This document shows positions 1 through 64,000 of a stretch of DNA of 64,000 nt, piece after piece. A program made the translations under genes and the position numbers. This DNA comes from a virus. Lineage: Duplodnaviria; Caudoviricetes. Under the pieces are notes generated by a model. The model did not search any database. It was not told the origin of the DNA and saw only the letters and a list, made by a program, of their open reading frames with translations. The stretch lies in the IMG/VR virus record IMGVR_UViG_3300020577_005688, positions 64,001 to 128,000 of that record, one strand, 5' to 3'. Each line of letters begins with the position of its first letter. Positions within the stretch are counted from its first letter, which is position 1.

Positions 1-297
1 CAACAGCGTATCCCACTTCTCTTTGATTGCGGGGTCCTTCTCATCAATGACAATCTCAGTGATGGGGTACTCAGACATCTTGTGAATGACCGCATTGATG
101 AGCGGATTCACGAGATAGTAGTACCGACACCACCGCAGGAGGGCCTTGAGGGAAGGAGGAAGGTAAGTATGGCCGATGTCGAAGAATGGAGATGGATACC
201 GAACTCCACTCCTCGACATGCCGTCAGCAGTTCTTCCACGGTTCCCAGAGAACCTGGAAGTTCCACCAAATCCAAGAGAGACGTTGTCCATTGACAT
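1..297 (-). CDS. Probable portal protein, N-terminal 99 codons (runs off the left edge; absent from the ORF track)
   Basis: Manual translation from ATG at 297: MSMDNVSLGFGGTSRFSGNRGRTADGMSRSGVRYPSPFFDIGHTYLPPSLKALLRWCRYYYLVNPLINAVIHKMSEYPITEIVIDEKDPAIKEKWDTLL. The start overlaps the upstream stop (TAATG). The Y..NP.I..VI.K..EYP.T pattern resembles portal N-termini. Confidence 0.65.
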   Translation of the reverse strand, partial: MSMDNVSLGFGGTSRFSGNRGRTADGMSRSGVRYPSPFFDIGHTYLPPSLKALLRWCRYYYLVNPLINAVIHKMSEYPITEIVIDEKDPAIKEKWDTLL

Positions 298-1274
298 TAT
301 TGATCTGCCTTCTCTTGTGGGAGTTTCTTAGGCTTGAATCCCGTCACTTTGTTGATGCCCTTACCGACCAACTTACCGGCTTGATCACCAACAACGCTGC
401 CGAGAATAGAACCTGAGATACCACGCTTGGCGGTTGCGAGGTTTCCAATTGTCGAACCTACGAATCGAGAAACTCTTTCTGCTCTTGAAGTCTGACCCGT
501 AGGGTCTTTCTTCAGAGCAGCGACGGCTTGAGGAGCGGTGAATGCGACTGTCATTCCGTGATTTGTCAACTTACCAGCTCGCTGAAGACCCGTAAGGTTA
601 CTCTTTCGAGATACGGCATCCTGGACGTCTGTCTTCATCCTCCCCAACTCTTGGCGTGCGTTTGAGATCGGACTCGTCAGGTCACTCGCCGCTCCCTTGA
701 GATTCCTTCCGATGCCTTTTACGTACTCTTTGGCACCGCCCTCTTCGGACTCTGCGATCTTCTCATGATTACGCTTCTTCCTCTTATGAAGAGCGTAGGC
801 ACCAGCGGCGAGGCCAGTTGCAGCAAGACCAGCAACACCTTTCTTCCAGTGTTTCTTAGCAAAAGAAGGAAGTTTTTGAGTAGATGTCGGTGATGCGTTT
901 GTTTGAGTAGGTGGTGATTTATTAGACGGTTTTTTCTGCGTACTATACTCTTTTCCACCTACTTCTTTGAGTCTTTTTCCTCTAGAAAATTCGTCGTAAC
1001 CATCCCCTACAGCATCTGATACAACTGTTCTACTCTTACGCAAACGTTCTGATTTCGCAATCTCAGGCCTCCGATCGACAAAGGGCCGTTCTTTTCCTTT
1101 GAGAGTATGGCGATATCCTCCAAGAACGTCTCCTTCGAGTCTAGCGCCGCTATCATCACTATTGAGCGAATGCCTCATTAGAACACCTCTCCGAGCATGG
1201 CGTCGAATCCACTCTTCAGAGACGGCAATCTTCTCAAGCTCATCAAGGAATGATCTAACGGTCATGAGGTTCAT
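297..1274 (-). CDS. Basic, Gly/Ala-rich putative internal head/ejection protein with FLDELEKIA leader
   Basis: ATG at 1274 overlaps the upstream TGA (ATGA). Has N-terminal SFLDELEKIA, an internal HEKIA, hydrophobic GVAGLAATGLAAGAYAL and Gly-zipper segments. Lies directly upstream of the portal. Confidence 0.55.
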   Translation of the reverse strand: MNLMTVRSFLDELEKIAVSEEWIRRHARRGVLMRHSLNSDDSGARLEGDVLGGYRHTLKGKERPFVDRRPEIAKSERLRKSRTVVSDAVGDGYDEFSRGKRLKEVGGKEYSTQKKPSNKSPPTQTNASPTSTQKLPSFAKKHWKKGVAGLAATGLAAGAYALHKRKKRNHEKIAESEEGGAKEYVKGIGRNLKGAASDLTSPISNARQELGRMKTDVQDAVSRKSNLTGLQRAGKLTNHGMTVAFTAPQAVAALKKDPTGQTSRAERVSRFVGSTIGNLATAKRGISGSILGSVVGDQAGKLVGKGINKVTGFKPKKLPQEKADQ

Positions 1275-2206
1275 ACAGTTCCTAGCCAAGACTTGAGAGC
1301 AACGAGCTGCTCAGAGAGTTGCCTTCTTCGGATGTTCATGTAGTCACGTGCGATAAGCAGCTTTGCGACTTGAACATCTACCTGTGTCTCTTGGAGATCA
1401 ACTTCTTTCGTTGGATGTTCCTTTACCTCATTCCAACGATGTTCGATGGGATCTGGGTCGAACTGAAGAACGAGTTTTACGTTCTGCCCCTTACCCTCTC
1501 GAACCAAATCTGGGTCTGGTTGAAATGAGAAACCATTCTCTGGGTCGAACCTCTTCGTACACGTGTCACAGATTCCGTCGTGGAAGAGAGCAGAGTCCTC
1601 ACTCCCGCAATCAAGGCACACGTATCTTGGGTGGCTCACCTCAACCTGCACAAAATCAAGAGGAGGTGGAACAAAGAACACATCTTCGTTCAAGACAGAA
1701 GCAGCAATGTACGCCTTCACCTCATCATTGAAAGGCTCTGGGCGAATTGAGTTCATGATGTCCACTCCCGCAAACAACTGGTCGAGGGATGGAGCCTGCA
1801 TGAACTCCCAGCGAGGAATATTGTTGTTCAGAGCCTGAATGACCTTCTCAAACACCTGCCAACTCTCCCAAGGCTTTCCAGTCGTATGAAGCGTCTTGAC
1901 GGCTTGAATCTTGGACCTGGCATGTTCTGAGACTTGAGACGAGAAGACCCTCTGAATCTCTTGGAAGATAGTCGACGTTTCCCAAGAGAACCAGTCAACT
2001 CCAAACGCCTTCAAGAGGGCGAGGTCAATGACTACTGGATGGGTGTCGTGGTGTGTAAAGATGTTCCGAACTGTGAGAGGTGTTTGAACGTCTGGATTAT
2101 CCTTCTTGAGTTCGGATTCCATCGCAGACCCCTCCGACGGTGCAGTTGGCTTCTTTGCCTCTGCACCACGAAGACGCTCAAACAGGTCAAGTTCTGGATT
2201 CTTCAT
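1271..2206 (-). CDS. Hypothetical head-module protein with a Zn-ribbon insert
   Basis: 311 aa ORF abutting both neighbours; contains CLDC...CDTC. Confidence 0.6.
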   Translation of the reverse strand: MKNPELDLFERLRGAEAKKPTAPSEGSAMESELKKDNPDVQTPLTVRNIFTHHDTHPVVIDLALLKAFGVDWFSWETSTIFQEIQRVFSSQVSEHARSKIQAVKTLHTTGKPWESWQVFEKVIQALNNNIPRWEFMQAPSLDQLFAGVDIMNSIRPEPFNDEVKAYIAASVLNEDVFFVPPPLDFVQVEVSHPRYVCLDCGSEDSALFHDGICDTCTKRFDPENGFSFQPDPDLVREGKGQNVKLVLQFDPDPIEHRWNEVKEHPTKEVDLQETQVDVQVAKLLIARDYMNIRRRQLSEQLVALKSWLGTV

Positions 2207-2755
2207 TTATGCCTTCTTGAACGTGTTGGCGATTCGAGCCATGACGCCCATTGCCTGTGGGCGAGCGGCGCTTCGAACAGGCCCAGCAGAAGGCAACGCA
2301 ACCGAGCTCCTCACTGCAGGAGCGGCTCTCTGCACAGGCTGATGCCCAACAGACGTGGAGGGCATGAAGTCGGAGTAGTGGGAGGGATCCTTCTTCATCA
2401 AAGCAGGAGCGGCCTGAGTCTGAGGCTTCCCTGCTGCTCTCTGAGAATCGACGAGCATGTGATTTTTCATCATGGCCGCATTGGATACTGTAGCAGCTTT
2501 CTTAGTGAGGAGCCTCTTCCCAATACCCTTAAGCATATCCTTGTTGTGGATCATCTCCCCAGCAAGGATGGAGCCGGTAAACGCAGCGGACGCGCCGTCC
2601 TTGACTCGCTCGCCTTTGGATTTGTGCTTATCAAAAGCACCCGCACCTTCAATCGCAGTCAGACCTCCGAGACCTGTCATCGACAGTCCAGCAGGCAGCC
2701 CACCGACAGCAATCTTCTCAAGCTCATCAAAGAACGACCCCATGTGGATGCTCAT
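2207..2755 (-). CDS. Putative internal head protein with FFDELEKIA leader
   Basis: Begins MSIHMGSFFDELEKIA, followed by Gly-rich hydrophobic and basic low-complexity sequence. Confidence 0.55.
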   Translation of the reverse strand: MSIHMGSFFDELEKIAVGGLPAGLSMTGLGGLTAIEGAGAFDKHKSKGERVKDGASAAFTGSILAGEMIHNKDMLKGIGKRLLTKKAATVSNAAMMKNHMLVDSQRAAGKPQTQAAPALMKKDPSHYSDFMPSTSVGHQPVQRAAPAVRSSVALPSAGPVRSAARPQAMGVMARIANTFKKA

Positions 2756-2765
2756 TGTCGTGTCC

Positions 2766-4406
2766 TTAGTTTGCGTTCATCGCGTCGAACTTGCCGTTGG
2801 CAAGTCTTGCAAGAATGACCTTTGAGTCATCTGGCATTGACTCAAAGATGGTGATTGGGTCTTTGATGAATGAATTCGTGAACTCGCTTGCGAAGTGCTT
2901 GTGAACGAGAGGTCTACCGTTTCTCGCAAGCCACCTCAACTCTTCCTCGCTCACGTAGTCACCAGTACGACCAGTCCAAGACCAAGCAGCAGCCTGCTTA
3001 CCGAACGTTGCGTAGTAGGGGTCCGCGACCTCTCCACCCCAAACCCAACGCAGTCCGGAAATCTCGTCGGCTTCTGAAAGGAGGGAGGCGAACTCTTCGG
3101 GCTCAATAGATGCCCTCTTTTCACGAAGCTCTGTGTACACAGGAGCGTATTCTGGAGGGGCTACTGCGAGACGATTTGCGAGGTGAGCATCGACGTCGAT
3201 TGCATAGTCTGTCGACCCATACCTTTGAATCGTCTCCGAAAGAGGAAGGCCAAGCTCATTCGCACGAGCTGCGGTCTTCACAGCAAAGATGTGCGCCTCG
3301 ACAGGGTCAATGGTCTTGTAGTTGTCCTCGAAGTACTCGATGGCCTTCTGCACGTCAGCCATTGCGTCGAGGGGGAACCGACCCCCAAGAGCCGTGCGCT
3401 CTGCGGAGGCTCTCTTCACCTGGATTTCAGGAGTCTGGCCAGAAACATTGACAATCGAAGAGCTCTTGATGAGTCTCTTGTGTTCTCGTGCTTGGGCAAT
3501 GTCTCCGAATGGATTGTTCGATTCGATGTCTCGAAGGGCTTTCTTGCCCTCAGCGGTCGCACGTCGGAACCCAGTTGCTAGGTCGCTTCCTTTGGCTCCC
3601 ATCGAGTGGGCCGTTACGCGATGCAGCGCATAGCGTTGCGCCTTTGATGCGTTCTCTGGGTATCCCTTGATGTTGGCAAGCTCCTTGAGCCCCCTAGGAA
3701 GTCCAGCTTCTTTTGGCATCGACCCCGGATTCAGCTTGTGGAAGCTGTCGAGGTTAACGTCTTTCTTCCCGTGGTGTTTCCCGAGAGCGTACCCACCGGC
3801 CCCTCCGACCAAAACTCCCCCTGCCCCGGAAGCAATTGCAAGATGTTTGATGTTCTTCAGCAGCTTCTCCGCTTCAGCCGGAGTGAACGAGGCACTTGCG
3901 GCGGTCTTCATCTGAGATGCCGTAGGAATGACTCGACCAGAATCGGCACCACCTTGAATGCTGGTAAGGTTGGTACGTTGGCTCCACTCAACGTCATCGT
4001 TTGGAGCGGGCTGCTTGGATGGATTGCGGGTCTTCGACATTCCCGTCTTTGCAGCTGTCTTAAGCCAGCCTGGAACTGGGAGCTCGAACTCTTCACACGC
4101 ATCCATCAAGTTGGATGCGGCCGTCTTGACTGCTTCTTGGGGAAGAAGAACTGCGCTCTCATTGAAGTAGAGAATCGAGAGGGCGGTGTTACCTGCGTCA
4201 ACACATGCAAACTTTCGCATGTGAGTGCCGTTGTTTACCATCGTCAGTGCGTATGCTTCATCACGGAGAACTTCCCGTTCCTCTGGAGAAAGGATGTGGG
4301 CTTCCTTTACGATATCGGGCAGGTCTGCGGAGGTGGGGCAGGCCTTCTTGAGCAGAGTCCCAGAGAGGTCGTCGTAGAAGTCAAAAACAACGCCAGCAGT
4401 ACGCAT
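2766..4406 (-). CDS. Putative head protein with many K-x-A sites (possible processed precursor or scaffold-like protein)
   Basis: 546 aa; AAGGAG SD upstream; KEAH, KTAA x4, KEAG, KRAS x2, KQAA. Confidence 0.55.
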   Translation of the reverse strand: MRTAGVVFDFYDDLSGTLLKKACPTSADLPDIVKEAHILSPEEREVLRDEAYALTMVNNGTHMRKFACVDAGNTALSILYFNESAVLLPQEAVKTAASNLMDACEEFELPVPGWLKTAAKTGMSKTRNPSKQPAPNDDVEWSQRTNLTSIQGGADSGRVIPTASQMKTAASASFTPAEAEKLLKNIKHLAIASGAGGVLVGGAGGYALGKHHGKKDVNLDSFHKLNPGSMPKEAGLPRGLKELANIKGYPENASKAQRYALHRVTAHSMGAKGSDLATGFRRATAEGKKALRDIESNNPFGDIAQAREHKRLIKSSSIVNVSGQTPEIQVKRASAERTALGGRFPLDAMADVQKAIEYFEDNYKTIDPVEAHIFAVKTAARANELGLPLSETIQRYGSTDYAIDVDAHLANRLAVAPPEYAPVYTELREKRASIEPEEFASLLSEADEISGLRWVWGGEVADPYYATFGKQAAAWSWTGRTGDYVSEEELRWLARNGRPLVHKHFASEFTNSFIKDPITIFESMPDDSKVILARLANGKFDAMNAN

Positions 4407-4510
4407 TTAGAGCTCCTTTGAGCACTTCAAGGTAGTAACCAACCCTCAGTGTAGGACTTCTAGCACGTTTTGGTCAATTAAAAGGGCCGGTCAAGTATTC
4501 GGAAAATGAC

Positions 4511-4519
4511 GGCATAAGA
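4511..4519 (+). promoter_or_regulatory. GGCATAAGA candidate phage promoter -10 element
   Basis: The motif recurs in intergenic DNA ahead of plus-strand genes at 4511, 58990, 61832 and (variant) 9181. Confidence 0.5.
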
Positions 4520-4556
4520 GTATTGGCGGCAACGCCTTACCAATTGGAGGAATGAA

Positions 4557-5117
4557 TTGGCGTTTTCATACGGAGACCCGACAAGAAGTGTCAATCTTTT
4601 AGGTCCAAAGCCTCCGTGTTGGGGGACATCGAAGTACGACAACGAAGACCGAGAATGCCGTGCCTGTGGGTTTCAGAACACCTGTCGTGACCAGGTGATC
4701 AAGTTGAAGCCAGTTACACCAGCCCCAGTACCAGTGGCGAGTTTCTTCAATCAGTACCAGACTCCGACACCATATGCTGCCCCACAGCCCGCGCCACAAC
4801 CAGCTCAACAATTTGTTCGAGTCACCCCAACACCGGTTCAACCAGCCCAAGTCCAGATGAAGCCTGTTGTTCCAGCAACAGGTCAGGTGCAACCTGCTCA
4901 GTTCAATGACAGGTATGGCCAGTTTCAAGACCCCATGTTCAACTCAATCAAGGCCACTCCAAGTGTCCTGAGGCCTCAGTTTCCAAACGAGAGCTTCCCA
5001 ACACGAGTTGCAAAAAACATGGCCCTCGCAGGTCTGGAATCTGCTATCGGAGAGCTTCTGCTAGGCGTACGTCAGTTCATCTGGGCTCCGAAGCCAGACG
5101 ACGATCAGAACAAGTAG
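4557..5117 (+). CDS. Hypothetical protein, N-terminal Cys cluster plus Pro/Gln-rich linker
   Basis: GGAGG SD before TTG start; PPCWG...ECRACGFQNTC. Confidence 0.65.
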   Translation: MAFSYGDPTRSVNLLGPKPPCWGTSKYDNEDRECRACGFQNTCRDQVIKLKPVTPAPVPVASFFNQYQTPTPYAAPQPAPQPAQQFVRVTPTPVQPAQVQMKPVVPATGQVQPAQFNDRYGQFQDPMFNSIKATPSVLRPQFPNESFPTRVAKNMALAGLESAIGELLLGVRQFIWAPKPDDDQNK

Positions 5118-5125
5118 GAGAGTCA

Positions 5126-6595
5126 ATGATTCTTGAGTTCGCGAAGAAAGAGTCTGACAAGGCATACGTCTCGAACCACCTCTGGCTCCCAAAGTCAGAG
5201 GTGCGTGTCGGGCCGGTGAAGCGAGCTCTCGAATTCACCGTTAGCACGCAAGGCCAACAAGAGACTCTTCGGATGTGGTCCGAAACAAAGACACACATCA
5301 TCTGCCCACGAGAGTTTCTATCACCAAGTGAATACCCAAAGTATTCATTTCCATTCGTAGACATTCGAATGGAGTTCGAGAAGGTCAAGTTCAAAGACTT
5401 GGTCGTTCCTCGAAATGCCGAACAAGAGAGGGCCTGGGCAGCCCTCTCGCAGTTCGATAACGGCATCCTTAATCTTGGATGTGGAAAAGGAAAGACGAAG
5501 CTCGCACTGAAGAAGATTGCTCAACGGGGACTTCCCACTCTGGTCATTGTTCCAGATGGAGGAATCCTCGACCAGTGGCGTCGCTCTATCTACGGCTCTG
5601 GTGAAACACCGCCTGGACTTGAATTCGAGGGAGAACTCGGACTCATCCAAGGCCAGACGTTCGATTGGAAAAGACCAATTACCTTAGCTCTCGTCACTAC
5701 CCTGGCACTCAGGATTCGTGACGGAGCAGTACCTGAGGACATGTTTAGGTACTTCGGTCAAATCGTATATGACGAAGTACACCAAATCGGGGCCCCGATG
5801 TTCAGTCTCACAGCTGCTCCTTTCTATGGAGACAGGATTGGACTGACCGCTACGGTCAAGCGAGAAGACGGTCTTGACCCTATCTATCGCTACCACATCG
5901 GAGAACCGTTCTATTCAGACCTGACTCAAGACCTCATTCCAAAGATCTTCTTCTATCAGACTCCGGTGAAGATCGACATGGCGAAAGCCGCAGATGTCAA
6001 TGGAATGACGAACATCTCAAAGCTGCGTGGAGAGCTCGGAAAAGACCTGACAGGGAACACATTCAGGTATTGGTTGATCAAGAAGGCGTTGGATGATGGG
6101 AGAAAGATCCTGTGTCTCTCTCACTCAAAGGCACAGCTCCGTCTTTTTCATCAGATGTTTCCTGGATCGTCTCTCATCGTATCTGAAACAGACAGGGATG
6201 AGAGGACCGACGCACTCAGAAATAGTCAGATCTGTTTTGCAATCGCAAGACTCGGAGCTGTTGGCGTAGACGACGATAAACTGGATACCCTCTTCTGGCT
6301 CACGCCTTACCGGTCTAAGATTCTCCTCCAACAGTCCATGGGACGAATCCAACGTTTCAGGGAAGGCAAGAGGGATCCACTCATGGTGGTGTTCGAAGAT
6401 TGGTTCATCCCACCATTCAAAAAGCTCTGCGGGGCGGTCAAAAGAACGCTCAGAGAGTGGAACTACGAGTTCTCAGTACTCAAACCTCGTGAAGCAAAAC
6501 TTCCAGAAAAACTCCCTTCGTCGGTACAAGCAATCTACGACGAAGTACTTACCACTTTGAAGGACGAACAAGATGACACAGAAGACACTGAATAA
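5126..6595 (+). CDS. Superfamily 2 DNA helicase (UvsW/ResIII-like)
   Basis: Motif I GCGKGKT, motif II DEVH, motif III TAT, motif VI QSMGRIQR. Confidence 0.9.
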   Translation: MILEFAKKESDKAYVSNHLWLPKSEVRVGPVKRALEFTVSTQGQQETLRMWSETKTHIICPREFLSPSEYPKYSFPFVDIRMEFEKVKFKDLVVPRNAEQERAWAALSQFDNGILNLGCGKGKTKLALKKIAQRGLPTLVIVPDGGILDQWRRSIYGSGETPPGLEFEGELGLIQGQTFDWKRPITLALVTTLALRIRDGAVPEDMFRYFGQIVYDEVHQIGAPMFSLTAAPFYGDRIGLTATVKREDGLDPIYRYHIGEPFYSDLTQDLIPKIFFYQTPVKIDMAKAADVNGMTNISKLRGELGKDLTGNTFRYWLIKKALDDGRKILCLSHSKAQLRLFHQMFPGSSLIVSETDRDERTDALRNSQICFAIARLGAVGVDDDKLDTLFWLTPYRSKILLQQSMGRIQRFREGKRDPLMVVFEDWFIPPFKKLCGAVKRTLREWNYEFSVLKPREAKLPEKLPSSVQAIYDEVLTTLKDEQDDTEDTE

Positions 6596-6986
6596 GACCG
6601 AACTACTCACCTTCTTCACCGAGAAGGGCGTAGAGGTTTCAAAGCTCGTTGTTGTTTACGTTGGACCGGATACTCTCATTGGAGAGACGAATGACCCAAA
6701 CTCAGAGGTGATTGGGTTGAAGAATCCGAAGAGGATTTTCCGTCTCTCGCAGATGCAGAGTGGGGGTCTGGTTCTGAGCTACATGCTTGGAGACTGGGAC
6801 TTCATGGAGACTGGAATCATCAACGTGAGACCACAGGCATGGTACCACTTGCTCTCAGAGCCGGACTCTGTGATCGAAGCAGTTCTCAATCTCTACAGGG
6901 AATTCCTCAACCGAAAGGTGCTCAACAAGGCGGAAGAGGCTGGTCTCGTTCTTCCCACAATTGAGAGCCCGTTCAGAAAGAAGTGA
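6573..6986 (+). CDS. Hypothetical protein
   Basis: 137 aa ORF in the operon with a consistent codon style. Confidence 0.65.
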   Translation: MTQKTLNKTELLTFFTEKGVEVSKLVVVYVGPDTLIGETNDPNSEVIGLKNPKRIFRLSQMQSGGLVLSYMLGDWDFMETGIINVRPQAWYHLLSEPDSVIEAVLNLYREFLNRKVLNKAEEAGLVLPTIESPFRKK

Positions 6987-6989
6987 TGG

Positions 6990-7814
6990 ATGGCGGCTAA
7001 GAAAGCCAAGAAAGAGGAAGTAGTCATCCCAGTTCACGTCCTTCCGGGACAGACCAAGAAAGAAAAGCTTCAGCAACTCTACGAACAGTGGTTCAAGTGT
7101 CAGCGCTGCCAGCTTCATGAGTGCCGACTTGATGGGGATGGGACTCCGATTGAAGACATTGTCTTCTGTTCTGGGAACCCAGACGCCCGAATCATGATCA
7201 TCGGAGAGGCTCCTGGTGAGGAGGAAGCATCTACGCTGCTTCCATTCATTGGAAAGTCTGGGCGGTTGTTGAATCAGATCCTTGCCTCTGTCTCGGCAGA
7301 CCCAGAGGTCAAGCAGGAGTACATGAAGTATCTGAAGACTCGGCACTCGGCAGTCAGCGAGAACAAGTTCCAAGACTTCATGATGGAGTGGAGGGAGAAG
7401 AACTTCCTCATCACGAACATCGTTGGATGCCGCCCTCCAGAGAACCGAACCCCCATTCCTCCAGAAATCAAAGCCTGCAGCGAACGACTGGTAAACATCA
7501 TCTACACAGTCGACCCGATGCTCATCATTGCATCAGGAAAGACTGCAGCTGAGGCATTGCTCTCGAAGAAGATCGAAATCACGATGAAGAGAGGCGAACT
7601 CTTCGAGATGAAGATTCCGGGCAGATTCGGACCGGTGACGTATCCGGTTGTTCTGACCCTGCACCCTTCCTACCTCCTCAGGAAGGCAGATTGGAATGAT
7701 GAGCGTGGTGATTACACGAAGACCGTGCAGGATTTCATGAACGCCATGAAGATTTATGACTTCCTCATGGAGAAGAACTTCGGTACCACACCACCCGAGC
7801 GAGGATTCAAATGA
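6990..7814 (+). CDS. Uracil-DNA glycosylase, family 4 (Fe-S type)
   Basis: CQRCQLH, IIGEAPG, NIVGCRPPENRTP...C, HPSYLLR. Confidence 0.9.
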   Translation: MAAKKAKKEEVVIPVHVLPGQTKKEKLQQLYEQWFKCQRCQLHECRLDGDGTPIEDIVFCSGNPDARIMIIGEAPGEEEASTLLPFIGKSGRLLNQILASVSADPEVKQEYMKYLKTRHSAVSENKFQDFMMEWREKNFLITNIVGCRPPENRTPIPPEIKACSERLVNIIYTVDPMLIIASGKTAAEALLSKKIEITMKRGELFEMKIPGRFGPVTYPVVLTLHPSYLLRKADWNDERGDYTKTVQDFMNAMKIYDFLMEKNFGTTPPERGFK

Positions 7815-8425
7815 GCACGAAGCTGGACCACGAGAAGGCTGTTGATGAGTTTCTTGAGATTGACCAGAAGTACACGACTCTGGAATCTCAATTCATGTCT
7901 GGCGAACTGCTCAGTCGAGTCATGGGAGGAATTGGTTCTATCCCTCCAGACGCGGCAGAGTCTGTTGTTGAGCAATTCAAGGCCATGATTGAGGAGTTCA
8001 AGAATCTCCTCGATGAGCGCAATACCCGTCTCCAGAACGCCAAGAATGCCCTCAGACAGGCTGTACACCTTGCCCCCAGTCAGTGGAGGGGTCGAGATGG
8101 AAAGTCGAGCGTGCTCAACTACGGCTCGTTCAGCGTGTCTTCTGTAACGAGGCGCTGGCTCGATGGAGAGACCTTGAAGATGAATGCAACGTCAAAGGGT
8201 ATCTACGACGACCTGAAGAAGCTGAAAGGGTTCGACAAGGACGGTAAAGAGTACAACCTCATTCAAGAGAAGATCGAGGTTGATTACGAGTCCGTTGTGA
8301 AGTGGTTGGTTGACCACGGACATGTAGACCTCGTTGAGTCCGCGTACGACGAGAGAGAAGTTACCGCTCAAGTCAAGGGACCCAAGCCTCTGGCCTTCTT
8401 CGGAGAGAAGAAAGGGGATTCTTGA
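7811..8425 (+). CDS. Hypothetical protein (coiled-coil N-half)
   Basis: 204 aa; ATGA overlap with the UDG stop. Confidence 0.65.
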   Translation: MSTKLDHEKAVDEFLEIDQKYTTLESQFMSGELLSRVMGGIGSIPPDAAESVVEQFKAMIEEFKNLLDERNTRLQNAKNALRQAVHLAPSQWRGRDGKSSVLNYGSFSVSSVTRRWLDGETLKMNATSKGIYDDLKKLKGFDKDGKEYNLIQEKIEVDYESVVKWLVDHGHVDLVESAYDEREVTAQVKGPKPLAFFGEKKGDS

Positions 8426-8778
8426 AGCTCCCAAAAATCAAGGTCTCCAGGACATTCGGAGACAAGCAAGAAACCATCAGCGAAGTTGCCCAATCAGATA
8501 TCCCAGAGGAATTCATGAGCGAGTTCAAAGCACTTGTTGGAGATGGAAAGGCGCACGTCTCAGTCTCAGCCGACATGTCAATCAAAGACTTCGGAACTGG
8601 TGCTGGTGCGATGATTACTGTCTCCCTCACCTGCGGGCAGGACAGAGATACCATCGAGCAGGCCATCGACTTGGCAGGAGTTGTCGCAAGACAGTACGCC
8701 GCCGAACATCAGAAGCAGGCAGAGGTGGAACTCAATAAGTTGATTGAGTCGAGGAAGAAAGCGCAGACCTTCGGATGA
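8422..8778 (+). CDS. Hypothetical protein
   Basis: 118 aa; start and stop overlap both neighbours. Confidence 0.6.
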   Translation: MKLPKIKVSRTFGDKQETISEVAQSDIPEEFMSEFKALVGDGKAHVSVSADMSIKDFGTGAGAMITVSLTCGQDRDTIEQAIDLAGVVARQYAAEHQKQAEVELNKLIESRKKAQTFG

Positions 8779-9104
8779 TCTCTCGAACTGGAAGGTTGCG
8801 TGCGGACTCTGTTCGAATCACAGAGTTCAATGTTCGAATCTCTCCAGGTCCTGAGGGAGAGAACCTCTACACCTCATTCCAAGGGAAGTATGCTCTGGTC
8901 CACGCGGAGACTGGAACCATCATTGGCTCCGGGAATTTCGACCAGCCTGGAAAGATTGCAGGCGAGCAGCTGCACGCACTGGTGACGATTCTTGAGGAGA
9001 ACTTGTGCGACATGCTGTTCGAGGGACCCCCACCTCAGAGCACCACAACAGATAGTGGCGTTTCTGAAGAAGAGGCACCAGTAGATGATGTTCCCGGTCT
9101 TTGA
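8775..9104 (+). CDS. Hypothetical protein, acidic C-terminus
   Basis: 109 aa; ATGA overlap. Confidence 0.6.
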   Translation: MISRTGRLRADSVRITEFNVRISPGPEGENLYTSFQGKYALVHAETGTIIGSGNFDQPGKIAGEQLHALVTILEENLCDMLFEGPPPQSTTTDSGVSEEEAPVDDVPGL

Positions 9105-9128
9105 TTGACTTCAGAGATTCGGCCACGT

Positions 9129-9237
9129 AGAGCTCTTGCGCCGTTCCTACTCGGAAGCGGGAAAGAGCTCTTCGACTCTCGGGATAAAGAACCTGACTCG
9201 GACTCTGCTTAGAGGGCAGGGTCAGGTTCTTTTCTCT
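9129..9237 (+). promoter_or_regulatory. Two tandem stem-loops upstream of dnaB; the second is terminator-like
   Basis: AGAGCTCTT (9129-37) pairs with AAGAGCTCT (9163-71). AAAGAACCTGAC (9186-97) pairs with GTCAGGTTCTTT (9221-32), followed by a T-rich tract. Confidence 0.55.
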
Positions 9238-9252
9238 TAACTTGGAGGTCAG

Positions 9253-10671
9253 GTGTCCTCAAACATCGAATTTGCACTCATCTCTGCGATCATCGCAAAC
9301 AAGGATTTCCACACTGCAAACAAGCTACAAATCAATGAAGGGTTCTTCGCTTCTCCAGAGACGCGTGAAGTCTATCGCTTTCTGAGGAACACGTACTTCG
9401 ACAGCAGCACGCACGGTCAAGTACCGAGTGCTGAGATGGTGAAGTACCATTTCCCATCTTTCTTCTTCACTCCAACACATGACACGGTAGCCATTCTCGC
9501 GTCACAGCTGAGGCGAGAGAAGGTGCGCACGGAGATCTTGAAGCTGTCACAGGATCTCGGAGTACTTGCTGAGAAGGACCCATTCGAGGCGCTTCAATCC
9601 ATTCGAGCTGAGTCTGCGAAGCTTGCCGCACTGTCTGAAGCAGGAGCGGACCTTCCACTCTCAGGCGCTCACGATGTTCTATTGAATCGATACGAAGCAG
9701 TTCAGACTTCAAACGGTTTGCTGGGTATTCCCTACCCGTGGCAGGCGATGAACGAAGAAACACAGGGAATGCAGCCCAGTCAGTTCATCATTCTGTACGG
9801 TCGACCGAAGTCGATGAAGAGCTGGATTGCAGTTCACGAAGCAGTGCATGCGTACGTTCACTCTCGAAAGCGCGTCCTCTTTTACACGAGAGAGATGAAT
9901 CCGCTCATGGTTGCGCAACGTGTTGCGTGCGCTCTTACGAAGGTGGACTACAAATCGTACAAGAACGGCACGCTACAACCAGAAATCAAGCAGCACGTTT
10001 TCACCATCCTGAAAGAGCTCATCGATGATGAAAAGAGCTTGAACGTGCAAAATGGCCAAGGACCTTGTTTTGTTATTACGACTGACAGGTCAGGAGCCAA
10101 TTCTGGAGGCGGTGGCGGTGTTGGTTGGCTCCAGTCGAAGATTCGAGACCTCAAGCCCGACATCGTCTTTGTAGACGGCATGTACCTGATGATGGACGAC
10201 CGGTCGAGGTCTAGGTCTGTCGACTGGAAGAACATGGCTCACATCTCTCAGGACCTGAAACTCACAGCCCAGGACTTCGATATCCCTGTGGTCGGCGTCA
10301 CTCAAGCAACACGAGCGGCAGACAAGAGCAAGGGAGAGGACCTCACGGAACTGGCATACGCTGACGCGTTCGGTCAAGACGCTGATGCCGTCTTCCGTGT
10401 CTCAAAGAAAGACGTCATCGATGAGAACAATCAGAAGAGAACCGAACTCTATCTGACAGCACCCGGCCTTCGAGAAGGTAAGTTCGATGGAATCATCGTT
10501 CGAGGCGAACCTGCCACGAGCTTTGATTACATCAAGACCATCATCGATATGGAGGCTGAGGATGACGGGAAACATGAGTCTGCATACGGCTCGAAGGGCT
10601 CCAGCAGTCCGTTCAAGAAAGGCGACGTGGGTCCGAAGATTCCACTGAAGACCCTCAAGACAGTTAAATGA
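9253..10671 (+). CDS. dnaB: DnaB-like replicative helicase
   Basis: GIPYPW..MNEETQGM, Walker A variant GRPKSMKS, FYTREM, VFVDGMYLM, LK.TAQDFDIPVVGVTQ, YADAFGQDADAV. Adjacent to the primase. Confidence 0.85.
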   Translation: MSSNIEFALISAIIANKDFHTANKLQINEGFFASPETREVYRFLRNTYFDSSTHGQVPSAEMVKYHFPSFFFTPTHDTVAILASQLRREKVRTEILKLSQDLGVLAEKDPFEALQSIRAESAKLAALSEAGADLPLSGAHDVLLNRYEAVQTSNGLLGIPYPWQAMNEETQGMQPSQFIILYGRPKSMKSWIAVHEAVHAYVHSRKRVLFYTREMNPLMVAQRVACALTKVDYKSYKNGTLQPEIKQHVFTILKELIDDEKSLNVQNGQGPCFVITTDRSGANSGGGGGVGWLQSKIRDLKPDIVFVDGMYLMMDDRSRSRSVDWKNMAHISQDLKLTAQDFDIPVVGVTQATRAADKSKGEDLTELAYADAFGQDADAVFRVSKKDVIDENNQKRTELYLTAPGLREGKFDGIIVRGEPATSFDYIKTIIDMEAEDDGKHESAYGSKGSSSPFKKGDVGPKIPLKTLKTVK

Positions 10672-11756
10672 GAGAGCACATCATTGCTTTGGTGAGCCAG
10701 TACTTGCCTGGCCCCTTCAAGGCAAGTGGCTCGAACATCGTCTGCAAATGTCCGTTCCACAAAGGGGGAAACGAAACCAGTCCCTCCTTTGGCATCAATC
10801 TAGAGAAAGGAGTCTTCAATTGCTTTTCATGCCATGAGTCAGGAGATATCAGAAGGCTCCTCAGACTCATGGGCGCATCGAGAGAGACAATCGATGCCGA
10901 GCTCAAATCCATCCAACCAGAACTGGACAGGGCACGTGAGCTTCACGGAAAAGTCCAAGAGAACTTCTTTCGAGAGAAGGACCCATTCAAGACAGAGTAC
11001 ACTCTGCCCGAGGTCATTCTTGGTGTTTACGATTGGATGCCAACCAAGCTCGCAGAGAAGGGGTTCGACCCAGCACTTCTTCAAGACATGGAGATTGGTT
11101 TCGACAGAATGAACAATCGAATCATGTACCCGATTCGAGATATGTACGGAAACCTTGCTGGGTTCTCAGGTGGAGCAACACTTCCGGAACAGTTCCCGAA
11201 GTACAAGGTGTACCAAGGCGGTTCGAAGAAAGGCTCCCTCTGGTCACCGGCAGATTTTGGAAGTTGGTTCGATGAGCAGCACCCTGGGTATCGGTTCGAG
11301 AATCACCATTTCCTGTGGAATTTCAACAGGGTATTCCCCAGAGCCATCTCGATGTCAGAGGGGGCTGATACGGTGTTCATCGTCGAAGGATTCAAGGCTT
11401 GTCTCTGGATGATTCAAGCTGGCTTCAAGAACACGGTAGCGCTCATGGGGAGTGCTATCTCTGATAGGCAGCAGAGGATGCTGCACCGTCTTGGTGGAGA
11501 CATCGTTCTCTGTCTCGACAACGATGATGCTGGAAGGAAGGCAACCGAACGAATCGGAAATCTCCTCTGGGAGCCAATGTTCGGAAGGGTCTTTGTCATG
11601 CCTTACCCCGAGCAACATCGATTCGAGAAAACTCAGCCTGACGATTACCCGTTTTCTGTGCTACACCAGTTGATGCAGTCCGCTGTTCCGTTCGTACCTA
11701 AACCATCCCCTCGGGGACAAACAAAATACTCTTCGGAGCCAAAACAATGGGAATGA
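10668..11756 (+). CDS. dnaG: DNA primase (CHC2 Zn finger plus TOPRIM)
   Basis: CPFH...CFSC, IVEGFK, LCLDNDDAG. Confidence 0.9.
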   Translation: MREHIIALVSQYLPGPFKASGSNIVCKCPFHKGGNETSPSFGINLEKGVFNCFSCHESGDIRRLLRLMGASRETIDAELKSIQPELDRARELHGKVQENFFREKDPFKTEYTLPEVILGVYDWMPTKLAEKGFDPALLQDMEIGFDRMNNRIMYPIRDMYGNLAGFSGGATLPEQFPKYKVYQGGSKKGSLWSPADFGSWFDEQHPGYRFENHHFLWNFNRVFPRAISMSEGADTVFIVEGFKACLWMIQAGFKNTVALMGSAISDRQQRMLHRLGGDIVLCLDNDDAGRKATERIGNLLWEPMFGRVFVMPYPEQHRFEKTQPDDYPFSVLHQLMQSAVPFVPKPSPRGQTKYSSEPKQWE

Positions 11757-13153
11757 GTGCCTTTCGTCGCAGTGCAATGTCGAACTCGCAGCAAAAGAAG
11801 AGCGGTGGAGGGGGAGGAAACTGGTACGAGGCGTACCGACTTCCGCAGGATGAGGCGACCCCTTTCGTACTCGTGAATGCAGAGTACATCGACCCTAACC
11901 CGTCCGCAGACCGAATCGAAATCGGACCAAACGGGCAACCGCTTCCGGTCAAGAACGCGTTCTACAAGTACCGCGTTCACAACAGGAAAGTCATCATCAA
12001 CGGGAAGGAGCGCTACCTCAGCGAGACGTGCTCGCAAGGTTACGATGCGCACAACCCGAAGCCGTGCGCTGGTTGCACCGCAATGGACTTGGGAGACAAG
12101 TCGGTTGGCATCTCCGACAAGTTCGTCTTCGCACTCGTTCACTTGGTCCCGTATCACCGTCATCCGCAGATGGATTACCAGACGGGGAAGTACAAGACTG
12201 ACAAGGAAGGAAAGCCGTACTTCACCTTCAGTGAGTGCGAAGGACGTACGTGCAACTTCTGCCGTATTCTCTCTGGTCAGCACCCGGTGAAAAGGAAGGA
12301 AGACAAGTACGACTTCCCAGCCTACAACCCCGCAGATGTCTCGACGGAGTTCGGCCACCGAAGGTACATCGAGATTGGAAAGTCCCACCTCTCGAATCTC
12401 GAAGCCTGGGATGTTGCCATCACGAATCAGTGCAGCGCTCACATCACGGACCAAGCTGGAAACGTTCTGGCTCGGTGCGGAAGTCAGCTCACGAGTGAGT
12501 CGTGGAACTGCCCCACGTGCGGCAACGTCGTCATCAACATGGCGAACGACCCGAGAACGGATGAAGAGATTGCTCAAGCGGTCTCGAATCCGTACCCGTG
12601 CTTGAACTGCCAGAAGACCGTGTTCCTGGAAGAAGAGACCAGCTGCGATAGCTGCGCTCAGGCAGGACGAGAGATGTTGCAGCTCGGTCTGTTCGATGTG
12701 GTTCTCTGGGGAAAGAGGCACGGAGAAGGAACGAAGAGCCAGCTCGTGCTCAACAAGTTCCAAACCGTCGATGAATTCCAGAAGACGCTCCCCGCTGGAA
12801 TCTTGGCGCTGTTGCAGGGGAAGACTGTGTTCGACGTCATCAAGGACTTGGGCAAGCCCTACGACTTCGACAAGTTCCTCTCCCCGAGGCCGCTCGACGA
12901 GCAGATGAAGAGGTTGAACCTCAACCTCAACATGTCGGGAACTCAGCAGCAGAGCATCTACGGGGCTCCTCCACAGGCTCAGGGTCCTACTGGATTCATT
13001 CCTCCGTGGCAGGACCAGCCTCAAGGACAGGTTCAGGCACCTCCGCCTCCTCCTGGAGCCTTCGTTGCGTACCCACCTCAGCAGACTCCTCAGCACGCGG
13101 TTCCTGGCCCTCAAGGGTTCCAGGTTCCGATGAAGCCGAACTTCGGTAAGTAA
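11747..13153 (+). CDS. Probable gp32-like single-stranded DNA-binding protein with extra Zn-binding inserts
   Basis: Sits between primase and polymerase. H...C...CAGC core is gp32-like; several further CxxC pairs; strongly biased codons; followed by a terminator. Confidence 0.55.
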   Translation: MGMSAFRRSAMSNSQQKKSGGGGGNWYEAYRLPQDEATPFVLVNAEYIDPNPSADRIEIGPNGQPLPVKNAFYKYRVHNRKVIINGKERYLSETCSQGYDAHNPKPCAGCTAMDLGDKSVGISDKFVFALVHLVPYHRHPQMDYQTGKYKTDKEGKPYFTFSECEGRTCNFCRILSGQHPVKRKEDKYDFPAYNPADVSTEFGHRRYIEIGKSHLSNLEAWDVAITNQCSAHITDQAGNVLARCGSQLTSESWNCPTCGNVVINMANDPRTDEEIAQAVSNPYPCLNCQKTVFLEEETSCDSCAQAGREMLQLGLFDVVLWGKRHGEGTKSQLVLNKFQTVDEFQKTLPAGILALLQGKTVFDVIKDLGKPYDFDKFLSPRPLDEQMKRLNLNLNMSGTQQQSIYGAPPQAQGPTGFIPPWQDQPQGQVQAPPPPPGAFVAYPPQQTPQHAVPGPQGFQVPMKPNFGK

Positions 13154-13164
13154 GAAGTCCAATC

Positions 13165-13198
13165 GAGAGGCCCCTGTCGAAAGATGGGGGCCTCTTTT
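13165..13198 (+). terminator. Intrinsic terminator-like hairpin abutting the polA SD
   Basis: AGAGGCCCC-TGTC-GAAA-GATG-GGGGCCTCT-TTT, then GGAGAA-ATG. Confidence 0.6.
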
Positions 13199-13204
13199 GG
13201 AGAA

Positions 13205-15196
13205 ATGATGAAAGCCTTCGATATCTCCATCCCAAAAGCGGTCTGGGTAGATACTGATGCAGAGGCCGAAAAGTGGTTGGAGTATTTCGTCGAGAGCTCA
13301 AAGACAAACAACCTCGGACTCGACTCTGAGACCACCGGTGTCGAGATTCACAAAGACACCGTCGTTGTTTGGTCTCTCTCAGACGGCAAGGAGCGCATCT
13401 GTCTCCCAGCACGGTACCTTCAGATGTACAGGTATCGTCTTCTTGAGAATCCAAGTGTGACGTTCGACTTGTCGAACTGCAAGTTCGACGCTCACATGTT
13501 CGCCAACTCAGGTGTTGAAATCTACAAGTGCAAAGCATGGCGAGATACGAACGTCATGTCTTGGCTCTTGAATGAGAACAACATCGGCAGACATGGATTG
13601 AAAGAGTGTATCGAAGACCACTTCGGTCGGAAGACACCAACGTTCACAGAGGTATTCGGGAAGACGAAGAAGGCAACGAAGAAGGACCCAGTCGAGTTGA
13701 AGACTGGAGACTTGATTCGAAATGCCTTCAATGATCCTGTTCGGCGTGAAGTTGCGTGCGACTACGCAAGCCTTGACGCGTACAATTCGACCACCCTTCG
13801 AGCGCACTTCGATGTGCTCCTTCAGAAGGCTGGGCTGTACAACCTCTACTACGACGTTGAAGTCCCGTTCCACAAAGTTCTGTGGCTGATGGAGCGTCGA
13901 GGGGTTACGGCAGACTACGGATTCTTGAAGCAGCTCCAAGGTCCGATGGAAGAAGAGATGTTGAAGATTGAGCAAGCCTTTAGCAAAGAGGCTGGGCGTG
14001 TCATCAATCTCAACTCCGTGAATGACGTCCGTTGGTTCTTCATCGACCACCTGCAGAAGAACGTCGTCAAAATGACGAAGGGTGGGAAGACTGGAATCAA
14101 GAAAGCGTCTACGGATGAAGAAGTCCTGAAGCACTGGGCCGAAGAGGAAGGAGATGAGTGGGCTCAGGTTCTAATGACCCATCGTGGGATTTCGAAAATC
14201 CACGGAACGTACGTCACGGGTCTGCAGGAATGGATTGACGGACACTTTCGAATCCACACGACCCTCAATCAGCACGGAACGGTGTCTGGTCGTCTTTCCT
14301 CGAAGGACCCGAACCTCCAGAATATTCCTCGAACGAGTGAAGACGCATTCACGATTCGAGAGGCATTCATTGCAGGATTCAAGAAGCGGCTTGTCGTAGC
14401 TGACTACGCCCAACTTGAAATGAGGTTGATGGCTCACTTCTCTCGTGACGAGAAGATGATCAAAGCCATCTGGGACGGTATTGACCTTCACTGTCTTACG
14501 GTCTCAGAGATGCATGGGATTCCGTACGAAGAGGTCATCGCTGCAGTCAAAGCAGAGAAGAAGCACAAGAGAGGCGTTCTTGGAAGAGACCTCACTCCGC
14601 GAGAGATTGAGCTCCTCTTCATGCGTCAATCTGCGAAGGCAACAGGCTTCGGCATCATCTACGGAATCGCAGGGAAGCGTCTCTCTGTCAGTCTGACACA
14701 GGCGGCAAAAGCAGCGCACATCGATAAGATTGTCACTGAAGAAGAGGGCTACGCACTCATCGATAAGTGGTTCGGCGTTTTCCCTCGGGTCAAGGAGTAC
14801 ATCGACGAGACTCACGACTACATGCTCAAGCATGGATTCGTTCAGACCATCACTGGTCGGTACCGTCGATTTGGTGACGTGAAGGGCATGTCGTTCAAGG
14901 ACAGGAACCGTGCGGAACGCCAAGGAGTGAACTCAATCATTCAGGGAAGTGCGGCTGACATCGCAAAGGTTGTCATGATTCATGCCGAGAATGATGAAGT
15001 ACTTCGTAACCTGAACGCAGACCTTCTCCTGCAGGTTCACGACGAACTCATCTGGGAATGCCCAGACGATGAAGCAACTCTGGAAGCAGTGAAGACACGT
15101 GTGAAGGAGTTGATGGAATCCCCTTTCCAGGAAGCACTCCTCGTGCCGCTTCCTGCTGAAGTTGGACATGGGTACTCATGGGCAACCGCAAAGTAA
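13205..15196 (+). CDS. polA: DNA polymerase family A with 3'-5' exonuclease
   Basis: ExoI LDSETTG, TVSGRLSSKDPNLQNIP, motif A DYAQLEMR, motif B RQSAKATGFGIIYG, motif C VHDE. Start moved to ATG 13205 after the GGAG SD. Confidence 0.95.
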   Translation: MMKAFDISIPKAVWVDTDAEAEKWLEYFVESSKTNNLGLDSETTGVEIHKDTVVVWSLSDGKERICLPARYLQMYRYRLLENPSVTFDLSNCKFDAHMFANSGVEIYKCKAWRDTNVMSWLLNENNIGRHGLKECIEDHFGRKTPTFTEVFGKTKKATKKDPVELKTGDLIRNAFNDPVRREVACDYASLDAYNSTTLRAHFDVLLQKAGLYNLYYDVEVPFHKVLWLMERRGVTADYGFLKQLQGPMEEEMLKIEQAFSKEAGRVINLNSVNDVRWFFIDHLQKNVVKMTKGGKTGIKKASTDEEVLKHWAEEEGDEWAQVLMTHRGISKIHGTYVTGLQEWIDGHFRIHTTLNQHGTVSGRLSSKDPNLQNIPRTSEDAFTIREAFIAGFKKRLVVADYAQLEMRLMAHFSRDEKMIKAIWDGIDLHCLTVSEMHGIPYEEVIAAVKAEKKHKRGVLGRDLTPREIELLFMRQSAKATGFGIIYGIAGKRLSVSLTQAAKAAHIDKIVTEEEGYALIDKWFGVFPRVKEYIDETHDYMLKHGFVQTITGRYRRFGDVKGMSFKDRNRAERQGVNSIIQGSAADIAKVVMIHAENDEVLRNLNADLLLQVHDELIWECPDDEATLEAVKTRVKELMESPFQEALLVPLPAEVGHGYSWATAK

Positions 15197-15201
15197 AAGA
15201 G

Positions 15202-15507
15202 ATGAGCGTCTACCAAGCTGAAGAAAACTGGCCGGTTGTTACGTACTTCAAAGAAGAGATGCTTCGAAAGCTCATCAAGAACAACCACAAGGGAGGATGG
15301 GAAGATGACAGCATGCATGCGCTCATCTCCCGTCTCAAGGACGAGCTTGGAGAGCTTGAGAGCGCTCTTGAGGCTTTCGAGAACCTTCCCATCAATCTGA
15401 AAGAGCAAGAGAGCATCAAGACGGTCTTCAAAGATGCAATCAGAGCGGAGGCGGCTGACGTCGGCAATTTCGCCATGATGATTTTCGACAATACGAAGAA
15501 TCTCTAG
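15202..15507 (+). CDS. MazG-like all-alpha NTP pyrophosphohydrolase
   Basis: RLKDELGEL...EAADVGNFAMMI (ExxE...ExxD). Confidence 0.55.
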   Translation: MSVYQAEENWPVVTYFKEEMLRKLIKNNHKGGWEDDSMHALISRLKDELGELESALEAFENLPINLKEQESIKTVFKDAIRAEAADVGNFAMMIFDNTKNL

Positions 15508-15731
15508 TGCGTTTCCTCAGTGACAACCAACGCCATCTGGTGTGCTATCCATACTCTGTGGAGGGCCTCCACCAGATGGCGAAAGAACTGAATATTGGTC
15601 GATGGTGGTTCCATGCGGGACGACTTGCGCACTACGACATTCCAAAGAAACGAATCGCTGAGATTGCCTCAAAAACGGAAGTCGTCAGTCCAAGGACAAT
15701 CTTGAAGGTCATCAAAGGAGAGGCTCCGTGA
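15507..15731 (+). CDS. DUF4031-like small protein
   Basis: HLV...LHQMAKELNI.RWWFH...HYDI.K.R pattern. Confidence 0.55.
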   Translation: MRFLSDNQRHLVCYPYSVEGLHQMAKELNIGRWWFHAGRLAHYDIPKKRIAEIASKTEVVSPRTILKVIKGEAP

Positions 15732-16036
15732 CCAGAGTCGAGCTTATTGAGAGGGTCTCAATCTCACTGAAGCTCAACGCCGATGTGGTTGGGCGAACTG
15801 TCACCGAGCTTCTCAATGAAATGACCGAAGCATTCAAGCGAGGAGAAGAGGTAAAGTTCGCAGGATACGGAACGTTCAGGGTCAAGACTCTCAAGCCTCG
15901 ATCCTACAAGTTCAAGAAGGAAGCACCGGAGAGAACGATTGTTCGACTGTATGTGGGAAGGAAGTCCAAATGGAAAAGTACGCAGTTGTCCAAGAAGAGC
16001 AACAAAAGCCCGGAGAGAAAGTCGCCTCCCGAGTGA
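15728..16036 (+). CDS. HU/IHF-like DNA-binding protein
   Basis: MTRVELIERVS...AFKRGEEVKFAGYGTFRV matches the HU core. Confidence 0.75.
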   Translation: MTRVELIERVSISLKLNADVVGRTVTELLNEMTEAFKRGEEVKFAGYGTFRVKTLKPRSYKFKKEAPERTIVRLYVGRKSKWKSTQLSKKSNKSPERKSPPE

Positions 16037-16137
16037 CCCACTGCCCACGTTGTAAGGAGGAGCTTGTAGAGAACAACCAGTTCCTTCTGTGGTGTCCGAA
16101 CTGCGGAACCGAGCCCTTCGAAAAGAAGAACAAGTAA
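15970..16137 (+). CDS. 55-aa Zn-ribbon protein (absent from the ORF track)
   Basis: MEKYAVVQEEQQKPGEKVASRVTHCPRCKEELVENNQFLLWCPNCGTEPFEKKNK; GGAAGG upstream; fills the gap before recA. Confidence 0.65.
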   Translation: MEKYAVVQEEQQKPGEKVASRVTHCPRCKEELVENNQFLLWCPNCGTEPFEKKNK

Positions 16138-16156
16138 CCACAACTCGTGAGGCAAA

Positions 16157-17449
16157 ATGGCAGCTAAGAAAAGCTCTGAGGATAAGTCTGTCAAAAAGCA
16201 GAAGGAATCACTGCCACGTGATGAACGAGCAGCCCTTCTGATGGAGATGGTCAACAAGAAGATGAGAGGACGAGCAGTCCTCATGTCAGCGTCAGACTAC
16301 GTTCTGCCGTGGCAGAGGAAGAGAATTCCAACGGGGATTCTGACCCTTGACCTCGAACTGCGTGGAGGCTTCCCGTGTGGAGGCCTGAGTCAGATTGTCG
16401 GACGCAGGAACGCTGGAAAGAGCATGATGGCCTGGCACTGCATCCGCCAGCTTCAGCACTTCATTGGCGACAAGATGATGGTGCTGTTGGCAATGACGGA
16501 AGGAACCGCCGACAGAACTCAGGCTCGGAGACTCGGAGTTCGAATCGACCTCTCAAAGGAAGAGATCGACCATCTCCAACAGAACAGGAAGATTGCGGGC
16601 CTTCCTCCGCTCAAGAAAGAAGAGCTCAACACGTTGTTCCCACCACAAGTGGGAACGATTCACGAGCTCCATGCACTGGCTGTTGAGGACTTCTACGACG
16701 TCATCCTCGAAGCGCTCGCCTCCAATACGTACCACCTCATCGTCATCGACAGCATCGGCAATGCTCTGTCGAATGCTGAGACAGAGAACGAATCTGTCCA
16801 CGACAAGACGTACGGAGGAACCTCTGCCCCCAACACTACCTTCTTGAAGAAGATGACGAATCTTCTGACCATGAAGACTGAATGGGGAGAGGTACGGGAT
16901 ACTGCTCTGATTGGAATCAATCAGGTTCGAGACAACATCAAAGACCCAAATGCTCCATACAAGTCTCCTGGAGGGAACGCGTTGGAGCACGCGAAGCTGG
17001 TAGACCTCTACGTAGAGAGTGGGAAGGCGCTTGGAGACGAAGTTCCTGTTTACACGCCTGAAGGTTGGAAGCAGCGCTTTGTCATGACCGGCAAAGAGGT
17101 CAACTGGAAGATTGTCAAAGGCAAAGCGGGCATGCACGAAGGGGGACGAGGTTCTTTCGTCTTCGACCGCTCAACTGACAACGTTGACTTCTACCTCGAC
17201 TACCTCATGGCAGGAATCACTCATGGTGTGATTGAGACTGCTGGTGCTTGGCTCGGTGTCCGAGACCCGGAGAATCCAGCAGAGTACATCGGTCGTGCGA
17301 ACGGACGAGACGCCTTCATCGAACTCATGAAGAAGGATGCCATCGAGAAAGCACAGGCAGGAGACTCCGCGAGCATCCTCAACCACATCCGAGACCAGTG
17401 CTTCAAGAAGCTTGGAATCGATATCAGGTACGAGGACTTGATTTCATGA
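16157..17449 (+). CDS. recA: RecA/UvsX-like recombinase
   Basis: IPTGILTLDLELRGGFP, Walker A GRRNAGKS, VIDSI, INQVRD, SPGGNALEHA. Confidence 0.9.
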   Translation: MAAKKSSEDKSVKKQKESLPRDERAALLMEMVNKKMRGRAVLMSASDYVLPWQRKRIPTGILTLDLELRGGFPCGGLSQIVGRRNAGKSMMAWHCIRQLQHFIGDKMMVLLAMTEGTADRTQARRLGVRIDLSKEEIDHLQQNRKIAGLPPLKKEELNTLFPPQVGTIHELHALAVEDFYDVILEALASNTYHLIVIDSIGNALSNAETENESVHDKTYGGTSAPNTTFLKKMTNLLTMKTEWGEVRDTALIGINQVRDNIKDPNAPYKSPGGNALEHAKLVDLYVESGKALGDEVPVYTPEGWKQRFVMTGKEVNWKIVKGKAGMHEGGRGSFVFDRSTDNVDFYLDYLMAGITHGVIETAGAWLGVRDPENPAEYIGRANGRDAFIELMKKDAIEKAQAGDSASILNHIRDQCFKKLGIDIRYEDLIS

Positions 17450-17844
17450 GATCGACAAACTTCAAGTCTGCCATCGTCATCACTCCACCTCCAAAAGGGA
17501 GTACCATGACGGCTCTGGCGCACAGTGAGTGGTTGCTCCGTCCATTCATGCTTGGAGCGGGGCTCGCAAAAATCAGTCAGAAGAAAATCAAGATGCTCCT
17601 TCAGCACGACTTGAAGCGAGACGTTTTCGCTATCTCCGTCTCCTTCGGGAAAGAAGAGACAGTCGTCTATCACAAGAATCCCAAGAAGGTCTTTGCTGCT
17701 GCGAGTTCTTGGATTGCCCAACAAACAGCGGCAGAGATTGGAGCGGTGAGAGATGAACCGAAACAAACGAAAGAGCGTCCTTCAGGAGAGACGGGCAGCA
17801 GAGGACATCGGAGGAAGAATTCAACCAGGGTCAGGAGCACCTGA
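17446..17844 (+). CDS. Hypothetical protein
   Basis: ATG at 17446 overlaps the recA TGA; an alternative start at MTALAH has GGGAG upstream. Confidence 0.5.
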   Translation: MRSTNFKSAIVITPPPKGSTMTALAHSEWLLRPFMLGAGLAKISQKKIKMLLQHDLKRDVFAISVSFGKEETVVYHKNPKKVFAAASSWIAQQTAAEIGAVRDEPKQTKERPSGETGSRGHRRKNSTRVRST

Positions 17845-18082
17845 GTTCTACAAGGGGGATGTTCGAAAAGCTGGAGAACTTCGAGTAGAGTGCAAGACGA
17901 CTTCATCAAAGTCATACACTCTCAAGCTCTCTGACTTGGAGAAGATTAAGGCTGAATCCATCATGGGGAACGACGCGGGGTGGGCGTTCCAGATTGAGTT
18001 TCAAGGACCTGTTTCTGGAAGACGGTTCGCCGTCATCGATTGGCAGGAGTACCTCGATTTGAAGAAAGGAAGTAGTCAGTGA
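17753..18082 (+). CDS. PD-(D/E)xK nuclease, Holliday-junction-resolvase-like
   Basis: QERRAA...GRIQPGSGA...KGDV...VECKTT. Confidence 0.75.
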   Translation: MNRNKRKSVLQERRAAEDIGGRIQPGSGAPEFYKGDVRKAGELRVECKTTSSKSYTLKLSDLEKIKAESIMGNDAGWAFQIEFQGPVSGRRFAVIDWQEYLDLKKGSSQ

Positions 18083-18939
18083 CAAAGCCAATCGTCCAGG
18101 CGCATACGATCGATCAGTGGATGGAGATTGACCCGGAGATTCGAGGTCTCATTCTCAAACAAATCAAACTGAAAGACCGTCTCTTCAAGTTCCTAAAGGA
18201 TAGGAACGACTCGAAGGGACCAACTCAAAAACTGGGCGATTGGAACCCGTGTGCGAAGTGTGAGACGAAGGGTTGGGTTCCTGCAGAGCCAAGGCTTCCG
18301 GGAATCCACCCTTCTCAGCTCCCACATCCGTGCATGCTGAAGATCTACTTCGAACTCATCGGAGCTCCGTCATCCGGTTCGTTCGAAGCGAGACTCCAAC
18401 TGATCTTCGACCTCGGTCACGCCGTTCACGACATGTTCCAGTCGTACGGAAAGTCCGGTGCATGGGGTCCTATCTATACCCCCGAAGCGACCATCTCTCA
18501 GACTCTTCAAGAGAAGAGTGAGCAATTGATGATCGAGGGTCATGCAGACGCAGAGAACGTGCTCACCGTCGACATTCCAGGTTCCTCTGTTCTGTATGAA
18601 GTCGGTGTCATCCACGAATACAAGACGATGAACAATCGCAACTTCGAGAAGCTGACTCAACCAAAGCCTGAGCACAAAGTACAGGCAATGGTCTACGCAG
18701 CATGCTTGAACCGACCCGTGGTTGCGTACTTGTACTTCAACAAGGACAACCAGAACCTTGCTGACTTCCCAGTTCAGTTCAACACAGACCTGTGGATTCA
18801 GATCGAGGCAAAGGCGTTGATCATTTTGGACGCATTCAAGAAGAAGGAACCGCCTCCTGGAAGCACTGGGTTCCACTGTCAGCAGTGTCAGTTCGTTCTG
18901 ACCTGTCCTGCATACAAGCAATCTCTGAAGAAGGGGTGA
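18079..18939 (+). CDS. Cas4/RecB-like PD-(D/E)xK exonuclease with Fe-S cysteines
   Basis: HPSQL..PC, GHAVH, GHAD, EYKT, QxxxY, CQQCQF..TC. Confidence 0.8.
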   Translation: MTKPIVQAHTIDQWMEIDPEIRGLILKQIKLKDRLFKFLKDRNDSKGPTQKLGDWNPCAKCETKGWVPAEPRLPGIHPSQLPHPCMLKIYFELIGAPSSGSFEARLQLIFDLGHAVHDMFQSYGKSGAWGPIYTPEATISQTLQEKSEQLMIEGHADAENVLTVDIPGSSVLYEVGVIHEYKTMNNRNFEKLTQPKPEHKVQAMVYAACLNRPVVAYLYFNKDNQNLADFPVQFNTDLWIQIEAKALIILDAFKKKEPPPGSTGFHCQQCQFVLTCPAYKQSLKKG

Positions 18940-18942
18940 AGA

Positions 18943-19521
18943 ATGCCATCTCTCGGTATGGTGAGAATTGCAGAACCGATGGATATGGATACTGGACTCA
19001 AGCAACTGGACGTTGCTGAGGACGTTCAGAGAGCAGTTCTGGAGAAAGGGTATTTGATTCAGAACCGTCCGGGCTCTGGCTTCATCGGAATCTTGCCCGA
19101 CTCCATTACAACCCTCGACGATGACGAACTCGGCGAACTGCTCAACAAACTCAGCGGTTGGGGTGCATACGTTCAATCAGACCTTGTTGCGGCTGAGACC
19201 AAGATGCAGGTCGTGAAGGAGCAGTTGGAGTTCATCCAAAGTCAGATTCGAATTGCTGTGCGAGCTCAAGAAGGAAAGATGACCGCACAGGATAAGACGG
19301 ACATGATGAACACGCACCCAAAGGTGGTTGAGGCAAAGGCAAGGTACATCTACTGCTACAGCTACTACGAGTACGTGAAGGCTATCCGAGACAAAGCCCA
19401 GAAGGACTGGGAGACCGTGTCACGTCGAATCACTCAACGTGGGCAGGGCATCGACCGAGCCAGAAGAGCAGAGAGTGTCGCGAACGTAAGCCCTCAGTTC
19501 ACAAAAGCGTTCCGGAGATAA
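18943..19521 (+). CDS. Helical UvsY-like recombination mediator (tentative)
   Basis: All-helical coiled-coil profile; located in the recA/nuclease cluster. Confidence 0.4.
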   Translation: MPSLGMVRIAEPMDMDTGLKQLDVAEDVQRAVLEKGYLIQNRPGSGFIGILPDSITTLDDDELGELLNKLSGWGAYVQSDLVAAETKMQVVKEQLEFIQSQIRIAVRAQEGKMTAQDKTDMMNTHPKVVEAKARYIYCYSYYEYVKAIRDKAQKDWETVSRRITQRGQGIDRARRAESVANVSPQFTKAFRR

Positions 19522-19524
19522 CAG

Positions 19525-20163
19525 ATGATCGTCTGTATTGAGGGAATCGATGGCTGCGGAAAGTCAACGCAAGCGGCCCTCTTGACCAAGTACCTTGGGG
19601 CGAAGTTCTTCAAGTTCCCAAACAAGGATTCACCAACTGGGAAACTCATCTACGAACACCTCGAACACAGGTGGAACGCAAAGTTCAGTGAAGAGGAAAA
19701 GAGAAGTGTCTTTGAGGAGCACAATCTCAATGCACTTATCTTCCAAGCACTGCAAGTTGCCAATCGAATGGAGCTCGCAGTTGAGTTGAGCAAACTGAAG
19801 AGCAAGAACGTTGTCTTGGACCGGTACTGGCCGAGTGGGTATGCCTACGGTAAGGCAGATGGACTTGATGGACAGTACCTCATCGACCTTCACGAGTACC
19901 TCCCACAGCCTGACTTGTTTCTTCTGCTAGATGTTGACCTCAAGGATAGCTCTGAGAGGCGGCCGGAAAGGCGGGACCGTTACGAGAAGAATCCGGGTCT
20001 CTTGGAGAAGGTCGTAACCAACTATCGAATGCTGTGGCAGACGATGGCTCAGTCTCAGCCCTCGAAGTGGATGGTCATTGATGCTAGGAAGTCAAAAGAG
20101 GAAACGACTTCTGCAATCAACCAAGCCATCGCAGAGTGGCGAATGAGAAACTCGGAGACGTAA
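19525..20163 (+). CDS. tmk: Thymidylate kinase
   Basis: IEGIDGCGKSTQ, FP, LDRY..SG.AYG, PDLFLLLDVD, ..RYE. Confidence 0.93.
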   Translation: MIVCIEGIDGCGKSTQAALLTKYLGAKFFKFPNKDSPTGKLIYEHLEHRWNAKFSEEEKRSVFEEHNLNALIFQALQVANRMELAVELSKLKSKNVVLDRYWPSGYAYGKADGLDGQYLIDLHEYLPQPDLFLLLDVDLKDSSERRPERRDRYEKNPGLLEKVVTNYRMLWQTMAQSQPSKWMVIDARKSKEETTSAINQAIAEWRMRNSET

Positions 20164-20166
20164 ACC

Positions 20167-20433
20167 ATGACTCTTCAACCAGACTGGCTCAAGAGATACT
20201 ACGGAGATTCCTTTGCCGAACTGAATCCTGATGTTGTTACTGAGGGGAATCAGTGGGCTATTGTGAAACTCAATCGAGTTGCGGAACGCGGCTACCGAGG
20301 AATCGGCTATGTCCTGATTAAGAAGAACGGCTCACATGCTTCTTCGAATTACCACATCCTCGGAGAAGGAGTTCAGACGTTCGAGGCAATGCTGAAGATG
20401 AAAGAGAAGTTGAACGAGATTGACTCCCAATAG
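20167..20433 (+). CDS. Hypothetical protein
   Basis: 88 aa ORF with GGAG SD, in the operon. Confidence 0.6.
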   Translation: MTLQPDWLKRYYGDSFAELNPDVVTEGNQWAIVKLNRVAERGYRGIGYVLIKKNGSHASSNYHILGEGVQTFEAMLKMKEKLNEIDSQ

Positions 20434-20441
20434 GAGAGAAC

Positions 20442-21305
20442 GTGGAAAAAGGTCATGTGATTGATGTGCTCGACCACGGGTACGTGAAGTACGTAGACTC
20501 GATGGGCTCAGATGAGAATGTCATCGAAGCAGCTCGAATGAGCACCGGAAGAGGCTTCGAAGGCTGGGAAAAAGATGCCGGGCTTCTCGATTTTCTCTGG
20601 AGAAAGAAACACTCAACTCCGTTCGAGATGGTGGAACTTGCCTTGGAAATTCAGGCACCCATCATGGTCTTCCGAGAGTGGCAACGACACAGAACCCAAA
20701 GCTACAATGAGTTCTCTGCTCGTTACTCACAGATGCCGAACCTTCACTACCTGCCAGACGCAAGTCGTCTGAAGAAGCAGAGCTCAACCAACAAGCAGGG
20801 TACTGGAGACGAAGAGTTCCCCCAAGAGTACATCGACATGACGTTGGAGGAACTTGAGTACGAGCAGAAGCAGACGTACAGCCACTACGAACAGATGTTG
20901 ACTGAGGGTGTGGCGAAGGAGATTGCTCGACTCAATACTCCCGTCAGTCGGTACTCAAAGATGCGGGCCAAGGCCAACCTCAAAAACTGGCTTGGGTTTT
21001 TGAACTTGCGTCTTCGACCAAACGCTCAGTTCGAGATTCGAGTGTTTGCTGAACCTGTTGCTGACATCATCCGGAAGCTCTTCCCAAGGTCATACGACCT
21101 TTTCGAAGAGTACGACCTCTACGGCGTTTCCTTCTCAAGAACGGAGATGGCTGCAATCCGAGATGTCATCAAGACCATCCAGATGTCTCGTCGAGACATG
21201 ATGGAACCATTCGTCACGAGTGCGAAGAAGCACAACATCGATGGACGGAAGTTGCAGGAGTTCATCGAGAAACTCGAAAAGGGTGGACTGGAGATTCTGT
21301 CGTGA
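20442..21305 (+). CDS. thyX: Flavin-dependent thymidylate synthase ThyX
   Basis: HSTPFE, signature RHRTQSYNEFSARY, EIAR, NLKNWLGFLNLR...AQFEIR. Confidence 0.95.
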   Translation: MEKGHVIDVLDHGYVKYVDSMGSDENVIEAARMSTGRGFEGWEKDAGLLDFLWRKKHSTPFEMVELALEIQAPIMVFREWQRHRTQSYNEFSARYSQMPNLHYLPDASRLKKQSSTNKQGTGDEEFPQEYIDMTLEELEYEQKQTYSHYEQMLTEGVAKEIARLNTPVSRYSKMRAKANLKNWLGFLNLRLRPNAQFEIRVFAEPVADIIRKLFPRSYDLFEEYDLYGVSFSRTEMAAIRDVIKTIQMSRRDMMEPFVTSAKKHNIDGRKLQEFIEKLEKGGLEILS

Positions 21306-21760
21306 GTGGGGAGAAGAAGTACAGGCAGTACATGAAGATGGTGTACCCAGTGCTTCCTCCGACCTCGAACAAAATCTACTACCGAGGAACCATCCTCACA
21401 GGCGTATCCAGGGAGTACGCAGAATCTTTCGCTGCCTGGGCTGCGAAGAACCACCTGCATGAGATCAATGAGCTCAATCCAGATGGACTCTTCGCGCTCC
21501 ATCTTCGCTTCTTCTTCAACACTCTCGTGAATGAGACCTACCAAAACGAGAACTTCCCTCCGTCAAAGAGAGCGAAGGAGAGGTATAAGAGGATAGACCT
21601 GACGAACAGGATTAAGCTTCTTGAGGACTGCGTTCGAGATGCAATCGATATCGATGACTCTCGAACATTCGCAGCATCTCAAGAGAAGCATCAAGACCCA
21701 GATAAGGAAAGGGTCGAGATTGAGATTGAGGAGGTCAGCCCAAAGCTGTTCGGGGTCTAG
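21302..21760 (+). CDS. RusA-like endodeoxyribonuclease
   Basis: PPTSN, DLTNRIKLLEDCV...IDDS. Confidence 0.75.
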   Translation: MSGEKKYRQYMKMVYPVLPPTSNKIYYRGTILTGVSREYAESFAAWAAKNHLHEINELNPDGLFALHLRFFFNTLVNETYQNENFPPSKRAKERYKRIDLTNRIKLLEDCVRDAIDIDDSRTFAASQEKHQDPDKERVEIEIEEVSPKLFGV

Positions 21761-21772
21761 TAAAGGACACCT

Positions 21773-22189
21773 TTGAGCGAAGACAAGAAGGTCATTCTTG
21801 GGGAAGTTTCAAAGTACTCGAACTGCCGACCCATCAAAGAAGACCCACACATCATTGAAGCCAAGCACAAGTCCATGTGCCTCATGAGACTCCGTGCTGA
21901 GTGCCACACTTGTCCGAACAGTAAGTTCACTCTTCTTTTCGACGTTCCAGAGAAGCGTTTGGAACAAGTGATGTGCCCTCGTTGGAAAGACGTAAGAGAG
22001 TTGTGGCAGGGAAAGAACCCAGAGTCCTACGTTGTAACGGAGCTTGCGACCTGCAAAGAGAGACCATTCCCATTCTGCGGCTCGTGTCCATCCGTCGAAG
22101 AACTCAACGACCTTGGAATCGACAAGACGAAGGATGGGTGGTTATCGAGATGGAAGCGCTTCAGAGATGAAGATGCATTGGAGGAATGA
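21773..22189 (+). CDS. Cys-rich hypothetical protein
   Basis: C...C...CHTC...C...C...CGSC. Confidence 0.6.
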   Translation: MSEDKKVILGEVSKYSNCRPIKEDPHIIEAKHKSMCLMRLRAECHTCPNSKFTLLFDVPEKRLEQVMCPRWKDVRELWQGKNPESYVVTELATCKERPFPFCGSCPSVEELNDLGIDKTKDGWLSRWKRFRDEDALEE

Positions 22190-22509
22190 TGGACGACTCA
22201 CTCTTGTGGGAGTGCAACGAGACTGAACTCCTGCATCTTGCTTATGAGCAGGGCCTCGGACGGTTGAAAGTGGGCCTCCCAAAGGAGACTCTCTTTCAAA
22301 TCGTCCGTGGTGAAATCAACCCATCACCAGAGCACCTCTCGGAAACGAAGAACACGAGGGAGTTGCTTGAGAAGTTCATCGAGCGCCACTGGGAGAAGAC
22401 CCGTAGCCAACTTCCTGGGTGCAATGGAAAATGTACTTCTTATCCTTGCTCTGATGGACGTCATGGGGCATGTTACGCGCCCAACAAACACCTCGTGAGT
22501 CTCGGATGA
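22186..22509 (+). CDS. Hypothetical protein, HeH-like N-terminus and Cys-rich C-terminus
   Basis: GGAGG SD; NETELLHLA..QGLG...LPKETLFQIV; GCNGKCTSYPC...C. Confidence 0.6.
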   Translation: MMDDSLLWECNETELLHLAYEQGLGRLKVGLPKETLFQIVRGEINPSPEHLSETKNTRELLEKFIERHWEKTRSQLPGCNGKCTSYPCSDGRHGACYAPNKHLVSLG

Positions 22510-22721
22510 GGGGCTACTGTCTTAGCTGTACGCGAATCGCAGACTGTAATGAAACAGATGTAGAGAAGGTGAAGTCAGACTACACGTGCCTCAGGTACGA
22601 GCCAGTCGAAGAAGCGGTGTTTCGTGCGAGAGAGTTCACCATCGCAAAGTACGGAGACTCTCTCGCAATTCAGGCCATGCTGAATCGGCCATTACTCTCC
22701 AAAGGAGAAGATGATGAGTGA
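22506..22721 (+). CDS. Small Cys-rich protein
   Basis: ATGA overlap; MRGYCLSCTRIADC...C. Confidence 0.6.
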   Translation: MRGYCLSCTRIADCNETDVEKVKSDYTCLRYEPVEEAVFRAREFTIAKYGDSLAIQAMLNRPLLSKGEDDE

Positions 22722-23772
22722 GGGCATTAAGCTTCCTCCCGAGACTACGGGTCAAAAGTACTCGGAAAGGGAGCAAGCGTTCAAGAACTGTACGTTCTTT
22801 ACGCTTCGAAAAGTTGCAACGGAAGGTCTGAAGATCGACACGGGTCAGACCATCTACGTAAACGCGGACGGGAAACCGTTCTGCGACTACAACGACACCA
22901 TCCGTGACCGCAATCTCGTTCGACAGAGGATCCTCGACTACGAGCTTGCCCAAGGTTGGATTGTCGATGACCGTGGGGCACAACAAGCTGTTGCTCAAAT
23001 CGTCCAACCCGTTCCTCAACCCGCTGTTCCTGTGCAGGAGACCATGTCAACTGTTCCAACTGTTCCCATCGCTGCTGCAATGATGACCATCAACTCCGCA
23101 CCGGCTCCTACTCCACAGCCTCAACCGCAGCCACCTCCTGCAAGCGATGCCGGAGCTCCCACTGGAAAGAAGCGCCCCGGACCTCGTCTTCCTTCTGCAG
23201 TTGCCCCTCCGACAACGGCAGTCGCACAACCACAACCGCCTCCAGGAGCAATGACGGTTCACGCACCCGTCGTCACTCCCGCCCCTGTTCAGGCAACTGC
23301 CACGATGACACCAACCATCATCGTGCCGGAGCAGACCCAAGTGCAGCCGTTCACTCCTCCCACTGCGATGCCAGCTCCTGTCTCAGTGAGGCCGTTCACT
23401 GTTCCTGCCGCCCCAGTTGCACAGGCTCCAGTGGCCGCCCCAGCCGCTCCTGCGGGTTCCGACAAGAAGCTGGACGCCATCGGAAGTGGTCTCGAAATCA
23501 TCTCAAGGGATGTCGAGTCACACCGGAAGGACTTCTCCCAGTTCGTCAGCAACATGTCGGAGCAGGTCAACACCAACAACAAGAGCATCAAGGCACATGA
23601 TGAGGCCCTGAAGGAAATCCAGAGAAGCCTCGATATTGTGTTGACTGCGATTCACCACATCTACCTCACCATTCCTGGACTCCAGGCTGGGGCAGTTGAG
23701 GCGAAGGCCAACATCGGAACAGCTCCTGAGTTCCGAGAGTACATCGCGAAGTTCACTGTTCCGCGCCCTTAA
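22711..23772 (+). CDS. Pro/Ala/Gln-rich protein with C-terminal coiled coil; probable -1 frameshift extension to 24005
   Basis: AGGAG SD; long disordered linker; ends CGC CCT TAA. Confidence 0.7.
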   Translation: MMSEGIKLPPETTGQKYSEREQAFKNCTFFTLRKVATEGLKIDTGQTIYVNADGKPFCDYNDTIRDRNLVRQRILDYELAQGWIVDDRGAQQAVAQIVQPVPQPAVPVQETMSTVPTVPIAAAMMTINSAPAPTPQPQPQPPPASDAGAPTGKKRPGPRLPSAVAPPTTAVAQPQPPPGAMTVHAPVVTPAPVQATATMTPTIIVPEQTQVQPFTPPTAMPAPVSVRPFTVPAAPVAQAPVAAPAAPAGSDKKLDAIGSGLEIISRDVESHRKDFSQFVSNMSEQVNTNNKSIKAHDEALKEIQRSLDIVLTAIHHIYLTIPGLQAGAVEAKANIGTAPEFREYIAKFTVPRP

Positions 23773-24005
23773 GTGGGACGCAGCAACAGCCTCAGCAGGA
23801 GCCAACAGTTCCTGCTGGACTGCGTCCAAACACTCAACAACCAACAACCTTGTTGGAAGTTGCGGCTGAGGATTTGTGGAAACTGACGAATGCCCAGCTC
23901 ATCGAGTTTGCTGAGATGGCGCTGGGGATTCTCATCAAGCCAGATGAAGAGCGTTCCACCATCATGAGGAAGCTCGTGAACGCAGCATCTGGGATTCGAA
24001 AGTAG
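23766..24005 (+). CDS. Putative -1 frameshift extension (78 aa, HeH/Rho-N-like domain)
   Basis: Open -1 frame CCC TTA AGT...AAG TAG with no SD-supported start of its own; a terminator follows its stop. Confidence 0.55.
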   Translation, partial: PLSGTQQQPQQEPTVPAGLRPNTQQPTTLLEVAAEDLWKLTNAQLIEFAEMALGILIKPDEERSTIMRKLVNAASGIRK

Positions 24006-24007
24006 AG

Positions 24008-24042
24008 GAAAGGGCCTCGGTTCAATGAGGCCCTTTCTTTTT
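24008..24042 (+). terminator. Intrinsic terminator between convergent blocks
   Basis: GAAAGGGCCTC pairs with GAGGCCCTTTC, followed by TTTTT. Confidence 0.8.
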
Positions 24043-24298
24043 AGCTTTCATCCTCATGACCAAAGAGCCATTTCGGAAGACCGGTGTCGTTGATGCCGCG
24101 TACGACAACCTTACGACCAGTGACAGTGTCCTGCAGAAGGATCTCAAGAGGCGTGATATCGACCACGGTCGTCGTGTGGTTCGATAGAACTGTTCTCTCC
24201 ATATGCGTCAACAACTGCTGCGAATCCGCCCAGTAGATGACCAACGTGGCGAGTTTCTCCTGATTCCCAACCCCTAGCAACCGCTCCTTGATTCCCAT
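24041..24298 (-). CDS. Hypothetical protein
   Basis: 85 aa; AAGGAG SD upstream. Confidence 0.6.
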   Translation of the reverse strand: MGIKERLLGVGNQEKLATLVIYWADSQQLLTHMERTVLSNHTTTVVDITPLEILLQDTVTGRKVVVRGINDTGLPKWLFGHEDES

Positions 24299-24349
24299 AG
24301 AAGAACTCCTTCCACAGAGCCAAAGAGCTCTCTGCGATGTCGTACGAGT

Positions 24350-24649
24350 TTAGTATCCAGAGGGAATTCCACCATCAGAAGGACCACAACGAATCCAGGC
24401 CTCCTTCGCATAACGACGAAGTGCTCTTGTGTTTCTTTCAAGAGCACTCCCGGCACTGGAATCGAGACAGTAAGCGAACTCCAGAGGGCAGTTCGCTTCA
24501 CTGTCATTTACCGCTTCGAAGCTCGGAGGCGGCTCCGTCAGACAGTTCTCACGTGGAGGAAGAATTACTTCCTTCCGACACAGTGAACAGCTTACGAAGA
24601 CGAGAGCGGACGACAGCAGGATCGCGACATGACTCAAGGTCTTTCTCAA
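24350..24649 (-). CDS. Putative o-spanin lipoprotein
   Basis: Basic N-terminus, hydrophobic stretch, lipobox-like LVFVSC, Pro/Cys-rich; overlaps the 3' end of the i-spanin in another frame. Confidence 0.6.
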   Translation of the reverse strand: MRKTLSHVAILLSSALVFVSCSLCRKEVILPPRENCLTEPPPSFEAVNDSEANCPLEFAYCLDSSAGSALERNTRALRRYAKEAWIRCGPSDGGIPSGY

Positions 24650-24872
24650 GGGTTTCGATCTCCTTTTTTAGCTCTGAGATCAAACTCTCGCGTCTTCCAA
24701 CCTCTCCGTCAAGTTTTGCCTGGATGTCGCCCTTCTCTTTGATGAGCTCTTTCTTTTCTGTCGTGAGAGAGCCGATCTCAGCCTTCTGAATTTTCACCTT
24801 CGAAACCATGGAGGCAGCAATCACACCTGCAATCGCTGCCAACACGGTCATGCCAAGAGCGAAGTAGAGCAT
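24549..24872 (-). CDS. Putative i-spanin
   Basis: Single N-terminal TM helix followed by a coiled coil with one Cys. Confidence 0.6.
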   Translation of the reverse strand: MLYFALGMTVLAAIAGVIAASMVSKVKIQKAEIGSLTTEKKELIKEKGDIQAKLDGEVGRRESLISELKKEIETLEKDLESCRDPAVVRSRLRKLFTVSEGSNSSST

Positions 24873-25483
24873 TAGGACACCGGCTTTGCCTCTTCAGGCT
24901 TTGGCTCAGCAGCCTTCTTCTCCTTAGCCGCCTTAATCCAATCATTGATGTCCTTCACGAGGCCCCAGAGAGCGGCTGCGGTGAGTGACACAGAAAGGAT
25001 TGGCTTCAGGAGAGCCCACGTAATTTTCTCTCCAGCCAGAAGCGAGAGACCAACTCCAGCACCAGTCGAGGTGAGGAAGTTCATCAACCAACCACCCGGC
25101 TTAGTATCCAAGAGGAACCAAAGAGGCTTATCGAGAGGACTCGTGTCTGGGAGGAAGTCGTGGAGACGCTTTCCGAAGACCTTGAGGAGGGCAACAATCA
25201 AGACGAGAAGAGCGGCTGCAGCTGCAACCCAGTCACCTGCCTTGACTGCATCGACAATCACTTTTACGAATACCATGGGATTGTCGAGAGTAGCTGGATT
25301 GATGACAGGAGCAGTTGGAACTCCGGCATCGACAACAACCCCAGCATCCACGATGTCATCAAGAACAACGGTCACGACACCGGCGTCAATCACGCCACCA
25401 GAGGACTCGATGACAACTCCAGAGTCTTCTGACGCAAAAGAGGCAGTTGAAATAAATGCACTGATAAAAAGATACCTGAACAT
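24872..25483 (-). CDS. Multi-pass membrane protein (holin-like) with signal peptide and DAG repeats
   Basis: About 3 hydrophobic segments, basic C-tail, next to the spanins; IDAG/VDAG x3. Confidence 0.5.
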   Translation of the reverse strand: MFRYLFISAFISTASFASEDSGVVIESSGGVIDAGVVTVVLDDIVDAGVVVDAGVPTAPVINPATLDNPMVFVKVIVDAVKAGDWVAAAAALLVLIVALLKVFGKRLHDFLPDTSPLDKPLWFLLDTKPGGWLMNFLTSTGAGVGLSLLAGEKITWALLKPILSVSLTAAALWGLVKDINDWIKAAKEKKAAEPKPEEAKPVS

Positions 25484-25495
25484 GACAATCTCCTT

Positions 25496-28400
25496 TTATG
25501 GAACGCTGTATGGTGCGGTTGTGGAGGCGATCTTAAAGGATGAGCCTTCGTAAGGGGAGCTATTTGCCTCCCAAGCCCCCGATGACCTCCTAAGAGTGTT
25601 TCCAGACCCCGCAATTTCGAGGGAGGACTCGAATCTCCAGTAGTGGTAAAAGATATCCTCAACAGGCGGTCCGATGAATGACTTGTTGTTTGGAATGATG
25701 CAGTGATTTGAAGAGATCGTAAAGTAGTCGTGATTACCAGAGGCCCCTCTTACACATGCATATCTGAAAGTCCCTCCAATCGCTGGGGCGCTTGCAAGAT
25801 CTTTGATCTCAATTCGATTTCCAACAATGTTAGCCCCATTCATGGATCCGAGAAAGACGATCCCATTTGCCATAGTGGCTACCCCTGAAACAGTGAGGTC
25901 TCCGACGAGGATAGCATTATTGCAAATGTGAAATGAGTTTCCGGTGTTAGATCCGTAATTGAAGAACTGAATTCCTGGGATGTCACGGGCGGTTCTAATT
26001 CGATTACCCTGAATTGAGAACCGCAGAGAGCTAGTATCTCCAGTAAAGTCGATTCCACCGTCGATGACGTTTCCATCCACAACCGCACGTTGGAGGAATA
26101 CAAAAGTCAAACGATTTGAGATCCTACAGGAAGACACTTGAGCATTGTTCGAAGTAATGGAAGTCCCAGAAGAAGAACTCAGAGAACAACCCGAGAGATT
26201 GACCTCACCTGCATTCGAGATCGTGAACTGACCTTCGAAGGAACATCCAGAGATGTTGAGGTAGTTCCCCGCAACTCCGGAAGACCCGAGAAGAGTGGTG
26301 CCGTTGACCTTCGACCCATCCATCACAAGTCGTCTATCGTGGATGCCATCAATCGAGAGGTTACCACCGATGTTGTTTCCAACAAACTGAATGTCTCCTC
26401 GAACTGTTGTGAAGGTAGAGTTCCCCCCAACTTGATTATTAGAGAACGTGAAATTGACGTCAGAGCCAGATGAGCTTGAGACGTTAAAGACACCAGAAGA
26501 AAAGTTCGAGTCTACCAAAGAAGGAACAGTGTACTCAGTAACGAGATACGAAAACGTAGCTCCCTCTGAGTGGTTACCTCTCACGATACCTGGCCCGTAA
26601 TTCGCGCTCAGAGTCTGGGCTCCTCCCGTCCCGTTCCAGTAGAAGCGGTTTCCCTCAACACGACCCCAAATACGGTCAATGAGAGAAGCCGCTCCTACCG
26701 CTGTCGTAGAGACAAATTCATTTCCAAGCCAAGCCATCCCAGTGCTTGAGGAGACTCCTCCACCGTTGTGAACCGGCTTTCCGAATGAAGAGATTCGGTT
26801 ATTCGAAATAGTGCAGTTTGAGTTGTCTCCGAACTGGATGCCCTTCCAAGACTTGGTTCCGAAGATGGACCTAAGGTCAACCGTGTTCGAGTTTACGACT
26901 GCTCCATTGCAACCGGAAAGGTAGATGCCGGTCATGTCCTGATTGGAGGCATCTGTTCCTCCGTCAGTTACAACGAGATTCTCAGAGCAGGTGACAGTGG
27001 ATGCAGACCCAAGTCGAATACCAAATCCAGAGGTGTTTGCCAGATCTGGATTTCCCATGAAGATCTGATTTCCAATGATGGTCAGTTGATCTGTAGTCCC
27101 TCCAAGGTCAGGAGTGATCCCATGGTAAGTTCCAAAAACGCCCCCAGAGATGCTGATAGCGTTTGAGAGAACCTCCACAAAGGTCGCTCCATCTCCAGTC
27201 TGGATGGCCGCGAAGAATCCGCCAGAAGTGTTAGCAGTGGAGTTTGTGAGGGCCGCAATCTGAATACGGTTGTTGGAGATGACAAGGAACGAAGTTGAGA
27301 GGGCGTTTCGAATCCCAACGTAGTACCCACCAGAGAGTGAGTTTCCTTCGATTCTACCACTGTCTCCAATTGGACGAATACCAGAGCCGGAGAACCCGGC
27401 AGCTGCAATGTCCTGCTGACTCAGAGTACAGCCTCGAACGACATTGGCGGTAACAGCGTAGTTGTTGAGAGGAGTGGTTGTGGTGAATGTACTGTTCTCA
27501 ACAACAGAAAGAACACCAAGGCTCAGAGCAACCGGAATGGTTCCAGAGGTCATGGTGAAATTACTCACCAATGTCCTCGCAGACGGGGCATTGACCAGAT
27601 AGCAAACATTGGTCGAGGGAGTCGAACCATTCGCCCAAGTCACATCACGGATAACGATGTGGGACGAGACGTTGGAAGCGATCAGGAATGAGTGACCTCC
27701 AGTCCATGCGGTGCTGCCGCCCCAAGAGCTAAGGAACCTGCAGTTCGACATGTAGAAAGTCGAACCGTTCCAGTTGTTAGGGCCAAGAGCACTGTAAACA
27801 AATCGAGGTGCAGCAGCTCCGGCACCTGCATAGGAGAAGGTCGAGTTCTCAACGCGGACCGTTGGGATTCCAGTGCCTGCCCCTCCAGTACAAGAAGACA
27901 GTCCTCTTGTGATGAAGGAGCAATCCTCGACAATAAGCTCTGAGACTGGCGCTTCGAATACGTCGTGAGCAACGACAGTTTCAAAAGAGCCAGTTGTCTG
28001 GATGAGGTTCTTGAGCTTGATTCTATCGACGGTGTTCCCAAGACCAGAAGAGTTGATAAATGACGACAGTCCGATCGGTGCTCCGAGACGGAGGTCTCGA
28101 ATCTCCAAGAACTTCACGTTGAACTCAAGACCAGTAATCAACGTCCCAAGGTCAATTGACACCTTTTCGTTGATGCCTCGAATGGTCAACCCAACCGTTG
28201 TAAACCTTGCGACTGGGGTGGACCCAGCCCAGGTGTTACTGACGAGGATGACCTCGAAGTGTGGGAAAGACCCACTGAGAGTAGTCGTCTCACCTGCATA
28301 GTTCGCTGAGATGTTTGAGATGAAGCTGGCGACTGCAGGAAGGTTTGCGAACTGACCACCCTCTCCAACAGTCAGAGGGATTGCTTTCTCTGCCCTCATT

Positions 28401-30031
28401 CGAATGTTTGGAATGACATTCGTGATTGCCCCAGCACTCAAATCAACGACCGCGATTTGGTGTCCCTTGTTGGTTGTTGCAACCGAGTCGAGGACGTTCG
28501 CGAATGCGGACACCGATGTTGAGATGGCGTAGTTCGCCGTGGCCTCATCCCAGTAGAGATAGTTACGAGCATTGTTGGTAAATGCTCCTGGGGTGAACGT
28601 TCGAGCTGGGAGAGTGAAAACCTTGCCGTTCCAACGGATCTTGCCTTCCGTAACAGCCACATCAGCACCGGAAGGAGAGGCAAGGAGACCACTGATGGTC
28701 CAGTTCTCTACGAGGTCTTCATCTGAGACAAGTCCCGAAGTGAGAGTCGAAACAGAAGAAGCAAAGTCCGCAGGCTGTAGGTCGCGGAGAGACTTTGGAA
28801 CTGCACAAACAGCAGTGTAGGTTCCATTGACCGGCAGTGGAGGATTTACGACCAGCTGGACCTGCGAACTAAACAGACCGCTGTAGACAGTAATGTTACC
28901 CCACGACTCGACAGGGGACTTTGTGCTGTTGAGCTCGACCAGCGGCTGTACCTCAGTCGTTGGAGTCGCTCCAACAGCCGTAACTTGCGCCGCCGTCATT
29001 GGACGGAGAACGAGTGTGGTGTTGCTGATGACTTGCTCAACAATCCACTTGTCACCGTTGTTAGAAGTCGGAGAAGTGTTCGTCGCACCAGTGATCTCTG
29101 CAAAGTCTCCTGGAACAACATCAGAGAAGTTGGCAGCAGAGCATTGAACAACTCGTCCGTTCTCAATACTGGTGATGACCGCAGATGTAACCTTATCGAT
29201 GGTCGTGTTCAGAACAGAGCCAGAAGAACCTCCACCAGACCAAGCCGTAGCCGCTGCAAAAGGAGGAAGACCTGCTGGAGAGCCACGAACAACACCAACA
29301 ACTCGGCTCTGCGCGAGCTGACCGGAGGAATCGATAATCTGAAAGAACCGTGCGAGTTCTTCTTTTGTCGGGTTCGCTCCAGAGAAGAAAGCTGGACCTC
29401 CAATGAACACTCTCTGAGAAGCGGTCAGCGTCAGGAGTCTTCTATCTGATGTCGTAAAGGAGACCGGCTTCAGAACAACGAAGTCCTTCATGTCATCCGC
29501 AAACAAGACGTCCGTGTTTGCTGAGACTCTTGCGAGAGCTCTATTGAGCGTTTCTGTGTTCAGGTTCTCAGAAGGATTTGGGAATGCAACCCCAAAAGGG
29601 TTACCAAGACGAGCTTCTGGAGAAGACGGAATGTCTCCACCTGTCGCACGAAGCGCCCCAAGAGTGACATTGAATCCGAGAGCAGTGGAGGCAGTACCAC
29701 CTGTCACTTCGACAGAGGATAGAGTGCCGCTCGTTGTGGAACGAATCGCGATGACTCCATCTGCATCGAAGGCAGAACCCGCGCTACCGATGGCAGTATT
29801 GATGTCACTGATGACCGTATTGATTCCATTCCCTGTCAGAGTGACAACGAATGGAGAACCATCAATCGTGACGTTGAGTGTCTGAGCAGCTGCTGCAGCC
29901 GAGAAGTACGGAACAGCGCTCACACCATCGGCGTTTGCCCGACGAACAGAACCACGAAGAACCGCGTTGGTGGTCTTTGAGATGTTCTTTCCAGCAATCT
30001 GCGGCCTACGGAAATAGTCCATTGATGGCAT
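25496..30031 (-). CDS. Tail fibre/tailspike with right-handed beta-helix
   Basis: 1511 aa; C-terminal half has many I.GN.I / I.NN.I parallel beta-helix repeats. Confidence 0.75.
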   Translation of the reverse strand: MPSMDYFRRPQIAGKNISKTTNAVLRGSVRRANADGVSAVPYFSAAAAAQTLNVTIDGSPFVVTLTGNGINTVISDINTAIGSAGSAFDADGVIAIRSTTSGTLSSVEVTGGTASTALGFNVTLGALRATGGDIPSSPEARLGNPFGVAFPNPSENLNTETLNRALARVSANTDVLFADDMKDFVVLKPVSFTTSDRRLLTLTASQRVFIGGPAFFSGANPTKEELARFFQIIDSSGQLAQSRVVGVVRGSPAGLPPFAAATAWSGGGSSGSVLNTTIDKVTSAVITSIENGRVVQCSAANFSDVVPGDFAEITGATNTSPTSNNGDKWIVEQVISNTTLVLRPMTAAQVTAVGATPTTEVQPLVELNSTKSPVESWGNITVYSGLFSSQVQLVVNPPLPVNGTYTAVCAVPKSLRDLQPADFASSVSTLTSGLVSDEDLVENWTISGLLASPSGADVAVTEGKIRWNGKVFTLPARTFTPGAFTNNARNYLYWDEATANYAISTSVSAFANVLDSVATTNKGHQIAVVDLSAGAITNVIPNIRMRAEKAIPLTVGEGGQFANLPAVASFISNISANYAGETTTLSGSFPHFEVILVSNTWAGSTPVARFTTVGLTIRGINEKVSIDLGTLITGLEFNVKFLEIRDLRLGAPIGLSSFINSSGLGNTVDRIKLKNLIQTTGSFETVVAHDVFEAPVSELIVEDCSFITRGLSSCTGGAGTGIPTVRVENSTFSYAGAGAAAPRFVYSALGPNNWNGSTFYMSNCRFLSSWGGSTAWTGGHSFLIASNVSSHIVIRDVTWANGSTPSTNVCYLVNAPSARTLVSNFTMTSGTIPVALSLGVLSVVENSTFTTTTPLNNYAVTANVVRGCTLSQQDIAAAGFSGSGIRPIGDSGRIEGNSLSGGYYVGIRNALSTSFLVISNNRIQIAALTNSTANTSGGFFAAIQTGDGATFVEVLSNAISISGGVFGTYHGITPDLGGTTDQLTIIGNQIFMGNPDLANTSGFGIRLGSASTVTCSENLVVTDGGTDASNQDMTGIYLSGCNGAVVNSNTVDLRSIFGTKSWKGIQFGDNSNCTISNNRISSFGKPVHNGGGVSSSTGMAWLGNEFVSTTAVGAASLIDRIWGRVEGNRFYWNGTGGAQTLSANYGPGIVRGNHSEGATFSYLVTEYTVPSLVDSNFSSGVFNVSSSSGSDVNFTFSNNQVGGNSTFTTVRGDIQFVGNNIGGNLSIDGIHDRRLVMDGSKVNGTTLLGSSGVAGNYLNISGCSFEGQFTISNAGEVNLSGCSLSSSSGTSITSNNAQVSSCRISNRLTFVFLQRAVVDGNVIDGGIDFTGDTSSLRFSIQGNRIRTARDIPGIQFFNYGSNTGNSFHICNNAILVGDLTVSGVATMANGIVFLGSMNGANIVGNRIEIKDLASAPAIGGTFRYACVRGASGNHDYFTISSNHCIIPNNKSFIGPPVEDIFYHYWRFESSLEIAGSGNTLRRSSGAWEANSSPYEGSSFKIASTTAPYSVP

Positions 30032-30041
30032 TTGGATTCCC

Positions 30042-30740
30042 TTAGAAACGGATTTCCCAGTTCACTTCAAACTCAAGAGAGTCCGTCTTACCGATGGGTT
30101 CGAGAGTCTTGTATGCGTTCGGAGATTGCGAACCAGCCGTTGCAATTCCCGTCTGGCGGGTTCCAGGATTGAAGGCAGGAACTGCTGTTGGAGATCCATT
30201 TGTAAACAGACCCATCTCCGTAATGTTCACCTGCGTGCCTGGAGAGAGCGTGATTTCGTTCTCTGCAAACGTTCTGGAGTATCGAACAGTGGTTCGTGAG
30301 GGAGTCAGTGGGAACGTCGGTGGAACGTTCAGAGGTGCCAAGAACTGGCCGGTCTGGTACTCAATAGGAGTGACCAATCGAAGAACACCGACATCCTCGG
30401 TGGTGGCTCCTGTTCCGACACCAATGTAGGCCATTCGGTCGTTTCGAAAAGCGGTTGTAGGACCGGTCTCAATGCTCATCAACAGAGCAAGAAACTCTCG
30501 ACCTGTATTGGTCCAGATGTTGAAGCCCTCTCGAACACTTCCAGGAACCACCTTTCCACGCTCTCGACAGAACGCGTGGATCCATCCCTTAATCTCAACA
30601 ACACTCTTCTCGTTGTCCTGAGGACTGACCCAAGAGCTCCCTGCGATGGTTCTTCCCATTTTGTCGACCAACCTCAGAAAACCCTGGTCAGCGATTCGAA
30701 CGATATCTTTGAACATCAGCGTCTCCGGGAGATGCGCCAT
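30042..30740 (-). CDS. Tail-fibre attachment/collar-type protein (DUF3751-like)
   Basis: TNTGREFLA, YIGVGTG, ITEMGLF pattern. Confidence 0.55.
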   Translation of the reverse strand: MAHLPETLMFKDIVRIADQGFLRLVDKMGRTIAGSSWVSPQDNEKSVVEIKGWIHAFCRERGKVVPGSVREGFNIWTNTGREFLALLMSIETGPTTAFRNDRMAYIGVGTGATTEDVGVLRLVTPIEYQTGQFLAPLNVPPTFPLTPSRTTVRYSRTFAENEITLSPGTQVNITEMGLFTNGSPTAVPAFNPGTRQTGIATAGSQSPNAYKTLEPIGKTDSLEFEVNWEIRF

Positions 30741-33700
30741 GAGACGCTCTCAGACGTCCCAAGTGAAACAACGAGTCGAACATCCGAACCGCCAGGAAGA
30801 GAGGCGATTGGGTATACCCCAGCCCCGTAGCCTACATCTACAGTGCCGTTTGTACCACCAAGAATCAACAAGTCACCAGGAAGAACTCCCAAAGTGGTTG
30901 GAGAGACTGCGGAGGGACCTGAAGCAGGAGCAACAAGCCTCTGCATTGAAAGAGAAACCAGGTTTGATCCACTCGTGCAGGTTGCAAGAGCCTGGGTCTC
31001 TCTCAACTGAGAGTCTGAGAAGTCAGAAGGATTTGTCCTTCCAAGAACATCCCAAGTCAGTCCTGATGGGTTCTTCTTCAAGAGCTTGACGGCATAGGAC
31101 CCCGCCGCGAGAGCTGGCTGTGTGTACCCATGAATCGGAGAAATGAGTGTCACACGGGTGAGAGCCGTATTTTGAACTTGGAGTTCATCCCCAATCTCAC
31201 CGATTGCTTTGATGAGAGGATCCACCGCAGTCAACGTATTCGAACCTGATGAAGTGACAGACAAGGTTCCTGATACTGGGAACGGCCTCTCAATCAAAGA
31301 GGCTCTATAGACCGACCAAGCAACAGTCGAAGTAGCTGTTGGAGTCGGTGATACCCGAACACGGTCCCACGTTGAGATGTTCTGGATGACTTCGAGAATA
31401 GAGTACCGGTCTCCCGTCACTGTGTTGATGAGGAAGTCTCCAACCGCGACCCCATTCGACCGAAGGCCACCTTGAAGGACGACAATCGGATTCCCGGATA
31501 CAAATGCTCCAGAGACTCCGCTATGGATGAGGGAGGTCATCTTCCGCTTGATGAAGAACCTTGCATTCGAGGAAGTCTCGAATCCAAAAGCAGGAGCATC
31601 TGAGAGTGTGATGGTCGTATCTGTTGCGGATGCAACAGTGTACGTCCCTGAATTGATGCCATTTGGAATGGTCACCAAGTCGCCAGCTCTGGTGAGAGGA
31701 CCCTCAAAGTCCTCACCAGTTCGAGGATTGAGAACTCCACCGTTTGGAATCGTCAGAACTCCGGAACCGTCTGTAGTTGAGAGCGTGGACCCAGACCTTC
31801 GAATCCAGAACACTCCCTCATCCCAGACAATCTGTGGAACGGCAGAAGGACTCCTTGAGCTGTAGTTCATTGAAGGAGGCATCGCCAGAGACACATTGTC
31901 AACGAAGTCTCCGCTCCCTACTCCAATCCGGAAGAACGTGGAGTCACGAATCACTACCTCATCAGCAAAGTCAGAGACGGAGGAGATGAAGAAGGCAACG
32001 TAGCTCGGAGTAATCTTCTTCAAGAATCCAGATACCAGACCAATCTCATCCAACGTGAACAGATTGTCATTCACGCGAACCCGAATAGAATGGAACTGCT
32101 GCAGCAATCTCGTCAAAGAGAAGTTTGTCGAGGGCAGTGGGTTCGAGACGTAATCTGATACTTCGACTCCCCTACTGAGAGCTGCAAACCTCTCGACAAT
32201 GTCTCCTACCTTGTACTCAAGGCCCGTAGATGGATTGATATCCAGCCCGGCCAAATCTGAAGCTGGGTCAATTGGATATGTGTAGACTCTCAGAGTACCG
32301 AGCGCTTCTCCGACATTCGAAACGTCTTCAATGAGGAGTCTTCCGAGGATGGGGCTTCCATCGATTCCAAGACGGTAGTCTGTCTCGATTGAACGGATGA
32401 TTCCTCGATGCTCTGAGAACGGAAGGCCAAGAAGGATTTGAGCCCCAAGACGGACCTTCTCCAACGCAGAACCCTTCAAGAACGCGTACATCAAACCCGA
32501 AACTGCTTGTCGGTAATTGATGTTCTCTGAAACTGCTTCGATGTCTTCTCTGGTCAATCCAACCAAGATACCGAAGTTGTTCTCGATGTTCTCGTTGTTA
32601 TCGAAGAAAGTCACCTCTGCCCAGAAACGACTTGGGGCAGGTTCCTTTGCAGTAAAGGTTCCTGGAGTGAATCGAATGAAGTTTCCAGACCTCTTCCTCT
32701 TGATTCGAACCTTGGCAGTCACGAACCCAGTAGGAGGGTAAGTAGGGATAGCTCGGGTTAGCTTGAGTCTGGTTGGGCTTAGAACGGCTTGGACGTAGTA
32801 CGTCCTTGCAAGCGTGATGGGCTCTACAATGACAATCTCATCACCAGGACGGATCCCACGGTCAATGAAGTCACCATCATCGACTTCGAACACATCGGAC
32901 CCAGTCTGGAAGGTCATCTGGCCTTTGAAGGCGAACTGACCATCAACGATGTAGTCGATGTTTTCTCGAAGCGTAATGGGAGGAGCCGGGACCTCGTATT
33001 CCTTTCCGTTCTTCTGCTGGAAGAACTTCCCATCACGCTCTTGAACACGAGCTGGGACGATGAAGTTCTGAAGAACAGGAATGCTGCGAACAGTCTCATC
33101 AATTGGAATCAGACTGTTTCGTACAATGATGCGTGGCTTGATTCTGAAAGTCGGGTTTACCTGAATGTCAGAGTCAGGGGTGAGTCGCTGATTCCAGTAC
33201 TTCCTCTTGAACAGACCAGAATTGATGGTGTCGATGTAGGTAGCGGCATCTCCAGAAAAGGAGACGGTGCCATCGGCATTCAATTTGACGCCATCGATGC
33301 CAAGGTCATTCGCCAGCTTCGTGAAGAAAGAACTTGGAATGGATGGAACTGTTCCGGGAACGACTGTTTCGTTTGAGAAGACGAAACCGAGACGCCCTCT
33401 ATCCACTCCAATGACCTGACAAGGCAAGGAGCAGACCTTCTCCCCATCCATGACGACATCGAAAACAATCAAGTCACCGGGAGACACTCCCTCAGCTTCA
33501 AAGTCTTGAGTCGTAGAAATCAGAGTTGGAGGAGTTCTCCAAGACTGATTGGTAAGTCCGGACTGAAGAAGTGGCCTGTCGACTGTGATGATGACAGTTG
33601 GGACCCTTTGCCGAGAGTCGACAGAGGAGCGAAGGATTGTGTAACACTGGCCACCAATCAAAACGACTCTGCCTGGAGCGACTACACTGACATCTGAGGC

Positions 33701-34951
33701 AGAGTTGAGAGGAATCCCAATTGTGTCGGTCAGGAGCGCATCAGGCTGGTCGATTGAGAAACGAACTGGACGATAGACGTCTGCAGTGTACGTCGCACTC
33801 GTCGTCGCATTCGAGAAGCTTGGGGCGGCCTTCTCAACCGTGACAAACGACCCCGTCTTACTGAGGATTCGATAGAATCCTTTGTTGGGTCCCGCCTTGT
33901 AGTGGATGACGTCACCAGCTTGAACGTTCAGAATTCCAGCTGAGCCGTTACCCATGAAGAGAGGGAGAAGGTAGTCGAGAGGGGAGCCGTACTCAGACAT
34001 GAGCTGAGCGTAGGGCTTTCCTCTTGCTCCATTCACACTCCACAACGTTGCGCCGGTTTCAAAGAGGAAGGCAACGTTTGTATCGACGCGGTCTGCAATC
34101 GGGCTCGATACACCGTCATTCCTTGCAATCTGGTACCCGTTCTTGTTCGTGTTCAACCCAGACAACGAGTAGGAGCGGTTGTTTGCTGGGTCGGAGCTCG
34201 ACAAGAGTCTCAGCGTGTTGCCACCGACGTTCTGAAGAATCGACCCTTCTACTAGCACCAGATCATTCGAACCGAGAATGATGACGGAGCCGTTCAGTCC
34301 CAGGTTCAGGGTCGTTGCATCTGTTCCAGCGTAGTGAGACCCAAAGTAGAAATCGGGACCATTGACCAAGATCTCTCGTTCGGGCTCATACGAGAGCCAC
34401 CTTCTCTGAAAGAAATCTTGAATGTCTCTGATGCTCTTGTTGAAGTCTACTTGGTACAACTTCAAAAGCTCTGCACCTGCGATTTGAATGAGTGCAGACC
34501 AGAGACTCTCGAAGAGTTCCTTGCCCTCTACTCCCTGCCACACATCTCTGATGTAGCTCCAAATCCACTTCCCATCTGGAACAATACCACGAGCATGTGG
34601 AACGAGAATCGAACGAATGCTTGAGACCGCCTGAGACTTGTCAGACGTGAACACCCCATTTGAAACTGTAAGACCAATCACATACTCGCCGACTACGTCA
34701 GGCGAGAATGAGACAACAGAACCATCTGGGTCGACGACCTTGAATCCCTCTCCAATGACTTTCGAGCCAATGGGGACAGAATCAAAGGACCATGTGTAGG
34801 TCAGGAGAGAGCTATCCGGATCCGTGCTCTTACGACCATCAATCTTGACGACAGAGCCAATGACACCGACTTCCGGGTCACAGACAGCGACCGCCTTTGG
34901 GAGACGAATCTCAGGAACTACTGAGGAGGTCTGAAGAGAGGTCAGGCTCAT
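30716..34951 (-). CDS. Large baseplate wedge-type protein with N-terminal PKD-like domain
   Basis: IDGRKSTDPD..LTYTW...GEYVIGLTVSNG; internal GD-repeat beta modules; tail context. Confidence 0.6.
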   Translation of the reverse strand: MSLTSLQTSSVVPEIRLPKAVAVCDPEVGVIGSVVKIDGRKSTDPDSSLLTYTWSFDSVPIGSKVIGEGFKVVDPDGSVVSFSPDVVGEYVIGLTVSNGVFTSDKSQAVSSIRSILVPHARGIVPDGKWIWSYIRDVWQGVEGKELFESLWSALIQIAGAELLKLYQVDFNKSIRDIQDFFQRRWLSYEPEREILVNGPDFYFGSHYAGTDATTLNLGLNGSVIILGSNDLVLVEGSILQNVGGNTLRLLSSSDPANNRSYSLSGLNTNKNGYQIARNDGVSSPIADRVDTNVAFLFETGATLWSVNGARGKPYAQLMSEYGSPLDYLLPLFMGNGSAGILNVQAGDVIHYKAGPNKGFYRILSKTGSFVTVEKAAPSFSNATTSATYTADVYRPVRFSIDQPDALLTDTIGIPLNSASDVSVVAPGRVVLIGGQCYTILRSSVDSRQRVPTVIITVDRPLLQSGLTNQSWRTPPTLISTTQDFEAEGVSPGDLIVFDVVMDGEKVCSLPCQVIGVDRGRLGFVFSNETVVPGTVPSIPSSFFTKLANDLGIDGVKLNADGTVSFSGDAATYIDTINSGLFKRKYWNQRLTPDSDIQVNPTFRIKPRIIVRNSLIPIDETVRSIPVLQNFIVPARVQERDGKFFQQKNGKEYEVPAPPITLRENIDYIVDGQFAFKGQMTFQTGSDVFEVDDGDFIDRGIRPGDEIVIVEPITLARTYYVQAVLSPTRLKLTRAIPTYPPTGFVTAKVRIKRKRSGNFIRFTPGTFTAKEPAPSRFWAEVTFFDNNENIENNFGILVGLTREDIEAVSENINYRQAVSGLMYAFLKGSALEKVRLGAQILLGLPFSEHRGIIRSIETDYRLGIDGSPILGRLLIEDVSNVGEALGTLRVYTYPIDPASDLAGLDINPSTGLEYKVGDIVERFAALSRGVEVSDYVSNPLPSTNFSLTRLLQQFHSIRVRVNDNLFTLDEIGLVSGFLKKITPSYVAFFISSVSDFADEVVIRDSTFFRIGVGSGDFVDNVSLAMPPSMNYSSRSPSAVPQIVWDEGVFWIRRSGSTLSTTDGSGVLTIPNGGVLNPRTGEDFEGPLTRAGDLVTIPNGINSGTYTVASATDTTITLSDAPAFGFETSSNARFFIKRKMTSLIHSGVSGAFVSGNPIVVLQGGLRSNGVAVGDFLINTVTGDRYSILEVIQNISTWDRVRVSPTPTATSTVAWSVYRASLIERPFPVSGTLSVTSSGSNTLTAVDPLIKAIGEIGDELQVQNTALTRVTLISPIHGYTQPALAAGSYAVKLLKKNPSGLTWDVLGRTNPSDFSDSQLRETQALATCTSGSNLVSLSMQRLVAPASGPSAVSPTTLGVLPGDLLILGGTNGTVDVGYGAGVYPIASLPGGSDVRLVVSLGTSESVSWRISRRR

Positions 34952-37650
34952 GGCGACTCGTTGAACTCAGAGAGAATGAACGCCTTTCCACCAAAGGCGT
35001 AACTAGGTACACCAGAGCTGAATTTCTGCCCAACTGCCACCTCATATCCGTTCGAGTGGCCCCATCGGAAGAACTTCCACTTTGTAGTACTTGAGCTCGG
35101 CAAAGTGAAGTGGTTGAAGTGACCGAAGGCAACCCCAGGCGTAGTTACGTCAAGGGGGAGGTCAAAGCCATCGGTTGCGTTTCTCCAAGGAATCGTAATC
35201 AGCGGCTCTGCCATGAACGACCCAGCCCACACACGAATGCTCTGGAAAGCTTGAACCACTACTCGGTATTGATTCAAGACAGTCCAATCGACCTCACTTG
35301 AGAACTTAATGCCGAGTGGAGTCTGGTTGAGGATGTCAGATTCGGAACCAGAGCCAGGCACCACTCCGATCTTCCTTCCACCAATTCCACAATCGAAGAA
35401 GGCCAAACGAAGTCTCTTGTTCCCAAGGAAGATACAAATTCCGGCGTCTACTGAAGTCGAGGGCGCGTTCACTCTTCCAAGGTCGTCGGTGTAGCCAACG
35501 ACTTGCATCTTGAAGTCGATCTGAGCACTTCCAACATCTGTGAGAGATTGGTCCTTCTTATAGAATGCCTTGAAGGAGCTGTTGGAGAATTCACCCTTTG
35601 TAAGAGTGAACTCAGTTGGAGAGGCGGTCTCAATGTTGAGACCTGTTGTGTTGTACGTAAATCGAATCGAAGAAGGAAGCGCCACACTGTCTGGCTTGAG
35701 TGAGTCTTCAGAGTGCCAAGAAAGGAATCGACTCAGGTAGGTCAATGATGAAAGATTGAACTTCGATTCGTATGCGAGAGAAGAAGGATGCCCAAACTCG
35801 ACTCTTCCTGTCGTGGAGCCCGAAAGAGGAAATGATGTCTGGCTTCCGAAGGAGTTTTGAATAGTCAGTGCCAGTTTCCCTGTTCCGATGGCTGTTGAAG
35901 CGAGCACTCCGATTCCAAGGAGGGAGCCTGTCCCAATGGTACGAATGGAGAAGAAAGAGCCTCTATCGACTGCTTCGATTTGCGATGGCCCCGACCCCGT
36001 CCAAACCGCATTCCCATTGAGTGCCGAAACGATTCCGGCGATGTCAGTCGGAGTTGAAGAGAAAGTATGAGAACGCGGGATCCAGGTAGTCCCACCATCT
36101 GTGGACACTTGGGTGTTCAGAGTGGTCCCTGTGAACGAGGTCAAAGGGAATGCTTGGGTAGTAGAGGAGATTTGTGCAGGAGCAGAAGTTGGTGCGGATA
36201 CCACTTCAACGTCATCAATCTCCATCGACACCTTACCGCGTCTTCTATCAAGGAGCACGCGAAGCAGTTTTGGGCTTCGGAAATCATTCTCAAGAGCAGG
36301 AGTGAGGTACCCGGCCGTTGATGTAGCAAGTGCTGTGGAAGTCAGAAGACCCCAATTCCGCTCAGTGACCGTCTCAAGAGGAGCCACTTGGTAGAGGTTC
36401 AGTCCGTCATTGAAACCAAATCCACCACCAACCAAGTCTCCAATTCGAGAAATGCTCTCAGCAGAAACGAAAGCCTCCATCATGACCCCATCGGCACGCT
36501 CTTCAAGACGCGGCTCAGTTCTCTTGAACGTCATGTCGCCACCCGTGCTCTTTGAGAGCGAGAGGTGCTGAGGCTTGAGGAATGTCCCTGGTTGGTAGAA
36601 GAAACTGGAAGCCATTGGAAGACTTCCGGCCTCGAACCATCTTCCGACCTTCACATCTGTCGGCGATACAGAGTCCTTCGCACGGAACTGCAAAGGGAGG
36701 TCTGGAAGTGTCAGGACTTCTGAATCAGAGGTAGCGAGGCCATTTCTGATAGACGAACGAAAGTCTGGGAACAGGCCCCAGTCATCCAATTGAAGAATGT
36801 CTCCAGAGCGACCGATGTTTCCAAAGAACAGGGAAGCGGTCTCAGAAGTTCCCTCCCTTCCATTCGTAAACAACATAGATGGAAACTGACCGAGAGCTCC
36901 GACAAGAATAGAACCCTGGAACACCGGGAGCGTACTGGAGGCGATTCGAGTCCAGAGCTCGGCTCGGAAAGGATTTACGAATGTGTTGAAGCGGATGAAG
37001 AGCTCAAGAACAGAGTCGTTCGCAAGACCCATCCATCCTTGAGAACCTCCAGTAACGGGGTCGAGGTCCTGAGCGATCTCCGTCTGACCAGGTCTTGCTG
37101 TACTGTACGACTGAAGAGGGCCTCCAAATACAATCGAGCCACCGGATCCATTGTCACGCAGAAATGCGTAAGCAGCCGTATTGAAAGTCCCATGCTCAAG
37201 ACCGAAATACATCCCAACCATGTTGGTCAGAGAGCACCAATCTGGATTGTAGGTTGTCCAAGCCGACTTCTTTCGAAACTTGAAGTAGCCAAGAATCGAG
37301 GCACCTTGCTGAATCGGAAACTTCAGCCGGTAGATACCCTCCTCAAAGAGAGAGTTGGTCGTCTTCGTGAGAACGACGCTCCCAGACGAGAGAGACTTCG
37401 TCACTGACCCAGAGACAGGAGCACGGTTCTCTGACGTCGAGAAAGATGTCTCAACACCAATACGCTCTGAAGTGGTATCGTTCTCGGGGAGCACTCCGTG
37501 GTTCTGAATGTTGGAGAACCCAGAATCAACTTGTACGGAAGCCAGTTGAACGTTTTGAGTTTCGGACTTAAGTCCGAGATGAAACAACTGTCCAGGACGG
37601 ACAGGCGAGGAAACATCACCAGGAACTGTGTTCACGAGTCTCAGAGCCAC
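34948..37650 (-). CDS. Virion structural protein, beta-rich (lectin-like domains possible)
   Basis: 900 aa, Ser/Thr/Gly-rich; GAGGA SD before the GTG start. Confidence 0.55.
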   Translation of the reverse strand: MALRLVNTVPGDVSSPVRPGQLFHLGLKSETQNVQLASVQVDSGFSNIQNHGVLPENDTTSERIGVETSFSTSENRAPVSGSVTKSLSSGSVVLTKTTNSLFEEGIYRLKFPIQQGASILGYFKFRKKSAWTTYNPDWCSLTNMVGMYFGLEHGTFNTAAYAFLRDNGSGGSIVFGGPLQSYSTARPGQTEIAQDLDPVTGGSQGWMGLANDSVLELFIRFNTFVNPFRAELWTRIASSTLPVFQGSILVGALGQFPSMLFTNGREGTSETASLFFGNIGRSGDILQLDDWGLFPDFRSSIRNGLATSDSEVLTLPDLPLQFRAKDSVSPTDVKVGRWFEAGSLPMASSFFYQPGTFLKPQHLSLSKSTGGDMTFKRTEPRLEERADGVMMEAFVSAESISRIGDLVGGGFGFNDGLNLYQVAPLETVTERNWGLLTSTALATSTAGYLTPALENDFRSPKLLRVLLDRRRGKVSMEIDDVEVVSAPTSAPAQISSTTQAFPLTSFTGTTLNTQVSTDGGTTWIPRSHTFSSTPTDIAGIVSALNGNAVWTGSGPSQIEAVDRGSFFSIRTIGTGSLLGIGVLASTAIGTGKLALTIQNSFGSQTSFPLSGSTTGRVEFGHPSSLAYESKFNLSSLTYLSRFLSWHSEDSLKPDSVALPSSIRFTYNTTGLNIETASPTEFTLTKGEFSNSSFKAFYKKDQSLTDVGSAQIDFKMQVVGYTDDLGRVNAPSTSVDAGICIFLGNKRLRLAFFDCGIGGRKIGVVPGSGSESDILNQTPLGIKFSSEVDWTVLNQYRVVVQAFQSIRVWAGSFMAEPLITIPWRNATDGFDLPLDVTTPGVAFGHFNHFTLPSSSTTKWKFFRWGHSNGYEVAVGQKFSSGVPSYAFGGKAFILSEFNESP

Positions 37651-37671
37651 GGAATTCCTCAGGAGAGAGCA

Positions 37672-37953
37672 ATGGGTGTTTTCAAGGAAATGAAATCAGA
37701 AGATGTTTGGAAGGCAGTTGAGGGTCATGAGGACGTTATCACTCCTGAGCTCAAAAAGGAGGAGGCCTTCTTTAGGAATCAGGTATGCCCTCTATGTCGA
37801 AGCTCCAATCATCAGTCTTTCGTAAATCCGTCGACACCATTTGCCCCTGGTGCTGTGCTGCCGAGCAAGTTCTTGAGATGTCTTGCTTGCTCGGCAGAGT
37901 TCGACCCTTACAGTCGAATGATTACAAAAGCACCTACTGACGAACGAGGTTGA
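37672..37953 (+). CDS. Zn-ribbon protein, lone plus-strand gene inside the tail module
   Basis: AGGAG SD, ATG 37672; CPLC...CLAC; exactly fills the gap between two minus-strand genes. Confidence 0.65.
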   Translation: MGVFKEMKSEDVWKAVEGHEDVITPELKKEEAFFRNQVCPLCRSSNHQSFVNPSTPFAPGAVLPSKFLRCLACSAEFDPYSRMITKAPTDERG

Positions 37954-40900
37954 TTCGTTCACCAGAAGGAAGAGGGTCCTGGCCAGAGACGTCAGGACCT
38001 GGAATAAAGTATGAGACCCGTGCAGTTCCATCGTAAGGAACCTGAGTCTCAACGCCTCCAAGCTGGTTCGAGCTGAACTCCAACCAGACCCTACGACCCC
38101 AATCGTGGAGAACTGTCACGACGCTCGTTGGGGTAATCGGGTTTCCGCCTCTCTTGGCAATGATGTCTTGAATCTCTGAGACGTCGACGGCAGTCTCGAT
38201 TGGGAGGTTGTCGAGGTATGTGATGACGTCAGAGGCAACGACACTCGGTGCGCTCCCTCCAACATAGGTAGCGTCGTATGAGACGTACGTTGGCAAGAAG
38301 TGACGAACGAGAATGTTTGCCGAACTAATCCGGTCCTGTCCTGAGTTGGCAAACTCCTGGATCCTTCGAACCAAGTCAGACTGCTCGTACGTGACTTGAA
38401 GAGAGGAGCCGACAAGGTTCAAGAAGTTCTCGGCACTGTCTGTACTTCCAGTGGGGAGGATCTGAGGAGAGATCTCGATGAAGCCCTCTTCCTTCATCGA
38501 GTAGGTCAACGTCCTGTCATCTACCTTGTGACGATATCCGACGCTGGAGAAGGACTCAGGAGCAATTTCAAGATAGGAACCGTCCGACAAATTCGAAGAC
38601 TCTTGAGGGTTCAGAGAGACGACTTCTGTATCGAAGAAGACGGTAGGCCCAAAGGTGTTCTGCTCCATCTCAGATGGAGTAACTCGTCGAACGTCTCTTC
38701 TGTAGATGCGGAAAGGCTGCTTCAGTCCCTTCCTCAAGACTGCCCCCAAGGGGATTGCTGCCCTGGAGATGGAGAGGTCTGTGTACGTGATGGAGGAAAG
38801 AGCATGCTCTTTCACAACCGACTCGTACATCCTGAAGGGACGGGCTGCGTAGTTCTCCGTACCGCTCAGCAAAGCGGTCGGTGCAGTTGCAGGAGCCTCT
38901 GTGATGAGGAAGTTCGCATCTGACTCAGTCTTCAGTGTCGGACTTCCAGGGAAGTTTGACGTTCTAGAGATGACGGCAGTACCAAGGACAGGCGCAGAGG
39001 TGATTTGGTACGAGCCTTGGAACGGGTACGGAAGACCGAAGACGGAAATGTACTTATTGACGTACGGAGTGAAGTCAGTTCCTGTCGAGATGAGTACGTT
39101 GTTTGTTCCGTTGTGTCCCCACTGATTCAGGGTTCCCTGGAGAAGAATAGTCGGAGTGGATTCAGTCATTGCTTGGTCGAGAATCAAGTTTCGACCATCC
39201 ACATACTTCACAACACGGTAGCTTCCCTTGTCGGTTCCCTCTTCGATGAAGAAGAGATTCCCAACCATGTCTGCATTGAAGATGTTTCCTGCAGAGGTTG
39301 GGGCAGTTACTTGGTTGGACCCAGCGATAGTCTGAACGACAGACTGTCTTGCGTAGGTGGTTCCGTGGAAGAAAACCTCTTCGTGCGTGGAGAGGATATC
39401 ACCATCCCGTACTCCAAGACTGAAGATGGACACTCTTCCTGGATCTGTGAACGAGACAATGAGACCTTGAGTCAGCGCTCCGGCGACCGTAGCAGAACCT
39501 GGAGCTCCGTTATCGTCTGTGATGATTTCACCGACAACGAATTCTCCCTCAACATTCGCAAGACCGAGCGTACCTGTAAGACCCAGGTCCAGGTCACTGA
39601 GAATTGTCGCTGTTGCGCCGCTCGTTGCGCCAGTGAGTTTCCTACCAACAGTGAAGTTTGCAGTTTGGGTGGAGTAAGTGAGTGCTCCACTCAAATCCAA
39701 GTCACGAGGAAGGTCCTTTGGATCCGTGTCGCTGACCAGTCGAGGAGGGACGATCTCCTGCTGACGATACCGATTGGGGTCAGGTCGAAACTTCACCAAC
39801 TCCCCGGACTCTGTCTTGTAGATGAACTCAGTTGACTGACTGTCTCCTGTTCTCTGCTCAAGAACAGTTGGAGACATCATATATGTTCTGAGAACTCCAC
39901 GAGCCGGGTCTCCCCACTCATAGTCACAGAATGCCAATGAGTCGATTGCGGTTTGGAGTGTTGGAGCAGAAGGAACAGCGGTCACTCCCAGAGTGGTAAG
40001 AGCAGAGTTGAGCTTCGTACCAAGTGAGTTGTGAAGATTCTGGAAGAACGATGGGTAAGAGATGGCTCCCGTGATTGGAAACTCGGTTACCGAGGCACCA
40101 CCGCCCACGTCGTTCAAGAAGTCGAACAACTGGCCATACACATCAACCGGGAACTTCCCGTAGATCTTGATGAAGTAGGTCCAGACTGTACGGGTTGGAG
40201 AAGCAAGCCTGTGCTTGAACTTCACAACTTCTTTGATGAGGTAACTTCCCTTGTTTGGGCCATTCTTGATGGTCAGACACTCACCAGGACGTGGATCGAT
40301 TGGAGGGAAGTTCTCGGCGTCATCTGAGACTTCTGACACAGAGACGAAGTAGCTGGCCGGGTCAAAGGCATCTCCATTCCCTGCCCCATCTCCACGGAAA
40401 TCGAGCTCCGAGTAGGTTGCGTCTGGGAACAGCATCGGGAAGTACCAACCGATTGCTGTGTCGAATCCAAGAGAGTACCTACGGTCTCCGGACGGGGCCG
40501 CTACTGGACCAAGTGACAGGTAAGTGGTCAGAGTGGAAGTAAGGCTTGGCAAAACAAAGCCACTCACCCTCTGAGAACCACCACGAACACGCGCAGAGGT
40601 GAAGGCCTTCGTCGGAACAACTCCAACAGGGTCAGCGAGTGGGATTTGAATTCCAGTAGACTGACTTGAGGAGTCGAGAAGCAGCAGCTCTTTGATACGA
40701 ACAAGAGGACGCTCTACAGGTTCGAGAGCAGAGAAGATCTCATACTCAAGACCTGTGAGAGAGGCAGAGGCAGGTCTATCGAGCAACAGTCCCTGTCCTC
40801 CCAACACAGGATCAAACCCAGTGATGGTGTAGTCTCCAGCAAGGATGCCAGTCTTGACGCGAAGGATGTCACCGACTGCAGCTCCAAAACCAATCACATC

Positions 40901-42589
40901 ATTCGACAGCAACTGGAAGAGGTTCGAACCGATGACTGTTTGAAGATCATTGGCGAGGATTCCTCCGAAGGGGAACTTCGGAATCTTTGGTTCGAAAGGA
41001 TCGACTTTGATCTTTCGAATGATCCGATACCTCAAATTGCTCTGGGAGTTGGCCAGATTTGAAGTGAGATACAGATTGGAGGAAGTGACCTTCATGATGA
41101 CATACACACCAATGTCATCACCTGTCTCAACGCTGAGAAGGTCTCCGGGCAGAATTCCAACTGCTTGGAAATCAATCGAAGGAGTTCCAGGGTCTGCAAC
41201 CTTGTTCTTCTCAGTCGTAAGCCCGAACGTCTGAAGAGTCAGACGTTCAACAAAAGACCCTGAATCTGACAATCCCTCAAAGACAGAAGTCGAAGCAGGC
41301 TGGAGGATTGGGCGAATGTAGAAGTCAGTGTGGCCAAAAACGTGAACCTCTCCAGACGGAACAGAGAAGTTCGATTGACCAATCGAGGGCAGAGAGGAGA
41401 TCTGAACGGTCCCAGGACGTGTGAACCCACCCTCGAACCCGTACCCATCGGCTACAACAACTCCTGAAGGGAACTCTCCAGAGAATCGAACCAAGTACGT
41501 CATCTGAAAGGTAGTTCCGCTCGGAACAGGGCCGACGAGAACTTCCTCAACAGTCAGCCGAACGAGCCGAGTTGTCTGAAGAAGAGCTGGGTAGGTTGCA
41601 GTGTCGAGATACAAGTACAGAACATCTCCAGCTTTAGGAGCTTCCGCCTCTGGTCCCTCAATCGTTCTTGCCTGAACGAGGGCCAGCTTCTTCCAGATCG
41701 TCACACGTCCCGTAATCCACTGGTGTCCAGGAGATGATGCGACGAGAATGTCTCGCTGCATTTCCGGGTCTTCAGAACCGATGACTTGAACCGCTCGAAG
41801 CTCTGTTTGGAACACATCGTTCAAACGAGCGGTTGCTCCTCTTCTTGTGTTGAGGGACCTCTCGTTGAGAGCCTGTCGTGCCTGAGCAACGAAGGTCGTT
41901 GTGTCGACTCTTGCAGAACCATTCCTGAACTTCTGAAGGTTCCCAACTCGAATCACACCAAACAGACCATCAACCCCTGTGAGTTGGTTGACGTCAATGT
42001 TGTAGTCGACTCCCTCGCTCTCTGCCTTCAAAGCAACATCAAAGAAGTACTGAGACCCAGAACGATTGAAGGCCATCTCCTCAGCAGTGATGGAGACTGG
42101 ATTTGTTGGGAAGAAGCCGAGCCCAGAGGCAGTGAAGAAACGGGTCGTAATCTCAACCTGAATATTGGTTGGGTTAGAAAAGTACAAACGACCGGTTCCC
42201 GTCGAGAATGAGCCTGCGTCTCTCTCATCGAAGACGTTTGCAACCAATGCATCAGCGTCATCATCAGAAAGAACAGAGGGGTCTTTGAGTGATTGATTCC
42301 TCTTGATGGACTGCGTCTCTCTCTGGAACGGAGTGAGGAGCAGGATGAGAGGCTTGACGAACGTGTCTCGAATGACGCCTGGATCAGTCGCAATGAGGTC
42401 TGGAAACTCCTGAGCAAACCGGTCGGTGATGAAACTATCGATATCCGTCTCGAACGGATCCGTCCCGAGGTACGTCATCACTGGCTCGATGAATTGAATC
42501 TGAGCCGGTGACCCGGAATCCAAGTCAATCGTTGGATCGAGGGCGCGGAGACGGTCCTCAAGGAAGGTCTTCAAATCGGTAGTGGCCAT
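37934..42589 (-). CDS. Baseplate wedge protein (baseplate J/gp6-like), with large insertions
   Basis: PGVIRDTFVKP...DADALVANVF.ER, LKAESEGVDYN, NG.ARVDT; follows the gp25-like gene. Confidence 0.7.
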   Translation of the reverse strand: MATTDLKTFLEDRLRALDPTIDLDSGSPAQIQFIEPVMTYLGTDPFETDIDSFITDRFAQEFPDLIATDPGVIRDTFVKPLILLLTPFQRETQSIKRNQSLKDPSVLSDDDADALVANVFDERDAGSFSTGTGRLYFSNPTNIQVEITTRFFTASGLGFFPTNPVSITAEEMAFNRSGSQYFFDVALKAESEGVDYNIDVNQLTGVDGLFGVIRVGNLQKFRNGSARVDTTTFVAQARQALNERSLNTRRGATARLNDVFQTELRAVQVIGSEDPEMQRDILVASSPGHQWITGRVTIWKKLALVQARTIEGPEAEAPKAGDVLYLYLDTATYPALLQTTRLVRLTVEEVLVGPVPSGTTFQMTYLVRFSGEFPSGVVVADGYGFEGGFTRPGTVQISSLPSIGQSNFSVPSGEVHVFGHTDFYIRPILQPASTSVFEGLSDSGSFVERLTLQTFGLTTEKNKVADPGTPSIDFQAVGILPGDLLSVETGDDIGVYVIMKVTSSNLYLTSNLANSQSNLRYRIIRKIKVDPFEPKIPKFPFGGILANDLQTVIGSNLFQLLSNDVIGFGAAVGDILRVKTGILAGDYTITGFDPVLGGQGLLLDRPASASLTGLEYEIFSALEPVERPLVRIKELLLLDSSSQSTGIQIPLADPVGVVPTKAFTSARVRGGSQRVSGFVLPSLTSTLTTYLSLGPVAAPSGDRRYSLGFDTAIGWYFPMLFPDATYSELDFRGDGAGNGDAFDPASYFVSVSEVSDDAENFPPIDPRPGECLTIKNGPNKGSYLIKEVVKFKHRLASPTRTVWTYFIKIYGKFPVDVYGQLFDFLNDVGGGASVTEFPITGAISYPSFFQNLHNSLGTKLNSALTTLGVTAVPSAPTLQTAIDSLAFCDYEWGDPARGVLRTYMMSPTVLEQRTGDSQSTEFIYKTESGELVKFRPDPNRYRQQEIVPPRLVSDTDPKDLPRDLDLSGALTYSTQTANFTVGRKLTGATSGATATILSDLDLGLTGTLGLANVEGEFVVGEIITDDNGAPGSATVAGALTQGLIVSFTDPGRVSIFSLGVRDGDILSTHEEVFFHGTTYARQSVVQTIAGSNQVTAPTSAGNIFNADMVGNLFFIEEGTDKGSYRVVKYVDGRNLILDQAMTESTPTILLQGTLNQWGHNGTNNVLISTGTDFTPYVNKYISVFGLPYPFQGSYQITSAPVLGTAVISRTSNFPGSPTLKTESDANFLITEAPATAPTALLSGTENYAARPFRMYESVVKEHALSSITYTDLSISRAAIPLGAVLRKGLKQPFRIYRRDVRRVTPSEMEQNTFGPTVFFDTEVVSLNPQESSNLSDGSYLEIAPESFSSVGYRHKVDDRTLTYSMKEEGFIEISPQILPTGSTDSAENFLNLVGSSLQVTYEQSDLVRRIQEFANSGQDRISSANILVRHFLPTYVSYDATYVGGSAPSVVASDVITYLDNLPIETAVDVSEIQDIIAKRGGNPITPTSVVTVLHDWGRRVWLEFSSNQLGGVETQVPYDGTARVSYFIPGPDVSGQDPLPSGERINLVRQ

Positions 42590-42591
42590 GG

Positions 42592-43239
42592 TTAGCTCAA
42601 GGAGACTTCTGCAGACTGATTGATGAGATTCTTCAGACGCACTGTGGCAGACAGAGTACCAGTTGCGTCATCAAAAGAAAGAGATTCAAGGTCAGAGGAA
42701 AGGAGCTTCTCCTCTGGCGGGATGTTCTTCCTAGAAGCCTGCAATCGAAGAATCTCCGTCTCAGTTCTCTCGATTGCAACAGTGAGGTCAGCAGCTGCTG
42801 ATGAGTGTCTTCTGTCTGTCCTGGAGCCAATGATAGCTGCAGCCCCACCACCGCTCGACGGAGTGAAGACGTCAGAACCTGGAGTGGTCAAGAACACCAT
42901 CATCCAAGCCTGAACAAGTCTATCGATTCCCGAGACGGGTTTGAGCGGTTTCATGAGCTCAAGAACGACAGCCGCGCTCTTGTTCAGGATGGAAACCCCG
43001 GCGTACGCCTTGAAGTCAATCAGGTCCTTCCCGACCTGACTCGAAGGAATTCGAACTACCAATCGAGAGTCAGACGAAACAAAGAACTCATTCGCCGTAA
43101 CGCCGTTGTAGAGAATCTCAGATACAGAGTTCAGCTTTGAACCGACGACGACAATCGAAGGAGGGTTGAACCCACGGATGGGTGCAATGGAGTAGATATC
43201 CAAGAGAGTCTTCGCCTGTACGATTCGAAAGTCTTTCAT
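42592..43239 (-). CDS. Baseplate gp25/gpW-like protein with N-terminal IPT-like domain
   Basis: GIDRLVQ...FLTTPGSDVFTP..GG. Confidence 0.6.
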   Translation of the reverse strand: MKDFRIVQAKTLLDIYSIAPIRGFNPPSIVVVGSKLNSVSEILYNGVTANEFFVSSDSRLVVRIPSSQVGKDLIDFKAYAGVSILNKSAAVVLELMKPLKPVSGIDRLVQAWMMVFLTTPGSDVFTPSSGGGAAAIIGSRTDRRHSSAAADLTVAIERTETEILRLQASRKNIPPEEKLLSSDLESLSFDDATGTLSATVRLKNLINQSAEVSLS

Positions 43240-43553
43240 GTCGATGTACCCGAAGAATCCGTCTCAAAGATGCCAAGCTTCTGAAGCTTCGCTGGGTCTG
43301 TCCCAGCATCTTTCACAGCCTTTACTACGTCCGTGACTTCCTTCTCCAGGGCGTCCAAGGAGTCAATGAAGGAGATACGACTCCCAACACTGCTTCCCTT
43401 TGAATCAAGGAGAGCTCGCTCCTCCCCTTTCTTCAATCGAGCCACCTGCTCCTGAATCATGTGGTCGAGGGTCAAGGAGGCAGAGGCTTTGTTTACCTCA
43501 ACACTTCGAATGAGGCTATAGGCCGAATGAAGAACTCGTCTCAAGTCGCTCAT
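43236..43553 (-). CDS. Hypothetical protein
   Basis: 105 aa with overlapping start and stop. Confidence 0.6.
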   Translation of the reverse strand: MSDLRRVLHSAYSLIRSVEVNKASASLTLDHMIQEQVARLKKGEERALLDSKGSSVGSRISFIDSLDALEKEVTDVVKAVKDAGTDPAKLQKLGIFETDSSGTST

Positions 43554-45703
43554 AGGCCTGTATTCTCCTGTGATGAGGTTCCTTCGACTTCTTCATCCAG
43601 AGCTCGGTTCGGGACCTTGATATCAGACTGAGCGAAGGTAGACGAGGCTTTCAGGAATGAGCCGCCATATGAGGCCGTCTCAAAATCAGAATCCAGAGCC
43701 TCTTGAATCTGACACCTCAAAAACAGATCGAGTGCTTTGTCGAACTTACGCTCCTCCAAGGAAGCAACAATTCCAGAAACAACCTCCCTTTCTGAAGTTG
43801 CCGAGCGAGGGTCGAGAACTGGAACAGCATCGATGAGAGCTAGAAGCGACTGAAGAGAGGTCTCAAGGGATTCGAGAAAACTTAGAGAAACATCTCTCTG
43901 TGACTGAGGAGCGCCTGCTCGAAGGCTTGAGATTGATGAATCCAAGGAATCGAGGTTCACCGCGAAAGGTTGCCGCGCGAACGAGGTTACGAACCCACCC
44001 AGCGCGGCGCTGAAGTTTTGGAAAAGCAGATAAAGCGCACTCTGGATGGTAATCGCGCCTCGCGCGGTTTCGAGAGGGATAGATACCTGGATGCGGTCGT
44101 TGGTAATAGAAACGACGGTAGCCTGGCTATTCGAGAATTCTACCCTATCTCCGATATCGACAATCCCGATCGGATTGATTGGGTCGGTAGAAACTCCAAA
44201 CACTGTCCCAAACAATCTCAAACTATCTGACGCAGCCCTTGAAGTCCCAGTCAGTCCAAGGACTGCAGGAGCTCCAACGGTCAAGAAAGTTCCGACCGAG
44301 GTAGAGAGAGTCGTAAGCGTTACACCCGTCTCAGTGGTCTTTGCAGAGATGAGAGAAGGGAACTGCAATGCAAATCCATCTCGAACCATCTGGGCACTCG
44401 TTGACCCAGAACGACCGACACCACTCAGACCGAGTACAGAGATAGGAACTCTGATTTCGTAGTTTGCAGGAGGTGGTGATGGGTTCGTTACGAGAGTACT
44501 TGTTGCCTCGGAGACCGTCAGAATCGATGCAGTCGGATGACTGATCATGATCCTGTTGGACGCAGAAGAAATGTAGAAGTCTGCCCTCAGTGTCGAGGCA
44601 GGAGCGGGAGCAGCCGCCGCAAGCGAGTTGAAGTTCGAGATGACAGAGGCAAGGGTTACAAAGCCAGATGTAAGAGGACCAATCTTGAACTCAGTCCCAT
44701 CAATCTGACCAACGATGTAGTAGTTTGCAGGAACCGAGAGACCCAGCATGTCGATCGGACTGACAACTGCAGCTCGATTCAAGAAGTCGAAGTTTGACTG
44801 TGGGAAGAATGTCGCCGTCTGTGTGGTGCCGTTTACGTTAACGGAGACGACCGGTGAAGCGCTGAAAACGAACGGACCGCTTACAGATGTTCGAGAAGCA
44901 GCAGCCGGGTCAGACTCAGCTTGAATAGAGTAGCCGGTTGGTGAGTTCGCGCTGACGACAGGAGTTGAGAGGGATGGCAGGTCTCCAATAACCTTGAGAG
45001 CTGACCTATTCGTAATCAGACGAACAGCCATGTCTCTTGAGGCTGGAAGCGAACCAGCTGCCTCAATGTCAGAGATGAGTGACTCGATATCAGCTCGTGC
45101 TCTTGCGGCGGTTGTAAGACCGATGATGGTCGAGAGAGGGGACTCCAGGAAGTTCTCTACGCCAACTGCCAATGCGTAGAGACGATTGATGAGCTCAGTA
45201 TGGACCTCTTTCAGAGATGCAAAGGAGGTCACAATGTCAGAAGCAGCTTCCGTTCCCGGACGTGTGAGCTCTGTCGCTCTCGGCCGCCTCAGGCTCTTTC
45301 CGAGACTCTTCGACAAGAACTCAGAGATGGATGAGTCAAATTTCTTGAACTGATTGCTGCTTACGGAGACTTTGCTAAGTTGCTCGATTTGAAGAAGAGC
45401 TTGGCGTGCTTGGCTCAGTGATGTCGTGTCTTTGACACTGAATACAACGTTACTGAGGTCCCGGATGGCTGTCCGGAGCTCAGAGATGTTTGAGAGCTCT
45501 GTCTGGACTGACTGCCTGAGACCGTTCTTTGCCAGGAGGGCAAACAGAAGAACGGCTCTTGGCTGAAGCATCAAGTTGAGTGCAATGCTTTCGAAGAGCG
45601 CAATAGCTTCTTCTTCAGGAGAAAGAGCTCCTTGTCGACGAGCCTCTGCCACTCTTCTCGATAGAAGAGATGTTGCTTGCTCGGTTGTCGACTTCATCGT
45701 CAT
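43550..45703 (-). CDS. Virion structural protein (helical ends, beta-rich centre)
   Basis: 717 aa in the baseplate cluster. Confidence 0.55.
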   Translation of the reverse strand: MTMKSTTEQATSLLSRRVAEARRQGALSPEEEAIALFESIALNLMLQPRAVLLFALLAKNGLRQSVQTELSNISELRTAIRDLSNVVFSVKDTTSLSQARQALLQIEQLSKVSVSSNQFKKFDSSISEFLSKSLGKSLRRPRATELTRPGTEAASDIVTSFASLKEVHTELINRLYALAVGVENFLESPLSTIIGLTTAARARADIESLISDIEAAGSLPASRDMAVRLITNRSALKVIGDLPSLSTPVVSANSPTGYSIQAESDPAAASRTSVSGPFVFSASPVVSVNVNGTTQTATFFPQSNFDFLNRAAVVSPIDMLGLSVPANYYIVGQIDGTEFKIGPLTSGFVTLASVISNFNSLAAAAPAPASTLRADFYISSASNRIMISHPTASILTVSEATSTLVTNPSPPPANYEIRVPISVLGLSGVGRSGSTSAQMVRDGFALQFPSLISAKTTETGVTLTTLSTSVGTFLTVGAPAVLGLTGTSRAASDSLRLFGTVFGVSTDPINPIGIVDIGDRVEFSNSQATVVSITNDRIQVSIPLETARGAITIQSALYLLFQNFSAALGGFVTSFARQPFAVNLDSLDSSISSLRAGAPQSQRDVSLSFLESLETSLQSLLALIDAVPVLDPRSATSEREVVSGIVASLEERKFDKALDLFLRCQIQEALDSDFETASYGGSFLKASSTFAQSDIKVPNRALDEEVEGTSSQENTGL

Positions 45704-46170
45704 TAGAAGTCCTCATCAAAGTCCGTCGGAATCATCCCACGCCTCTTCCCGATTCTATCTTGCTCATCTCCGAGAGGTCGTCGATCGAGATGCTCCATCT
45801 TCATCACATCTTCTTTGGTCAGACCTGAAGCCCAATCCCTGATTGGGTCTGGATTCAAACCAAGCATTGCACAAATGTTCTCGAAAGAATTGAAGAGAAA
45901 GCTCTTTTCGAAGAGCCATTTGTGAGCATTGTCCGCATACTTACGGAGCGCGAGCCGATTGTCGTTTTTGTATGAGGCAAGGTCAAAGGCCGCTCGAACA
46001 ATGACACGCATCCAGAGCGCTTTCGGACCGGAGTACCTGTCATCAACTCTGGCGTCTCCCCTGACTTTAGGGGAAAGGCACGACTGAGCTGAAAGCCACT
46101 CAACGAAGGCATCTTCGACAAAGACCTCTGCCCTGGTAAGGGCTTTCAACTCTCTCATGATTCCCCTCAA
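45703..46170 (-). CDS. Hypothetical helical protein (possible regulator)
   Basis: LW..VI.RA..D...A.KWLF...SF.NIC..LGL.P..IR; non-structural composition. Confidence 0.5.
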   Translation of the reverse strand: MRGIMRELKALTRAEVFVEDAFVEWLSAQSCLSPKVRGDARVDDRYSGPKALWMRVIVRAAFDLASYKNDNRLALRKYADNAHKWLFEKSFLFNSFENICAMLGLNPDPIRDWASGLTKEDVMKMEHLDRRPLGDEQDRIGKRRGMIPTDFDEDF

Positions 46171-47159
46171 GAAACGGTGACAACCAAAGGAACAAACGTA
46201 ATGGAGTACGCAGGAACTCGTGCTGGGGTCATGTTCGGTCGAACAGAGACGGTCACTTCCAGGGTCCCTGCCTGCTTACCGGTGATGACGACGTTTCCAT
46301 TTGCAGAATCGTAGGACACATCTCCAACATCGGAGTCTGAGTTCGTGAATTCGATGATATGCCCGAGCTCTTTTGAGTAGCCGTAGAAGTTTGAAAAGAG
46401 CAGTTCAAAGCTCACGTTTGCAGTGGCCCCAACAGTCAAGGCAACCGCATTGTACGGAGCATCGACACTATCCCACGTTAGTGTCACGGGCTGAGGATGG
46501 ATGAGGTCGATCAAGTTTACGGAGGACCTGTCTGGGACTGATACGCACCAGGGGACATCCTCCTCACCAGCAAAGGAGATGTAGAACTGACCGAGGCGAA
46601 TCAGGTCAACACTGATGCGGCCGTTTTGGTCTGTCTTCGCTTCAATCGTTTGAGACGCCACCATCTTCCCGTCCAGGACTTTCGGAACTTGAAATCCAGA
46701 GAGGAGAGTCGGGGGAGTTGGTGAGTACGATGAAGCAGGAGTGAGAGAGCCTACGTCTTGAATGGCTGTGATTCTGAGAAGATTGCCAACAAGAGGCAGT
46801 CCTCTGAAATCGACGAACTGCCCAGTACATCGACAGAGACGTGGGTCAGTAGCAACTGGAAGGGTTGTCAGAGTCCCTGAGACGTCGAATACATTTGATT
46901 GGGGAGGCGTGATGGGTTCGATGACTGCGATTCTCTGCGGGTTCGAGAACAAGACTCCAGCCTTGAAGAATCGAACTTCGTAATTTGTCCCAGGAGACAC
47001 ACTCCCAGGAAGAAGGAAGGCAGCCTGTCCGAGAGCGTCAGTAGTCCCACTTGCGACCAAAACAAGAGTCGTCGCATCATAAACATTGACGACGACACCC
47101 TCGATAGGACGTGAGGGCGCTTGGGTGTCCTTGACGAAGATGTCAACACTGATGGCCAT
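46167..47159 (-). CDS. Ig/carboxypeptidase-regulatory-like virion protein
   Basis: PIEGVVVNVYD...GTTDALG; C-terminal Big-like TGKQAGTLEVTVS. Confidence 0.55.
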   Translation of the reverse strand: MAISVDIFVKDTQAPSRPIEGVVVNVYDATTLVLVASGTTDALGQAAFLLPGSVSPGTNYEVRFFKAGVLFSNPQRIAVIEPITPPQSNVFDVSGTLTTLPVATDPRLCRCTGQFVDFRGLPLVGNLLRITAIQDVGSLTPASSYSPTPPTLLSGFQVPKVLDGKMVASQTIEAKTDQNGRISVDLIRLGQFYISFAGEEDVPWCVSVPDRSSVNLIDLIHPQPVTLTWDSVDAPYNAVALTVGATANVSFELLFSNFYGYSKELGHIIEFTNSDSDVGDVSYDSANGNVVITGKQAGTLEVTVSVRPNMTPARVPAYSITFVPLVVTVS

Positions 47160-48088
47160 TAGATGTTCCTTCTAATCAAGTAGGGAGGAACTGACTGGAC
47201 GGTGAACGGGTCAGAGGCCACCGACAGAACCGACAAAAGGTCGAAGCTCGCAGTGTTCGGAACGATAAACTCTCTCACGAAGGAGGTTCCTTCGATTGCC
47301 ACTCGAACCTTCGCGCCCCGAACCAGGGTAAACTGAATGAATCCGTCCACCCCACTCTCAAAGATGAGAGGTTGGTGATTTGTGACAGCGTATCCGCTGA
47401 GAGCTGAGGGTGGTTGGTCGGCAACTACAATGACCTTGGTCTTGACCGGCTGACCGTTCAAACCGATGAAGGTCGTTGAGCAGACAGAGACCTGTCCAGA
47501 GCCAACGAGAGGAACCTCAGAACCGAAGACATAAGAAGAGAACTCGGAGAGAGGGTCTACTCCGTTGGCTGAGAACCTCCACCTGTATCGAGCAGAGGTG
47601 AGTCCTGATACATCCGAGTACAGGTAGGAAAGAGTGGAAGGAGTCAGAGTGATTCTTGGGTCCTTTCCAAACACCTTCACAACGGGGAACCCAAGGTCTG
47701 CCCCATCCGAGTAGGTAACCTCAACGCTCGAAGCACGACCCGTGGAGGAGGAAGAGAGACGAACCTTGTTTGAGACGAGAGTCGCAACGCCAGGAGCGAC
47801 TTCATTGATTCGGTCTACGACCTGCTGCGCAGTCCAGTAATCGACAAGAGGGCTAAACGAGACAGATACCTCTGACCCGCCGTTGATGATGAACTTGAGG
47901 AGCTTCCCGCCCTGTCTAAACGTCGTTTGAGCGGCGAATGACTCCAGGTAGGCCGCCTGAGCAGAAGAGGCCGTGAGTTCCTGGTAAGTGTCCCCACTGT
48001 CAATCGACTGCCACACCTCGATTCGGGTGTAGCCCAAGCCGATGAGGCTATCGTTATTGGCGACCAGAATCGAGAGTTGAACAGTCAT
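47159..48088 (-). CDS. Virion structural protein
   Basis: 309 aa; shares a domain with the tail fibre N-terminus. Confidence 0.55.
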   Translation of the reverse strand: MTVQLSILVANNDSLIGLGYTRIEVWQSIDSGDTYQELTASSAQAAYLESFAAQTTFRQGGKLLKFIINGGSEVSVSFSPLVDYWTAQQVVDRINEVAPGVATLVSNKVRLSSSSTGRASSVEVTYSDGADLGFPVVKVFGKDPRITLTPSTLSYLYSDVSGLTSARYRWRFSANGVDPLSEFSSYVFGSEVPLVGSGQVSVCSTTFIGLNGQPVKTKVIVVADQPPSALSGYAVTNHQPLIFESGVDGFIQFTLVRGAKVRVAIEGTSFVREFIVPNTASFDLLSVLSVASDPFTVQSVPPYLIRRNI

Positions 48089-48095
48089 CGTTTTC

Positions 48096-48290
48096 TCACT
48101 TCTTCAGTTTCGTTGGAGGAACGCTGTCCTTCAACTTCTTTGAAGTTGAAGAGTAGGTCTCATGTACTTCTTTGTTCTTCTCGATCTCTTGGTCGAGTTG
48201 CTCCATGCAGATCTTGAATTCGCCTGTCGATGACCTCTTCTCTTTGGGCTCCTCAACAACAGGCGTTTCCTTCTTTTTGAAGAAAAACAT
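48096..48290 (-). CDS. Small hypothetical protein
   Basis: 64 aa; AAGGA SD. Confidence 0.5.
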   Translation of the reverse strand: MFFFKKKETPVVEEPKEKRSSTGEFKICMEQLDQEIEKNKEVHETYSSTSKKLKDSVPPTKLKK

Positions 48291-48292
48291 AG

Positions 48293-48604
48293 CTATCCTT
48301 TCTTCGACTGCTGGGTGGACGACAGGTACGACCCAAGTCGTTCAAGAAGGATGTTGGTCTCTGCTGTTGTTGAGGTATTCGTCGAGATGACCTTCACGAG
48401 CCGCTCGGAGATCTCCTTCAGGTCATTCACTCGCTTCTCATTGACCTGATTCAGACTCTCTTGCATCTTCGCTCTCTCGGTGTCGGCTGCAGCTTGAATC
48501 TTGTGGCTGTGACGCCAAACGTAGACAATCCCAACAAGAGGGCTCAGCATGATGAGTCCGACCACGCCGTACGACTTCACAATGAGTTGAACGAGCTCTT
48601 CCAT
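48293..48604 (-). CDS. Single-TM membrane protein, BhlA-type holin-like
   Basis: N-terminal TM (YGVVGLIMLSPLVGIVYVW) plus coiled coil. Confidence 0.5.
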   Translation of the reverse strand: MEELVQLIVKSYGVVGLIMLSPLVGIVYVWRHSHKIQAAADTERAKMQESLNQVNEKRVNDLKEISERLVKVISTNTSTTAETNILLERLGSYLSSTQQSKKG

Positions 48605-48810
48605 TATGAATCCCTCAGGTAAGAAGCCAAATCTGCGTTTGCTACAGAGGCAACGACCTTGACCCCAATCTTCTGAATACCCGCTCCGCCAGTTCTTCCA
48701 CTCAGAACAGCTTCAAGGACCTTCACTTCATTCTCTGCTCTCTTCCTCTCAGCAGAGATGTAGTCCTTGGCTGTCTGCTCAAGGTCAGCAAGACGGCTTT
48801 GACGAGACAT
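48604..48810 (-). CDS. Small hypothetical protein
   Basis: 68 aa; GGAG SD. Confidence 0.55.
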   Translation of the reverse strand: MSRQSRLADLEQTAKDYISAERKRAENEVKVLEAVLSGRTGGAGIQKIGVKVVASVANADLASYLRDS

Positions 48811-48813
48811 GGC

Positions 48814-49656
48814 TTACTCCAAATGAGGTTTCATCTTCCGAAAGATGGAAGACTTGAGCTTTGAAACTTTGGAGCTGTCCATCTTGAGCTGCTTTGCAAT
48901 CTCCCCAGGCTTCAGAGAAGGCTTTCCAAAGAGGCCAAAGGTGTACTCGTGAACAGCCCTCTCCTCTGGAGTGAGCTGGTGATAGATGAGATGAATCACT
49001 TCCTGGTCTCTTGAGGATAGGAAGGCAGCCGGAGAGGCATCCATAGAGCCAGAGGCAATCAAGCCCTTTCTCTGGTCCTTGGAGAGGCGCTTAATCTCCT
49101 TCATCGAGAACCCTGTGTGTTCTGCCAGGGTGTGTGCGTCTGGTTCGAAGCCAAGCCTCTCGGTGAGCTCCGCTTTGGCGGAATTGAACTTACCAATCTT
49201 GGCAGCAATCGGTTCTGTAATTCGAGCTACATTCTGATGTGTCTGGATGAACCGATTGGCCTTCTTCAGGTAGTTCTGAACCCAAGTTCCGAGCTGAGTA
49301 CCCTTGTCAGGGTCGTACCTGTGGAGAGCCTCTACCGCTAGTCTCTTGTGTTCAAAGTCGATGGCCGCGTTTGGGATCTCAACATTGTTCTTGTAGATGC
49401 GAGCTCTGTTCTCAATCAGAGGCTGCATCGACTTCAACAACGGCTCAAGATGCTCAGGCTTCTTACCGCCTGTATTCCATGTCTTCCAGAGTTCGAGCTC
49501 GGTGTGCTTCTTCGCACCGAGTTCCTTCTTCTTCTCGTCCTTCGTCTTCTCGAACTTGAAGACAGGAATAGGCTTCGGGCTGGGCACACGATTCGCCGCC
49601 GAGATCTTCTCAAGGACCCACTGAATGGCCTCTGAATTTTCGGTGGCAGAGTTCAT
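48814..49656 (-). CDS. Sigma70-family RNA polymerase sigma factor (FliA/SigF-like domain layout)
   Basis: Region 2 EALHRYDPDKG.QLGTW, region 3 ELTERLGFEPD..TLAEHTG, region 4 LTPEERAV..YTFGL...EIAKQL.MDSSKVSKL. Confidence 0.8.
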   Translation of the reverse strand: MNSATENSEAIQWVLEKISAANRVPSPKPIPVFKFEKTKDEKKKELGAKKHTELELWKTWNTGGKKPEHLEPLLKSMQPLIENRARIYKNNVEIPNAAIDFEHKRLAVEALHRYDPDKGTQLGTWVQNYLKKANRFIQTHQNVARITEPIAAKIGKFNSAKAELTERLGFEPDAHTLAEHTGFSMKEIKRLSKDQRKGLIASGSMDASPAAFLSSRDQEVIHLIYHQLTPEERAVHEYTFGLFGKPSLKPGEIAKQLKMDSSKVSKLKSSIFRKMKPHLE

Positions 49657-49660
49657 GTGA

Positions 49661-50116
49661 TTACTTTGAAGCTCCTGAGAGGATGTTGCTATCTCCAGAA
49701 GGACCTGAGGTGGGTGCTGTCGTTGGCTTCTTCAATGAGATAGCCGGACGAGCCACACTTCCAGACCTTCCGGCTACCTTCAGCAACTCTGGAAATCTCC
49801 TCTGAGCCTCTGTGAGGTGAGCGCCCGACTCGAAGAAGTGGTGAACGTTGTAGGCGATTTTGATTTTCTCAAAACGCTCAAACTCCTGCTCACTGGCGGA
49901 CGCCATCTTCAACAAGTTATCGGCCATCGTCTGAGCACCGGGTGCTTGGACAAAGAGCTTGTTCATCAAGTCCTGGTCACGCTTACGGCTTTGAGGAACG
50001 TTCTCAAACAGCGCATTCGTATCCCTTCGAGTGTCCTCTCGGGTCAAACGAACGTACTTCATGAAGTTCAGTTCTTCTTCGCCGAGGTTACCGACTGCTT
50101 CTTTGTTCTTACTCAT
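49661..50116 (-). CDS. Hypothetical protein with K-x-A motifs
   Basis: LLKMAS, KIKIAY, LLKVAG. Confidence 0.55.
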   Translation of the reverse strand: MSKNKEAVGNLGEEELNFMKYVRLTREDTRRDTNALFENVPQSRKRDQDLMNKLFVQAPGAQTMADNLLKMASASEQEFERFEKIKIAYNVHHFFESGAHLTEAQRRFPELLKVAGRSGSVARPAISLKKPTTAPTSGPSGDSNILSGASK

Positions 50117-50502
50117 TTTGGGCCCACCTTTGGGAGAAGCCCCTTTCGACCAATCTTGGGGGCAAGTTGATGAATGCTCTTTGACTTGCTGGCCATCCCC
50201 AAGAACTGAGATGGGGTCTTTCCAACCAAGGCCGCTGTCTTCTTCAATGACTCTCGATATGCCTTGCGTCTCTTTTCCTTCTCAGTCTGTGCTTTGTGCC
50301 AGCCAAAGCCACCAAGCGCACCTACGAGGGTTCCGACAGTCTTTCTACGAGGGGAGGCTCCCTGAGACGTAGACAGGGAAAGGTCCGCCAGCGTCCTACC
50401 AACGACAGAGCCCGTCAACATCGGAGCCCCGACATCGACTGCCTTCTCGCTGAGCGGCTTCTTCCTCTCAGCTGTCTTGAAGAAGATGGAAAGGGATTCC
50501 AT
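50113..50502 (-). CDS. Basic Gly-zipper protein with K-T-A motifs
   Basis: IFFKTAE, LKKTAA, GTLVGALGGFG. Confidence 0.55.
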   Translation of the reverse strand: MESLSIFFKTAERKKPLSEKAVDVGAPMLTGSVVGRTLADLSLSTSQGASPRRKTVGTLVGALGGFGWHKAQTEKEKRRKAYRESLKKTAALVGKTPSQFLGMASKSKSIHQLAPKIGRKGLLPKVGPK

Positions 50503-50504
50503 GA

Positions 50505-50810
50505 TTACATCCCCTGCTGACGACGGACCTCTCGGCCCATTCTCCAGTCATCCTTGGCCTTCTTGAGCTGGTCTCCGGCAAGAGCGCCAGTCGCAAGGAG
50601 TGCCAGAGCCTTACCCTTGCCCTTGAGCAAGGACTTGCTCTCCCCAGAGCTCATCTTTGACATCGTCGCCTTCTTCACCAACTTCTTCTTGGCCAACAGT
50701 GTGGAAGCCTTGAAGGGGCGAACGCCGCTTCGAGAGAATCCAGCAATCTTCTCCAGCTCATCATTGAAACCACGACGAAGTGCGGTCAGCTCAGTATCTG
50801 TCATGTTCAT
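50505..50810 (-). CDS. Basic small protein with FNDELEKIA leader
   Basis: GAGGA SD before ATG 50810; RGFNDELEKIAG; ALALLATGALAG. Confidence 0.6.
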   Translation of the reverse strand: MNMTDTELTALRRGFNDELEKIAGFSRSGVRPFKASTLLAKKKLVKKATMSKMSSGESKSLLKGKGKALALLATGALAGDQLKKAKDDWRMGREVRRQQGM

Positions 50811-50869
50811 GGGGGTCCTCACGGGTGTCATCCGAATCTACAAGGTCAAACTTCCAGTGCCAATGGAGC

Positions 50870-53800
50870 TTAGCCCCTCAAACCTGGACCTCCTGAAAGG
50901 GCTTCGACGTATGCTCGGACTTGATCCAATTTCTCTTTCCGAACGTCGTATCCAGGAGGGATTGGGGACTTGTCTCCTGTGTTGTTGATTCTTGGGAGCA
51001 ATTTATCCGGTTCTTGGAGAAGTCCTGCGAGCTTACCCTGATCGATAGCCTTTTCGTCAATTGCAAGACTATGGAATCCGGGCTTTCCTTTCGTAACCGT
51101 CGGAACTCCCTTTCCATCGTACGAGATGTCGAGGTCGGAGGTTCCAAAGATGTCTGCCATCGTTGCAATCGGTCGGTAGGTGAACGACCTCACAAACTGA
51201 TCGATGTCTTTTCCTTGAGACCTCACCATCCCGTAAAAGTAGGCGACAACATTCACAGCACGTTCAATCGACAGCTTGGAGATGTTGTCCTGCCTGGTCG
51301 CGAGGGTTGCTTGAATTTCTTCGAACTTTGTCTTTGCATCGAACACATCCCCTTCAGGAGATTCGGAAGCTGAGACGATTTGTTCAGCCAACCCAGAGAA
51401 GGCGAGCTCATCAATGATTGAGGTTGTCCCGAAGAAAGGACGATAGATTTCTTCCCCAATCTTTGCGTTTGCATACTTTGGAGAGAACCAAGTCGGACGA
51501 ATGACTTCTTCAACAGGCACTTGCTGAGTCACAGTAATATTGACGTCCTCGTGTACGATGACAGAGCGAAACACCTGCTTCCCTGCATACGTACCAGTCT
51601 TCACTGTCACAAGGTCTGGTGATACGACCTCGATGCCGACGATGGTCCCAGAGGCACCGAACAGGGCCTTTGACCCGGTCGTGATTGTGATGCCAGGTCC
51701 TTTTGGAATCGAGACAGTCCTCTGAACTCCAGCGATTCGACCATTTGGGTCGACTAGATTGTTATCTTGGGATTCAGTTGTCTGTGAAGTCTGAGGAATC
51801 TCTTTTGTCAAAGTTGTGGAAGGAACTGACGGATTGGCGGAGTTCCTTCGGTACGATGCCTTCGCAGTCGTCTTCTGTGACTTCACTTTAGAGGTCTTCG
51901 CTGTCTTGACCTGTGGGGTCATTCCAACGAGAGCGGCCAACAGGCTGTCTCTGGACGAAGCATTGGCCTGTGCGAGTGCTGAATCAGATGTGATAGCAAC
52001 TCGAATTCGACGAGTCTTCTTTCCAGTGTTCTCGGAGAAGATTCCTACGAACTCATCATCCGACCCAAGGTGACGTCGAGCATGGTGCATCTCGACAGTG
52101 GTTGTTCCACCATTCTGGTCGATGGTGTGACTGACAGCCCCAATCATTCCCAACAACTGGTACGGCGCTCCAAGTAGGCTCTTATCCGTTCCATTCCTTT
52201 GAACCAGGTCGAGGACCTTCTTGTCTGTGGAGTCAATCGTATCCGATTCTTGAACCTGTAGGGCGGTGCGAAGAACAGATTCCTTCGGCATGAACGGCTT
52301 GAGAATGACAACGCCTGGGAATCCGCACACGATGAACGGATTCAACTTCCCGGCAATGGCTACTTTCCTTGGACCGAATCGGTACTTGAAGAAGTGGAAC
52401 AGAGCGGCTCGATTGAGCCAGCTAAGGCGAGCGCCTCTGACTTTATCTCCCTCTGCTCCGGTCTTCTTGTCTACGGTTGCTGTATTTGCAAGCCACTCTG
52501 TTCTTGGAATAATCCCAGTATGCCTCTCATGAGGCATGAGGACTCTATAGCCACCAACTCCGGCTTGTTTTTGGATCTTCTCCATGTCTAGGCCGATGCT
52601 CGGGGCCATCACTACGCCACGACCAAACTGGTCCCTTCCGGTAAGAGTGTCATATGCTTGAGTGAGTGACCTGGTCACCTCACTCAAATACATTCTGTCA
52701 AAAGATACCTGAGTAAAGTGCTCAGGGAAGATGACGTTGCAACGTGGAGCTGGCGCGAAGAAACAGTCCGGGCGGATGATTTGAGAGCGGAGCCTGGCCG
52801 ATGAGGAAGTCGACTGAACACCAGTCTTGAACGTTACCTTTGGCTGATCTGGGGATGCGATTGCATTGAGTGCTTTTTGGATGGAGATGATAGAGTCGTT
52901 CACGGACCTCGTGAAGTTGTTTACAGAAGGATTTTGGTAGGAGAGATCAGCCGCTAGGTTTTGCAGAACATACTTGGCCTGCTCAACAAAAGACGAGATT
53001 GTCTTTGCGATAGAACCCACGGCGTTCAACTTCAGAACAACTCCGCCAAGCTCATCAGACGTCTGCGTTGCAAATCGAATGATTGGAGTCTTGTTAGAGA
53101 AGTCAAAGTCCAACGCACTCAGGCACCTATTCTTGATGGTTGAGAGAGTGGCCGCTGCGGCTTTAACATTCGGATTTTGAGAGAGCTCTGTAGTTGCGTA
53201 TGTCCCCGTCTCGGTTCCCTCGATTGTTGCGTCGTACTTGGCTGCGGGGTTCGGAACAACATCATAGTAAATATACTTACAGAGCAAGTTCAACATGTCT
53301 CTGAAGGTTACTTGTTGACCGATGTTCTGAAGACCATTTCGAAGCCACTCGTTGAATACCGTCCCTGAGAACAGTCTCGATGCGGAGCTGTCGTTCTCTT
53401 CGGCTACAATTTGAGAGAGGAGTCGAGTTCTGAGTTCTGCAACGGTAAAGAAATCATTGACTCCTTTATGATGTGTTGGAACTCCTCCCATTGCTTCCAA
53501 CATGACGATAATGCCACCAGCGAGACCAGACACATTTTGAAGCCCAGGTGTTTTTGGTGTCTGATTCAGCCACTTGGTGATGACATTACCCTGCTGATTG
53601 ACAATGTCATCGAAGAGAGAGGCGTTCGAACCGTAGACTGCTGACTGGTTGTAGAACGCGTTTCCGTTCGGGCCGTACTCAATTGCAGTAGCGTGACAGG
53701 CGTCCCAATAACTGGAGAAATCGAGACATTGCAGAACGAGGCTTCTCTGACTCGAACTCTGTCCAAACGCAAATCCAATGACTTCTCCACAGAAGAGGAG

Positions 53801-54067
53801 ATGGTACTTCAGTCTATCTTCTGTCTCAGGAATTCCCCGTTGCTTAGCGAGTGCAGCTTCTTCTGGAAGGAGAGAGGTCTGGTCCAAGAAGAAGAGATGA
53901 ACCATCGTCCTAGGCTTCAGGTCCATACCTTCATCAAGAGGGATGACTTGAATCGAAGCTGTAGCTGGTGAGTTCGGGGTGATGTTGACGGACGCAGAGA
54001 TTACGGGAACCTCCTGTCCCTCCAAAAACAGTCGAAGCTTGAGCGGCCTTCCAATCCCTTCAGGCAT
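50870..54067 (-). CDS. Baseplate hub-like protein
   Basis: 1065 aa, three genes downstream of the tape measure; N-terminal LRLFLEGQEVPVISASV...LQCLD and a VSHTID motif like gp27/gpD hubs. Confidence 0.55.
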   Translation of the reverse strand: MPEGIGRPLKLRLFLEGQEVPVISASVNITPNSPATASIQVIPLDEGMDLKPRTMVHLFFLDQTSLLPEEAALAKQRGIPETEDRLKYHLLFCGEVIGFAFGQSSSQRSLVLQCLDFSSYWDACHATAIEYGPNGNAFYNQSAVYGSNASLFDDIVNQQGNVITKWLNQTPKTPGLQNVSGLAGGIIVMLEAMGGVPTHHKGVNDFFTVAELRTRLLSQIVAEENDSSASRLFSGTVFNEWLRNGLQNIGQQVTFRDMLNLLCKYIYYDVVPNPAAKYDATIEGTETGTYATTELSQNPNVKAAAATLSTIKNRCLSALDFDFSNKTPIIRFATQTSDELGGVVLKLNAVGSIAKTISSFVEQAKYVLQNLAADLSYQNPSVNNFTRSVNDSIISIQKALNAIASPDQPKVTFKTGVQSTSSSARLRSQIIRPDCFFAPAPRCNVIFPEHFTQVSFDRMYLSEVTRSLTQAYDTLTGRDQFGRGVVMAPSIGLDMEKIQKQAGVGGYRVLMPHERHTGIIPRTEWLANTATVDKKTGAEGDKVRGARLSWLNRAALFHFFKYRFGPRKVAIAGKLNPFIVCGFPGVVILKPFMPKESVLRTALQVQESDTIDSTDKKVLDLVQRNGTDKSLLGAPYQLLGMIGAVSHTIDQNGGTTTVEMHHARRHLGSDDEFVGIFSENTGKKTRRIRVAITSDSALAQANASSRDSLLAALVGMTPQVKTAKTSKVKSQKTTAKASYRRNSANPSVPSTTLTKEIPQTSQTTESQDNNLVDPNGRIAGVQRTVSIPKGPGITITTGSKALFGASGTIVGIEVVSPDLVTVKTGTYAGKQVFRSVIVHEDVNITVTQQVPVEEVIRPTWFSPKYANAKIGEEIYRPFFGTTSIIDELAFSGLAEQIVSASESPEGDVFDAKTKFEEIQATLATRQDNISKLSIERAVNVVAYFYGMVRSQGKDIDQFVRSFTYRPIATMADIFGTSDLDISYDGKGVPTVTKGKPGFHSLAIDEKAIDQGKLAGLLQEPDKLLPRINNTGDKSPIPPGYDVRKEKLDQVRAYVEALSGGPGLRG

Positions 54068-54077
54068 CTATTACTCC

Positions 54078-55391
54078 TTAACCAACGACTGGAACTGGGG
54101 ATACAGCTCTGATTGCCTCAAGAGGGGAGGTGTTCACGACACTGAGAGTTGTGTTTGCTGCTTGAGCCGTTTGCCAGACGGCAGAGCTTCCAACTGGAAT
54201 GAGGCCAACTCCGTTTCGAATGATGAAACTCGAAACAAGAGCTTCGCTCTCTGAAGGAATGCTAAATCCTGCACGAGCCCAGGAGACCCGAGCCTGGTTA
54301 ACCAAGTCTTGGTTTCTCTTTTGAGTGAGAGTTGGGTCCTCGTAGAGAACGTTCGAAACGAATGATGAGCCGTACTGAGAAGACGAGCCAACGAACTCAT
54401 CTACGTTTTGATTGAACTCAGAATAACGAAGAACTCCATACCATGCTTGAGGAGTTTGTTTTGAGCGCACAACATCTGCTGCATCGTAAGCGAATGCACC
54501 AGCAAATCCAACCGGCACTCGAAGAATGTCCCCACGAGCAAGATTCGAGAGAGTCTGAGCGGCTGAGTTGGCGATGTCTTGAGCTCTCTGCCAGGTTTGC
54601 TGTACAGCTTGAAGACCCGCAGTCAGTCCGTCAAAGAGAGAGGGCGGGTTTCTGATCTGTTCCGGGGTCTTCGTGTCTCCAGTTGAGGTGAGAGTCGGAG
54701 TCTGGACAATCTCTCCGATCGCATCCAACTGCTGCCTATCTCCACGTGTGATGTATCTGTCTTCAATTGACGTCCCATCGCCGAGATTGGAGAACGATGA
54801 GTAACCAGTAAGGAACATCGTAAATTGAAAATTGACGAAGTTCTTATCGTTTGAATTCTTCGATGCAGAACTCGCGATGATGTACCCACTGACAAGGGTT
54901 TGATCGAAAGCGATGTATACCCGAGCCTCATTCTCGACACACTTCGTTCCTCGGAGATAGTTCTCATAGTTATCCCACCACTCGGCTTCCCAGTTGAAGT
55001 CGAAGGTGTTGAGGAGAACTCCTCCAAACGTCACCATTCTAGGACGCTCGCCGAAGAGGAAGATGTAAGGCTCTCCGAAGGTCTCTAGAATCTGTTGCTT
55101 CTCCATTCTCTCTTCAGAAACCTGTTGAAGTAGGAAATTGGAGTACACGTCTGTCTGGCGAGCCGTTCGAGATCCCTGAGAACCTGCGGCGTCTGTGAGC
55201 AAGATTGTACGACCATCTCCACGAACTACTCTCATGGTTGCGTAGGTGTCTTCTTTGATGGTAATTCCACGAGTCGGACGTCGGACGCTCTTCGACGTAA
55301 GTCCCGCTCCAGGAGACTTTGCAGTCGAGAGTTGAGAGTCGAATTGCTGACGCTGTCGGTCTGGGATGACTTGAAGGGTTACGAGACTCAC
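54078..55391 (-). CDS. Tail tube initiator/distal tail-type protein
   Basis: ETFGEPYIFLFGERPRMVTFGGVL...FQFTM; located after the tape measure. Confidence 0.5.
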   Translation of the reverse strand: MSLVTLQVIPDRQRQQFDSQLSTAKSPGAGLTSKSVRRPTRGITIKEDTYATMRVVRGDGRTILLTDAAGSQGSRTARQTDVYSNFLLQQVSEERMEKQQILETFGEPYIFLFGERPRMVTFGGVLLNTFDFNWEAEWWDNYENYLRGTKCVENEARVYIAFDQTLVSGYIIASSASKNSNDKNFVNFQFTMFLTGYSSFSNLGDGTSIEDRYITRGDRQQLDAIGEIVQTPTLTSTGDTKTPEQIRNPPSLFDGLTAGLQAVQQTWQRAQDIANSAAQTLSNLARGDILRVPVGFAGAFAYDAADVVRSKQTPQAWYGVLRYSEFNQNVDEFVGSSSQYGSSFVSNVLYEDPTLTQKRNQDLVNQARVSWARAGFSIPSESEALVSSFIIRNGVGLIPVGSSAVWQTAQAANTTLSVVNTSPLEAIRAVSPVPVVG

Positions 55392-55597
55392 AGTTCAATC
55401 CCCAATCGAATGAGATAATCCCTCAGAGACCTCTGAACTCGTCTGTCTGTCAATTCTTTACCAGATTCAATCGACGAAGCTTGGACTCTTGCTTCTGTAT
55501 TGATGACATCATCAATTGTTGGGTTGTTGATGAGTTTGATGATGACAGGCTTTCCTTCGACATTGAAGCGACTCTCGATTTCATCTCGAACACTCAT
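55388..55597 (-). CDS. Small hypothetical protein
   Basis: 69 aa; ATGA overlaps on both sides. Confidence 0.55.
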   Translation of the reverse strand: MSVRDEIESRFNVEGKPVIIKLINNPTIDDVINTEARVQASSIESGKELTDRRVQRSLRDYLIRLGIEL

Positions 55598-58500
55598 GTC
55601 TTTGTCTCCCCTGGGAGTGCTGTCTGTCCTCCCTTACCTGCACTGTCACTCTCTCCAGAACCGCCCCACGGAAACCAACCTTTTTTCTCCGTTGCAAGTT
55701 TAGTATCCAGACTGCGGAGAATCTTATTTTGCTCTGTAAGAGTATCGATGAGCGTGTCATCTTTGCTCTTTGCCTTAGAACCGGAAGCTCCTGCTTGCGT
55801 TGTAGACAGGGCCTTACTTGCACCGGTCTGTTTAGAGAGTTTCTCAATCGCAGACTCAGATAGTTTGCCCCCAGCTTTGAAGTCTGTAGAGAAGACATCA
55901 TTGGTGCTGACGCCGAATTCTTTTGCAACCTCTTCCGCAGAAGAGAAGCTCTTAGAGGATAGTCTCTTTCTACGTTCATCCTCTGCAGCCGCCGCGATTG
56001 CTGTATCCCCACCCGCTTCGATAGCTGCTTCCCTATCTTTCTTACTGAGACCTCTAAAAGACTTAGAGTACTTAGAAAATGCGCCTGAGAATTTCTCAAT
56101 AACTTCGTCTCTCTTTTTCACATCTGAGCCGGCCGCCACTAGTTCAGACCTATAATCTGCCATGGCCTTACCGAATTCTCTCTGAGCATCCCCATTCGGA
56201 CCTTCTGCTGCGTTGTCGATCAAGGTCTGGCCTTGAGACGTCACGTTCTTGAAAAATTCATCTGCAGCAGCCGAGTTAGCATCAGAGGTGTAATTCTCAA
56301 TTGCTTTTTGGGCTGCTGCGACCTTCTTCTCATTACTTGGATCAAATCCTTTTGTCGCTTCAGCCAGACTCTTGACCTCACTCTCTGATAGTTTCTCACC
56401 TGGCTTTAGCTTCGAGTTAATGAGCTTTCTTGCTCCAGAGTAATCTCCGGTCTCAATGGCATCTCTTAGAGCCACAGCGATGCTTGAGTCTTTGATTACC
56501 TCTCCAAACGCTTTGGCATGCTTTGAGGAAGACTTAACAAAAGAAGACGCTCCCTCTCCAAGAACAGTACCAAGCTCTTCAGTTGATGCTTTGAGAGATT
56601 TCTGAATTTCTACGCTCGACCTAGATCCGGCAACCGAACCAATGAGATTACCGGCCCCAGAAGCAGCCGCCATCTGAGCAAAGACATTCTTACCTGTTGG
56701 ATCGTTCGACGCGTCTTGATAAGACCGTAGGAGATCCTTCTCACTATCAGAGAGGTTGTTCGCGCTCATCTGGCCTTCGAGAGTTTCCCTACTGATGTTC
56801 TTGATTCTTGTTGGGTCTCTGAATCCACTCTTCTCTGCCGCAGATTGGACTTTCTTCTCCATTCCTCTTGAGATGATGTCTACCTTTTGAGCTGCACTCT
56901 TTCCTGTCATATCTGACCCGGATAGGACAGATGCGAGAGCTGCCTCTGCGCCCTTTCCTGCTACATTCCCAGATCTGAGTTTTGCGGCCATCGCAGCTTG
57001 CCCAGAAGCGGAGTCAGTTCCGTAGAGGCGAGATGCGAACTCTGCCTCCTGACCCTCAGTCATTCCCCCAGTGAGGCCAGTCGTAAACCTTGCAAGAGCA
57101 GAATCCGAACCTCCAAACTCACGAACAAAAGAACGAGCGCCACTAAGAAGTCCAGCACCTCCAAAGAGAGTGTCTTTACCAACTCTGAGAAGCCTATCTC
57201 CAGTAGATGCTGAGGAGCGGGAAGAGGTCTTCATCAGACCGGCGATGAGTTCCTTCGACTGAGCAGAATTTGAACCTGAGAATGCCTTTGAGATTGCAGA
57301 AGCTCGTTCTTCTGTAAGAGTCGAGACCTCTCTCCCAACCAAGTCGTCAAAGAATGAATCTACACTCTTTGCGATTGAGTTTTGAATCTCCGCGCCTGCT
57401 TGTTCTAGTTTTCCAATCGTTGCGCCGTGGAGCCGTGTCTTGATCTTCTGCATGATTGCAGATGGATCTGTCCGTTCACGCTGGGAGGCCTGCCTCTGCC
57501 TCATCTTGGCAAAAGACGCAGCTTCCGAACCTCCTAGATTTCCTTGCATTCCCTCAGCAATATCAATCTCACCAGCGCTCATATTGGTCAATCGTTGCAT
57601 GACCAAATTCGTGCCGTCATTATCTCCTCGAAGACCGAGAGCGCCCTTCATCATTGTGAAGGCACCACCAGGCCCAATCTGACCAGCGAGGGATGCAACG
57701 AGGTCAGATTGGCGAGCAGTGAATGATTTCTTCTGGGCATCCGTAAGTTGAGAAGCCTTTGCTTTCAGTTCATCGATGCTCAGCTCGCCTGCGTTGAATC
57801 TCTTGGAAAGAGACTCGTCAACACCAATTGCACGACCAGACTCGTCGTACTTCATCATTCCTGCCATCGCGAGACGACCGGCCGAGGTCTGACCAAACCT
57901 CATCATGCCGCCAAACATCTTCTGGGCCAGCGCCATTTGCGCGTCTGCACCTTGAAGGCCTGTTACATCTTCAACTGCCCCTTCACGGAGCCTCCCAGAC
58001 ATCTGAGCCAGGCCGATGCTTTGTGCAATGTTGGTAACTGCTGTTGCACCGAGACCACGGCGAGCCCCAAATGACATTGCCATGTCTGCGCCTGCTTGCT
58101 GCAGACCGGCAACTTGCCCAACCGACGCACCAGTTACTGAGGAAGTAAACTGAGCACTGACCGCGTTCTTGAGCTGGGCTCCTCTGTTGTAGAACCCAGA
58201 GCTCCGACTTGCTGAGAAGAACTGTTCTGCCTCTTCCATCGTCGTGCCGAGAACCTTCGACATGTCTTTGATGGTAGTGAGGGCCTCCCTGAATCGAGAC
58301 TGGAACTCAGAGGCATTCTTTACTCCCTGCATTACTCCAGAGCTCTTCATCCTCGACATTACGCCCTGAAGCTCTTCAAACGACGTCATCAGCTCCGGAA
58401 TGTGCGAGAGAGAACGCGTCATGTCTCCGATTGACTTTGCATCGTCTCTAGAGAATCCAGCCCCAGTTCGAGACGACATGTTGGCAAAGTTGTACTGAGA

Positions 58501-58920
58501 CCCGAGCATCGTATTCATGGAGGCTTGCTGATGAGCGCCCCCCATGACTGCACCAATGCTCGCCTGTCCGAGCATTGCACCAGCCGCGATTGGGAGTCCA
58601 AATCCGGACCCCGCAAGAGCCATCATCCCAAGGCCGCCGCCAATTCCCAAACCTGCATGCATCGCGGCACCACCGGCAGACATGATACCACCAGCAATGG
58701 CATTCCCAGCTCCGTAGCCCATCATTCCAGAGGGGGCGTAGTTGAAGCCGCCGCCACTTCCTCTTGGAGGTCCTCCCATTCCGTACCCTCCCAGACCACC
58801 AGGAGTCGTCGTCATCGACGGTGGAACTGGAACTCCGATGGATTGGGAAAATTGGGCCTGCCCCAAGAACATCTGGTTCTGTTGGGCAAACATTGAAGCG
58901 ATTTCGTAGCTCGTTGGCAT
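55594..58920 (-). CDS. Tape measure protein
   Basis: 1108 aa, Ala/Gly/Ser/Met-rich and helical with hydrophobic Gly-rich segments; first gene of the tail block. Confidence 0.75.
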   Translation of the reverse strand: MPTSYEIASMFAQQNQMFLGQAQFSQSIGVPVPPSMTTTPGGLGGYGMGGPPRGSGGGFNYAPSGMMGYGAGNAIAGGIMSAGGAAMHAGLGIGGGLGMMALAGSGFGLPIAAGAMLGQASIGAVMGGAHQQASMNTMLGSQYNFANMSSRTGAGFSRDDAKSIGDMTRSLSHIPELMTSFEELQGVMSRMKSSGVMQGVKNASEFQSRFREALTTIKDMSKVLGTTMEEAEQFFSASRSSGFYNRGAQLKNAVSAQFTSSVTGASVGQVAGLQQAGADMAMSFGARRGLGATAVTNIAQSIGLAQMSGRLREGAVEDVTGLQGADAQMALAQKMFGGMMRFGQTSAGRLAMAGMMKYDESGRAIGVDESLSKRFNAGELSIDELKAKASQLTDAQKKSFTARQSDLVASLAGQIGPGGAFTMMKGALGLRGDNDGTNLVMQRLTNMSAGEIDIAEGMQGNLGGSEAASFAKMRQRQASQRERTDPSAIMQKIKTRLHGATIGKLEQAGAEIQNSIAKSVDSFFDDLVGREVSTLTEERASAISKAFSGSNSAQSKELIAGLMKTSSRSSASTGDRLLRVGKDTLFGGAGLLSGARSFVREFGGSDSALARFTTGLTGGMTEGQEAEFASRLYGTDSASGQAAMAAKLRSGNVAGKGAEAALASVLSGSDMTGKSAAQKVDIISRGMEKKVQSAAEKSGFRDPTRIKNISRETLEGQMSANNLSDSEKDLLRSYQDASNDPTGKNVFAQMAAASGAGNLIGSVAGSRSSVEIQKSLKASTEELGTVLGEGASSFVKSSSKHAKAFGEVIKDSSIAVALRDAIETGDYSGARKLINSKLKPGEKLSESEVKSLAEATKGFDPSNEKKVAAAQKAIENYTSDANSAAADEFFKNVTSQGQTLIDNAAEGPNGDAQREFGKAMADYRSELVAAGSDVKKRDEVIEKFSGAFSKYSKSFRGLSKKDREAAIEAGGDTAIAAAAEDERRKRLSSKSFSSAEEVAKEFGVSTNDVFSTDFKAGGKLSESAIEKLSKQTGASKALSTTQAGASGSKAKSKDDTLIDTLTEQNKILRSLDTKLATEKKGWFPWGGSGESDSAGKGGQTALPGETKT

Positions 58921-58989
58921 TCACGAAACCTTGGAAAGGGGTCGAGGGAACAGTATCACCTGGACGGTAGCAACTCCAGGGATGGGGAG

Positions 58990-58998
58990 GGCATAAGA
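58990..58998 (+). promoter_or_regulatory. GGCATAAGA candidate phage promoter element
   Basis: Identical to 4511-4519; 37 nt upstream of the ATG at 59036. Confidence 0.5.
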
Positions 58999-59035
58999 CT
59001 ATAGTGCAATCTACCTGTTTCCATAGGGGTTTTTC

Positions 59036-59470
59036 ATGGTTTCTTTGCTCGGTGCCCTAGGCATTGTCTACGGGTCGACTTGGTTCATCAGACAGACTCC
59101 CAAGCTCCTTACAATGACGACGGGATTCCTCTTGGTGAGAGAGAAGGAGAAAACGAAGCATTACGAAAGAATGGCAAGACTCGGGTTCGACATCATCAGA
59201 GACAGGTCCGTCCTCTCCAACCAAGAAGATGAAGTCGAATTCAAGGTGATTGATTTCAGGGCTGGGTCGCTCCACCGCCGACTTCGTTTCTTGGAGAAAG
59301 AAGTGCTGTTTCTCAAAGAAGATGAAATCTTCATCCTCGACAAGGCAATGCGTGAGATAGAGCAAGGAGGAGTCATCCCTGGAGATGAATTCACGAGGCT
59401 TATCTCCATCAGTAAAGAACGCCTTGCCGATGAGGAGTTCATGAAAAGCTTCGAACCAAAACGAAGCTGA
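59036..59470 (+). CDS. Hypothetical protein
   Basis: 144 aa; followed by a terminator. Confidence 0.6.
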   Translation: MVSLLGALGIVYGSTWFIRQTPKLLTMTTGFLLVREKEKTKHYERMARLGFDIIRDRSVLSNQEDEVEFKVIDFRAGSLHRRLRFLEKEVLFLKEDEIFILDKAMREIEQGGVIPGDEFTRLISISKERLADEEFMKSFEPKRS

Positions 59471-59522
59471 GTTTCGGTACAAGTGAAGCTACCAGGCCTC
59501 ACTTGTATCTTTGATGAACGAG

Positions 59523-59544
59523 GAGCGGCAGCCCCGCTCTTTTT
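59523..59544 (+). terminator. Intrinsic terminator
   Basis: GAGCGG-cagcc-CCGCTC-TTTTT. Confidence 0.65.
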
Positions 59545-59579
59545 ACATCGCAGACTTACGAGCCTGCAGCAGTAGAAAG

Positions 59580-59608
59580 TTGTCACGGGTCGACCGCAGC
59601 CCTATAAC
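59580..59608 (+). promoter_or_regulatory. Housekeeping sigma70-type promoter for nrdJ
   Basis: TTGTCA-N17-TATAAC in intergenic DNA just after a terminator. Confidence 0.65.
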
Positions 59609-59784
59609 GCTTGGACGGCCACGCCCTGCAAGGCGTGACTGGTGACTAGGGACATTCATCGTGCCGACACCGCAGCCCAATCAATCAAAGGGCAGAAGTA
59701 CAAACCAACACCCACAGTAAAACCTCAGTAAACGTGTGTCCCGACACGTTTAAGGGGGTTTTGTCGTCTCAAGGAGCTGGGAAT

Positions 59785-61824
59785 ATGAGCAAGAGCCTCT
59801 CACCAGAAACAATCTCGAAGTACGCAGTAAAGTGGGGTCCTATCGGGGAACCCGTCTACAAACGGTCATACAGCAGAGTGAAGGAGGACGGCTCAAAGGA
59901 AACCTACCCTGAGACTGTCGTCCGAGCAGTTGATGGAAATATCGGACTCGTCGATAAGAAGTTCATCGAAGAAGGAGAGCGAGAGAAGCTCATCGAACTT
60001 CTCTTGGAGTTCGCAGCAATCCCAGCAGGCCGTCATCTTTACGCTTCAGGGGTAAAGGGCCGACAGTTCCTGTTCAACTGTCATGCGGCTGGATGGGATG
60101 CAAAGGCTCCCTGGGACCACTTTGGGTTCCTCTTCGACGAACTCATGCAGGGCGGTGGAGTCGGTTCAAATTACTCAAATCGATACATGCAATCATTGCC
60201 ATCGATTGAGAGGTCTGTAGACTTGCACGTCGTCTGCCGCCCGGACCACCCCAACATTGAGGAGTTCCAGGATCTCCTTTGCCGAGTGACGCAGGGTGAC
60301 GTCAACGCACACTCAAACGTGTTCAAGGTCCCGGACACTAGGGAGGGATGGGTCGAGGCCGTCGAGCACATCCTCCGTGCTGCGTGGGGTGAGCACAAGA
60401 ACGGAGAAGCGAGACTCGTCATTGACGTCTCTGACATCCGTCCTCGTGGGGAGTTGCTCAAGACTTCTGGTGGCATCGCGTGCGGTCCGGGTCCACTGGT
60501 CTCGATGCTCCATGACTTCACGAAACACCTCAACGGCTGCATTGGTCGTACTCTCACATCACTCGATGCGATGGTTCTGGACCATGCTCTTGCTTCGTGC
60601 GTGATTGCAGGAGGGAAGCGCCGCTCAAGCCGGATGTCAGTGAAGAACTGGAAGGACAGTGACATCTTCGAGTTCATCAACTGCAAGAGGCAAGACGGAG
60701 CGCACTGGAGCACGAACATCTCTGTTGAGGTCGATGACGATTTCATCATTGCGTACAACATGGGAGATGAGCACGCGAAGTCGGTCATGCGTGCAGTCAT
60801 TCTCGGAAAACGCAGCAACGGAGAGCCAGGTCTCTGGAACCGCAGCTTGGCGATGAAGGATGAGCGCGACCCAGAGTTGATGTTCTGCCCAAACCCATGC
60901 GGAGAGATTGGGCTTCAGATGTGGGAGAACTGCAACCTCGGCCACATCAACCTGCAGTACTACGCCTCGAAGCCAAATCGCGAAGCTGCAGAGGCTTTCC
61001 GTCTCATGACTCGTTGGTTGATTCGCGCCACGTTCGGGGACATCCCACAACCTCGCCAACGTGAAGTCGTGGACCGCAATCGTCGTATTGGCGTCGGCTT
61101 CTTCGGATACCACGGATGGTTGGCTATTCGTGGTCTGAAGTACTCTGAGGCGTATAAGGACGCTTCTGTTCAGAACGCACTCAACCTGTTCAGGACGACT
61201 GTTCAGAACGAAGCTCGTGAGTACTCAGCTGCTCAGGGAATTCCTTGTCCAGTGAAGAACACGACACTCGCACCGACGGGGACGATTGTGCTGATGCCTG
61301 GCGTGTCCGCAAGTGGACAGGCGGTCATTTACAGACACTTCAAGAGGCTGGTCCGCTACGCAGACACGGACCCCGAACTCGAAGTGAAGAGGAAAGAGGG
61401 ATACAAAATCTTCAAGGATGATGATGCTCGCAATACTCAGATTGTCGAGTATTGGTGCGAGGATCCACTTGTCTCCATCCTGAAGGCGAAGGGCCTGGAT
61501 GCTGATGACCTTGTTGAGTGCCAGGACGAGTTGAAGTTGGAGGACTCTCTTGGGACGCAGAAGATGATTCAGTCTTGCTACGCAGACAATGCCATCTCCT
61601 TTACCATCAACATGGGAGAGGACAAGATGCCGACAGAGGATGCAATGGAGAAGGCCTTCTTCGAGGCTCTCCCATTCATCAAAGGAACGACATTCTTCCC
61701 AGAAAAGAGCAGGAAGAACGCCCCATACCAGAAGCTCTCTCGTGCAGAGTGGGACGCGTACACTGGCCGAAAGGAAACCATCCAGGTCGAAGACGAGTGC
61801 AAGACGGGATGCCCAGTGCGTTGA
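59785..61824 (+). CDS. nrdJ: Class II (adenosylcobalamin-dependent) ribonucleotide reductase, monomeric RTPR type
   Basis: PAGR.L, FNC, MQGGGVG, AGGKRRS, NPCGE, RRIGVG, LAPTGT, C-terminal ECKTGCPVR. No beta subunit nearby. AAGGAG SD before ATG 59785. Confidence 0.9.
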   Translation: MSKSLSPETISKYAVKWGPIGEPVYKRSYSRVKEDGSKETYPETVVRAVDGNIGLVDKKFIEEGEREKLIELLLEFAAIPAGRHLYASGVKGRQFLFNCHAAGWDAKAPWDHFGFLFDELMQGGGVGSNYSNRYMQSLPSIERSVDLHVVCRPDHPNIEEFQDLLCRVTQGDVNAHSNVFKVPDTREGWVEAVEHILRAAWGEHKNGEARLVIDVSDIRPRGELLKTSGGIACGPGPLVSMLHDFTKHLNGCIGRTLTSLDAMVLDHALASCVIAGGKRRSSRMSVKNWKDSDIFEFINCKRQDGAHWSTNISVEVDDDFIIAYNMGDEHAKSVMRAVILGKRSNGEPGLWNRSLAMKDERDPELMFCPNPCGEIGLQMWENCNLGHINLQYYASKPNREAAEAFRLMTRWLIRATFGDIPQPRQREVVDRNRRIGVGFFGYHGWLAIRGLKYSEAYKDASVQNALNLFRTTVQNEAREYSAAQGIPCPVKNTTLAPTGTIVLMPGVSASGQAVIYRHFKRLVRYADTDPELEVKRKEGYKIFKDDDARNTQIVEYWCEDPLVSILKAKGLDADDLVECQDELKLEDSLGTQKMIQSCYADNAISFTINMGEDKMPTEDAMEKAFFEALPFIKGTTFFPEKSRKNAPYQKLSRAEWDAYTGRKETIQVEDECKTGCPVR

Positions 61825-61831
61825 AATTTGT

Positions 61832-61840
61832 GGGATAAGA
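61832..61840 (+). promoter_or_regulatory. GGGATAAGA candidate phage promoter element followed by a hairpin
   Basis: Motif copy; the ATGCCAAGGC/GCCTTGGCAT stem lies just before the GGAG SD. Confidence 0.5.
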
Positions 61841-61895
61841 ATTTAGACACGATGCCAAGGCGCAACTTGCCTTGGCATTTGTGTTTGGAGACTCG

Positions 61896-62153
61896 ATGGC
61901 CGCTTCTCAAAATGACATTGAAGGATGGGTTCGAAGCGCTCTCAAGAAAGGATGTACTCACCTTCTCGTCGTGTGTGACGACTTCGACTACGAGGATTAC
62001 CCAGTCGAGGTAATGGAAGGGGAGGACATCAGAACCAAAATGGAGGAGTACAACTTCAAAAACATGCAACGAATCATGGAGGTGTACTCCATGAAAATGC
62101 CAATCGATCTCCAGCTTCTGGAGAGAAAAGCATGGCACCCCGATCACAAGTGA
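61896..62153 (+). CDS. Hypothetical phage protein
   Basis: GGAG SD before ATG 61896; THLLVVCDDFDYEDYPV. Confidence 0.65.
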   Translation: MAASQNDIEGWVRSALKKGCTHLLVVCDDFDYEDYPVEVMEGEDIRTKMEEYNFKNMQRIMEVYSMKMPIDLQLLERKAWHPDHK

Positions 62154-62161
62154 GGACTGAA

Positions 62162-62419
62162 ATGGAACTGATGAGTTCTGAACAGCAGACATTCCGAGGC
62201 GAGATCGCCGTCATGGACGGAACCGGTGACTCGAAGTTCATGTGGGACCCGAAGAACCCTGACGAGGTCGCGGCTGCGAAGGCACAGTTCGATGCGCTGA
62301 AGAAGAAGGGATACATCGCATTCACCGTCGACAAGAAGGGAGATAAGGGGGAGATCATCCGTGAGTTCGATCCAGAGCTCGAAAAGATCATCATGACTCC
62401 TCCGATTGCCGGAGGGTGA
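62162..62419 (+). CDS. Small protein ending in PPIAGG (ubiquitin-like/sulfur-carrier-like C-terminus)
   Basis: 85 aa; GAGGA SD; C-terminus IIMTPPIAGG-stop. Confidence 0.6.
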   Translation: MELMSSEQQTFRGEIAVMDGTGDSKFMWDPKNPDEVAAAKAQFDALKKKGYIAFTVDKKGDKGEIIREFDPELEKIIMTPPIAGG

Positions 62420-62420
62420 C

Positions 62421-63329
62421 ATGAGAAGCTCAGGTGCGGAGAGGTTCAAACCTTCCATCGGAGAGAGGCTCAGACAGTCCTCAGAAGACAAGAAGTTGAG
62501 AGGATCCAGGAGGCCCAAGAAGGAAAAGCCAGAACCACAACCTCCTCAACCTGCGCCAATCGGCCCAACTCTCGTCTCAATCACAACCAACAATCCCGAC
62601 GGATTCTTCAGGCCTGGGGGTGGTATCATCCGAATCAGAACTGCAACAACAGACTGTAACAACACCGTCTGGTATCAGTGGACGCAGACTGGTTGCACTG
62701 GAGATACGTGGGACCAGTGGCAGTCACTTCCCATCACCCTCACCACAACAAGCGCTTCTACTGTGTGGGAGTCTTGGGTCGATACAGGCACTGGACGCGG
62801 GAATCGGCTTCTCAGACCAGATCCACGACCGATTACACGAGCGGCTCCCAGACCCGCAATCGAAGTCATCGAAACTGAAGAGGAGAGAAGGAGACGGAAC
62901 GAGCAGTTCGAGCGCTTCCGCCGTGAGGAAGAAGAGAAGAATCGCAAAATCCGTGAGGCGTACGGACGAGCGATGGATCTCCTGAAGAGTTGCTTGAACA
63001 ATGAACAGCGGGACTCTTTGGAGAAATCGAAGTTCTTCTACGTCACTGCACCGTCTGGTCGTAAGTACAGAATCGATGAAGGGACGCACGGAAATCTCAA
63101 GGTTGTGAACAAAGAAGGAAGAGTCATCGAAAGACTCTGCGTTCAGCCGAATGATGTGCCAGCGGGAGACGCAATGCTGGTACAGAAACTCATGATCGAA
63201 ACTGCAGAAGACGCTCTCCGGAGACATGCCAACATCACGTTGGAGAATGGGCAGATGTTGTACGGAGATCGAGCTCTTCTCGACAACCAGAAGCTCGCAG
63301 ACATCATCCCCATCAGGAGAGCAGGGTGA
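62421..63329 (+). CDS. Hypothetical protein: disordered Trp-repeat N-half, charged helix, Cys-containing C-domain
   Basis: Starts 1 nt after the GG-protein stop; RLCVQP..VP.GD.ML.QKL. Confidence 0.65.
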   Translation: MRSSGAERFKPSIGERLRQSSEDKKLRGSRRPKKEKPEPQPPQPAPIGPTLVSITTNNPDGFFRPGGGIIRIRTATTDCNNTVWYQWTQTGCTGDTWDQWQSLPITLTTTSASTVWESWVDTGTGRGNRLLRPDPRPITRAAPRPAIEVIETEEERRRRNEQFERFRREEEEKNRKIREAYGRAMDLLKSCLNNEQRDSLEKSKFFYVTAPSGRKYRIDEGTHGNLKVVNKEGRVIERLCVQPNDVPAGDAMLVQKLMIETAEDALRRHANITLENGQMLYGDRALLDNQKLADIIPIRRAG

Positions 63330-63541
63330 AGACGTTCGGGATGAAGAAAGCAATCGAAGGAGTCGACAGCGTCGATGTTCCTGTCGGTGAGCAGTGCTTC
63401 AACTGTGAGAAGACGCTCACAGTTGAAGACTGTGGCTTCATTCTCCCGTACCACTTCGTCGAAAATGACGAACACCTGGTACGGGAGGTTTCGTATCACC
63501 GAGCATGTCTCATGAAGAATCTGTTCGGTGAAGATGGGTAG
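63326..63541 (+). CDS. Small Zn-binding-like protein
   Basis: CFNC...HRAC; GTGA overlap. Confidence 0.55.
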   Translation: MKTFGMKKAIEGVDSVDVPVGEQCFNCEKTLTVEDCGFILPYHFVENDEHLVREVSYHRACLMKNLFGEDG

Positions 63542-63595
63542 GGGCTCATGGTAAGCCGCGCAATCTACCTATCTCCACAAATTACATAGACGAAC

Positions 63596-63630
63596 AAAAA
63601 GAGCGTCAGGGGCTGCAACCCCTGACGCTC
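63596..63630. terminator. Terminator between convergent genes (T-tract on the minus strand)
   Basis: AAAAA-GAGCGTCAGGGG-ctgcaa-CCCCTGACGCTC; perfect 12-bp stem. Confidence 0.8.
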
Positions 63631-63668
63631 AAGCCCTTTCCGACGGGGACGCGTTGGAAGGGTAGCGC

Positions 63669-63971
63669 TTACTTCTTCATTCCAGCATGAGGCTTTGGAG
63701 GGCTGAAGTCTGGTGCTGCAGTGACTGGAGGAGCCTCGTTGGCCTGAATTTTAGGCCCCAGAAGAGAGTTCAATTCTCGTTCCCATTCTTTGACTCGTCC
63801 AAGATTGGCCTTCACAGTTTCAAGACATCGGGCGCAGAGGTCAAAGTACGACAACTCGTCGCCCAAGAACTTTGAGGTAAAGTCGGGTTCGGACTTCTCT
63901 CCGACAGCAGGCTTTAGTTCCTCTCGCCCGCACCTATCACACTTAATCATCACGACTTGTTGTCGAGCCAC
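63669..63971 (-). CDS. Zn-finger-like hypothetical protein
   Basis: CDRCG...DLCARC; AAGGAG SD upstream. Confidence 0.6.
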   Translation of the reverse strand: MARQQVVMIKCDRCGREELKPAVGEKSEPDFTSKFLGDELSYFDLCARCLETVKANLGRVKEWERELNSLLGPKIQANEAPPVTAAPDFSPPKPHAGMKK

Positions 63972-64000
63972 TTCATGTCTCCTTGTCGAGCTTTCCGTTA

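What the first reader, a model, noticed from the sequence alone, without database searches (positions are those of the whole stretch)
297..4406. Shared (F)xDELEKIA leader and K-x-A code on otherwise unrelated virion-module proteins
Seen: three otherwise dissimilar proteins start with near-identical leaders, SFLDELEKIA (297-1274), SFFDELEKIA (2207-2755) and GFNDELEKIA (50505-50810). The match extends to DNA (GCAATCTTCTC[A/C]AGCTCATCA at about 1225, 2709 and 50743), although one copy is about 48 kb away. Neighbouring proteins (2766-4406, 49661-50116, 50113-50502) are dense in K-x-A[A/S/G] sites. Known: T4 and phiKZ-type phages target and mature internal head proteins through short N-terminal leaders cut by the prohead protease, after Glu in those phages. 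Inference: this lineage uses a different, Lys-x-Ala-specific leader as a portable capsid-loading and maturation tag. The location next to the portal gene fits.
Basis: partly seen in the sequence, partly recalled or inferred. Interest (0 to 1): 0.82.

Follow-up and report, generated by a model that had tools for sequence, protein, structure and literature searches.

The report
Shared capsid-loading leader on phage proteins
A large group of uncultured wastewater and freshwater phages puts the same short N-terminal tag (F-x-D-E-L-E-K-I-A) on many unrelated, mostly small and very basic proteins. The tag ends in the motif that the phage's own head protease most likely cuts, so it is probably a "load into the capsid, then trim" signal like the one known from phage T4, but with a different sequence and cutting rule.

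Summary
Three window ORFs (297-1274, 2207-2743, 50505-50810, minus strand) start with [S/G]-F-x-DELEKIA. Two more copies lie elsewhere in the 141-kb contig.

The same 9-mer occurs in 116 IMG/VR loci. It is nearly always 2-16 codons after an ATG, and 90 of those loci carry homologues of this phage's genes. Codons vary freely, so selection acts on the peptide.

Plain K-x-A is not enriched (234 observed, 223 shuffled). K-[ILVMT]-A-[SAGE] is enriched (63 vs 19.5) and concentrated in the head-morphogenesis block (28 vs 2.7).

The phage encodes a prohead protease with the T4 gp21/herpes assemblin fold (Z 10.0 and 8.8). Near-invariant h-x-K-x-A-[S/G] islands bracket its catalytic domain, much like the R and M sites of herpes UL26.

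Internal sites lack the F-x-D-E part, so the leader has two parts: an address followed by a cut site. In 91% of tagged proteins the part after the tag has pI above 9. A few are helicases, NUDIX, GNAT or peptidases.

Best reading: a T4-CTS-like capsid-targeting propeptide with an Ala-type cut. Cleavage and packaging are inferred, not shown.

This scan had already noted the same motif in this genome and in others.

The parts
1..297 (-). First 99 codons of the portal gene. The whole gene is genome 62201-64297, 698 aa.
   Evidence: tblastn gives 30% identity over 66% of the query to the annotated portal proteins of Salmonella phage Arash (gp204), and a match to Bacillus phage G gp14.
297..1274 (-). 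h066, a leader-bearing protein of 325 aa. It starts MNLMTVRS-FLDELEKIA-V. The body has pI 10.4 and Gly-zipper-like stretches. Its C-terminal third is conserved next to the portal gene in relatives.
1224..1250 (-). Leader motif FLDELEKIA of h066.
1271..2206 (-). h067, 311 aa, with no leader. A conserved protein with a Cys-rich ribbon that lies between the two leader genes. Homologues occur in 14 leader loci. Context only.
2207..2743 (-). h068, a leader-bearing protein of 178 aa. It starts MGS-FFDELEKIA-V. The body has pI 10.6 and is rich in Gly and Ala.
2708..2734 (-). Leader motif FFDELEKIA of h068.
2766..4406 (-). h069, a 546-aa two-domain protein with four K-T-A-A sites (4116-4127, 4050-4061, 3897-3908, 3267-3278).
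   Evidence: 4 sites vs 0.4 expected. In the alignment with homologues from 9 loci, K-x-A-[A/G] and QMKTA-[A/S/G] are kept where the flanking linker is gapped and variable.
3897..3908 (-). Site QMKTA|AS of h069, at the border between the conserved N-domain region and the hypervariable linker.
50505..50810 (-). h117, a leader-bearing protein of 101 aa. It starts MNMTDTELTALRRG-FNDELEKIA-G. The body has pI 11.2.
   Evidence: The orthologue in L086 is 77% identical.
50742..50768 (-). Leader motif FNDELEKIA of h117.
50113..50502 (-). h116, 129 aa, with a short degenerate leader MESLSIFFKTA|ERKKPL (50470-50502) and a second site KKTA|A.
   Evidence: Its orthologue in locus L020 carries the full leader MSS-FSDELEKIA|SELKKKKPL. 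The two align from the residue after Ala onwards.
49661..50116 (-). h115, 151 aa, with two internal sites (LLKMA|S and LLKVA|G).
   Evidence: 2 sites vs 0.09 expected. Coordinates.
48814..49656 (-). Phage sigma factor in the same operon. Context only. Its N-terminus (QWVLEKISAA) resembles only the site half of the leader, so I do not count it as a leader.
   Evidence: Pfam Sigma70_r3 and phrog_351. N-termini of orthologues.

Best explanation
The peptide M-x(2-15)-[A/S/G]-F-x-D-E-L-E-K-I-A is a portable N-terminal propeptide made of two parts.

The C-terminal half (L-E-K-I-A) is a copy of the recognition site of the phage's own prohead protease. That protease is h042, at genome 37182-38762, outside the window. 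The site is h-[E/D]-K-[T/V/I/L]-A, followed by a small residue or Glu. The cut most likely falls after Ala, as in herpesvirus assemblin.

The N-terminal half (F-x-D-E) is absent from the internal sites of scaffold, capsid and protease proteins. With Leu and Ile it gives an i, i+4, i+7 hydrophobic stripe. It most likely docks the tagged protein to the scaffolding core of the assembling prohead.

Tagged proteins are mostly small and very basic, with occasional enzymes. They would be co-assembled into the prohead and trimmed when the protease fires. They would then stay with the DNA as internal head proteins, presumably to be ejected into the host.

What is shown:
- The leader exists and is under peptide-level selection.
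- It sits at N-termini of unrelated proteins across a phage clade.
- The K-h-A motif is concentrated in head genes.
- That motif is conserved at the domain borders of a gp21/assemblin-fold protease.

What is inferred: cleavage, the scissile bond, docking, packaging and ejection.
For: 1. The leader is portable.
- IMG/VR holds 116 loci with the exact 9-mer.
- Of 100 unique contexts, 78 have both an ATG 2-16 codons upstream and A/S/G at position -1. In prokaryote genome contigs the figure is 12 of 82.
- The same loci hold 94 further near-copies of the form F.DE[LF].K[IL][ASG].
- Bodies are unrelated. Pfam finds SNF2/ResIII helicases, Peptidase_C92, NUDIX, GNAT, glyoxalase, Zn-peptidase and NlpC/P60, and most have no hit.
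- Mean column identity outside the motif is about 5%.

2. Selection acts on the peptide. All synonymous codons are used.

3. The leader is specific to this clade. 90 of 116 loci carry homologues of this genome's MCP, protease, TerL, portal, RNAP, sigma and other genes.

4. The site motif is enriched where expected.
- Head-morphogenesis block: 28 observed vs 2.7 expected.
- Sigma operon: 5 vs 0.6.
- Replication-like genes: 5 vs 2.5, not significant.
- Tail genes: at expectation.
- Scaffold-like h039 has 8 sites, h038 has 5 and h056 has 9.

5. The protease is identified.
- AF2 model: pLDDT 87.
- VIA-align: T4 gp21, Z 10.0, rmsd 2.8, 135 aa aligned. VZV protease Z 8.8. HCMV protease Z 7.1. The next unrelated chain is at Z 4.5.
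- The Foldseek top rows are herpes proteases and gp21.
- H114 and S170 are invariant in 73 diverse homologues.

6. Islands that look like autoprocessing sites.
- K33 is present in 73/73 and A35 in 72/73 homologues, with L/F/M at residue 31 and S/G/A at 36. The alignment is gapped after that.
- K247 is present in 70/73, A249 in 67/73 and S250 in 46/73, right after the last strand of the fold. Divergence follows.
- More islands lie in the gapped linker, and one lies about 21 aa from the C-terminus.

7. The leader has two parts. Fifty-four internal sites show P4 Glu, P2 T/L/V/I and P1' A/S/E/G, with no preference at P9, P7 or P6.

8. Orthologue swap. h116 has FFKTA|ERKKPL. Its orthologue has FSDELEKIA|SELKKKKPL.

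9. Cargo character. Median body length is 123 aa. 91% have pI above 9, against 28% of control proteins. This matches the basic T4 internal proteins (PMC9026906).

10. The MCP N-terminus carries FFEKVA and KEKIA|EFGG in 120 homologues.
Against: - No proteomic, structural or genetic evidence exists for cleavage or packaging in this clade, and no member is cultured.
- P1' after the leader is loose (A, L, S, V, I, G, E, K), looser than at internal sites.
- The i, i+4, i+7 pattern suggests a helix, whereas proteases of this fold bind extended substrates. The two halves may therefore act at different moments, or the leader may not be cut at all.
- The refined site motif was defined after inspection.
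- The strongly conserved small residue at position -1 and the hydrophobic residue at -3 are not explained by this model.
- In the distant cultured relative Arash, scaffold-like and protease proteins were reported in virion preparations with high coverage. This does not fit simple complete degradation, although 116 'virion' proteins suggests contamination.
Confidence: 0.62

Rival explanations
1. Docking peptide that is not removed. The leader is an amphipathic helix that permanently anchors cargo to the portal, the inner capsid surface or the scaffold, like encapsulin cargo-loading peptides or portal-bound proteins. Its resemblance to the K-h-A motif would reflect a shared binding groove rather than proteolysis.
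For: - F, L and I fall at i, i+4 and i+7, which can be read directly from the sequence.
- P1' is variable.
- Leader genes often lie beside the portal gene.
Against: - The same K-h-A-[S/G] motif sits at the exact end of the protease fold and in gapped linkers. That is typical of cleavage sites, not of docking sites.
- Conservation stops abruptly at Ala.
- Orthologues swap the whole segment up to Ala.
- The portal neighbourhood is only one of about five positions.
Confidence: 0.15
2. Processing-only propeptide. The leader is a protease substrate that keeps very basic, possibly toxic or DNA-binding proteins inactive until the prohead protease fires. It carries no targeting information, and entry into the head is passive or mediated by the body.
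For: - The leader is acidic (net charge -2) and the bodies are strongly basic.
- The site half is shared with other head proteins.
Against: - F-x-D-E is conserved as strongly as the site, yet it is absent from 54 internal sites. It therefore has a role beyond site recognition.
- Bodies are too diverse (helicases, NUDIX, GNAT, peptidases) to share a body-encoded entry route.
Confidence: 0.13
3. Not a signal at all. The motif could be the remnant N-terminus of one paralogous family, a nucleic-acid element (translation or regulatory signal) that happens to be translated, or mimicry of a host protein leader cut by a host protease (as staphylococcal phage 80alpha mimics the L27 leader cut by Prp, from my own knowledge).
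For: - 20 or 21 of the 21 nt are identical among the three window copies.
- The five copies in this genome share GAT and ATT.
Against: - Across relatives all synonymous codons occur.
- Bodies belong to unrelated Pfam families.
- In 596 Gb of prokaryote genomes the 9-mer is mostly internal and scattered, or sits in a Nostoc repeat. No conserved host protein family starts with it.
Confidence: 0.04

Closest known systems
Phage T4 capsid targeting sequence (CTS) on IPI, IPII, IPIII and Alt, removed by prohead protease gp21 (PMC9026906)
   Same: - A short N-terminal peptide shared by otherwise unrelated proteins.
- A two-part logic. In T4, targeting maps to residues 4 and 7 and processing to residues 8 and 10.
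- The peptide ends in the protease's own site.
- The cargo is mostly small basic proteins.
- The protease has the same fold (Z 10.0 to gp21).
   Different: - No sequence similarity: MKTYQEFIAE with a cut after L/I-x-E in T4, against F-x-DELEKIA with a presumed cut after K-h-A here.
- A different phage lineage: fused beta-beta' RNAP, Arash-like portal and MCP.
- Here nothing is experimentally shown.
Propeptides of head and ejection proteins in phiKZ-like giant phages (SPN3US gp245; PMC10052503)
   Same: - Many head proteins carry N-terminal propeptides cut by the prohead protease.
- Some propeptides contain several candidate cleavage motifs, and three of those in gp53 have mass-spectral support.
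- The protease processes itself.
   Different: From my own knowledge, the motif there is A/S/G-x-E and the propeptides are long and dissimilar to each other. Here one 9-residue consensus is reused almost verbatim on hundreds of proteins.
Herpesvirus pre-assemblin (HSV-1 UL26): protease, R site, scaffold part, M site, capsid-binding tail, with cuts at Ala|Ser (my own knowledge of the sites; fold match)
   Same: - Protease fold (VZV Z 8.8, HCMV Z 7.1).
- A small P1 Ala followed by Ser.
- A conserved site exactly at the end of the about 250-residue protease domain (A249|S250 here).
- A further site about 21 aa from the C-terminus of a scaffold-like extension.
   Different: - Lys at P3 is near-invariant here.
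- No portable leader on cargo proteins is known in herpesviruses.
- The sites here are inferred from conservation only.
Encapsulin cargo-loading peptides
   Same: A short conserved peptide that addresses diverse cargo to the interior of an HK97-fold shell.
   Different: Those peptides are usually C-terminal, are not removed, and are unrelated in sequence (my own knowledge). No protease is involved.

Membership tests
CTS-type capsid-targeting propeptide system (T4 paradigm) | One short N-terminal peptide shared by otherwise unrelated proteins of the same phage | tested here: met
   Five copies in this contig. About 200 copies in related loci, on unrelated bodies.
CTS-type capsid-targeting propeptide system (T4 paradigm) | The peptide ends in the cleavage motif of the phage's own prohead protease | tested here: inconclusive
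   The leader ends in L-E-K-I-A. The same h-E-K-h-A motif brackets the protease domain and is about 10-fold enriched in head genes. That it is the cleavage motif is inferred from conservation, not measured.
CTS-type capsid-targeting propeptide system (T4 paradigm) | Tagged proteins are incorporated into proheads, trimmed and present in virions | not testable with these tools
   No cultured member and no proteome. Runs holding this DNA are environmental metagenomes and metatranscriptomes kept as contigs.
CTS-type capsid-targeting propeptide system (T4 paradigm) | Sequence relatedness to the T4 CTS and an L/I-x-E site | tested here: not met
   The motif is F-x-DELEKIA with K-h-A. It works like a CTS but is not a member of the T4 CTS sequence family.
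Prohead serine protease of the gp21 / HK97 / herpes assemblin fold | The fold | tested here: met
   AF2 pLDDT 87.3. VIA-align: 5jbl_A Z 10.0 (135 aa, rmsd 2.8), 1vzv_A Z 8.8, 8j3s_A Z 7.1, next unrelated chain Z 4.5. Foldseek top rows belong to the same families but with E about 0.08-0.3.
Prohead serine protease of the gp21 / HK97 / herpes assemblin fold | Conserved catalytic His and Ser | tested here: inconclusive
   H114 and S170 are invariant in 73 diverse homologues, and H113 nearly so. I could not superpose them on the gp21 catalytic residues because no coordinates are accessible.
Prohead serine protease of the gp21 / HK97 / herpes assemblin fold | Gene lies in the head module beside scaffold and major capsid protein | tested here: met
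   Gene order on the minus strand is protease h042, acidic scaffold-like h041, leader gene h040, scaffold-like h039 and h038, h037, then MCP h036 (phrog_2522). The protease has tblastn matches to annotated prohead or capsid maturation proteases. Phage G gp19 is called a maturation protease in PMC12484599.
Host-protease leader mimicry (Prp/L27-type, as in phage 80alpha) | A conserved host protein carrying the same N-terminal leader | tested here: not met
   In the genome-contig scan only 12 of 82 unique contexts look N-terminal. These are scattered, mostly on short MAG contigs, and no recurrent host family appears. The host itself is unknown.

The most novel reading that the evidence does not exclude
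F-x-D-E-L-x-K-I-[A/S/G] is the universal addressing code of a very large uncultured phage clade. The protease family has over 3000 clusters at 50% identity. If so, the packaged and injected protein set of any member could be read straight from its sequence. That set would include fast-turning-over basic proteins and enzymes (SNF2 helicases, NUDIX, GNAT, peptidases). The bodies are swapped behind a constant leader even between strains, which would point to an arms-race arsenal delivered with the DNA. The head protease would cut herpes-style at Ala|Ser in a UL26-like protease-scaffold fusion.
Probability: 0.45. Interest if true: 0.72.

Novelty: new variant of a known kind. Interest (0 to 1): 0.6.

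Why it matters
If true, the leader gives a sequence-only way to list the proteins that a widespread group of wastewater and freshwater phages carries inside the capsid and delivers into the host. Such proteins are usually invisible without virion proteomics and are prime candidates for early anti-defence functions.

It would also define a new specificity (K-h-A|small) for the gp21/assemblin protease fold. The protease-scaffold architecture closely parallels herpesvirus UL26, which adds to the phage-herpesvirus link.

It would further offer a second, unrelated peptide for loading foreign proteins into phage heads.

The general principle, a capsid targeting sequence plus prohead protease, has been known from T4 for decades. 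The advance is therefore a new variant and its scale, not a new principle.

Tried and rejected
- Pfam and PHROGs on the leader proteins and their window neighbours gave nothing except the sigma factor.
- A profile of the protease family against PDB sequences gave no hit.
- The first AF2 model, from 26 close homologues, was poor (pLDDT 61). Its Foldseek search was uninformative. It was superseded by the model from 73 diverse homologues.
- A full-text search for 'DELEKIA' found 0 papers.
- The motif was sought in the Arash portal-to-capsid region (50 kb). Only a chance match inside the portal gene turned up.
- The Arash supplement holds gene tables but no peptide lists, so N-termini could not be checked.
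- Generic K-x-A enrichment was rejected.
- An RNA- or DNA-level element was rejected because synonymous codons vary.
- Host-protein mimicry was rejected.
- Cluster look-ups gave no names or hosts.
- Read laying returned contigs only, so it gave no information on expression.
- The window has no tRNA genes.
- My first crude gene list contained an antisense artefact (g041) and missed h058. It was replaced by a codon-usage-scored list.
- I do not count the sigma factor's N-terminal LEKIS as a leader.

Full report
**What the window is.** The window is bases 64001-128000 of a single 141,350-bp phage contig. Notes of this scan say a complete relative is about 197 kb. That fits the closest IMG/VR contig, 196,807 bp, whose protease is 84% identical.

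The genome encodes:
- TerL, a sheath-like protein and a gpV-like spike
- a major capsid protein (phrog_2522)
- a one-chain beta-beta' RNA polymerase interrupted by an intein
- a sigma factor

The nearest cultured relatives are distant. They are Salmonella phage Arash and Vibrio phages D69, D148 and D181 (portal about 30% identical), and Bacillus phage G. The DNA occurs in wastewater, river, freshwater and activated-sludge runs from several studies.

**The observation.**
- h066 (297-1274) starts MNLMTVRS-FLDELEKIA.
- h068 (2207-2743) starts MGS-FFDELEKIA.
- h117 (50505-50810) starts MNMTDTELTALRRG-FNDELEKIA.

A six-frame scan plus a small HMM found two more copies outside the window. One is GFSDELQKIG, on a 90-aa ORF between the protease/scaffold genes and the capsid gene. 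The other is MISFES-FSDELVKIA, on a 224-aa ORF just downstream of the RNA polymerase.

h116 (50113-50502) has a short form, MESLSIFFKTA|ERKKPL. Its orthologue in locus L020 has the full form, MSS-FSDELEKIA|SELKKKKPL. The two proteins align from the residue after Ala onwards.

**How general it is.** A degenerate DNA pattern for F-x-DELEKIA hit 116 IMG/VR loci, where I expected only a few by chance.
- Of 100 unique contexts, 85 have an ATG 2-16 codons upstream, 91 have A/S/G just before Phe, and 78 have both.
- The same pattern in 596 Gb of prokaryote genomes gave mostly internal, scattered matches and a Nostoc repeat. Only 12 of 82 contexts had both features.
- 90 of the 116 viral loci carry homologues of this genome's genes: MCP 16, protease 16, TerL 15, sigma 15, portal 14, RNAP 12. 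Leader genes recur at about five positions: by the portal, in the head module, after the RNAP, in the sigma operon, and near sheath-region genes.
- The same loci hold 94 more near-copies. Their variation defines the core as F-x-D-E-[L/F]-x-K-[I/L/V]-[A/S/G].
- All synonymous codons are used, so the peptide is what is selected.

**What is tagged.** The parts of the proteins after the tag are unrelated to each other. Most have no Pfam hit. The hits that exist are SNF2/ResIII helicases (3), Peptidase_C92 (2), NUDIX, GNAT, glyoxalase, a Zn-peptidase, NlpC/P60, a Gly-zipper and kinase-like P-loops.

Median body length is 123 aa. 91% have pI above 9, against 28% of this genome's proteins of similar size. 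44% have a G-x3-[GAS]-x3-G pattern, against 20% of controls.

**The K-x-A question.** K-x-A with any x is at expectation (234 vs 223). K-[ILVMT]-A is enriched (105 vs 62). K-[ILVMT]-A-[SAGE] is strongly enriched (63 vs 19.5, z 10.4). The reversed motif and the Arg variant are flat.

The excess is local:

| Block | Observed | Expected |
|---|---|---|
| Head morphogenesis, 11 genes | 28 | 2.7 |
| Sigma operon | 5 | 0.6 |
| TerL-to-h069 block | 16 | 4.3 |
| Replication-like genes | 5 | 2.5 (not significant) |
| Tail and other blocks | at expectation | |

The richest proteins are scaffold-like h039 (8 sites), h038 (5), acidic h041 (4), h045 (4), h056 (9) and the window's h069 (4). In h069 homologues the K-x-A islands survive at the edge of a gapped, hypervariable linker.

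The classes at x and at +1 were chosen after inspection. That is a weakness. However, the protease family alignment gives the same classes.

**The protease.** h042 (genome 37182-38762) matches annotated prohead or capsid maturation proteases weakly by sequence. Its family is huge: 1529 clusters at 90% identity and 3024 at 50%.

With 73 diverse homologues the N-domain folds with pLDDT 87. The structural matches are T4 gp21 (Z 10.0, 135 residues, rmsd 2.8), VZV protease (Z 8.8) and HCMV protease (Z 7.1). Unrelated chains start at Z 4.5. Foldseek ranks the same families first, though weakly. H114 and S170 are invariant.

Two sequence islands stand out in that alignment:
- [L/F/M]-E-K33-[T/V]-A35-[S/G/A]. 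K is present in 73/73 and A in 72/73 homologues. The surroundings are variable and the model has low confidence there.
- [M/L]-x-K247-[V/I/L]-A249-S250. K is present in 70/73 and A in 67/73. This island follows the last strand of the fold directly, and the sequences diverge after it.

In closer relatives further K-[T/V/A]-A-S and E-K-L-A-[S/E] islands sit in a gapped linker, and F-x-K-T-A-[S/T] lies about 21 residues from the C-terminus.

The layout is protease, site, scaffold-like half with more sites, site, then a short tail. To my knowledge this is the layout of herpesvirus UL26, with its R and M sites cut at Ala|Ser.

The MCP (374 aa) carries FFEKVA and KEKIA|EFGG within its first 27 residues in all 120 homologues examined.

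**Two halves of the leader.** Fifty-four K-h-A sites inside head-module proteins show Glu at P4 (17 of 54), T/L/V/I at P2 and A/S/E/G at P1'. They show nothing at P9, P7 or P6. The F-x-D-E part is therefore not needed for a site. It is specific to leaders and is the natural candidate for the address.

This mirrors the T4 CTS. There, residues 4 and 7 govern targeting and residues 8 and 10 govern processing, and the cargo (IPI-III) is basic and present at about 300 copies per head (PMC9026906).

**Reading.** The most economical account is a T4-like capsid-targeting propeptide with a new sequence and an Ala-type cut by a gp21/assemblin-fold protease.

The rivals are less well supported but not excluded. 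They are a docking helix that is never removed, and a pure pro-sequence without address function. Paralogy, a nucleic-acid element and host-leader mimicry are rejected.

Nothing here shows cleavage or packaging directly.

**Prior knowledge.** No paper in the searchable library contains the motif. The principle is known from T4 (PMC9026906) and from phiKZ-like phages such as SPN3US (PMC10052503).

This scan had already noted the same motif on this genome and on other DNA. One follow-up on an adjacent window reached the same reading. I treated those notes as leads and re-derived the points above from tool results.

Noticed in passing
genome 37182-38762 (outside the window; L003:1182-2762, minus strand): The prohead protease is a protease-scaffold fusion laid out like herpesvirus UL26. 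A near-invariant K-V/L-A|S lies at residue 249-250, at the end of the protease fold. More K-x-A islands lie in the linker, and another site lies about 21 aa from the C-terminus.
   Followed up: yes
window 524-1252: Contigs of related strains from river, freshwater and wastewater runs skip or replace the middle of the h066 body (joints 869->1206 with 252 other letters, 524->1212, 716->1252). The flanks are kept. The cargo body looks like a strain-level variable cassette.
   Followed up: partly
L130, L134, L135, L139, L147, L150, L160, L194, L197, L203, L204 (Nostoc contigs): A repeated short element in many Nostoc genomes translates to F[F/V]DELEKIAVDKDILSV followed by stops, with a stop only 5 codons upstream in several copies. 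It has the same 9-mer in a non-phage-like context. It may be chance or an unrelated repeat. Unexplained.
   Followed up: no
L012, L084, L094, L070/L072, L043/L044: Some related phages carry tandem arrays of 3-5 small leader-bearing genes within a few kb. This suggests local expansion of the cargo set.
   Followed up: no
L006 (Salmonella phage Arash, record 145213-150170): Arash head-module proteins gp220 (six sites) and gp225 (three sites) are rich in K-[I/T/V]-A-[S/A/E], but no F-x-DELEKIA leader was seen in the 50 kb examined. The site may be older than the address, and Arash could serve as a cultured test bed for the site.
   Followed up: partly
window 48814-49656 and orthologues in L020, L043, L050, L068, L110: Sigma-factor N-termini often carry a degenerate E-K-x-A/S within the first about 25 residues, without the F-x-D-E part. 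It is unclear whether this is a site.
   Followed up: partly
genome 52629-59990 (outside the window): One-chain beta-beta' RNA polymerase (2453 aa) with a LAGLIDADG intein inserted in the beta' part. A leader-bearing gene (51955-52629) follows it directly.
   Followed up: partly
genome 47371-48174 and 48178-50832 (outside the window): A J-domain (DnaJ) protein sits in the virion-gene block next to h056. h056 is an 884-aa protein with nine K-h-A sites, all in its C-terminal half. It is conserved in 14 leader loci and of unknown function.
   Followed up: no
five leader copies: window 1224-1250, 2708-2734, 50742-50768; genome 36132-36161 and about 52585-52611: All five copies use GAT for Asp and ATT for Ile (relative use 0.39 each in this genome), while the Leu and Ala codons differ. 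This is a mild hint that leaders spread within the genome as DNA.
   Followed up: partly

Follow-up and report, generated by a model that had tools for sequence, protein, structure and literature searches.

The last gene of the replication operon in the window (the whole stretch of 64,000 nucleotides that was analysed) ends with CGC (23764-66), CCT (23767-69) and TAA (23770-72), and a second reading frame in the -1 phase runs open across that stop. How ribosomes would enter this frame, and whether its product is made as an extension of the parent protein or as a protein of its own, is the question addressed here.

Reading frames and predicted products

Features of the locus are listed in Table 1. 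Genes for a DnaB-like helicase, a primase, a family-A polymerase, a RecA-like ATPase, dTMP kinase, ThyX and RusA are located upstream on the same strand, which places the gene in the replication block, as had been noted from the sequence. Read from the CCC at 23766-68, the -1 frame consists of Pro and 78 codons beginning L-S-G-T-Q-Q-Q, closed by a TAG at 24003-24005. A TGA at 23727-23729, 39 nt 5' of the CCC, closes the same frame upstream, and the first ATG, GTG or TTG in it is the TTG at 23850, which has no Shine-Dalgarno (SD) sequence. The original prediction had described the CGC CCT TAA end, the 78 further codons ending at 24005 before the terminator, the closure about 40 nt upstream and the lack of an SD-supported start, and the sequence agrees with all of these. 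The terminator stem-loop (24008-24037, stem of 11 bp with 7 G-C pairs) begins 3 nt past the TAG and is followed by a T-run. The window has no tRNA genes, which leaves no phage tRNA-Pro that could be called upon. A shift from the parent gene would give a predicted trans-frame product of ~431 aa with the junction ...V-P-R-P-L-S-G-T... By chance alone, an open -1 frame of 78 codons would be expected at roughly 2% per gene end; judged from the sequences, its conservation across 17/17 related loci (see below) cannot be attributed to chance.

Table 1. Coordinates of features at the 3' end of the parent gene in the window.
Feature	Position	Strand	Remarks
Parent gene, 0 frame, 353 aa	22711..23772	+	No Pfam/PHROG family match
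Proposed shift site C_CCU	23766..23769	+	CCCY in 17/17 loci
0-frame stop TAA, within the spacer between shift site and hairpin	23770..23772	+	
Two-tier hairpin, stimulatory in the proposed reading	23776..23827	+	Folding energy, covariation
-1 frame extension ORF: CCC + 78 codons + TAG	23766..24005	+	Open and conserved in all loci
R-P-N-T motif codons	23823..23834	+	Nearly invariant; Pro/Asn/Thr codons differ only at third positions
Small three-helix domain, extension residues 31-78	23859..24002	+	Predicted structure
Terminator-like stem-loop with T-run	24008..24042	.	Ends the rightward operon and faces a convergent gene, 24041-24298

The parent protein has an N-terminal globular domain (residues ~5-91), a disordered linker rich in Pro, Gln and Ala (~92-249) that includes a conserved GKKRPGPR patch, and a long C-terminal helix (250-320). 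Its predicted structure has a pLDDT of ~90 in both folded parts. Parent homologues are 323-357 aa long and begin with MSE, and the true start in the window is probably the second ATG, at 22714. Searches that included the neighbouring genes placed neither the parent nor the extension in a Pfam or PHROG family, giving only weak coiled-coil matches to DUF1664 and RmuC, and neither had a match in a tblastn search of 50,697 GenBank phage records. There was no usable protein-atlas match to the parent. When the whole parent model was used in fold searches, generic coiled coils dominated the VIA wide results, and Foldseek returned nothing below E = 0.1 from BFVD and PDB.

The extension is made up of a Pro/Gln linker, an RRPNT-type motif and a domain of ~48 residues with a core pLDDT of ~90. 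The top VIA wide match to the domain model is the Rho N-terminal subdomain (1a62_A residues 1-47; Z 5.6, rmsd 1.8 A over 47 residues), followed by many LEM and SAP domains at Z 3-4 (LEM of emerin and LAP2; SAP of Hcc-1, FAN1, PIAS1 and SLX4), scores at a level that small helical motifs can reach by chance. The low-rmsd Foldseek rows were Rho, FAN1 SAP and DEK SAP, all with E-values above 1. In its predicted fold, ~45 residues with an extended segment linking two main helices, the domain resembles Rho-N, SAP and LEM, but neither Pfam (E <= 0.1; the window extension and any of 15 aligned members) nor PDB sequences (domain profile, E <= 10) gave a match. The helix-extension-helix assignment proposed originally thus stands as a resemblance in fold (Rho subdomain, LEM, SAP) and not as membership of a sequence family. 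The domain probably binds DNA or RNA. A scan of genome contigs for the domain found nothing, and hence no prophage or host clue.

Proposed slip site and downstream hairpin in related loci

Related loci were recovered from 17 assemblies of different samples (sources IMG/VR, JGI, ENA and Logan) and represent ~12 distinct lineages, with parent identities from 99% down to ~30%. A further locus, L020, was left out as a spurious pattern match. In all 17, the -1 frame relative to a parent-like gene is open across the stop of that gene and encodes the same small domain. The domain itself is known from ~30 sequence clusters. The family sits in the replication operon of large phages (~140-200 kb) known from metagenomes alone.

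All of the loci share a cassette in which 5-6 nt separate C_CCY from a two-tier hairpin downstream. CCCY is invariant, the tetramer being C_CCU or C_CCC in each of the 17. The codon before CCY always ends in C (CGC, CUC, GUC, ACC, CCC or AAC) while the amino acid that it specifies varies (R, L, V, T, P or N), which indicates selection at the nucleotide level. C_CCY is the sole Z_ZZN site within a 5-codon interval bounded by stops in the two frames in L006-L008. A heptamer, G_GGA_AAC, adjoins C_CCC in the clade comprising L018, L019 and L021-L024, making the exact slip site ambiguous there, with an identical product. Six Z_ZZN tetramers shift -1 in E. coli reporters when a 3' stimulator is present; C_CCU and C_CCC belong to these six, are equal to each other and are much stronger than C_CCA and C_CCG (PMC4066793, PMC5009743). 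The third base is exclusively Y in the phage family, which matches this measured hierarchy. However, -1 shifting at tetramer sites in the reporters was only 0.26-5.6% (PMC4066793), suggesting that the long isoform may be minor.

The 0-frame stop is TAA, TAG or TGA in different relatives and is found 0 or 1 codon after CCY. It follows CCY directly in the window clade and L019 only; in L014-L018 and L021-L024 one codon separates the two. As both type and position vary, adjacency of the stop is not the conserved feature. The original prediction was of a slip on overlapping Pro codons next to a stop. The reading of C_CCU as the slip site is supported, but the stop adjacency is limited to the window clade and L019, and the direction is -1, not the +1 of P-site slippage on a shifty stop (prfB, PSA CCC_UGA type). 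Since C_CCY with a hairpin 5-6 nt downstream is universal, slippage on the tetramer with stimulation by the hairpin is a more likely core mechanism than a P-site slip that depends on the stop alone.

In the window, the outer stem of the hairpin pairs 23776-23783 with 23820-23827 and the inner stem pairs 23792-23802 with 23808-23818, with a folding energy of -32.8 kcal/mol (z -3.96). Values over all lineages are -32 to -54 kcal/mol, with z-scores of -3.05 to -5.77, and the spacer of 5-6 nt from the shift site is the canonical -1 frameshifting geometry. RNAalifold predicted 19 pairs for the close clade, 6 of them compensatory, and 95.5% of cells pair, compared with 22-45% when the structure was slid along the alignment. 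The observed covariation was reached by 0/500 shuffles. In a covariance-model alignment of 12 sequences, 95.3% pair and double changes occur at 13/19 pairs, and slid controls for the close clade and all lineages taken together gave 22-58% pairing. The inner-stem sequence differs in distant lineages and the architecture is the same. The 3' arm of the hairpin also provides the Arg-Arg-Pro codons of the almost invariant RRPNT motif; in the window, the CGT-CC of the R-P codons doubles as the 3' arm of the outer stem. The hairpin at 23776-23827 had no part in the original prediction and turned out to be the most conserved signal of the locus. An alternative pairing, a pseudoknot between an internal loop and downstream sequence, was rejected because loop sequences, judged by eye, are not conserved between lineages.

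Translation of the -1 frame and alternative explanations

There is no ATG, GTG or TTG in the -1 frame before RPNT in six loci, the window included, and the candidate starts in the remaining loci are not preceded by an SD. The Pro, Asn and Thr codons of RPNT nevertheless vary only at their third positions across lineages, and this exclusively synonymous variation shows that the stretch is translated in the -1 frame. Differences in the domain are distributed over codon positions as 71/45/260, and with purifying selection this clear the domain must be translated. In the linker, where constraints on RNA structure and protein overlap and the codon-position test is weaker, the distribution is 63/62/109, and all indels are multiples of 3. 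What the loci contain is an overlapping -1 ORF that is under protein-level selection and has no initiation signal of its own. C_CCY, a stop after it whose type varies, and the -1 ORF are all retained in the homologues, among which there is neither a simple gene fusion nor a separate start that is conserved.

Public gene calls represent the extension as a separate small gene, with a 50-aa ORF for the window genome (P0029) and products of 42-105 aa elsewhere. A stand-alone HeH protein of ~50 aa would then start from the TTG at 23850 or 23853 in the window and from various internal starts in other loci, and the open frame upstream would be incidental. The second TTG of L-L-E-V is retained in six window-clade sequences, a 50-aa product would keep all three predicted helices, and in several distant small-ORF clusters (P0011, P0012, P0014, P0016, P0021, P0023) the initial M is only a few residues ahead of RRPNT; some lineages may have a true independent start. 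However, the TTG lacks an SD, and the start chosen by the gene callers is inconsistent, as expected if there is no real one, falling at non-homologous positions between lineages with no conserved start and ribosome-binding site. A start near 23850, which the original prediction had named as its own alternative, cannot account for the RPNT codons, which lie upstream of it and are conserved with synonymous variation, and RPNT and the linker before it evolve as -1-frame coding sequence, with six loci having no start ahead of them. The invariance of CCCY, the constant -1 phase (17/17) and the placing of the hairpin 5-6 nt past CCCY are also left unexplained, and a separate gene is considered unlikely. 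Marginally less probable again is a coupling by termination and reinitiation or by opening of the structure: having stopped at the TAA, ribosomes would unfold the hairpin and resume in the -1 frame from a non-canonical codon located within it or beyond. Every lineage has its stop at the base of the hairpin, the inner stem of several includes an SD-like AGGAG or GGGAGG, and in the L018/L019/L021/L024 clade the 3' arm contains an ATG immediately ahead of GRRPNT. That ATG, however, is preceded by a C/U-rich tract and not an SD, the internal SD-like sequence is missing in L015 and weak in L014, and no start or near-cognate codon is conserved at a homologous position, the window clade having none before RPNT. 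Reinitiation needs neither CCCY nor a preceding codon ending in C, and so leaves both unexplained.

The ends of operon genes can carry stable, conserved hairpins that act in processing or stability, and the one seen here could mainly be an RNase III site, an mRNA stabiliser or an attenuator, with C_CCY and the layout of the frames as by-products and the domain made rarely or never. The purifying selection on the domain and its conservation in ~30 clusters make this very improbable, and the hairpin is not followed by a T-run, termination being provided for by the separate stem-loop at 24008-24037. An indel in assembly or sequencing, or a recent pseudogenising deletion of 1 nt in a single fused gene, is effectively refuted already. 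Homopolymer errors do occur in single metagenomic assemblies, but an artefact is excluded by the same phase change in 17 independent assemblies with diverged sequences and different stop codons, and an exhaustive phmmer search of 1.8 billion representatives found no in-frame fused form. A profile search for a fused form in the 'longer' length class also found none, which is weak evidence. Such a homologue would have proved the fusion to be the functional form. Transcriptional slippage was rejected as the C-run is just 3-7 bases and its length is not conserved. The +1 frame, open for ~34 codons past the stop in the window clade, encodes no conserved protein, and the 0 frame downstream is not conserved, which removes +1 frameshifting and stop readthrough, respectively.

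The presence of the domain in the -1 frame in 17/17 loci, the CCCY, the fixed spacer, the covarying hairpin, the absence of a start and the synonymous variation argue for a programmed -1 ribosomal frameshift, and on these sequence features it is very probable that two proteins are produced in this way from the last gene of the replication operon. The frameshift interpretation put forward originally is strongly supported by the comparison with relatives.

Proposed mechanism and relationship to known recoding systems

Under the frameshift model, most ribosomes would end at the TAA at 23770, releasing a coiled-coil protein of ~352 aa. A fraction would pause as the stable hairpin meets the mRNA entrance, 6 nt past CCU, and here we infer the slip itself, its efficiency and the ribosomal site of the tRNA: the Pro-tRNA would re-pair from CCU back to the overlapping CCC and translation would go on in the -1 frame. 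In the window clade, the next codon to reach the A site after CCU is a stop, which may cause an additional pause and so favour slippage in the P site. The slip would add the Pro/Gln linker, the RRPNT-type motif and the helix-extension-helix domain, and the outcome would be two isoforms at a fixed ratio, likely co-assembling via their common long helix.

The lambda G/GT tail chaperone and T7 gene 10A/10B capsid genes are structural genes in which a shift at a heptamer, G_GGA_AAG and G_GUU_UUC, respectively, adds a C-terminal extension at a fixed ratio. They would share with the phage family a -1 shift near the end of an ORF, a common N-terminal body with an extra module in the longer isoform, and retention across distant relatives. 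The family described here differs in using a tetramer and in belonging to an operon for replication, recombination and nucleotide metabolism, and it has no similarity to tail chaperones or capsids; a G/GT assignment does not fit a gene that follows those for helicase, primase, PolA, RecA-like protein, ThyX and RusA and has no PHROG or Pfam match. In bacterial dnaX, which produces tau and gamma, A_AAA_AAG with an upstream SD brings about a shift that truncates the protein. Association with replication, two isoforms and a -1 frameshift stimulated by a 3' hairpin would be common to both, whereas the shift in the phage family would extend the protein and there is no sequence relationship.

Closer in the site used are the Z_ZZN tetramers of IS3/IS1222-type elements (PMC4066793, PMC5009743), which likewise combine a single-tRNA site, a short spacer and a stable downstream structure. 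Natural sites of this kind in IS1 and IS3 elements are mostly A_AAG, U_UUY and A_AAA (PMC4066793), and a limited literature search found no report of a natural C_CCY site in a phage gene. Unlike the insertion elements, the phage family has a two-tier hairpin in place of a pseudoknot, a 0-frame stop in the spacer and a product that is not a transposase. The cps and tsh genes of Listeria phage PSA use a +1 shift (CCC to CCU) at CCC_UGA that depends on the adjacent stop (PMC5009743). Here too a Pro-tRNA would slip on a C-run at or near a stop to give a C-terminally extended protein, but the shift in the family would be -1 (CCU to CCC) and an adjacent stop is not conserved family-wide.

The locus is very probably a new example of a known recoding mechanism in an uncharacterised gene family. 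A more tentative proposal, which we hold to be possible but less likely than its negation, is that this is the first natural and deeply conserved -1 frameshift on a bare C_CCY, a class of site known until now chiefly from synthetic reporters in E. coli, with the stop in the spacer and the 3' arm of the hairpin made from the RRP(NT) codons, and that the long isoform might either exert feedback on shifting by binding to its own hairpin, an idea suggested by the resemblance of the domain to the RNA-binding N-terminus of Rho, or tether the coiled-coil protein to nucleic acid at a fixed stoichiometry.

The annotation of ~30 clusters is corrected by these results, as the arbitrary ORFs of 42-105 aa most likely represent the C-terminal module of a ~430-aa protein made in two isoforms. 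For the study of recoding, the family supplies a natural series with an invariant C_CCY, a spacer of 5-6 nt, interchangeable hairpin sequences and a stop 0 or 1 codon on, and this series is a ready-made comparison of A-site (translocation) slippage with stop-assisted P-site slippage. For the biology of these large phages, the structural models point to a protein of coiled coil and disordered linker to which a predicted nucleic-acid-binding module would be added sub-stoichiometrically.

The end of the parent gene and its surroundings

The parent ORF ends CGC CCT TAA, and the CCC overlapping its last Pro codon opens 78 further codons in the -1 frame, which is closed by a TGA upstream and a TAG downstream. 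The original prediction had described the ORF end, overlapping CCC, open codons and upstream TGA in the same terms, and had placed the gene in a replication block. This location is borne out, as the parent is the last gene of a rightward operon encoding a DnaB-like helicase, DnaG-like primase, family-A DNA polymerase, RecA-like ATPase, dTMP kinase, ThyX and RusA, in a 141-kb IMG/VR virus record with an estimated completeness of 75%.

Features of the parent locus and of related loci (window positions unless a locus is named)
Feature	Position	Detail
Small overlapping ORFs between RusA and parent (21773-22721)	21773-22189; 22186-22509; 22470-22721	
GGAG	about 22700	
ATG ATG	22711-22716	second ATG at 22714
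Parent ORF	22711-23772	353 aa
TGA	23727-23729	upstream limit of -1 frame
CCC	23766	entry to extension
Open +1 frame	23773-23874	~34 codons past stop
Outer stem	23776-23783 with 23820-23827	window fold
Inner stem	23792-23802 with 23808-23818	window fold
AGGAG	23795-23799	inner stem, 5′ arm
TTG	23850	first ATG/GTG/TTG in -1 frame
TAG	24003-24005	end of extension
Stem-loop and T-run	24008-24042	3′ of extension TAG
Convergent genes	24041-25483; 25496-30031	minus strand
TTG-containing junction	L002:4050-4289	
Heptamer-tetramer junction	L018:199-219; L019:2463-2480; L021-L024 near 1930-1950	

Two ATG codons open the parent ORF, homologues begin M-S-E, and the public cluster of the parent protein, P0001, is 352 aa. 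The better spacing of the GGAG for the second ATG suggests that this is probably the true start. The three small genes that precede the parent, one encoding a Cys-rich 138-aa protein, have no Pfam or PHROG match and are syntenic in every relative with enough flank (L002, L003, L008, L010, L015 and L019). Downstream, convergent genes for 85-aa, 107-aa and 203-aa proteins are syntenic in L002 and L008. The latter two proteins have hydrophobic segments and are candidate lysis or membrane proteins, and a repeat-rich 1511-aa minus-strand protein resembles a tail fibre or beta-helix.

Conservation and predicted structure of the extension

Neither parent nor extension was found among cultured phages in the GenBank phage set. 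Seven clusters (341-353 aa) lie close to the parent protein, with 47-99% identity to it. Both features whose conservation was to be checked in homologues, CCCT followed by a stop and the -1 ORF, are found in the loci of close relatives (L002-L010), which retain GCGCCCT followed by TAA, TAG or TGA and conserve the -1 ORF from the very first codon past CCC. In the distant loci whose DNA was retrieved (L014-L019 and L021-L024), a parent-like gene that shares the N-domain, the Pro-rich linker with its basic patch and the long helix again carries the domain in its -1 frame. This frame is open across the parent stop in 17/17 loci, representing about 12 distinct lineages. Searched exhaustively with HMMER, the 78-aa extension matched only short called ORFs (50-105 aa) and no fused form. 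A profile search recovered 29 clusters (42-105 aa) with called starts at non-homologous places, and a further profile search, restricted to longer proteins, gave no match. At L002 alone, a start codon falls on the junction: the TGA stop there creates CCC TTG A..., and a gene caller used this TTG for a 79-aa ORF.

In the parent model, a confidently predicted N-terminal domain (residues 5-91) is followed by ~160 disordered residues rich in Pro, Gln and Ala and then by a 70-residue helix; fold searches with this model returned generic coiled coils only. The extension is modelled as three helices (33-37, 41-52 and 62-77; core pLDDT about 90). Its best structural match is the Rho N-terminal helical subdomain (1a62_A residues 1-47, Z 5.6, rmsd 1.8 Å), followed by LEM and SAP domains (Z 3-4); low-rmsd Foldseek rows are likewise Rho and SAP domains, though with E > 1. 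The helix-extension-helix domain originally proposed thus stands as a fold resemblance but not as membership of a sequence family, none having been found, and the fold evidence suggests that the extension may work like such a module.

Translation across the junction

In the window clade (the window and its close relatives), pairwise differences at -1-frame codon positions 1/2/3 are 63/62/109 from the stop to L-L-E-V and 71/45/260 in the domain, and every indel is a multiple of three. The Pro, Asn and Thr codons of RPNT, a near-invariant motif upstream of the domain, vary only at the third position in all lineages (CCA/CCG/CCC, AAC/AAU, ACU/ACG/ACA/ACC), indicating that RPNT is translated; the Asn and Thr codons fall outside the stem. 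No common start codon precedes RPNT in the -1 frame of the window, L003, L006, L007, L008 or L010, and no candidate start in the remaining loci has a Shine-Dalgarno sequence (SD), with the exception of a single GTG lying within the L018 stem. Judged from sequence, translation of the extension must enter from the parent frame. The +1 frame, also open past the stop in the window clade, holds no conserved protein there and is probably a side effect of constraints imposed by the hairpin and -1 frame.

Of the refutations named beforehand, a sequencing indel is excluded by 17 independent assemblies. Another, that the extension is a separate small gene initiated at the TTG, is set aside, as it accounts for neither the RPNT conserved upstream of that codon, nor the constant phase, nor the retained CCCY motif. 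Reinitiation at a non-canonical codon would have to proceed without any conserved codon and would not require CCCY, and some other role for the hairpin fails to account for a domain under strong purifying selection. A programmed -1 frameshift very probably produces the extension, and the slip onto CCC first proposed gains support from the constant phase, CCCY, the hairpin and the translated, start-less RPNT.

Shift site, hairpin and proposed mechanism

Every lineage aligns as NNC-CCY (Y, U or C), 5-6 nt and a stem beginning GGG(A/G)C. The codon preceding Pro varies from lineage to lineage (Arg CGC, Leu CUC, Val GUC, Thr ACC, Pro CCC, Asn AAC) and ends in C in all; the third base of the Pro codon is U or C throughout. 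That the amino acid changes while the final C stays indicates selection on nucleotides, not protein. The 0-frame stop lies inside the spacer in all loci but adjoins CCY only in the window clade and L019, being one codon further in L014-L018 and L021-L024. In L006-L008, the frame change is confined to five codons between a stop in one frame and a stop in the other, where C_CCU is the sole Z_ZZN site. In the L018/L019/L021-L024 clade, a G_GGA_AAC heptamer abuts C_CCC, and the same protein results from a slip at either; this could be a step in evolution between the two site types.

The window hairpin (-32.8 kcal/mol, z -3.96) has counterparts in eight other lineages (-32 to -54 kcal/mol, z -3.05 to -5.77), and the Arg-(Arg)-Pro codons of RRPNT supply the 3′ arm of its outer stem. 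In the close clade, 6/19 consensus pairs carry compensatory changes, 95.5% of cells are paired versus 22-45% with 3′ partners slid, and the observed covariation was reached by 0/500 shuffles. A covariance model of this clade detects the element at the junctions of L017, L015, L019, L014 and L016. In a 12-sequence alignment, 95.3% of cells are paired and 13/19 pairs show double changes, values that lean towards structure as the alignment is model-fitted. Inner stems of L014, L015, L016 and L018 share this architecture with unrelated sequences and unrelated peptides. An SD-like AGGAG occurs in the inner stem of several lineages, not L015, and occupies equivalent 5′ arm positions in the window, L007 and L017.

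The minimal -1 site is Z_ZZN (PMC5009743). All 16 tetramers have been assayed in E. coli with the IS3 pseudoknot, giving the order A_AAG >> U_UUC > U_UUU > C_CCU = C_CCC > A_AAA (0.26-5.6%), with C_CCA and C_CCG scarcely exceeding background (PMC4066793). The Y-only third base of the shift site fits this hierarchy. When CCY occupies the A site, a 6-nt spacer would place the hairpin at the mRNA entrance in canonical geometry, and hairpin-stimulated slippage of Pro-tRNA from CCY to CCC would most simply explain the shift family-wide. In the window clade, the directly following stop may allow an additional P-site slip during the wait for release factor in the A site. The tetramer values suggest that the long isoform would be a minor product.

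This class of mechanism is already known, and a limited literature search found no reported phage example of a natural C_CCY tetramer. The gene family and its place in the replication operon are new, as, apparently, is the natural use of this tetramer.

Follow-up and report, generated by a model that had tools for sequence, protein, structure and literature searches.

A sigma-70-family gene in a virion operon and the likely pairing of its product with a single-chain phage RNA polymerase

The window analysed here, a stretch of 64,000 nt from a Caudoviricetes virus (positions 64,001 to 128,000 of IMG/VR record IMGVR_UViG_3300020577_005688), carries a gene at 48814–49656 that encodes a genuine sigma-70-family protein (Table 1). 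On balance we find it probable that this protein is the specificity subunit of the single-chain beta-beta' RNA polymerase encoded by the same phage, and that the two are packed together, delivered into the next cell and start the replication genes there from GGYATAAG promoters.

Table 1. Features of the window that bear on the sigma gene, with position, strand and basis
Feature	Position	Strand	Basis or remark
Head-module protein, true tag SFLDELEKIA	297..1289	minus	tag profile
Head-module Gly-zipper protein, true tag SFFDELEKIA	2207..2755	minus	tag profile
GGCATAAGA promoter-like element	4511..4519	plus	motif end 38 nt before start of replication-gene block (4557)
1551-aa baseplate-like protein, similar to Arash virion protein gp13	37934..42589	minus	
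Sigma-70-family gene, 280 aa	48814..49656	minus	sole sigma-like gene of contig
Sigma domain 4, aa 215–279	48820..49014	minus	weak Sigma70_r4 match, AlphaFold model, fold matches
Sigma domain 3, aa 148–203	49048..49215	minus	Pfam Sigma70_r3 and AlphaFold model
Sigma domain 2, divergent, aa 39–140	49237..49542	minus	no Sigma70_r2 match; structural alignment to sigma chains
Flexible linker of sigma, aa 22–38	49543..49593	minus	alignment and AlphaFold model
Conserved N-terminal helix of sigma, aa 4–21 (…EAIQWVLEKISAA)	49594..49647	minus	homologue alignment and AlphaFold model
151-aa protein directly upstream of sigma, 4-nt gap	49661..50116	minus	internal sites NLLKMAS, PELLKVAG
129-aa protein without tag or phi-x-K-phi-[AS] site	50113..50502	minus	ORF and site scan
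108-aa basic Gly-zipper protein, true N-terminal tag GFNDELEKIA	50505..50831	minus	tag profile
1065-aa virion protein, N-terminus similar to Arash gp8 ('cell wall hydrolase, structural protein')	50870..54067	minus	
437-aa protein, orthologue of Arash virion protein gp6	54078..55391	minus	
GGCATAAGA promoter-like element	58990..58998	plus	motif end 38 nt before first plus-strand start codon (59036)

The assignment to the sigma-70 family, first made in the sequence-only reading of this DNA, is borne out by the open reading frame as well as by Pfam, PHROG and fold matches. The 280-aa protein matches Pfam Sigma70_r3 (32.3 bits, 1.1e-7, cut-off 25.3), a match that was also found in the genome scan, and PHROG 351, sigma factor (8.5e-12). 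The match to Sigma70_r4 is weak (15.3 bits, under the cut-off of 24.1), and the genome-wide Pfam scan gave no Sigma70_r2 match for the sigma. The AlphaFold model has a pLDDT of 85.5 and all of its 50 best PDB matches are sigma chains; aa 39–140 of the model align structurally where chains of sigma S, A, and B are matched over their full length, and the NCBIfam SigBFG/SigF models give weak coverage of aa 73–188. For region 4, the helix-turn-helix, the FliA/SigBFG models run to aa 277–278 and the fold matches include this region. None of the named bacterial sigma subfamilies (RpoD, RpoS, FliA/WhiG, SigB/F/G, ECF) is matched above its curated NCBIfam cut-off, the best match reaching 37.8 bits against a cut-off of 384.5 and all 19 matches falling far below theirs. 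Cysteine is absent from 76 of the 79 family members. When 6 kb of DNA centered on the sigma gene was searched against the phage collection, there were zero matches. An orthologous sigma is found in Salmonella phage Arash (OQ632216), where gp10 shows 31% identity over the core, and Vibrio phages D69, D148, and D181 are further, unstudied relatives with a sigma orthologue.

The phage encodes its own RNA polymerase, a 2453-aa fused beta-beta' protein that is contained in one ORF and carries an intein. Rpb2 domains are located at aa 155–933 and Rpb1 domains 1–5 at aa 1172–2351, and the only four cysteines kept in the extein resemble a zinc site. The gene lies outside the window (genome positions 52629–59990, about 4–11 kb before the window start), in a head module that also has portal, terminase, capsid and protease-like genes. 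A single-ORF polymerase was found in 10 of 11 sigma-bearing relatives, the genomes of which are IMG/VR copies, and in 9/9 of the near-complete ones. There is one sigma-like gene per genome, and the cultured phages with a sigma orthologue carry a polymerase too. As region 2 of the sigma, the main core-binding domain and the one that recognizes the -10 element, fails the Pfam model and no bacterial sigma subfamily is matched, a core enzyme other than that of the host would fit, and we infer that the sigma pairs with the polymerase of the phage itself.

The GGYATAAG motif is distributed in a strand-exclusive manner. Forward to reverse counts are 14:0 in this phage, 0:14, 1:20, and 5:1 in relatives and 1:30 in Arash, with 0–6 in controls, and the motif-bearing strand is always the one that does not encode the sigma, the polymerase and the structural proteins. 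In some relatives (G005, G009, and Vibrio phage D69) the motif is absent or unbiased. It starts exactly 46 nt ahead of three plus-strand starts in this phage and lies 27–48 nt before reverse-strand genes in Arash, which also shares the GGTATAAG element on its non-structural strand. The plus-strand genes encode helicases, UDG, primase, DNA polymerase, a RecA-like protein and RNR. The signal consists of strand exclusivity and position; a simple count of GGNATAAG in the window (4 vs. 2.5) is not significant. No conserved motif of this kind was found on the structural strand. Judged by its letters, GGYATAAG looks like an extended -10 element in which G replaces the usual last T. By elimination it would be read by the sigma-polymerase pair, as these are the only sigma and the only polymerase and the motif is shared across hosts. 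The element at 58990–58998 sits in the divergent region that heads the operon of the sigma gene.

The sigma gene is separated by 3–4 nt from either neighbor and lies inside a virion operon. Its earlier placement in a late structural block thus agrees with the operon and with synteny to Arash genes whose products were verified in virions by MS; the genes flanking the sigma include orthologues of the MS-verified Arash proteins gp6, gp8, and gp13, and the order of a large virion protein, small protein(s), sigma and virion proteins is the same in Arash. Pfam and PHROGs gave almost no matches for the eight immediate neighbors of the sigma and for seven large proteins of the tail block, and sigma-70-type promoters and terminators around the sigma gene showed no excess over shuffled sequence. 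As the genes for sigma and polymerase are both inside virion operons, the two proteins are presumably made late. A sigma gene in the structural operon, together with a sole conserved lineage-specific promoter-like motif that precedes replication genes on the other strand, is a layout to be expected of a sigma that travels to the next cell. Most likely, sigma and polymerase would both be packaged and, along with the DNA, enter that cell; there the holoenzyme would start genes for replication and nucleotide metabolism on the opposite strand from private GG-Y-ATAAG promoters.

The N-terminal extension that had been noticed on the sigma exists, as a helix followed by a linker, with the core starting at aa 39. 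It contains AIQWVLEKISAA, which is conserved among 40 aligned homologues (W in 37, L in 39, K in 40, the small residue in 40 and A in 39), and the family consensus is aL-x-W-V-L-x-K-[LI]-[SAG]-A-K-K. Conservation among homologous sigmas had been proposed as a check on the leader, and the peptide is indeed kept in about 70 of the 79 homologues: 65 carry it by a strict pattern, in which it begins at residue 5–15, and at least five more carry variants. The residue preceding K varies (E 31, D 13, G 7, others), and the small residue is S in 28, A in 26 and G in 11. Between peptide and core the family has 24–71 residues, and the linker is made up of A (21%), P (20%), and K (19%) to a large part. A profile of the peptide scores 26.8 bits on the sigma and 5.1 bits on the next best protein of this genome, i.e., the peptide is unique to the sigma. 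The orthologues of Arash and the Vibrio phages start at about aa 51 of the 280-aa protein, and the peptide is missing from distant sigmas, whose genomes do carry FxDELxKIA tags. The best explanation is that the peptide arose in the freshwater clade as a short amphipathic helix, tethered by a flexible leash rich in Ala, Pro and Lys; its most plausible role is in docking to a phage partner or in processing by one.

It had been suggested that LEKIS of the sigma corresponds to the ELEKIA leader of head proteins. This equation does not survive a tag profile that was built from 24 true tags and scored against 156 N-termini, as the sigma peptide reaches 2.7 bits (rank 9/156, E ~1) and six true tags reach 19.5–26 bits; hhalign places the tag profile and the sigma peptide in register, without significance (P ~0.1). 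The related claim that three tagged proteins precede the sigma stands for the protein at 50505–50831, which is truly tagged, and falls for the other two, which lack a true tag. The sigma peptide is therefore distinct from the FxDELxKIA leaders, while an L-x-K-phi-small core is common to both.

It is nevertheless conceivable, and compatible with a packed sigma-polymerase pair, that the helix is a capsid-targeting pro-sequence, that the prohead protease clips after K-I-S and that the mature sigma is ejected, although we consider this rather unlikely. In favor of such processing, head-block proteins show a strong and specific enrichment of E-K-phi-A (16 vs. 2.3–2.5 expected, z 9.7; mirror motif z 0.5), with copies in scaffold-like proteins, at the N-terminus of the capsid protein and in the protease-like protein. 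The head block also has an excess of the looser phi-x-K-phi-[AS] (23 vs. 9.9, 0/1000 shuffles), as does the sigma cluster, which was chosen post hoc (5 vs. 1.0, 2/1000 shuffles), and no such excess is seen in the remaining tail block or the plus-strand genes. The position of the peptide also falls in the N-terminal range of the tag class (within about 5–25 residues), true tags having their start codon mostly 6–14 residues upstream of the DEL core, and the K-phi-small core followed by A is close to invariant in the aligned homologues. In all relatives examined the sigma is preceded by one or two truly tagged proteins, one of them holding the position of 50505–50831, and by a protein with a conserved FFEKVA-like site; the PELLKVAG site of the 151-aa protein reads FPELRKVA, YPELLKVA, AFFEKVAS, or AFFEKLSA in orthologues. 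Finally, a protease-like gene is present at genome positions 37182–38774, an assignment made from one PHROG match (phrog_18299, 1.8e-6); its product gave zero matches to PDB sequences. Against processing stand the low tag score and the hhalign result, as well as the sites themselves: the E-K-phi-[AS] sites of the head block end in A in 16/16 cases, whereas the sigma has E-K-I-S and so does not carry the E-K-[ILVM]-A site of the head block, and the residue before its K varies. Distant sigmas do without the peptide in genomes that have tags, and the Arash sigma, for which 100% coverage was reported (PMC10585845), has no extension in a genome that has no tags. Two further candidates were rejected. 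A generic K-x-[AS] code occurs at chance level in all blocks (observed/expected 0.84–1.13), and the capsid N-terminus does not serve as proof of a cleavage site, its K-[IL]-A being kept in the clade and drifting in distant relatives and Arash, with no long delta domain.

A fuller scheme, in which a packed one-chain beta-beta' and sigma-70 holoenzyme is combined with a freshwater pro-sigma whose helix addresses the prohead and whose L-x-K-phi-small/A site is clipped by the head protease, so that active holoenzyme would be found only in particles and in the next host, is quite doubtful. It is likewise unlikely that the peptide is neither packaging signal nor cleaved and anchors the sigma to the polymerase, or to DNA via the basic Ala/Pro/Lys linker, and thereby keeps the small number of injected copies from drifting apart. 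An architecture in which a flexible linker of variable length follows a short, conserved amphipathic helix would suit such an anchor, and its occurrence on no other protein of the genome is as expected for a sigma-specific partner and not for a general address tag; the idea is drawn from architecture alone, however, and Arash and the distant relatives manage without the peptide. Whichever role applies, the clade-specific peptide and leash could reveal how proteins are addressed to, or held together in, capsids.

The earlier idea of a virion-associated sigma is supported by published data from a cultured relative. The Arash sigma, Gp10, was detected in virions with full coverage, 24 unique peptides and 467 spectra (PMC10585845), a paper in which this protein is tabulated and not analyzed. 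The 24 unique peptides over 234 aa correspond to 0.10 per residue, like the major capsid protein, and the polymerase chains gave 128 unique peptides over 1525 aa and 40 over 606 aa; spectra per residue are 2.0 for the sigma and 2.3 and 2.0 for the polymerase chains (data from PMC10585845). Since the Arash sigma has no extension and the genome has no tags, packaging in Arash needs neither, and the proposal that the sigma is packed via a head-protein tag is not upheld. Packaging of the sigma in the phage studied here is plausible. It could be argued instead that sigma and polymerase act only in the infected cell, e.g., as a middle or late machine, and that their detection in Arash reflects carry-over of abundant late proteins. 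A sigma gene in a late operon is no proof of packaging, purification of the Arash particles relied on a sucrose gradient and not on CsCl, the 116 of 272 proteins listed as 'detected' include metabolic enzymes such as RNR, kinase, ligases and helicases, and the authors themselves raise carry-over (PMC10585845). Yet the polymerase was the most-detected protein of the virion, and the unique-peptide density of the sigma is the same as for the capsid protein and exceeds that of metabolic enzymes several-fold, with 11 unique peptides for RNR, 5 for dNMP kinase and 2 each for primase, ligase and two ATP-dependent helicases (PMC10585845). Free enzyme should not co-sediment with 95-nm capsids, and the structural strand offers no counterpart to GGYATAAG. 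We therefore hold action in the infected cell only to be improbable and keep to a packed and delivered pair.

The original reading, in which an injected sigma redirects the host core polymerase as a light-weight alternative to a virion RNA polymerase, matches the usual role of phage sigma factors (PMC7824862, PMC13282480) and a fold shared with bacterial sigmas bound to bacterial cores, but it is very unlikely given a 2453-aa polymerase that accompanies the sigma in every near-complete relative, a region 2 too divergent for the Pfam model and one promoter-like motif common to a Salmonella phage and uncultured freshwater phages.

Several known systems resemble parts of this arrangement. In both Arash and the present phage the polymerase gene is found near the portal gene, in Arash directly downstream of it. 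Arash differs in that its polymerase is split between gp206 and gp216, whereas here it is one intein-bearing chain, and in the missing N-terminal peptide, linker and FxDELxKIA tags. The internal proteins of T4 (IPI–III and Alt) have capsid-targeting leaders that are cleaved by gp21. These leaders resemble the six FxDELxKIA proteins here in that they are short, are shared by unrelated proteins and end at a putative protease site; the peptide of the sigma, in contrast, does not score as such a leader, and T4 is not known to package a sigma. In Bacillus subtilis, pro-sigma E and pro-sigma K have an N-terminal extension of about 20–30 residues that is removed by a dedicated protease. The likeness is an N-terminal extension on a sigma; processing in the present phage would be hypothetical and would take place in the capsid and not at the sporulation membrane, and homology is confined to the general sigma fold, as SigK models match region 4 only and far below cut-off. 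The genes for virion RNA polymerases of the N4 and phiKZ type are expressed with the structural genes, and the enzyme is packed, ejected and reads phage-specific early promoters. The N4 enzyme has a single-subunit T7-like domain, whereas here a sigma-70-family protein would act with a fused beta-beta' chain, and the phiKZ-type enzyme consists of split beta/beta' homologues with no sigma homologue according to reviews (PMC7598289, PMC13282480).

T4 gp55, SPO1 gp28/gp34 and the sigmas of jumbo phages without a polymerase (PMC7824862) belong to the sigma-70 family too, but the phages that encode them have no polymerase and make the sigma before its target genes, whereas the present phage encodes a polymerase of its own and carries the sigma gene in a virion operon. 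According to reviews, a sigma homologue is missing from phages that encode a multisubunit RNA polymerase, and phages that have a sigma lack a polymerase and borrow that of the host (PMC7824862, PMC13282480). The lineage described here, comprising Arash and many uncultured phages of 170–200 kb, has both sigma and polymerase, unlike this dividing line. If pairing and packaging are true, this would be the first case of a polymerase that is delivered by the virion and works with a classical sigma subunit, with a testable promoter in GGYATAAG and a cultured model, and it would offer a compact natural beta-beta'-sigma system for the co-evolution of sigma and core away from the bacterial enzyme.

On balance, it is considered somewhat probable that the sigma factor encoded in the window acts as specificity subunit of the RNA polymerase that the phage itself encodes, that both would be produced late, packed into the particle and ejected, and that the ejected pair would initiate the replication-strand genes at GGYATAAG promoters. 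The assignment of the gene product to the sigma-70 family, made from the sequence alone, was borne out by Pfam (Sigma70_r3 above cut-off, r4 weak), by a match to PHROG 351 "RNA polymerase sigma factor" (8.5e-12) and by an AlphaFold model (mean pLDDT 85.5, 46 homologues as input) whose best 50 PDB matches are all sigma chains of holoenzyme structures. The model has an N-terminal helix (aa 4–21), an unstructured stretch (22–38) and helical bundles at 39–140, 148–203 and 215–279. None of the bacterial sigma subfamily models reached its cut-off, nor did the Pfam region 2 model; the protein appears to be a complete, highly divergent sigma2-3-4 protein. There is one sigma-like gene alone on the 141-kb contig, as in a complete 197-kb relative, and a search covering 5.8 billion proteins returned 79 homologues, all from metagenomes and several on contigs of 189–204 kb.

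Features discussed in the text, with positions in the window or in the genome (the whole 141-kb contig)
Feature	Position	Strand	Contents or remarks
Block 1, head module		-	capsid protein, protease-like protein, terminase, portal
Block 2, replication		+	ResIII helicase, UDG, DnaB, primase, family A DNA polymerase, RecA-like protein, class II RNR
Block 3, tail and baseplate		-	contains sigma
Sigma gene	window 48814-49656	-	280-aa ORF
Polymerase gene	genome 52629-59990 (locus L004:2629-9990)	-	2453 aa; 4-11 kb before window start
Head block for E-K-[ILVM]-A	genome 10305-68406
Example genes with E-K-[ILVM]-A	genome 34495-34857, 34878-35927, 32809-34125		the last is the capsid protein
True-tagged proteins	window 297-1289, 2207-2755, 50505-50831
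True-tagged proteins	genome about 15969-16307, 35937-36170, 51958-52629		the last begins at the stop codon of the polymerase gene
1108-aa virion protein	window 55594-58920
GGYATAAG sites	window 4511, 21582, 58990 and others	+	strand-exclusive motif
Divergent region ahead of head operon	window 4407-4556	-	TTGACC-N18-TACACT
Second divergent region	window 58921-59035

The N-terminal helix of sigma, here called the sigma peptide, is well conserved. Among 40 aligned members its columns read A (29), L (34), W (37), V (33), L (39), K (40), a hydrophobic residue (40), S/A/G (40) and A (39), followed by K-K. Because the strict pattern is kept in 65 of the 79 homologues, with variants such as LLDKIAAKK in at least five others, the expectation that homologues share the leader holds within the clade to which the peptide is limited, made up of sigmas that share at least about 43% identity with this one. 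More distant sigmas have a short N-terminus, [ST]-N-P-[LI]-[DS]-E-x-L-x-x-K-E, directly against the core, and the cultured orthologues (gp10 of Salmonella phage Arash and that of Vibrio phage D69) start right at the core. The further claim that the peptide is an ELEKIA-type head-protein leader had to be given up. The true tag, [FL]-x-D-E-L-x-K-I-[AG], is found at the N-terminus of six otherwise unrelated contig proteins; relatives have 2–8 tagged proteins each, a reversed-pattern control gave none, and no true tags were found in Arash or Vibrio D69. Nearly all tags have a start codon 6–14 residues upstream of their DEL core. With a profile built from 24 tags, scores were 19.5–26 bits for true tags and 2.7 bits for the sigma N-terminus, which ranked 9th among 156 N-termini; the reciprocal sigma-peptide profile found sigma alone (26.8 bits, runner-up 5.1), and the profile-profile alignment, in register at F/L, L/L, K/K, I/L and A/S, was not significant (P ~0.1). 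Generic K-x-[AS] was at chance level in all gene blocks. Gly-zipper hydrophobic segments are present in several of the six tagged proteins.

A candidate maturation-protease site is E-K-[ILVM]-A, which clusters in scaffold-like proteins beside the capsid gene and in the protease-like protein, with two copies at the N-terminus of the capsid protein. In the head block E-K-[ILVM]-[AS] occurs 16 times against 2.45 expected (0 of 2000 shuffles; 2.3–2.5 expected for the form ending in A). The excess is specific to it within a set of 25 sibling motifs (z 9.7, compared with 0.5 for its mirror image K-E-phi-[AS], phi being a hydrophobic residue). Every one of the 16 copies ends in A, never in S, whereas sigma has S. 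The capsid protein lacks a long delta domain and has separate scaffold-like genes upstream; its longest ORF opens with an upstream TTG, the conserved protein with an internal Met (MSAVPAKVLNDLFFEKVA…). The looser phi-x-K-phi-[AS] exceeds expectation in the head block (23 vs 9.9) and in a post hoc chosen seven-gene sigma cluster (5 vs 1.0; 2 of 1000 shuffles), and not in the remaining tail block (4 vs 4.5) or the plus-strand genes (5 vs 8.0). One or two true-tagged proteins precede sigma in all five relatives examined (41–85% sigma identity), and the gene directly upstream of sigma has a conserved FPELLKVA / AFFEKVAS / AFFEKLSA site resembling LFFEKVAT of the capsid protein. The leader idea stays alive because of this excess in the sigma cluster and these upstream neighbours in relatives, and it is possible, if doubtful, that the sigma peptide is an address or pro-sequence, putatively clipped by the head protease. 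In homologues the peptide starts at residue 5–15 and lies 24–71 residues from the core across an Ala/Pro/Lys-rich linker; that it is a leash to polymerase or DNA is regarded as unlikely, and it may serve some other role.

Sigma is separated from each neighbour gene by 3–4 nt, promoter or terminator signals around it do not rise above chance, and the gene order is kept in every relative examined. The order is the same in Arash, where gp6, gp8 and gp13, matched here by proteins of 437, 1065 and 1551 aa, are virion proteins verified by MS (PMC10585845). In LC-MS of sucrose-gradient Arash particles no protein was detected more strongly than polymerase chain Gp206, with 128 unique peptides and 3516 spectra; the other chain, Gp216, gave 40 peptides and 1210 spectra, and sigma Gp10 was covered to 100% (24 unique peptides, 467 spectra) (PMC10585845). 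Divided by protein lengths from the Arash record, these published counts give 0.10 unique peptides per residue for sigma, 0.10 for the capsid protein, 0.084 for Gp206 and 0.055 for the portal, and 2.0 spectra per residue for sigma, the two polymerase chains having 2.3 and 2.0. Far fewer unique peptides came from likely contaminants, with 11 for RNR, 5 for dNMP kinase and 2 each for primase, ligase and two ATP-dependent helicases, and the list, obtained without a CsCl step, holds 116 of 272 proteins, with carry-over allowed by the authors (PMC10585845). That sigma acts solely within the infected cell is held to be improbable. Packaging in Arash can depend neither on an extension, which its sigma lacks, nor on tags, of which the phage has none.

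The proposed partner of sigma has Rpb2 domains 2, 3 and 6 (aa 155–933) followed by Rpb1 domains 1–5 (aa 1172–2351) and is a fused beta-beta' chain. An intein (Intein_splicing and LAGLIDADG_3, aa about 1454–1785) lies directly after the catalytic Rpb1_2 domain; polymerases of relatives lack it and are uninterrupted ORFs of about 2070–2200 aa. The extein has four Cys only, C-x61-C-x6-C-x2-C, with a spacing like that of the beta' zinc site; cysteine is absent from 76 of the 79 sigma family members and from the 1108-aa virion protein (P about 1.5e-5). Of 11 sigma-bearing viral contigs, 10 have a single-ORF polymerase, and the cultured sigma carriers, Arash and three Vibrio phages, have a polymerase as well. 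According to two reviews, multisubunit phage polymerases come without sigma homologues, and the phages that have sigma factors are polymerase-less (PMC13282480, PMC7824862), a rule that is broken by this lineage with both. As the phage has its own polymerase, there is no support for the sequence-only reading, in which sigma would stand in for a virion RNA polymerase as a light-weight alternative, and retargeting of the host polymerase is very unlikely given that a single-ORF phage polymerase accompanies sigma in all nine near-complete relatives.

The contig has 14 copies of GG-Y-ATAAG, all of them on the plus strand (14:0, and 16:0 for the looser G[GC]NATAAG). The strand ratio follows genome orientation in relatives (0:14, 1:20, 5:1; controls 0–5) and is 1:30 in Arash (controls 4 and 6), the motif being always on the replication-gene strand, opposite sigma, polymerase and structural genes; it is missing in some relatives (contigs G005 and G009, and Vibrio D69). 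For three plus-strand genes here, both divergent control regions included, the distance from the start of the motif to the start of the gene is exactly 46 nt; in Arash the motif lies 27–48 nt before reverse-strand genes. Its context is a weak CAAnA about 15–19 nt upstream, GGYATAAGA and a TTG 3 nt downstream. The element resembles an extended -10 that ends in G instead of the T that is near-invariant in host sigma-70 promoters. Its constant placement on the replication-gene strand suggests a private promoter class common to very different hosts. Since the element is common to a Salmonella phage and to uncultured freshwater phages, which have sigma and polymerase in common, elimination argues that the sigma-polymerase pair reads it. 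Ahead of the head operon, a host-like sigma-70 promoter stands back to back with plus-strand GGCATAAGA; an equally good minus-strand match was not seen in the second divergent region.

The likeness of the sigma peptide to T4 leaders, and of the N-terminal extension to Bacillus pro-sigmas, appears to be architectural. The closest known system is Arash, in which sigma is just a table entry (PMC10585845). Compared with the virion polymerases of N4 and phiKZ, the new element here is a classical sigma subunit.
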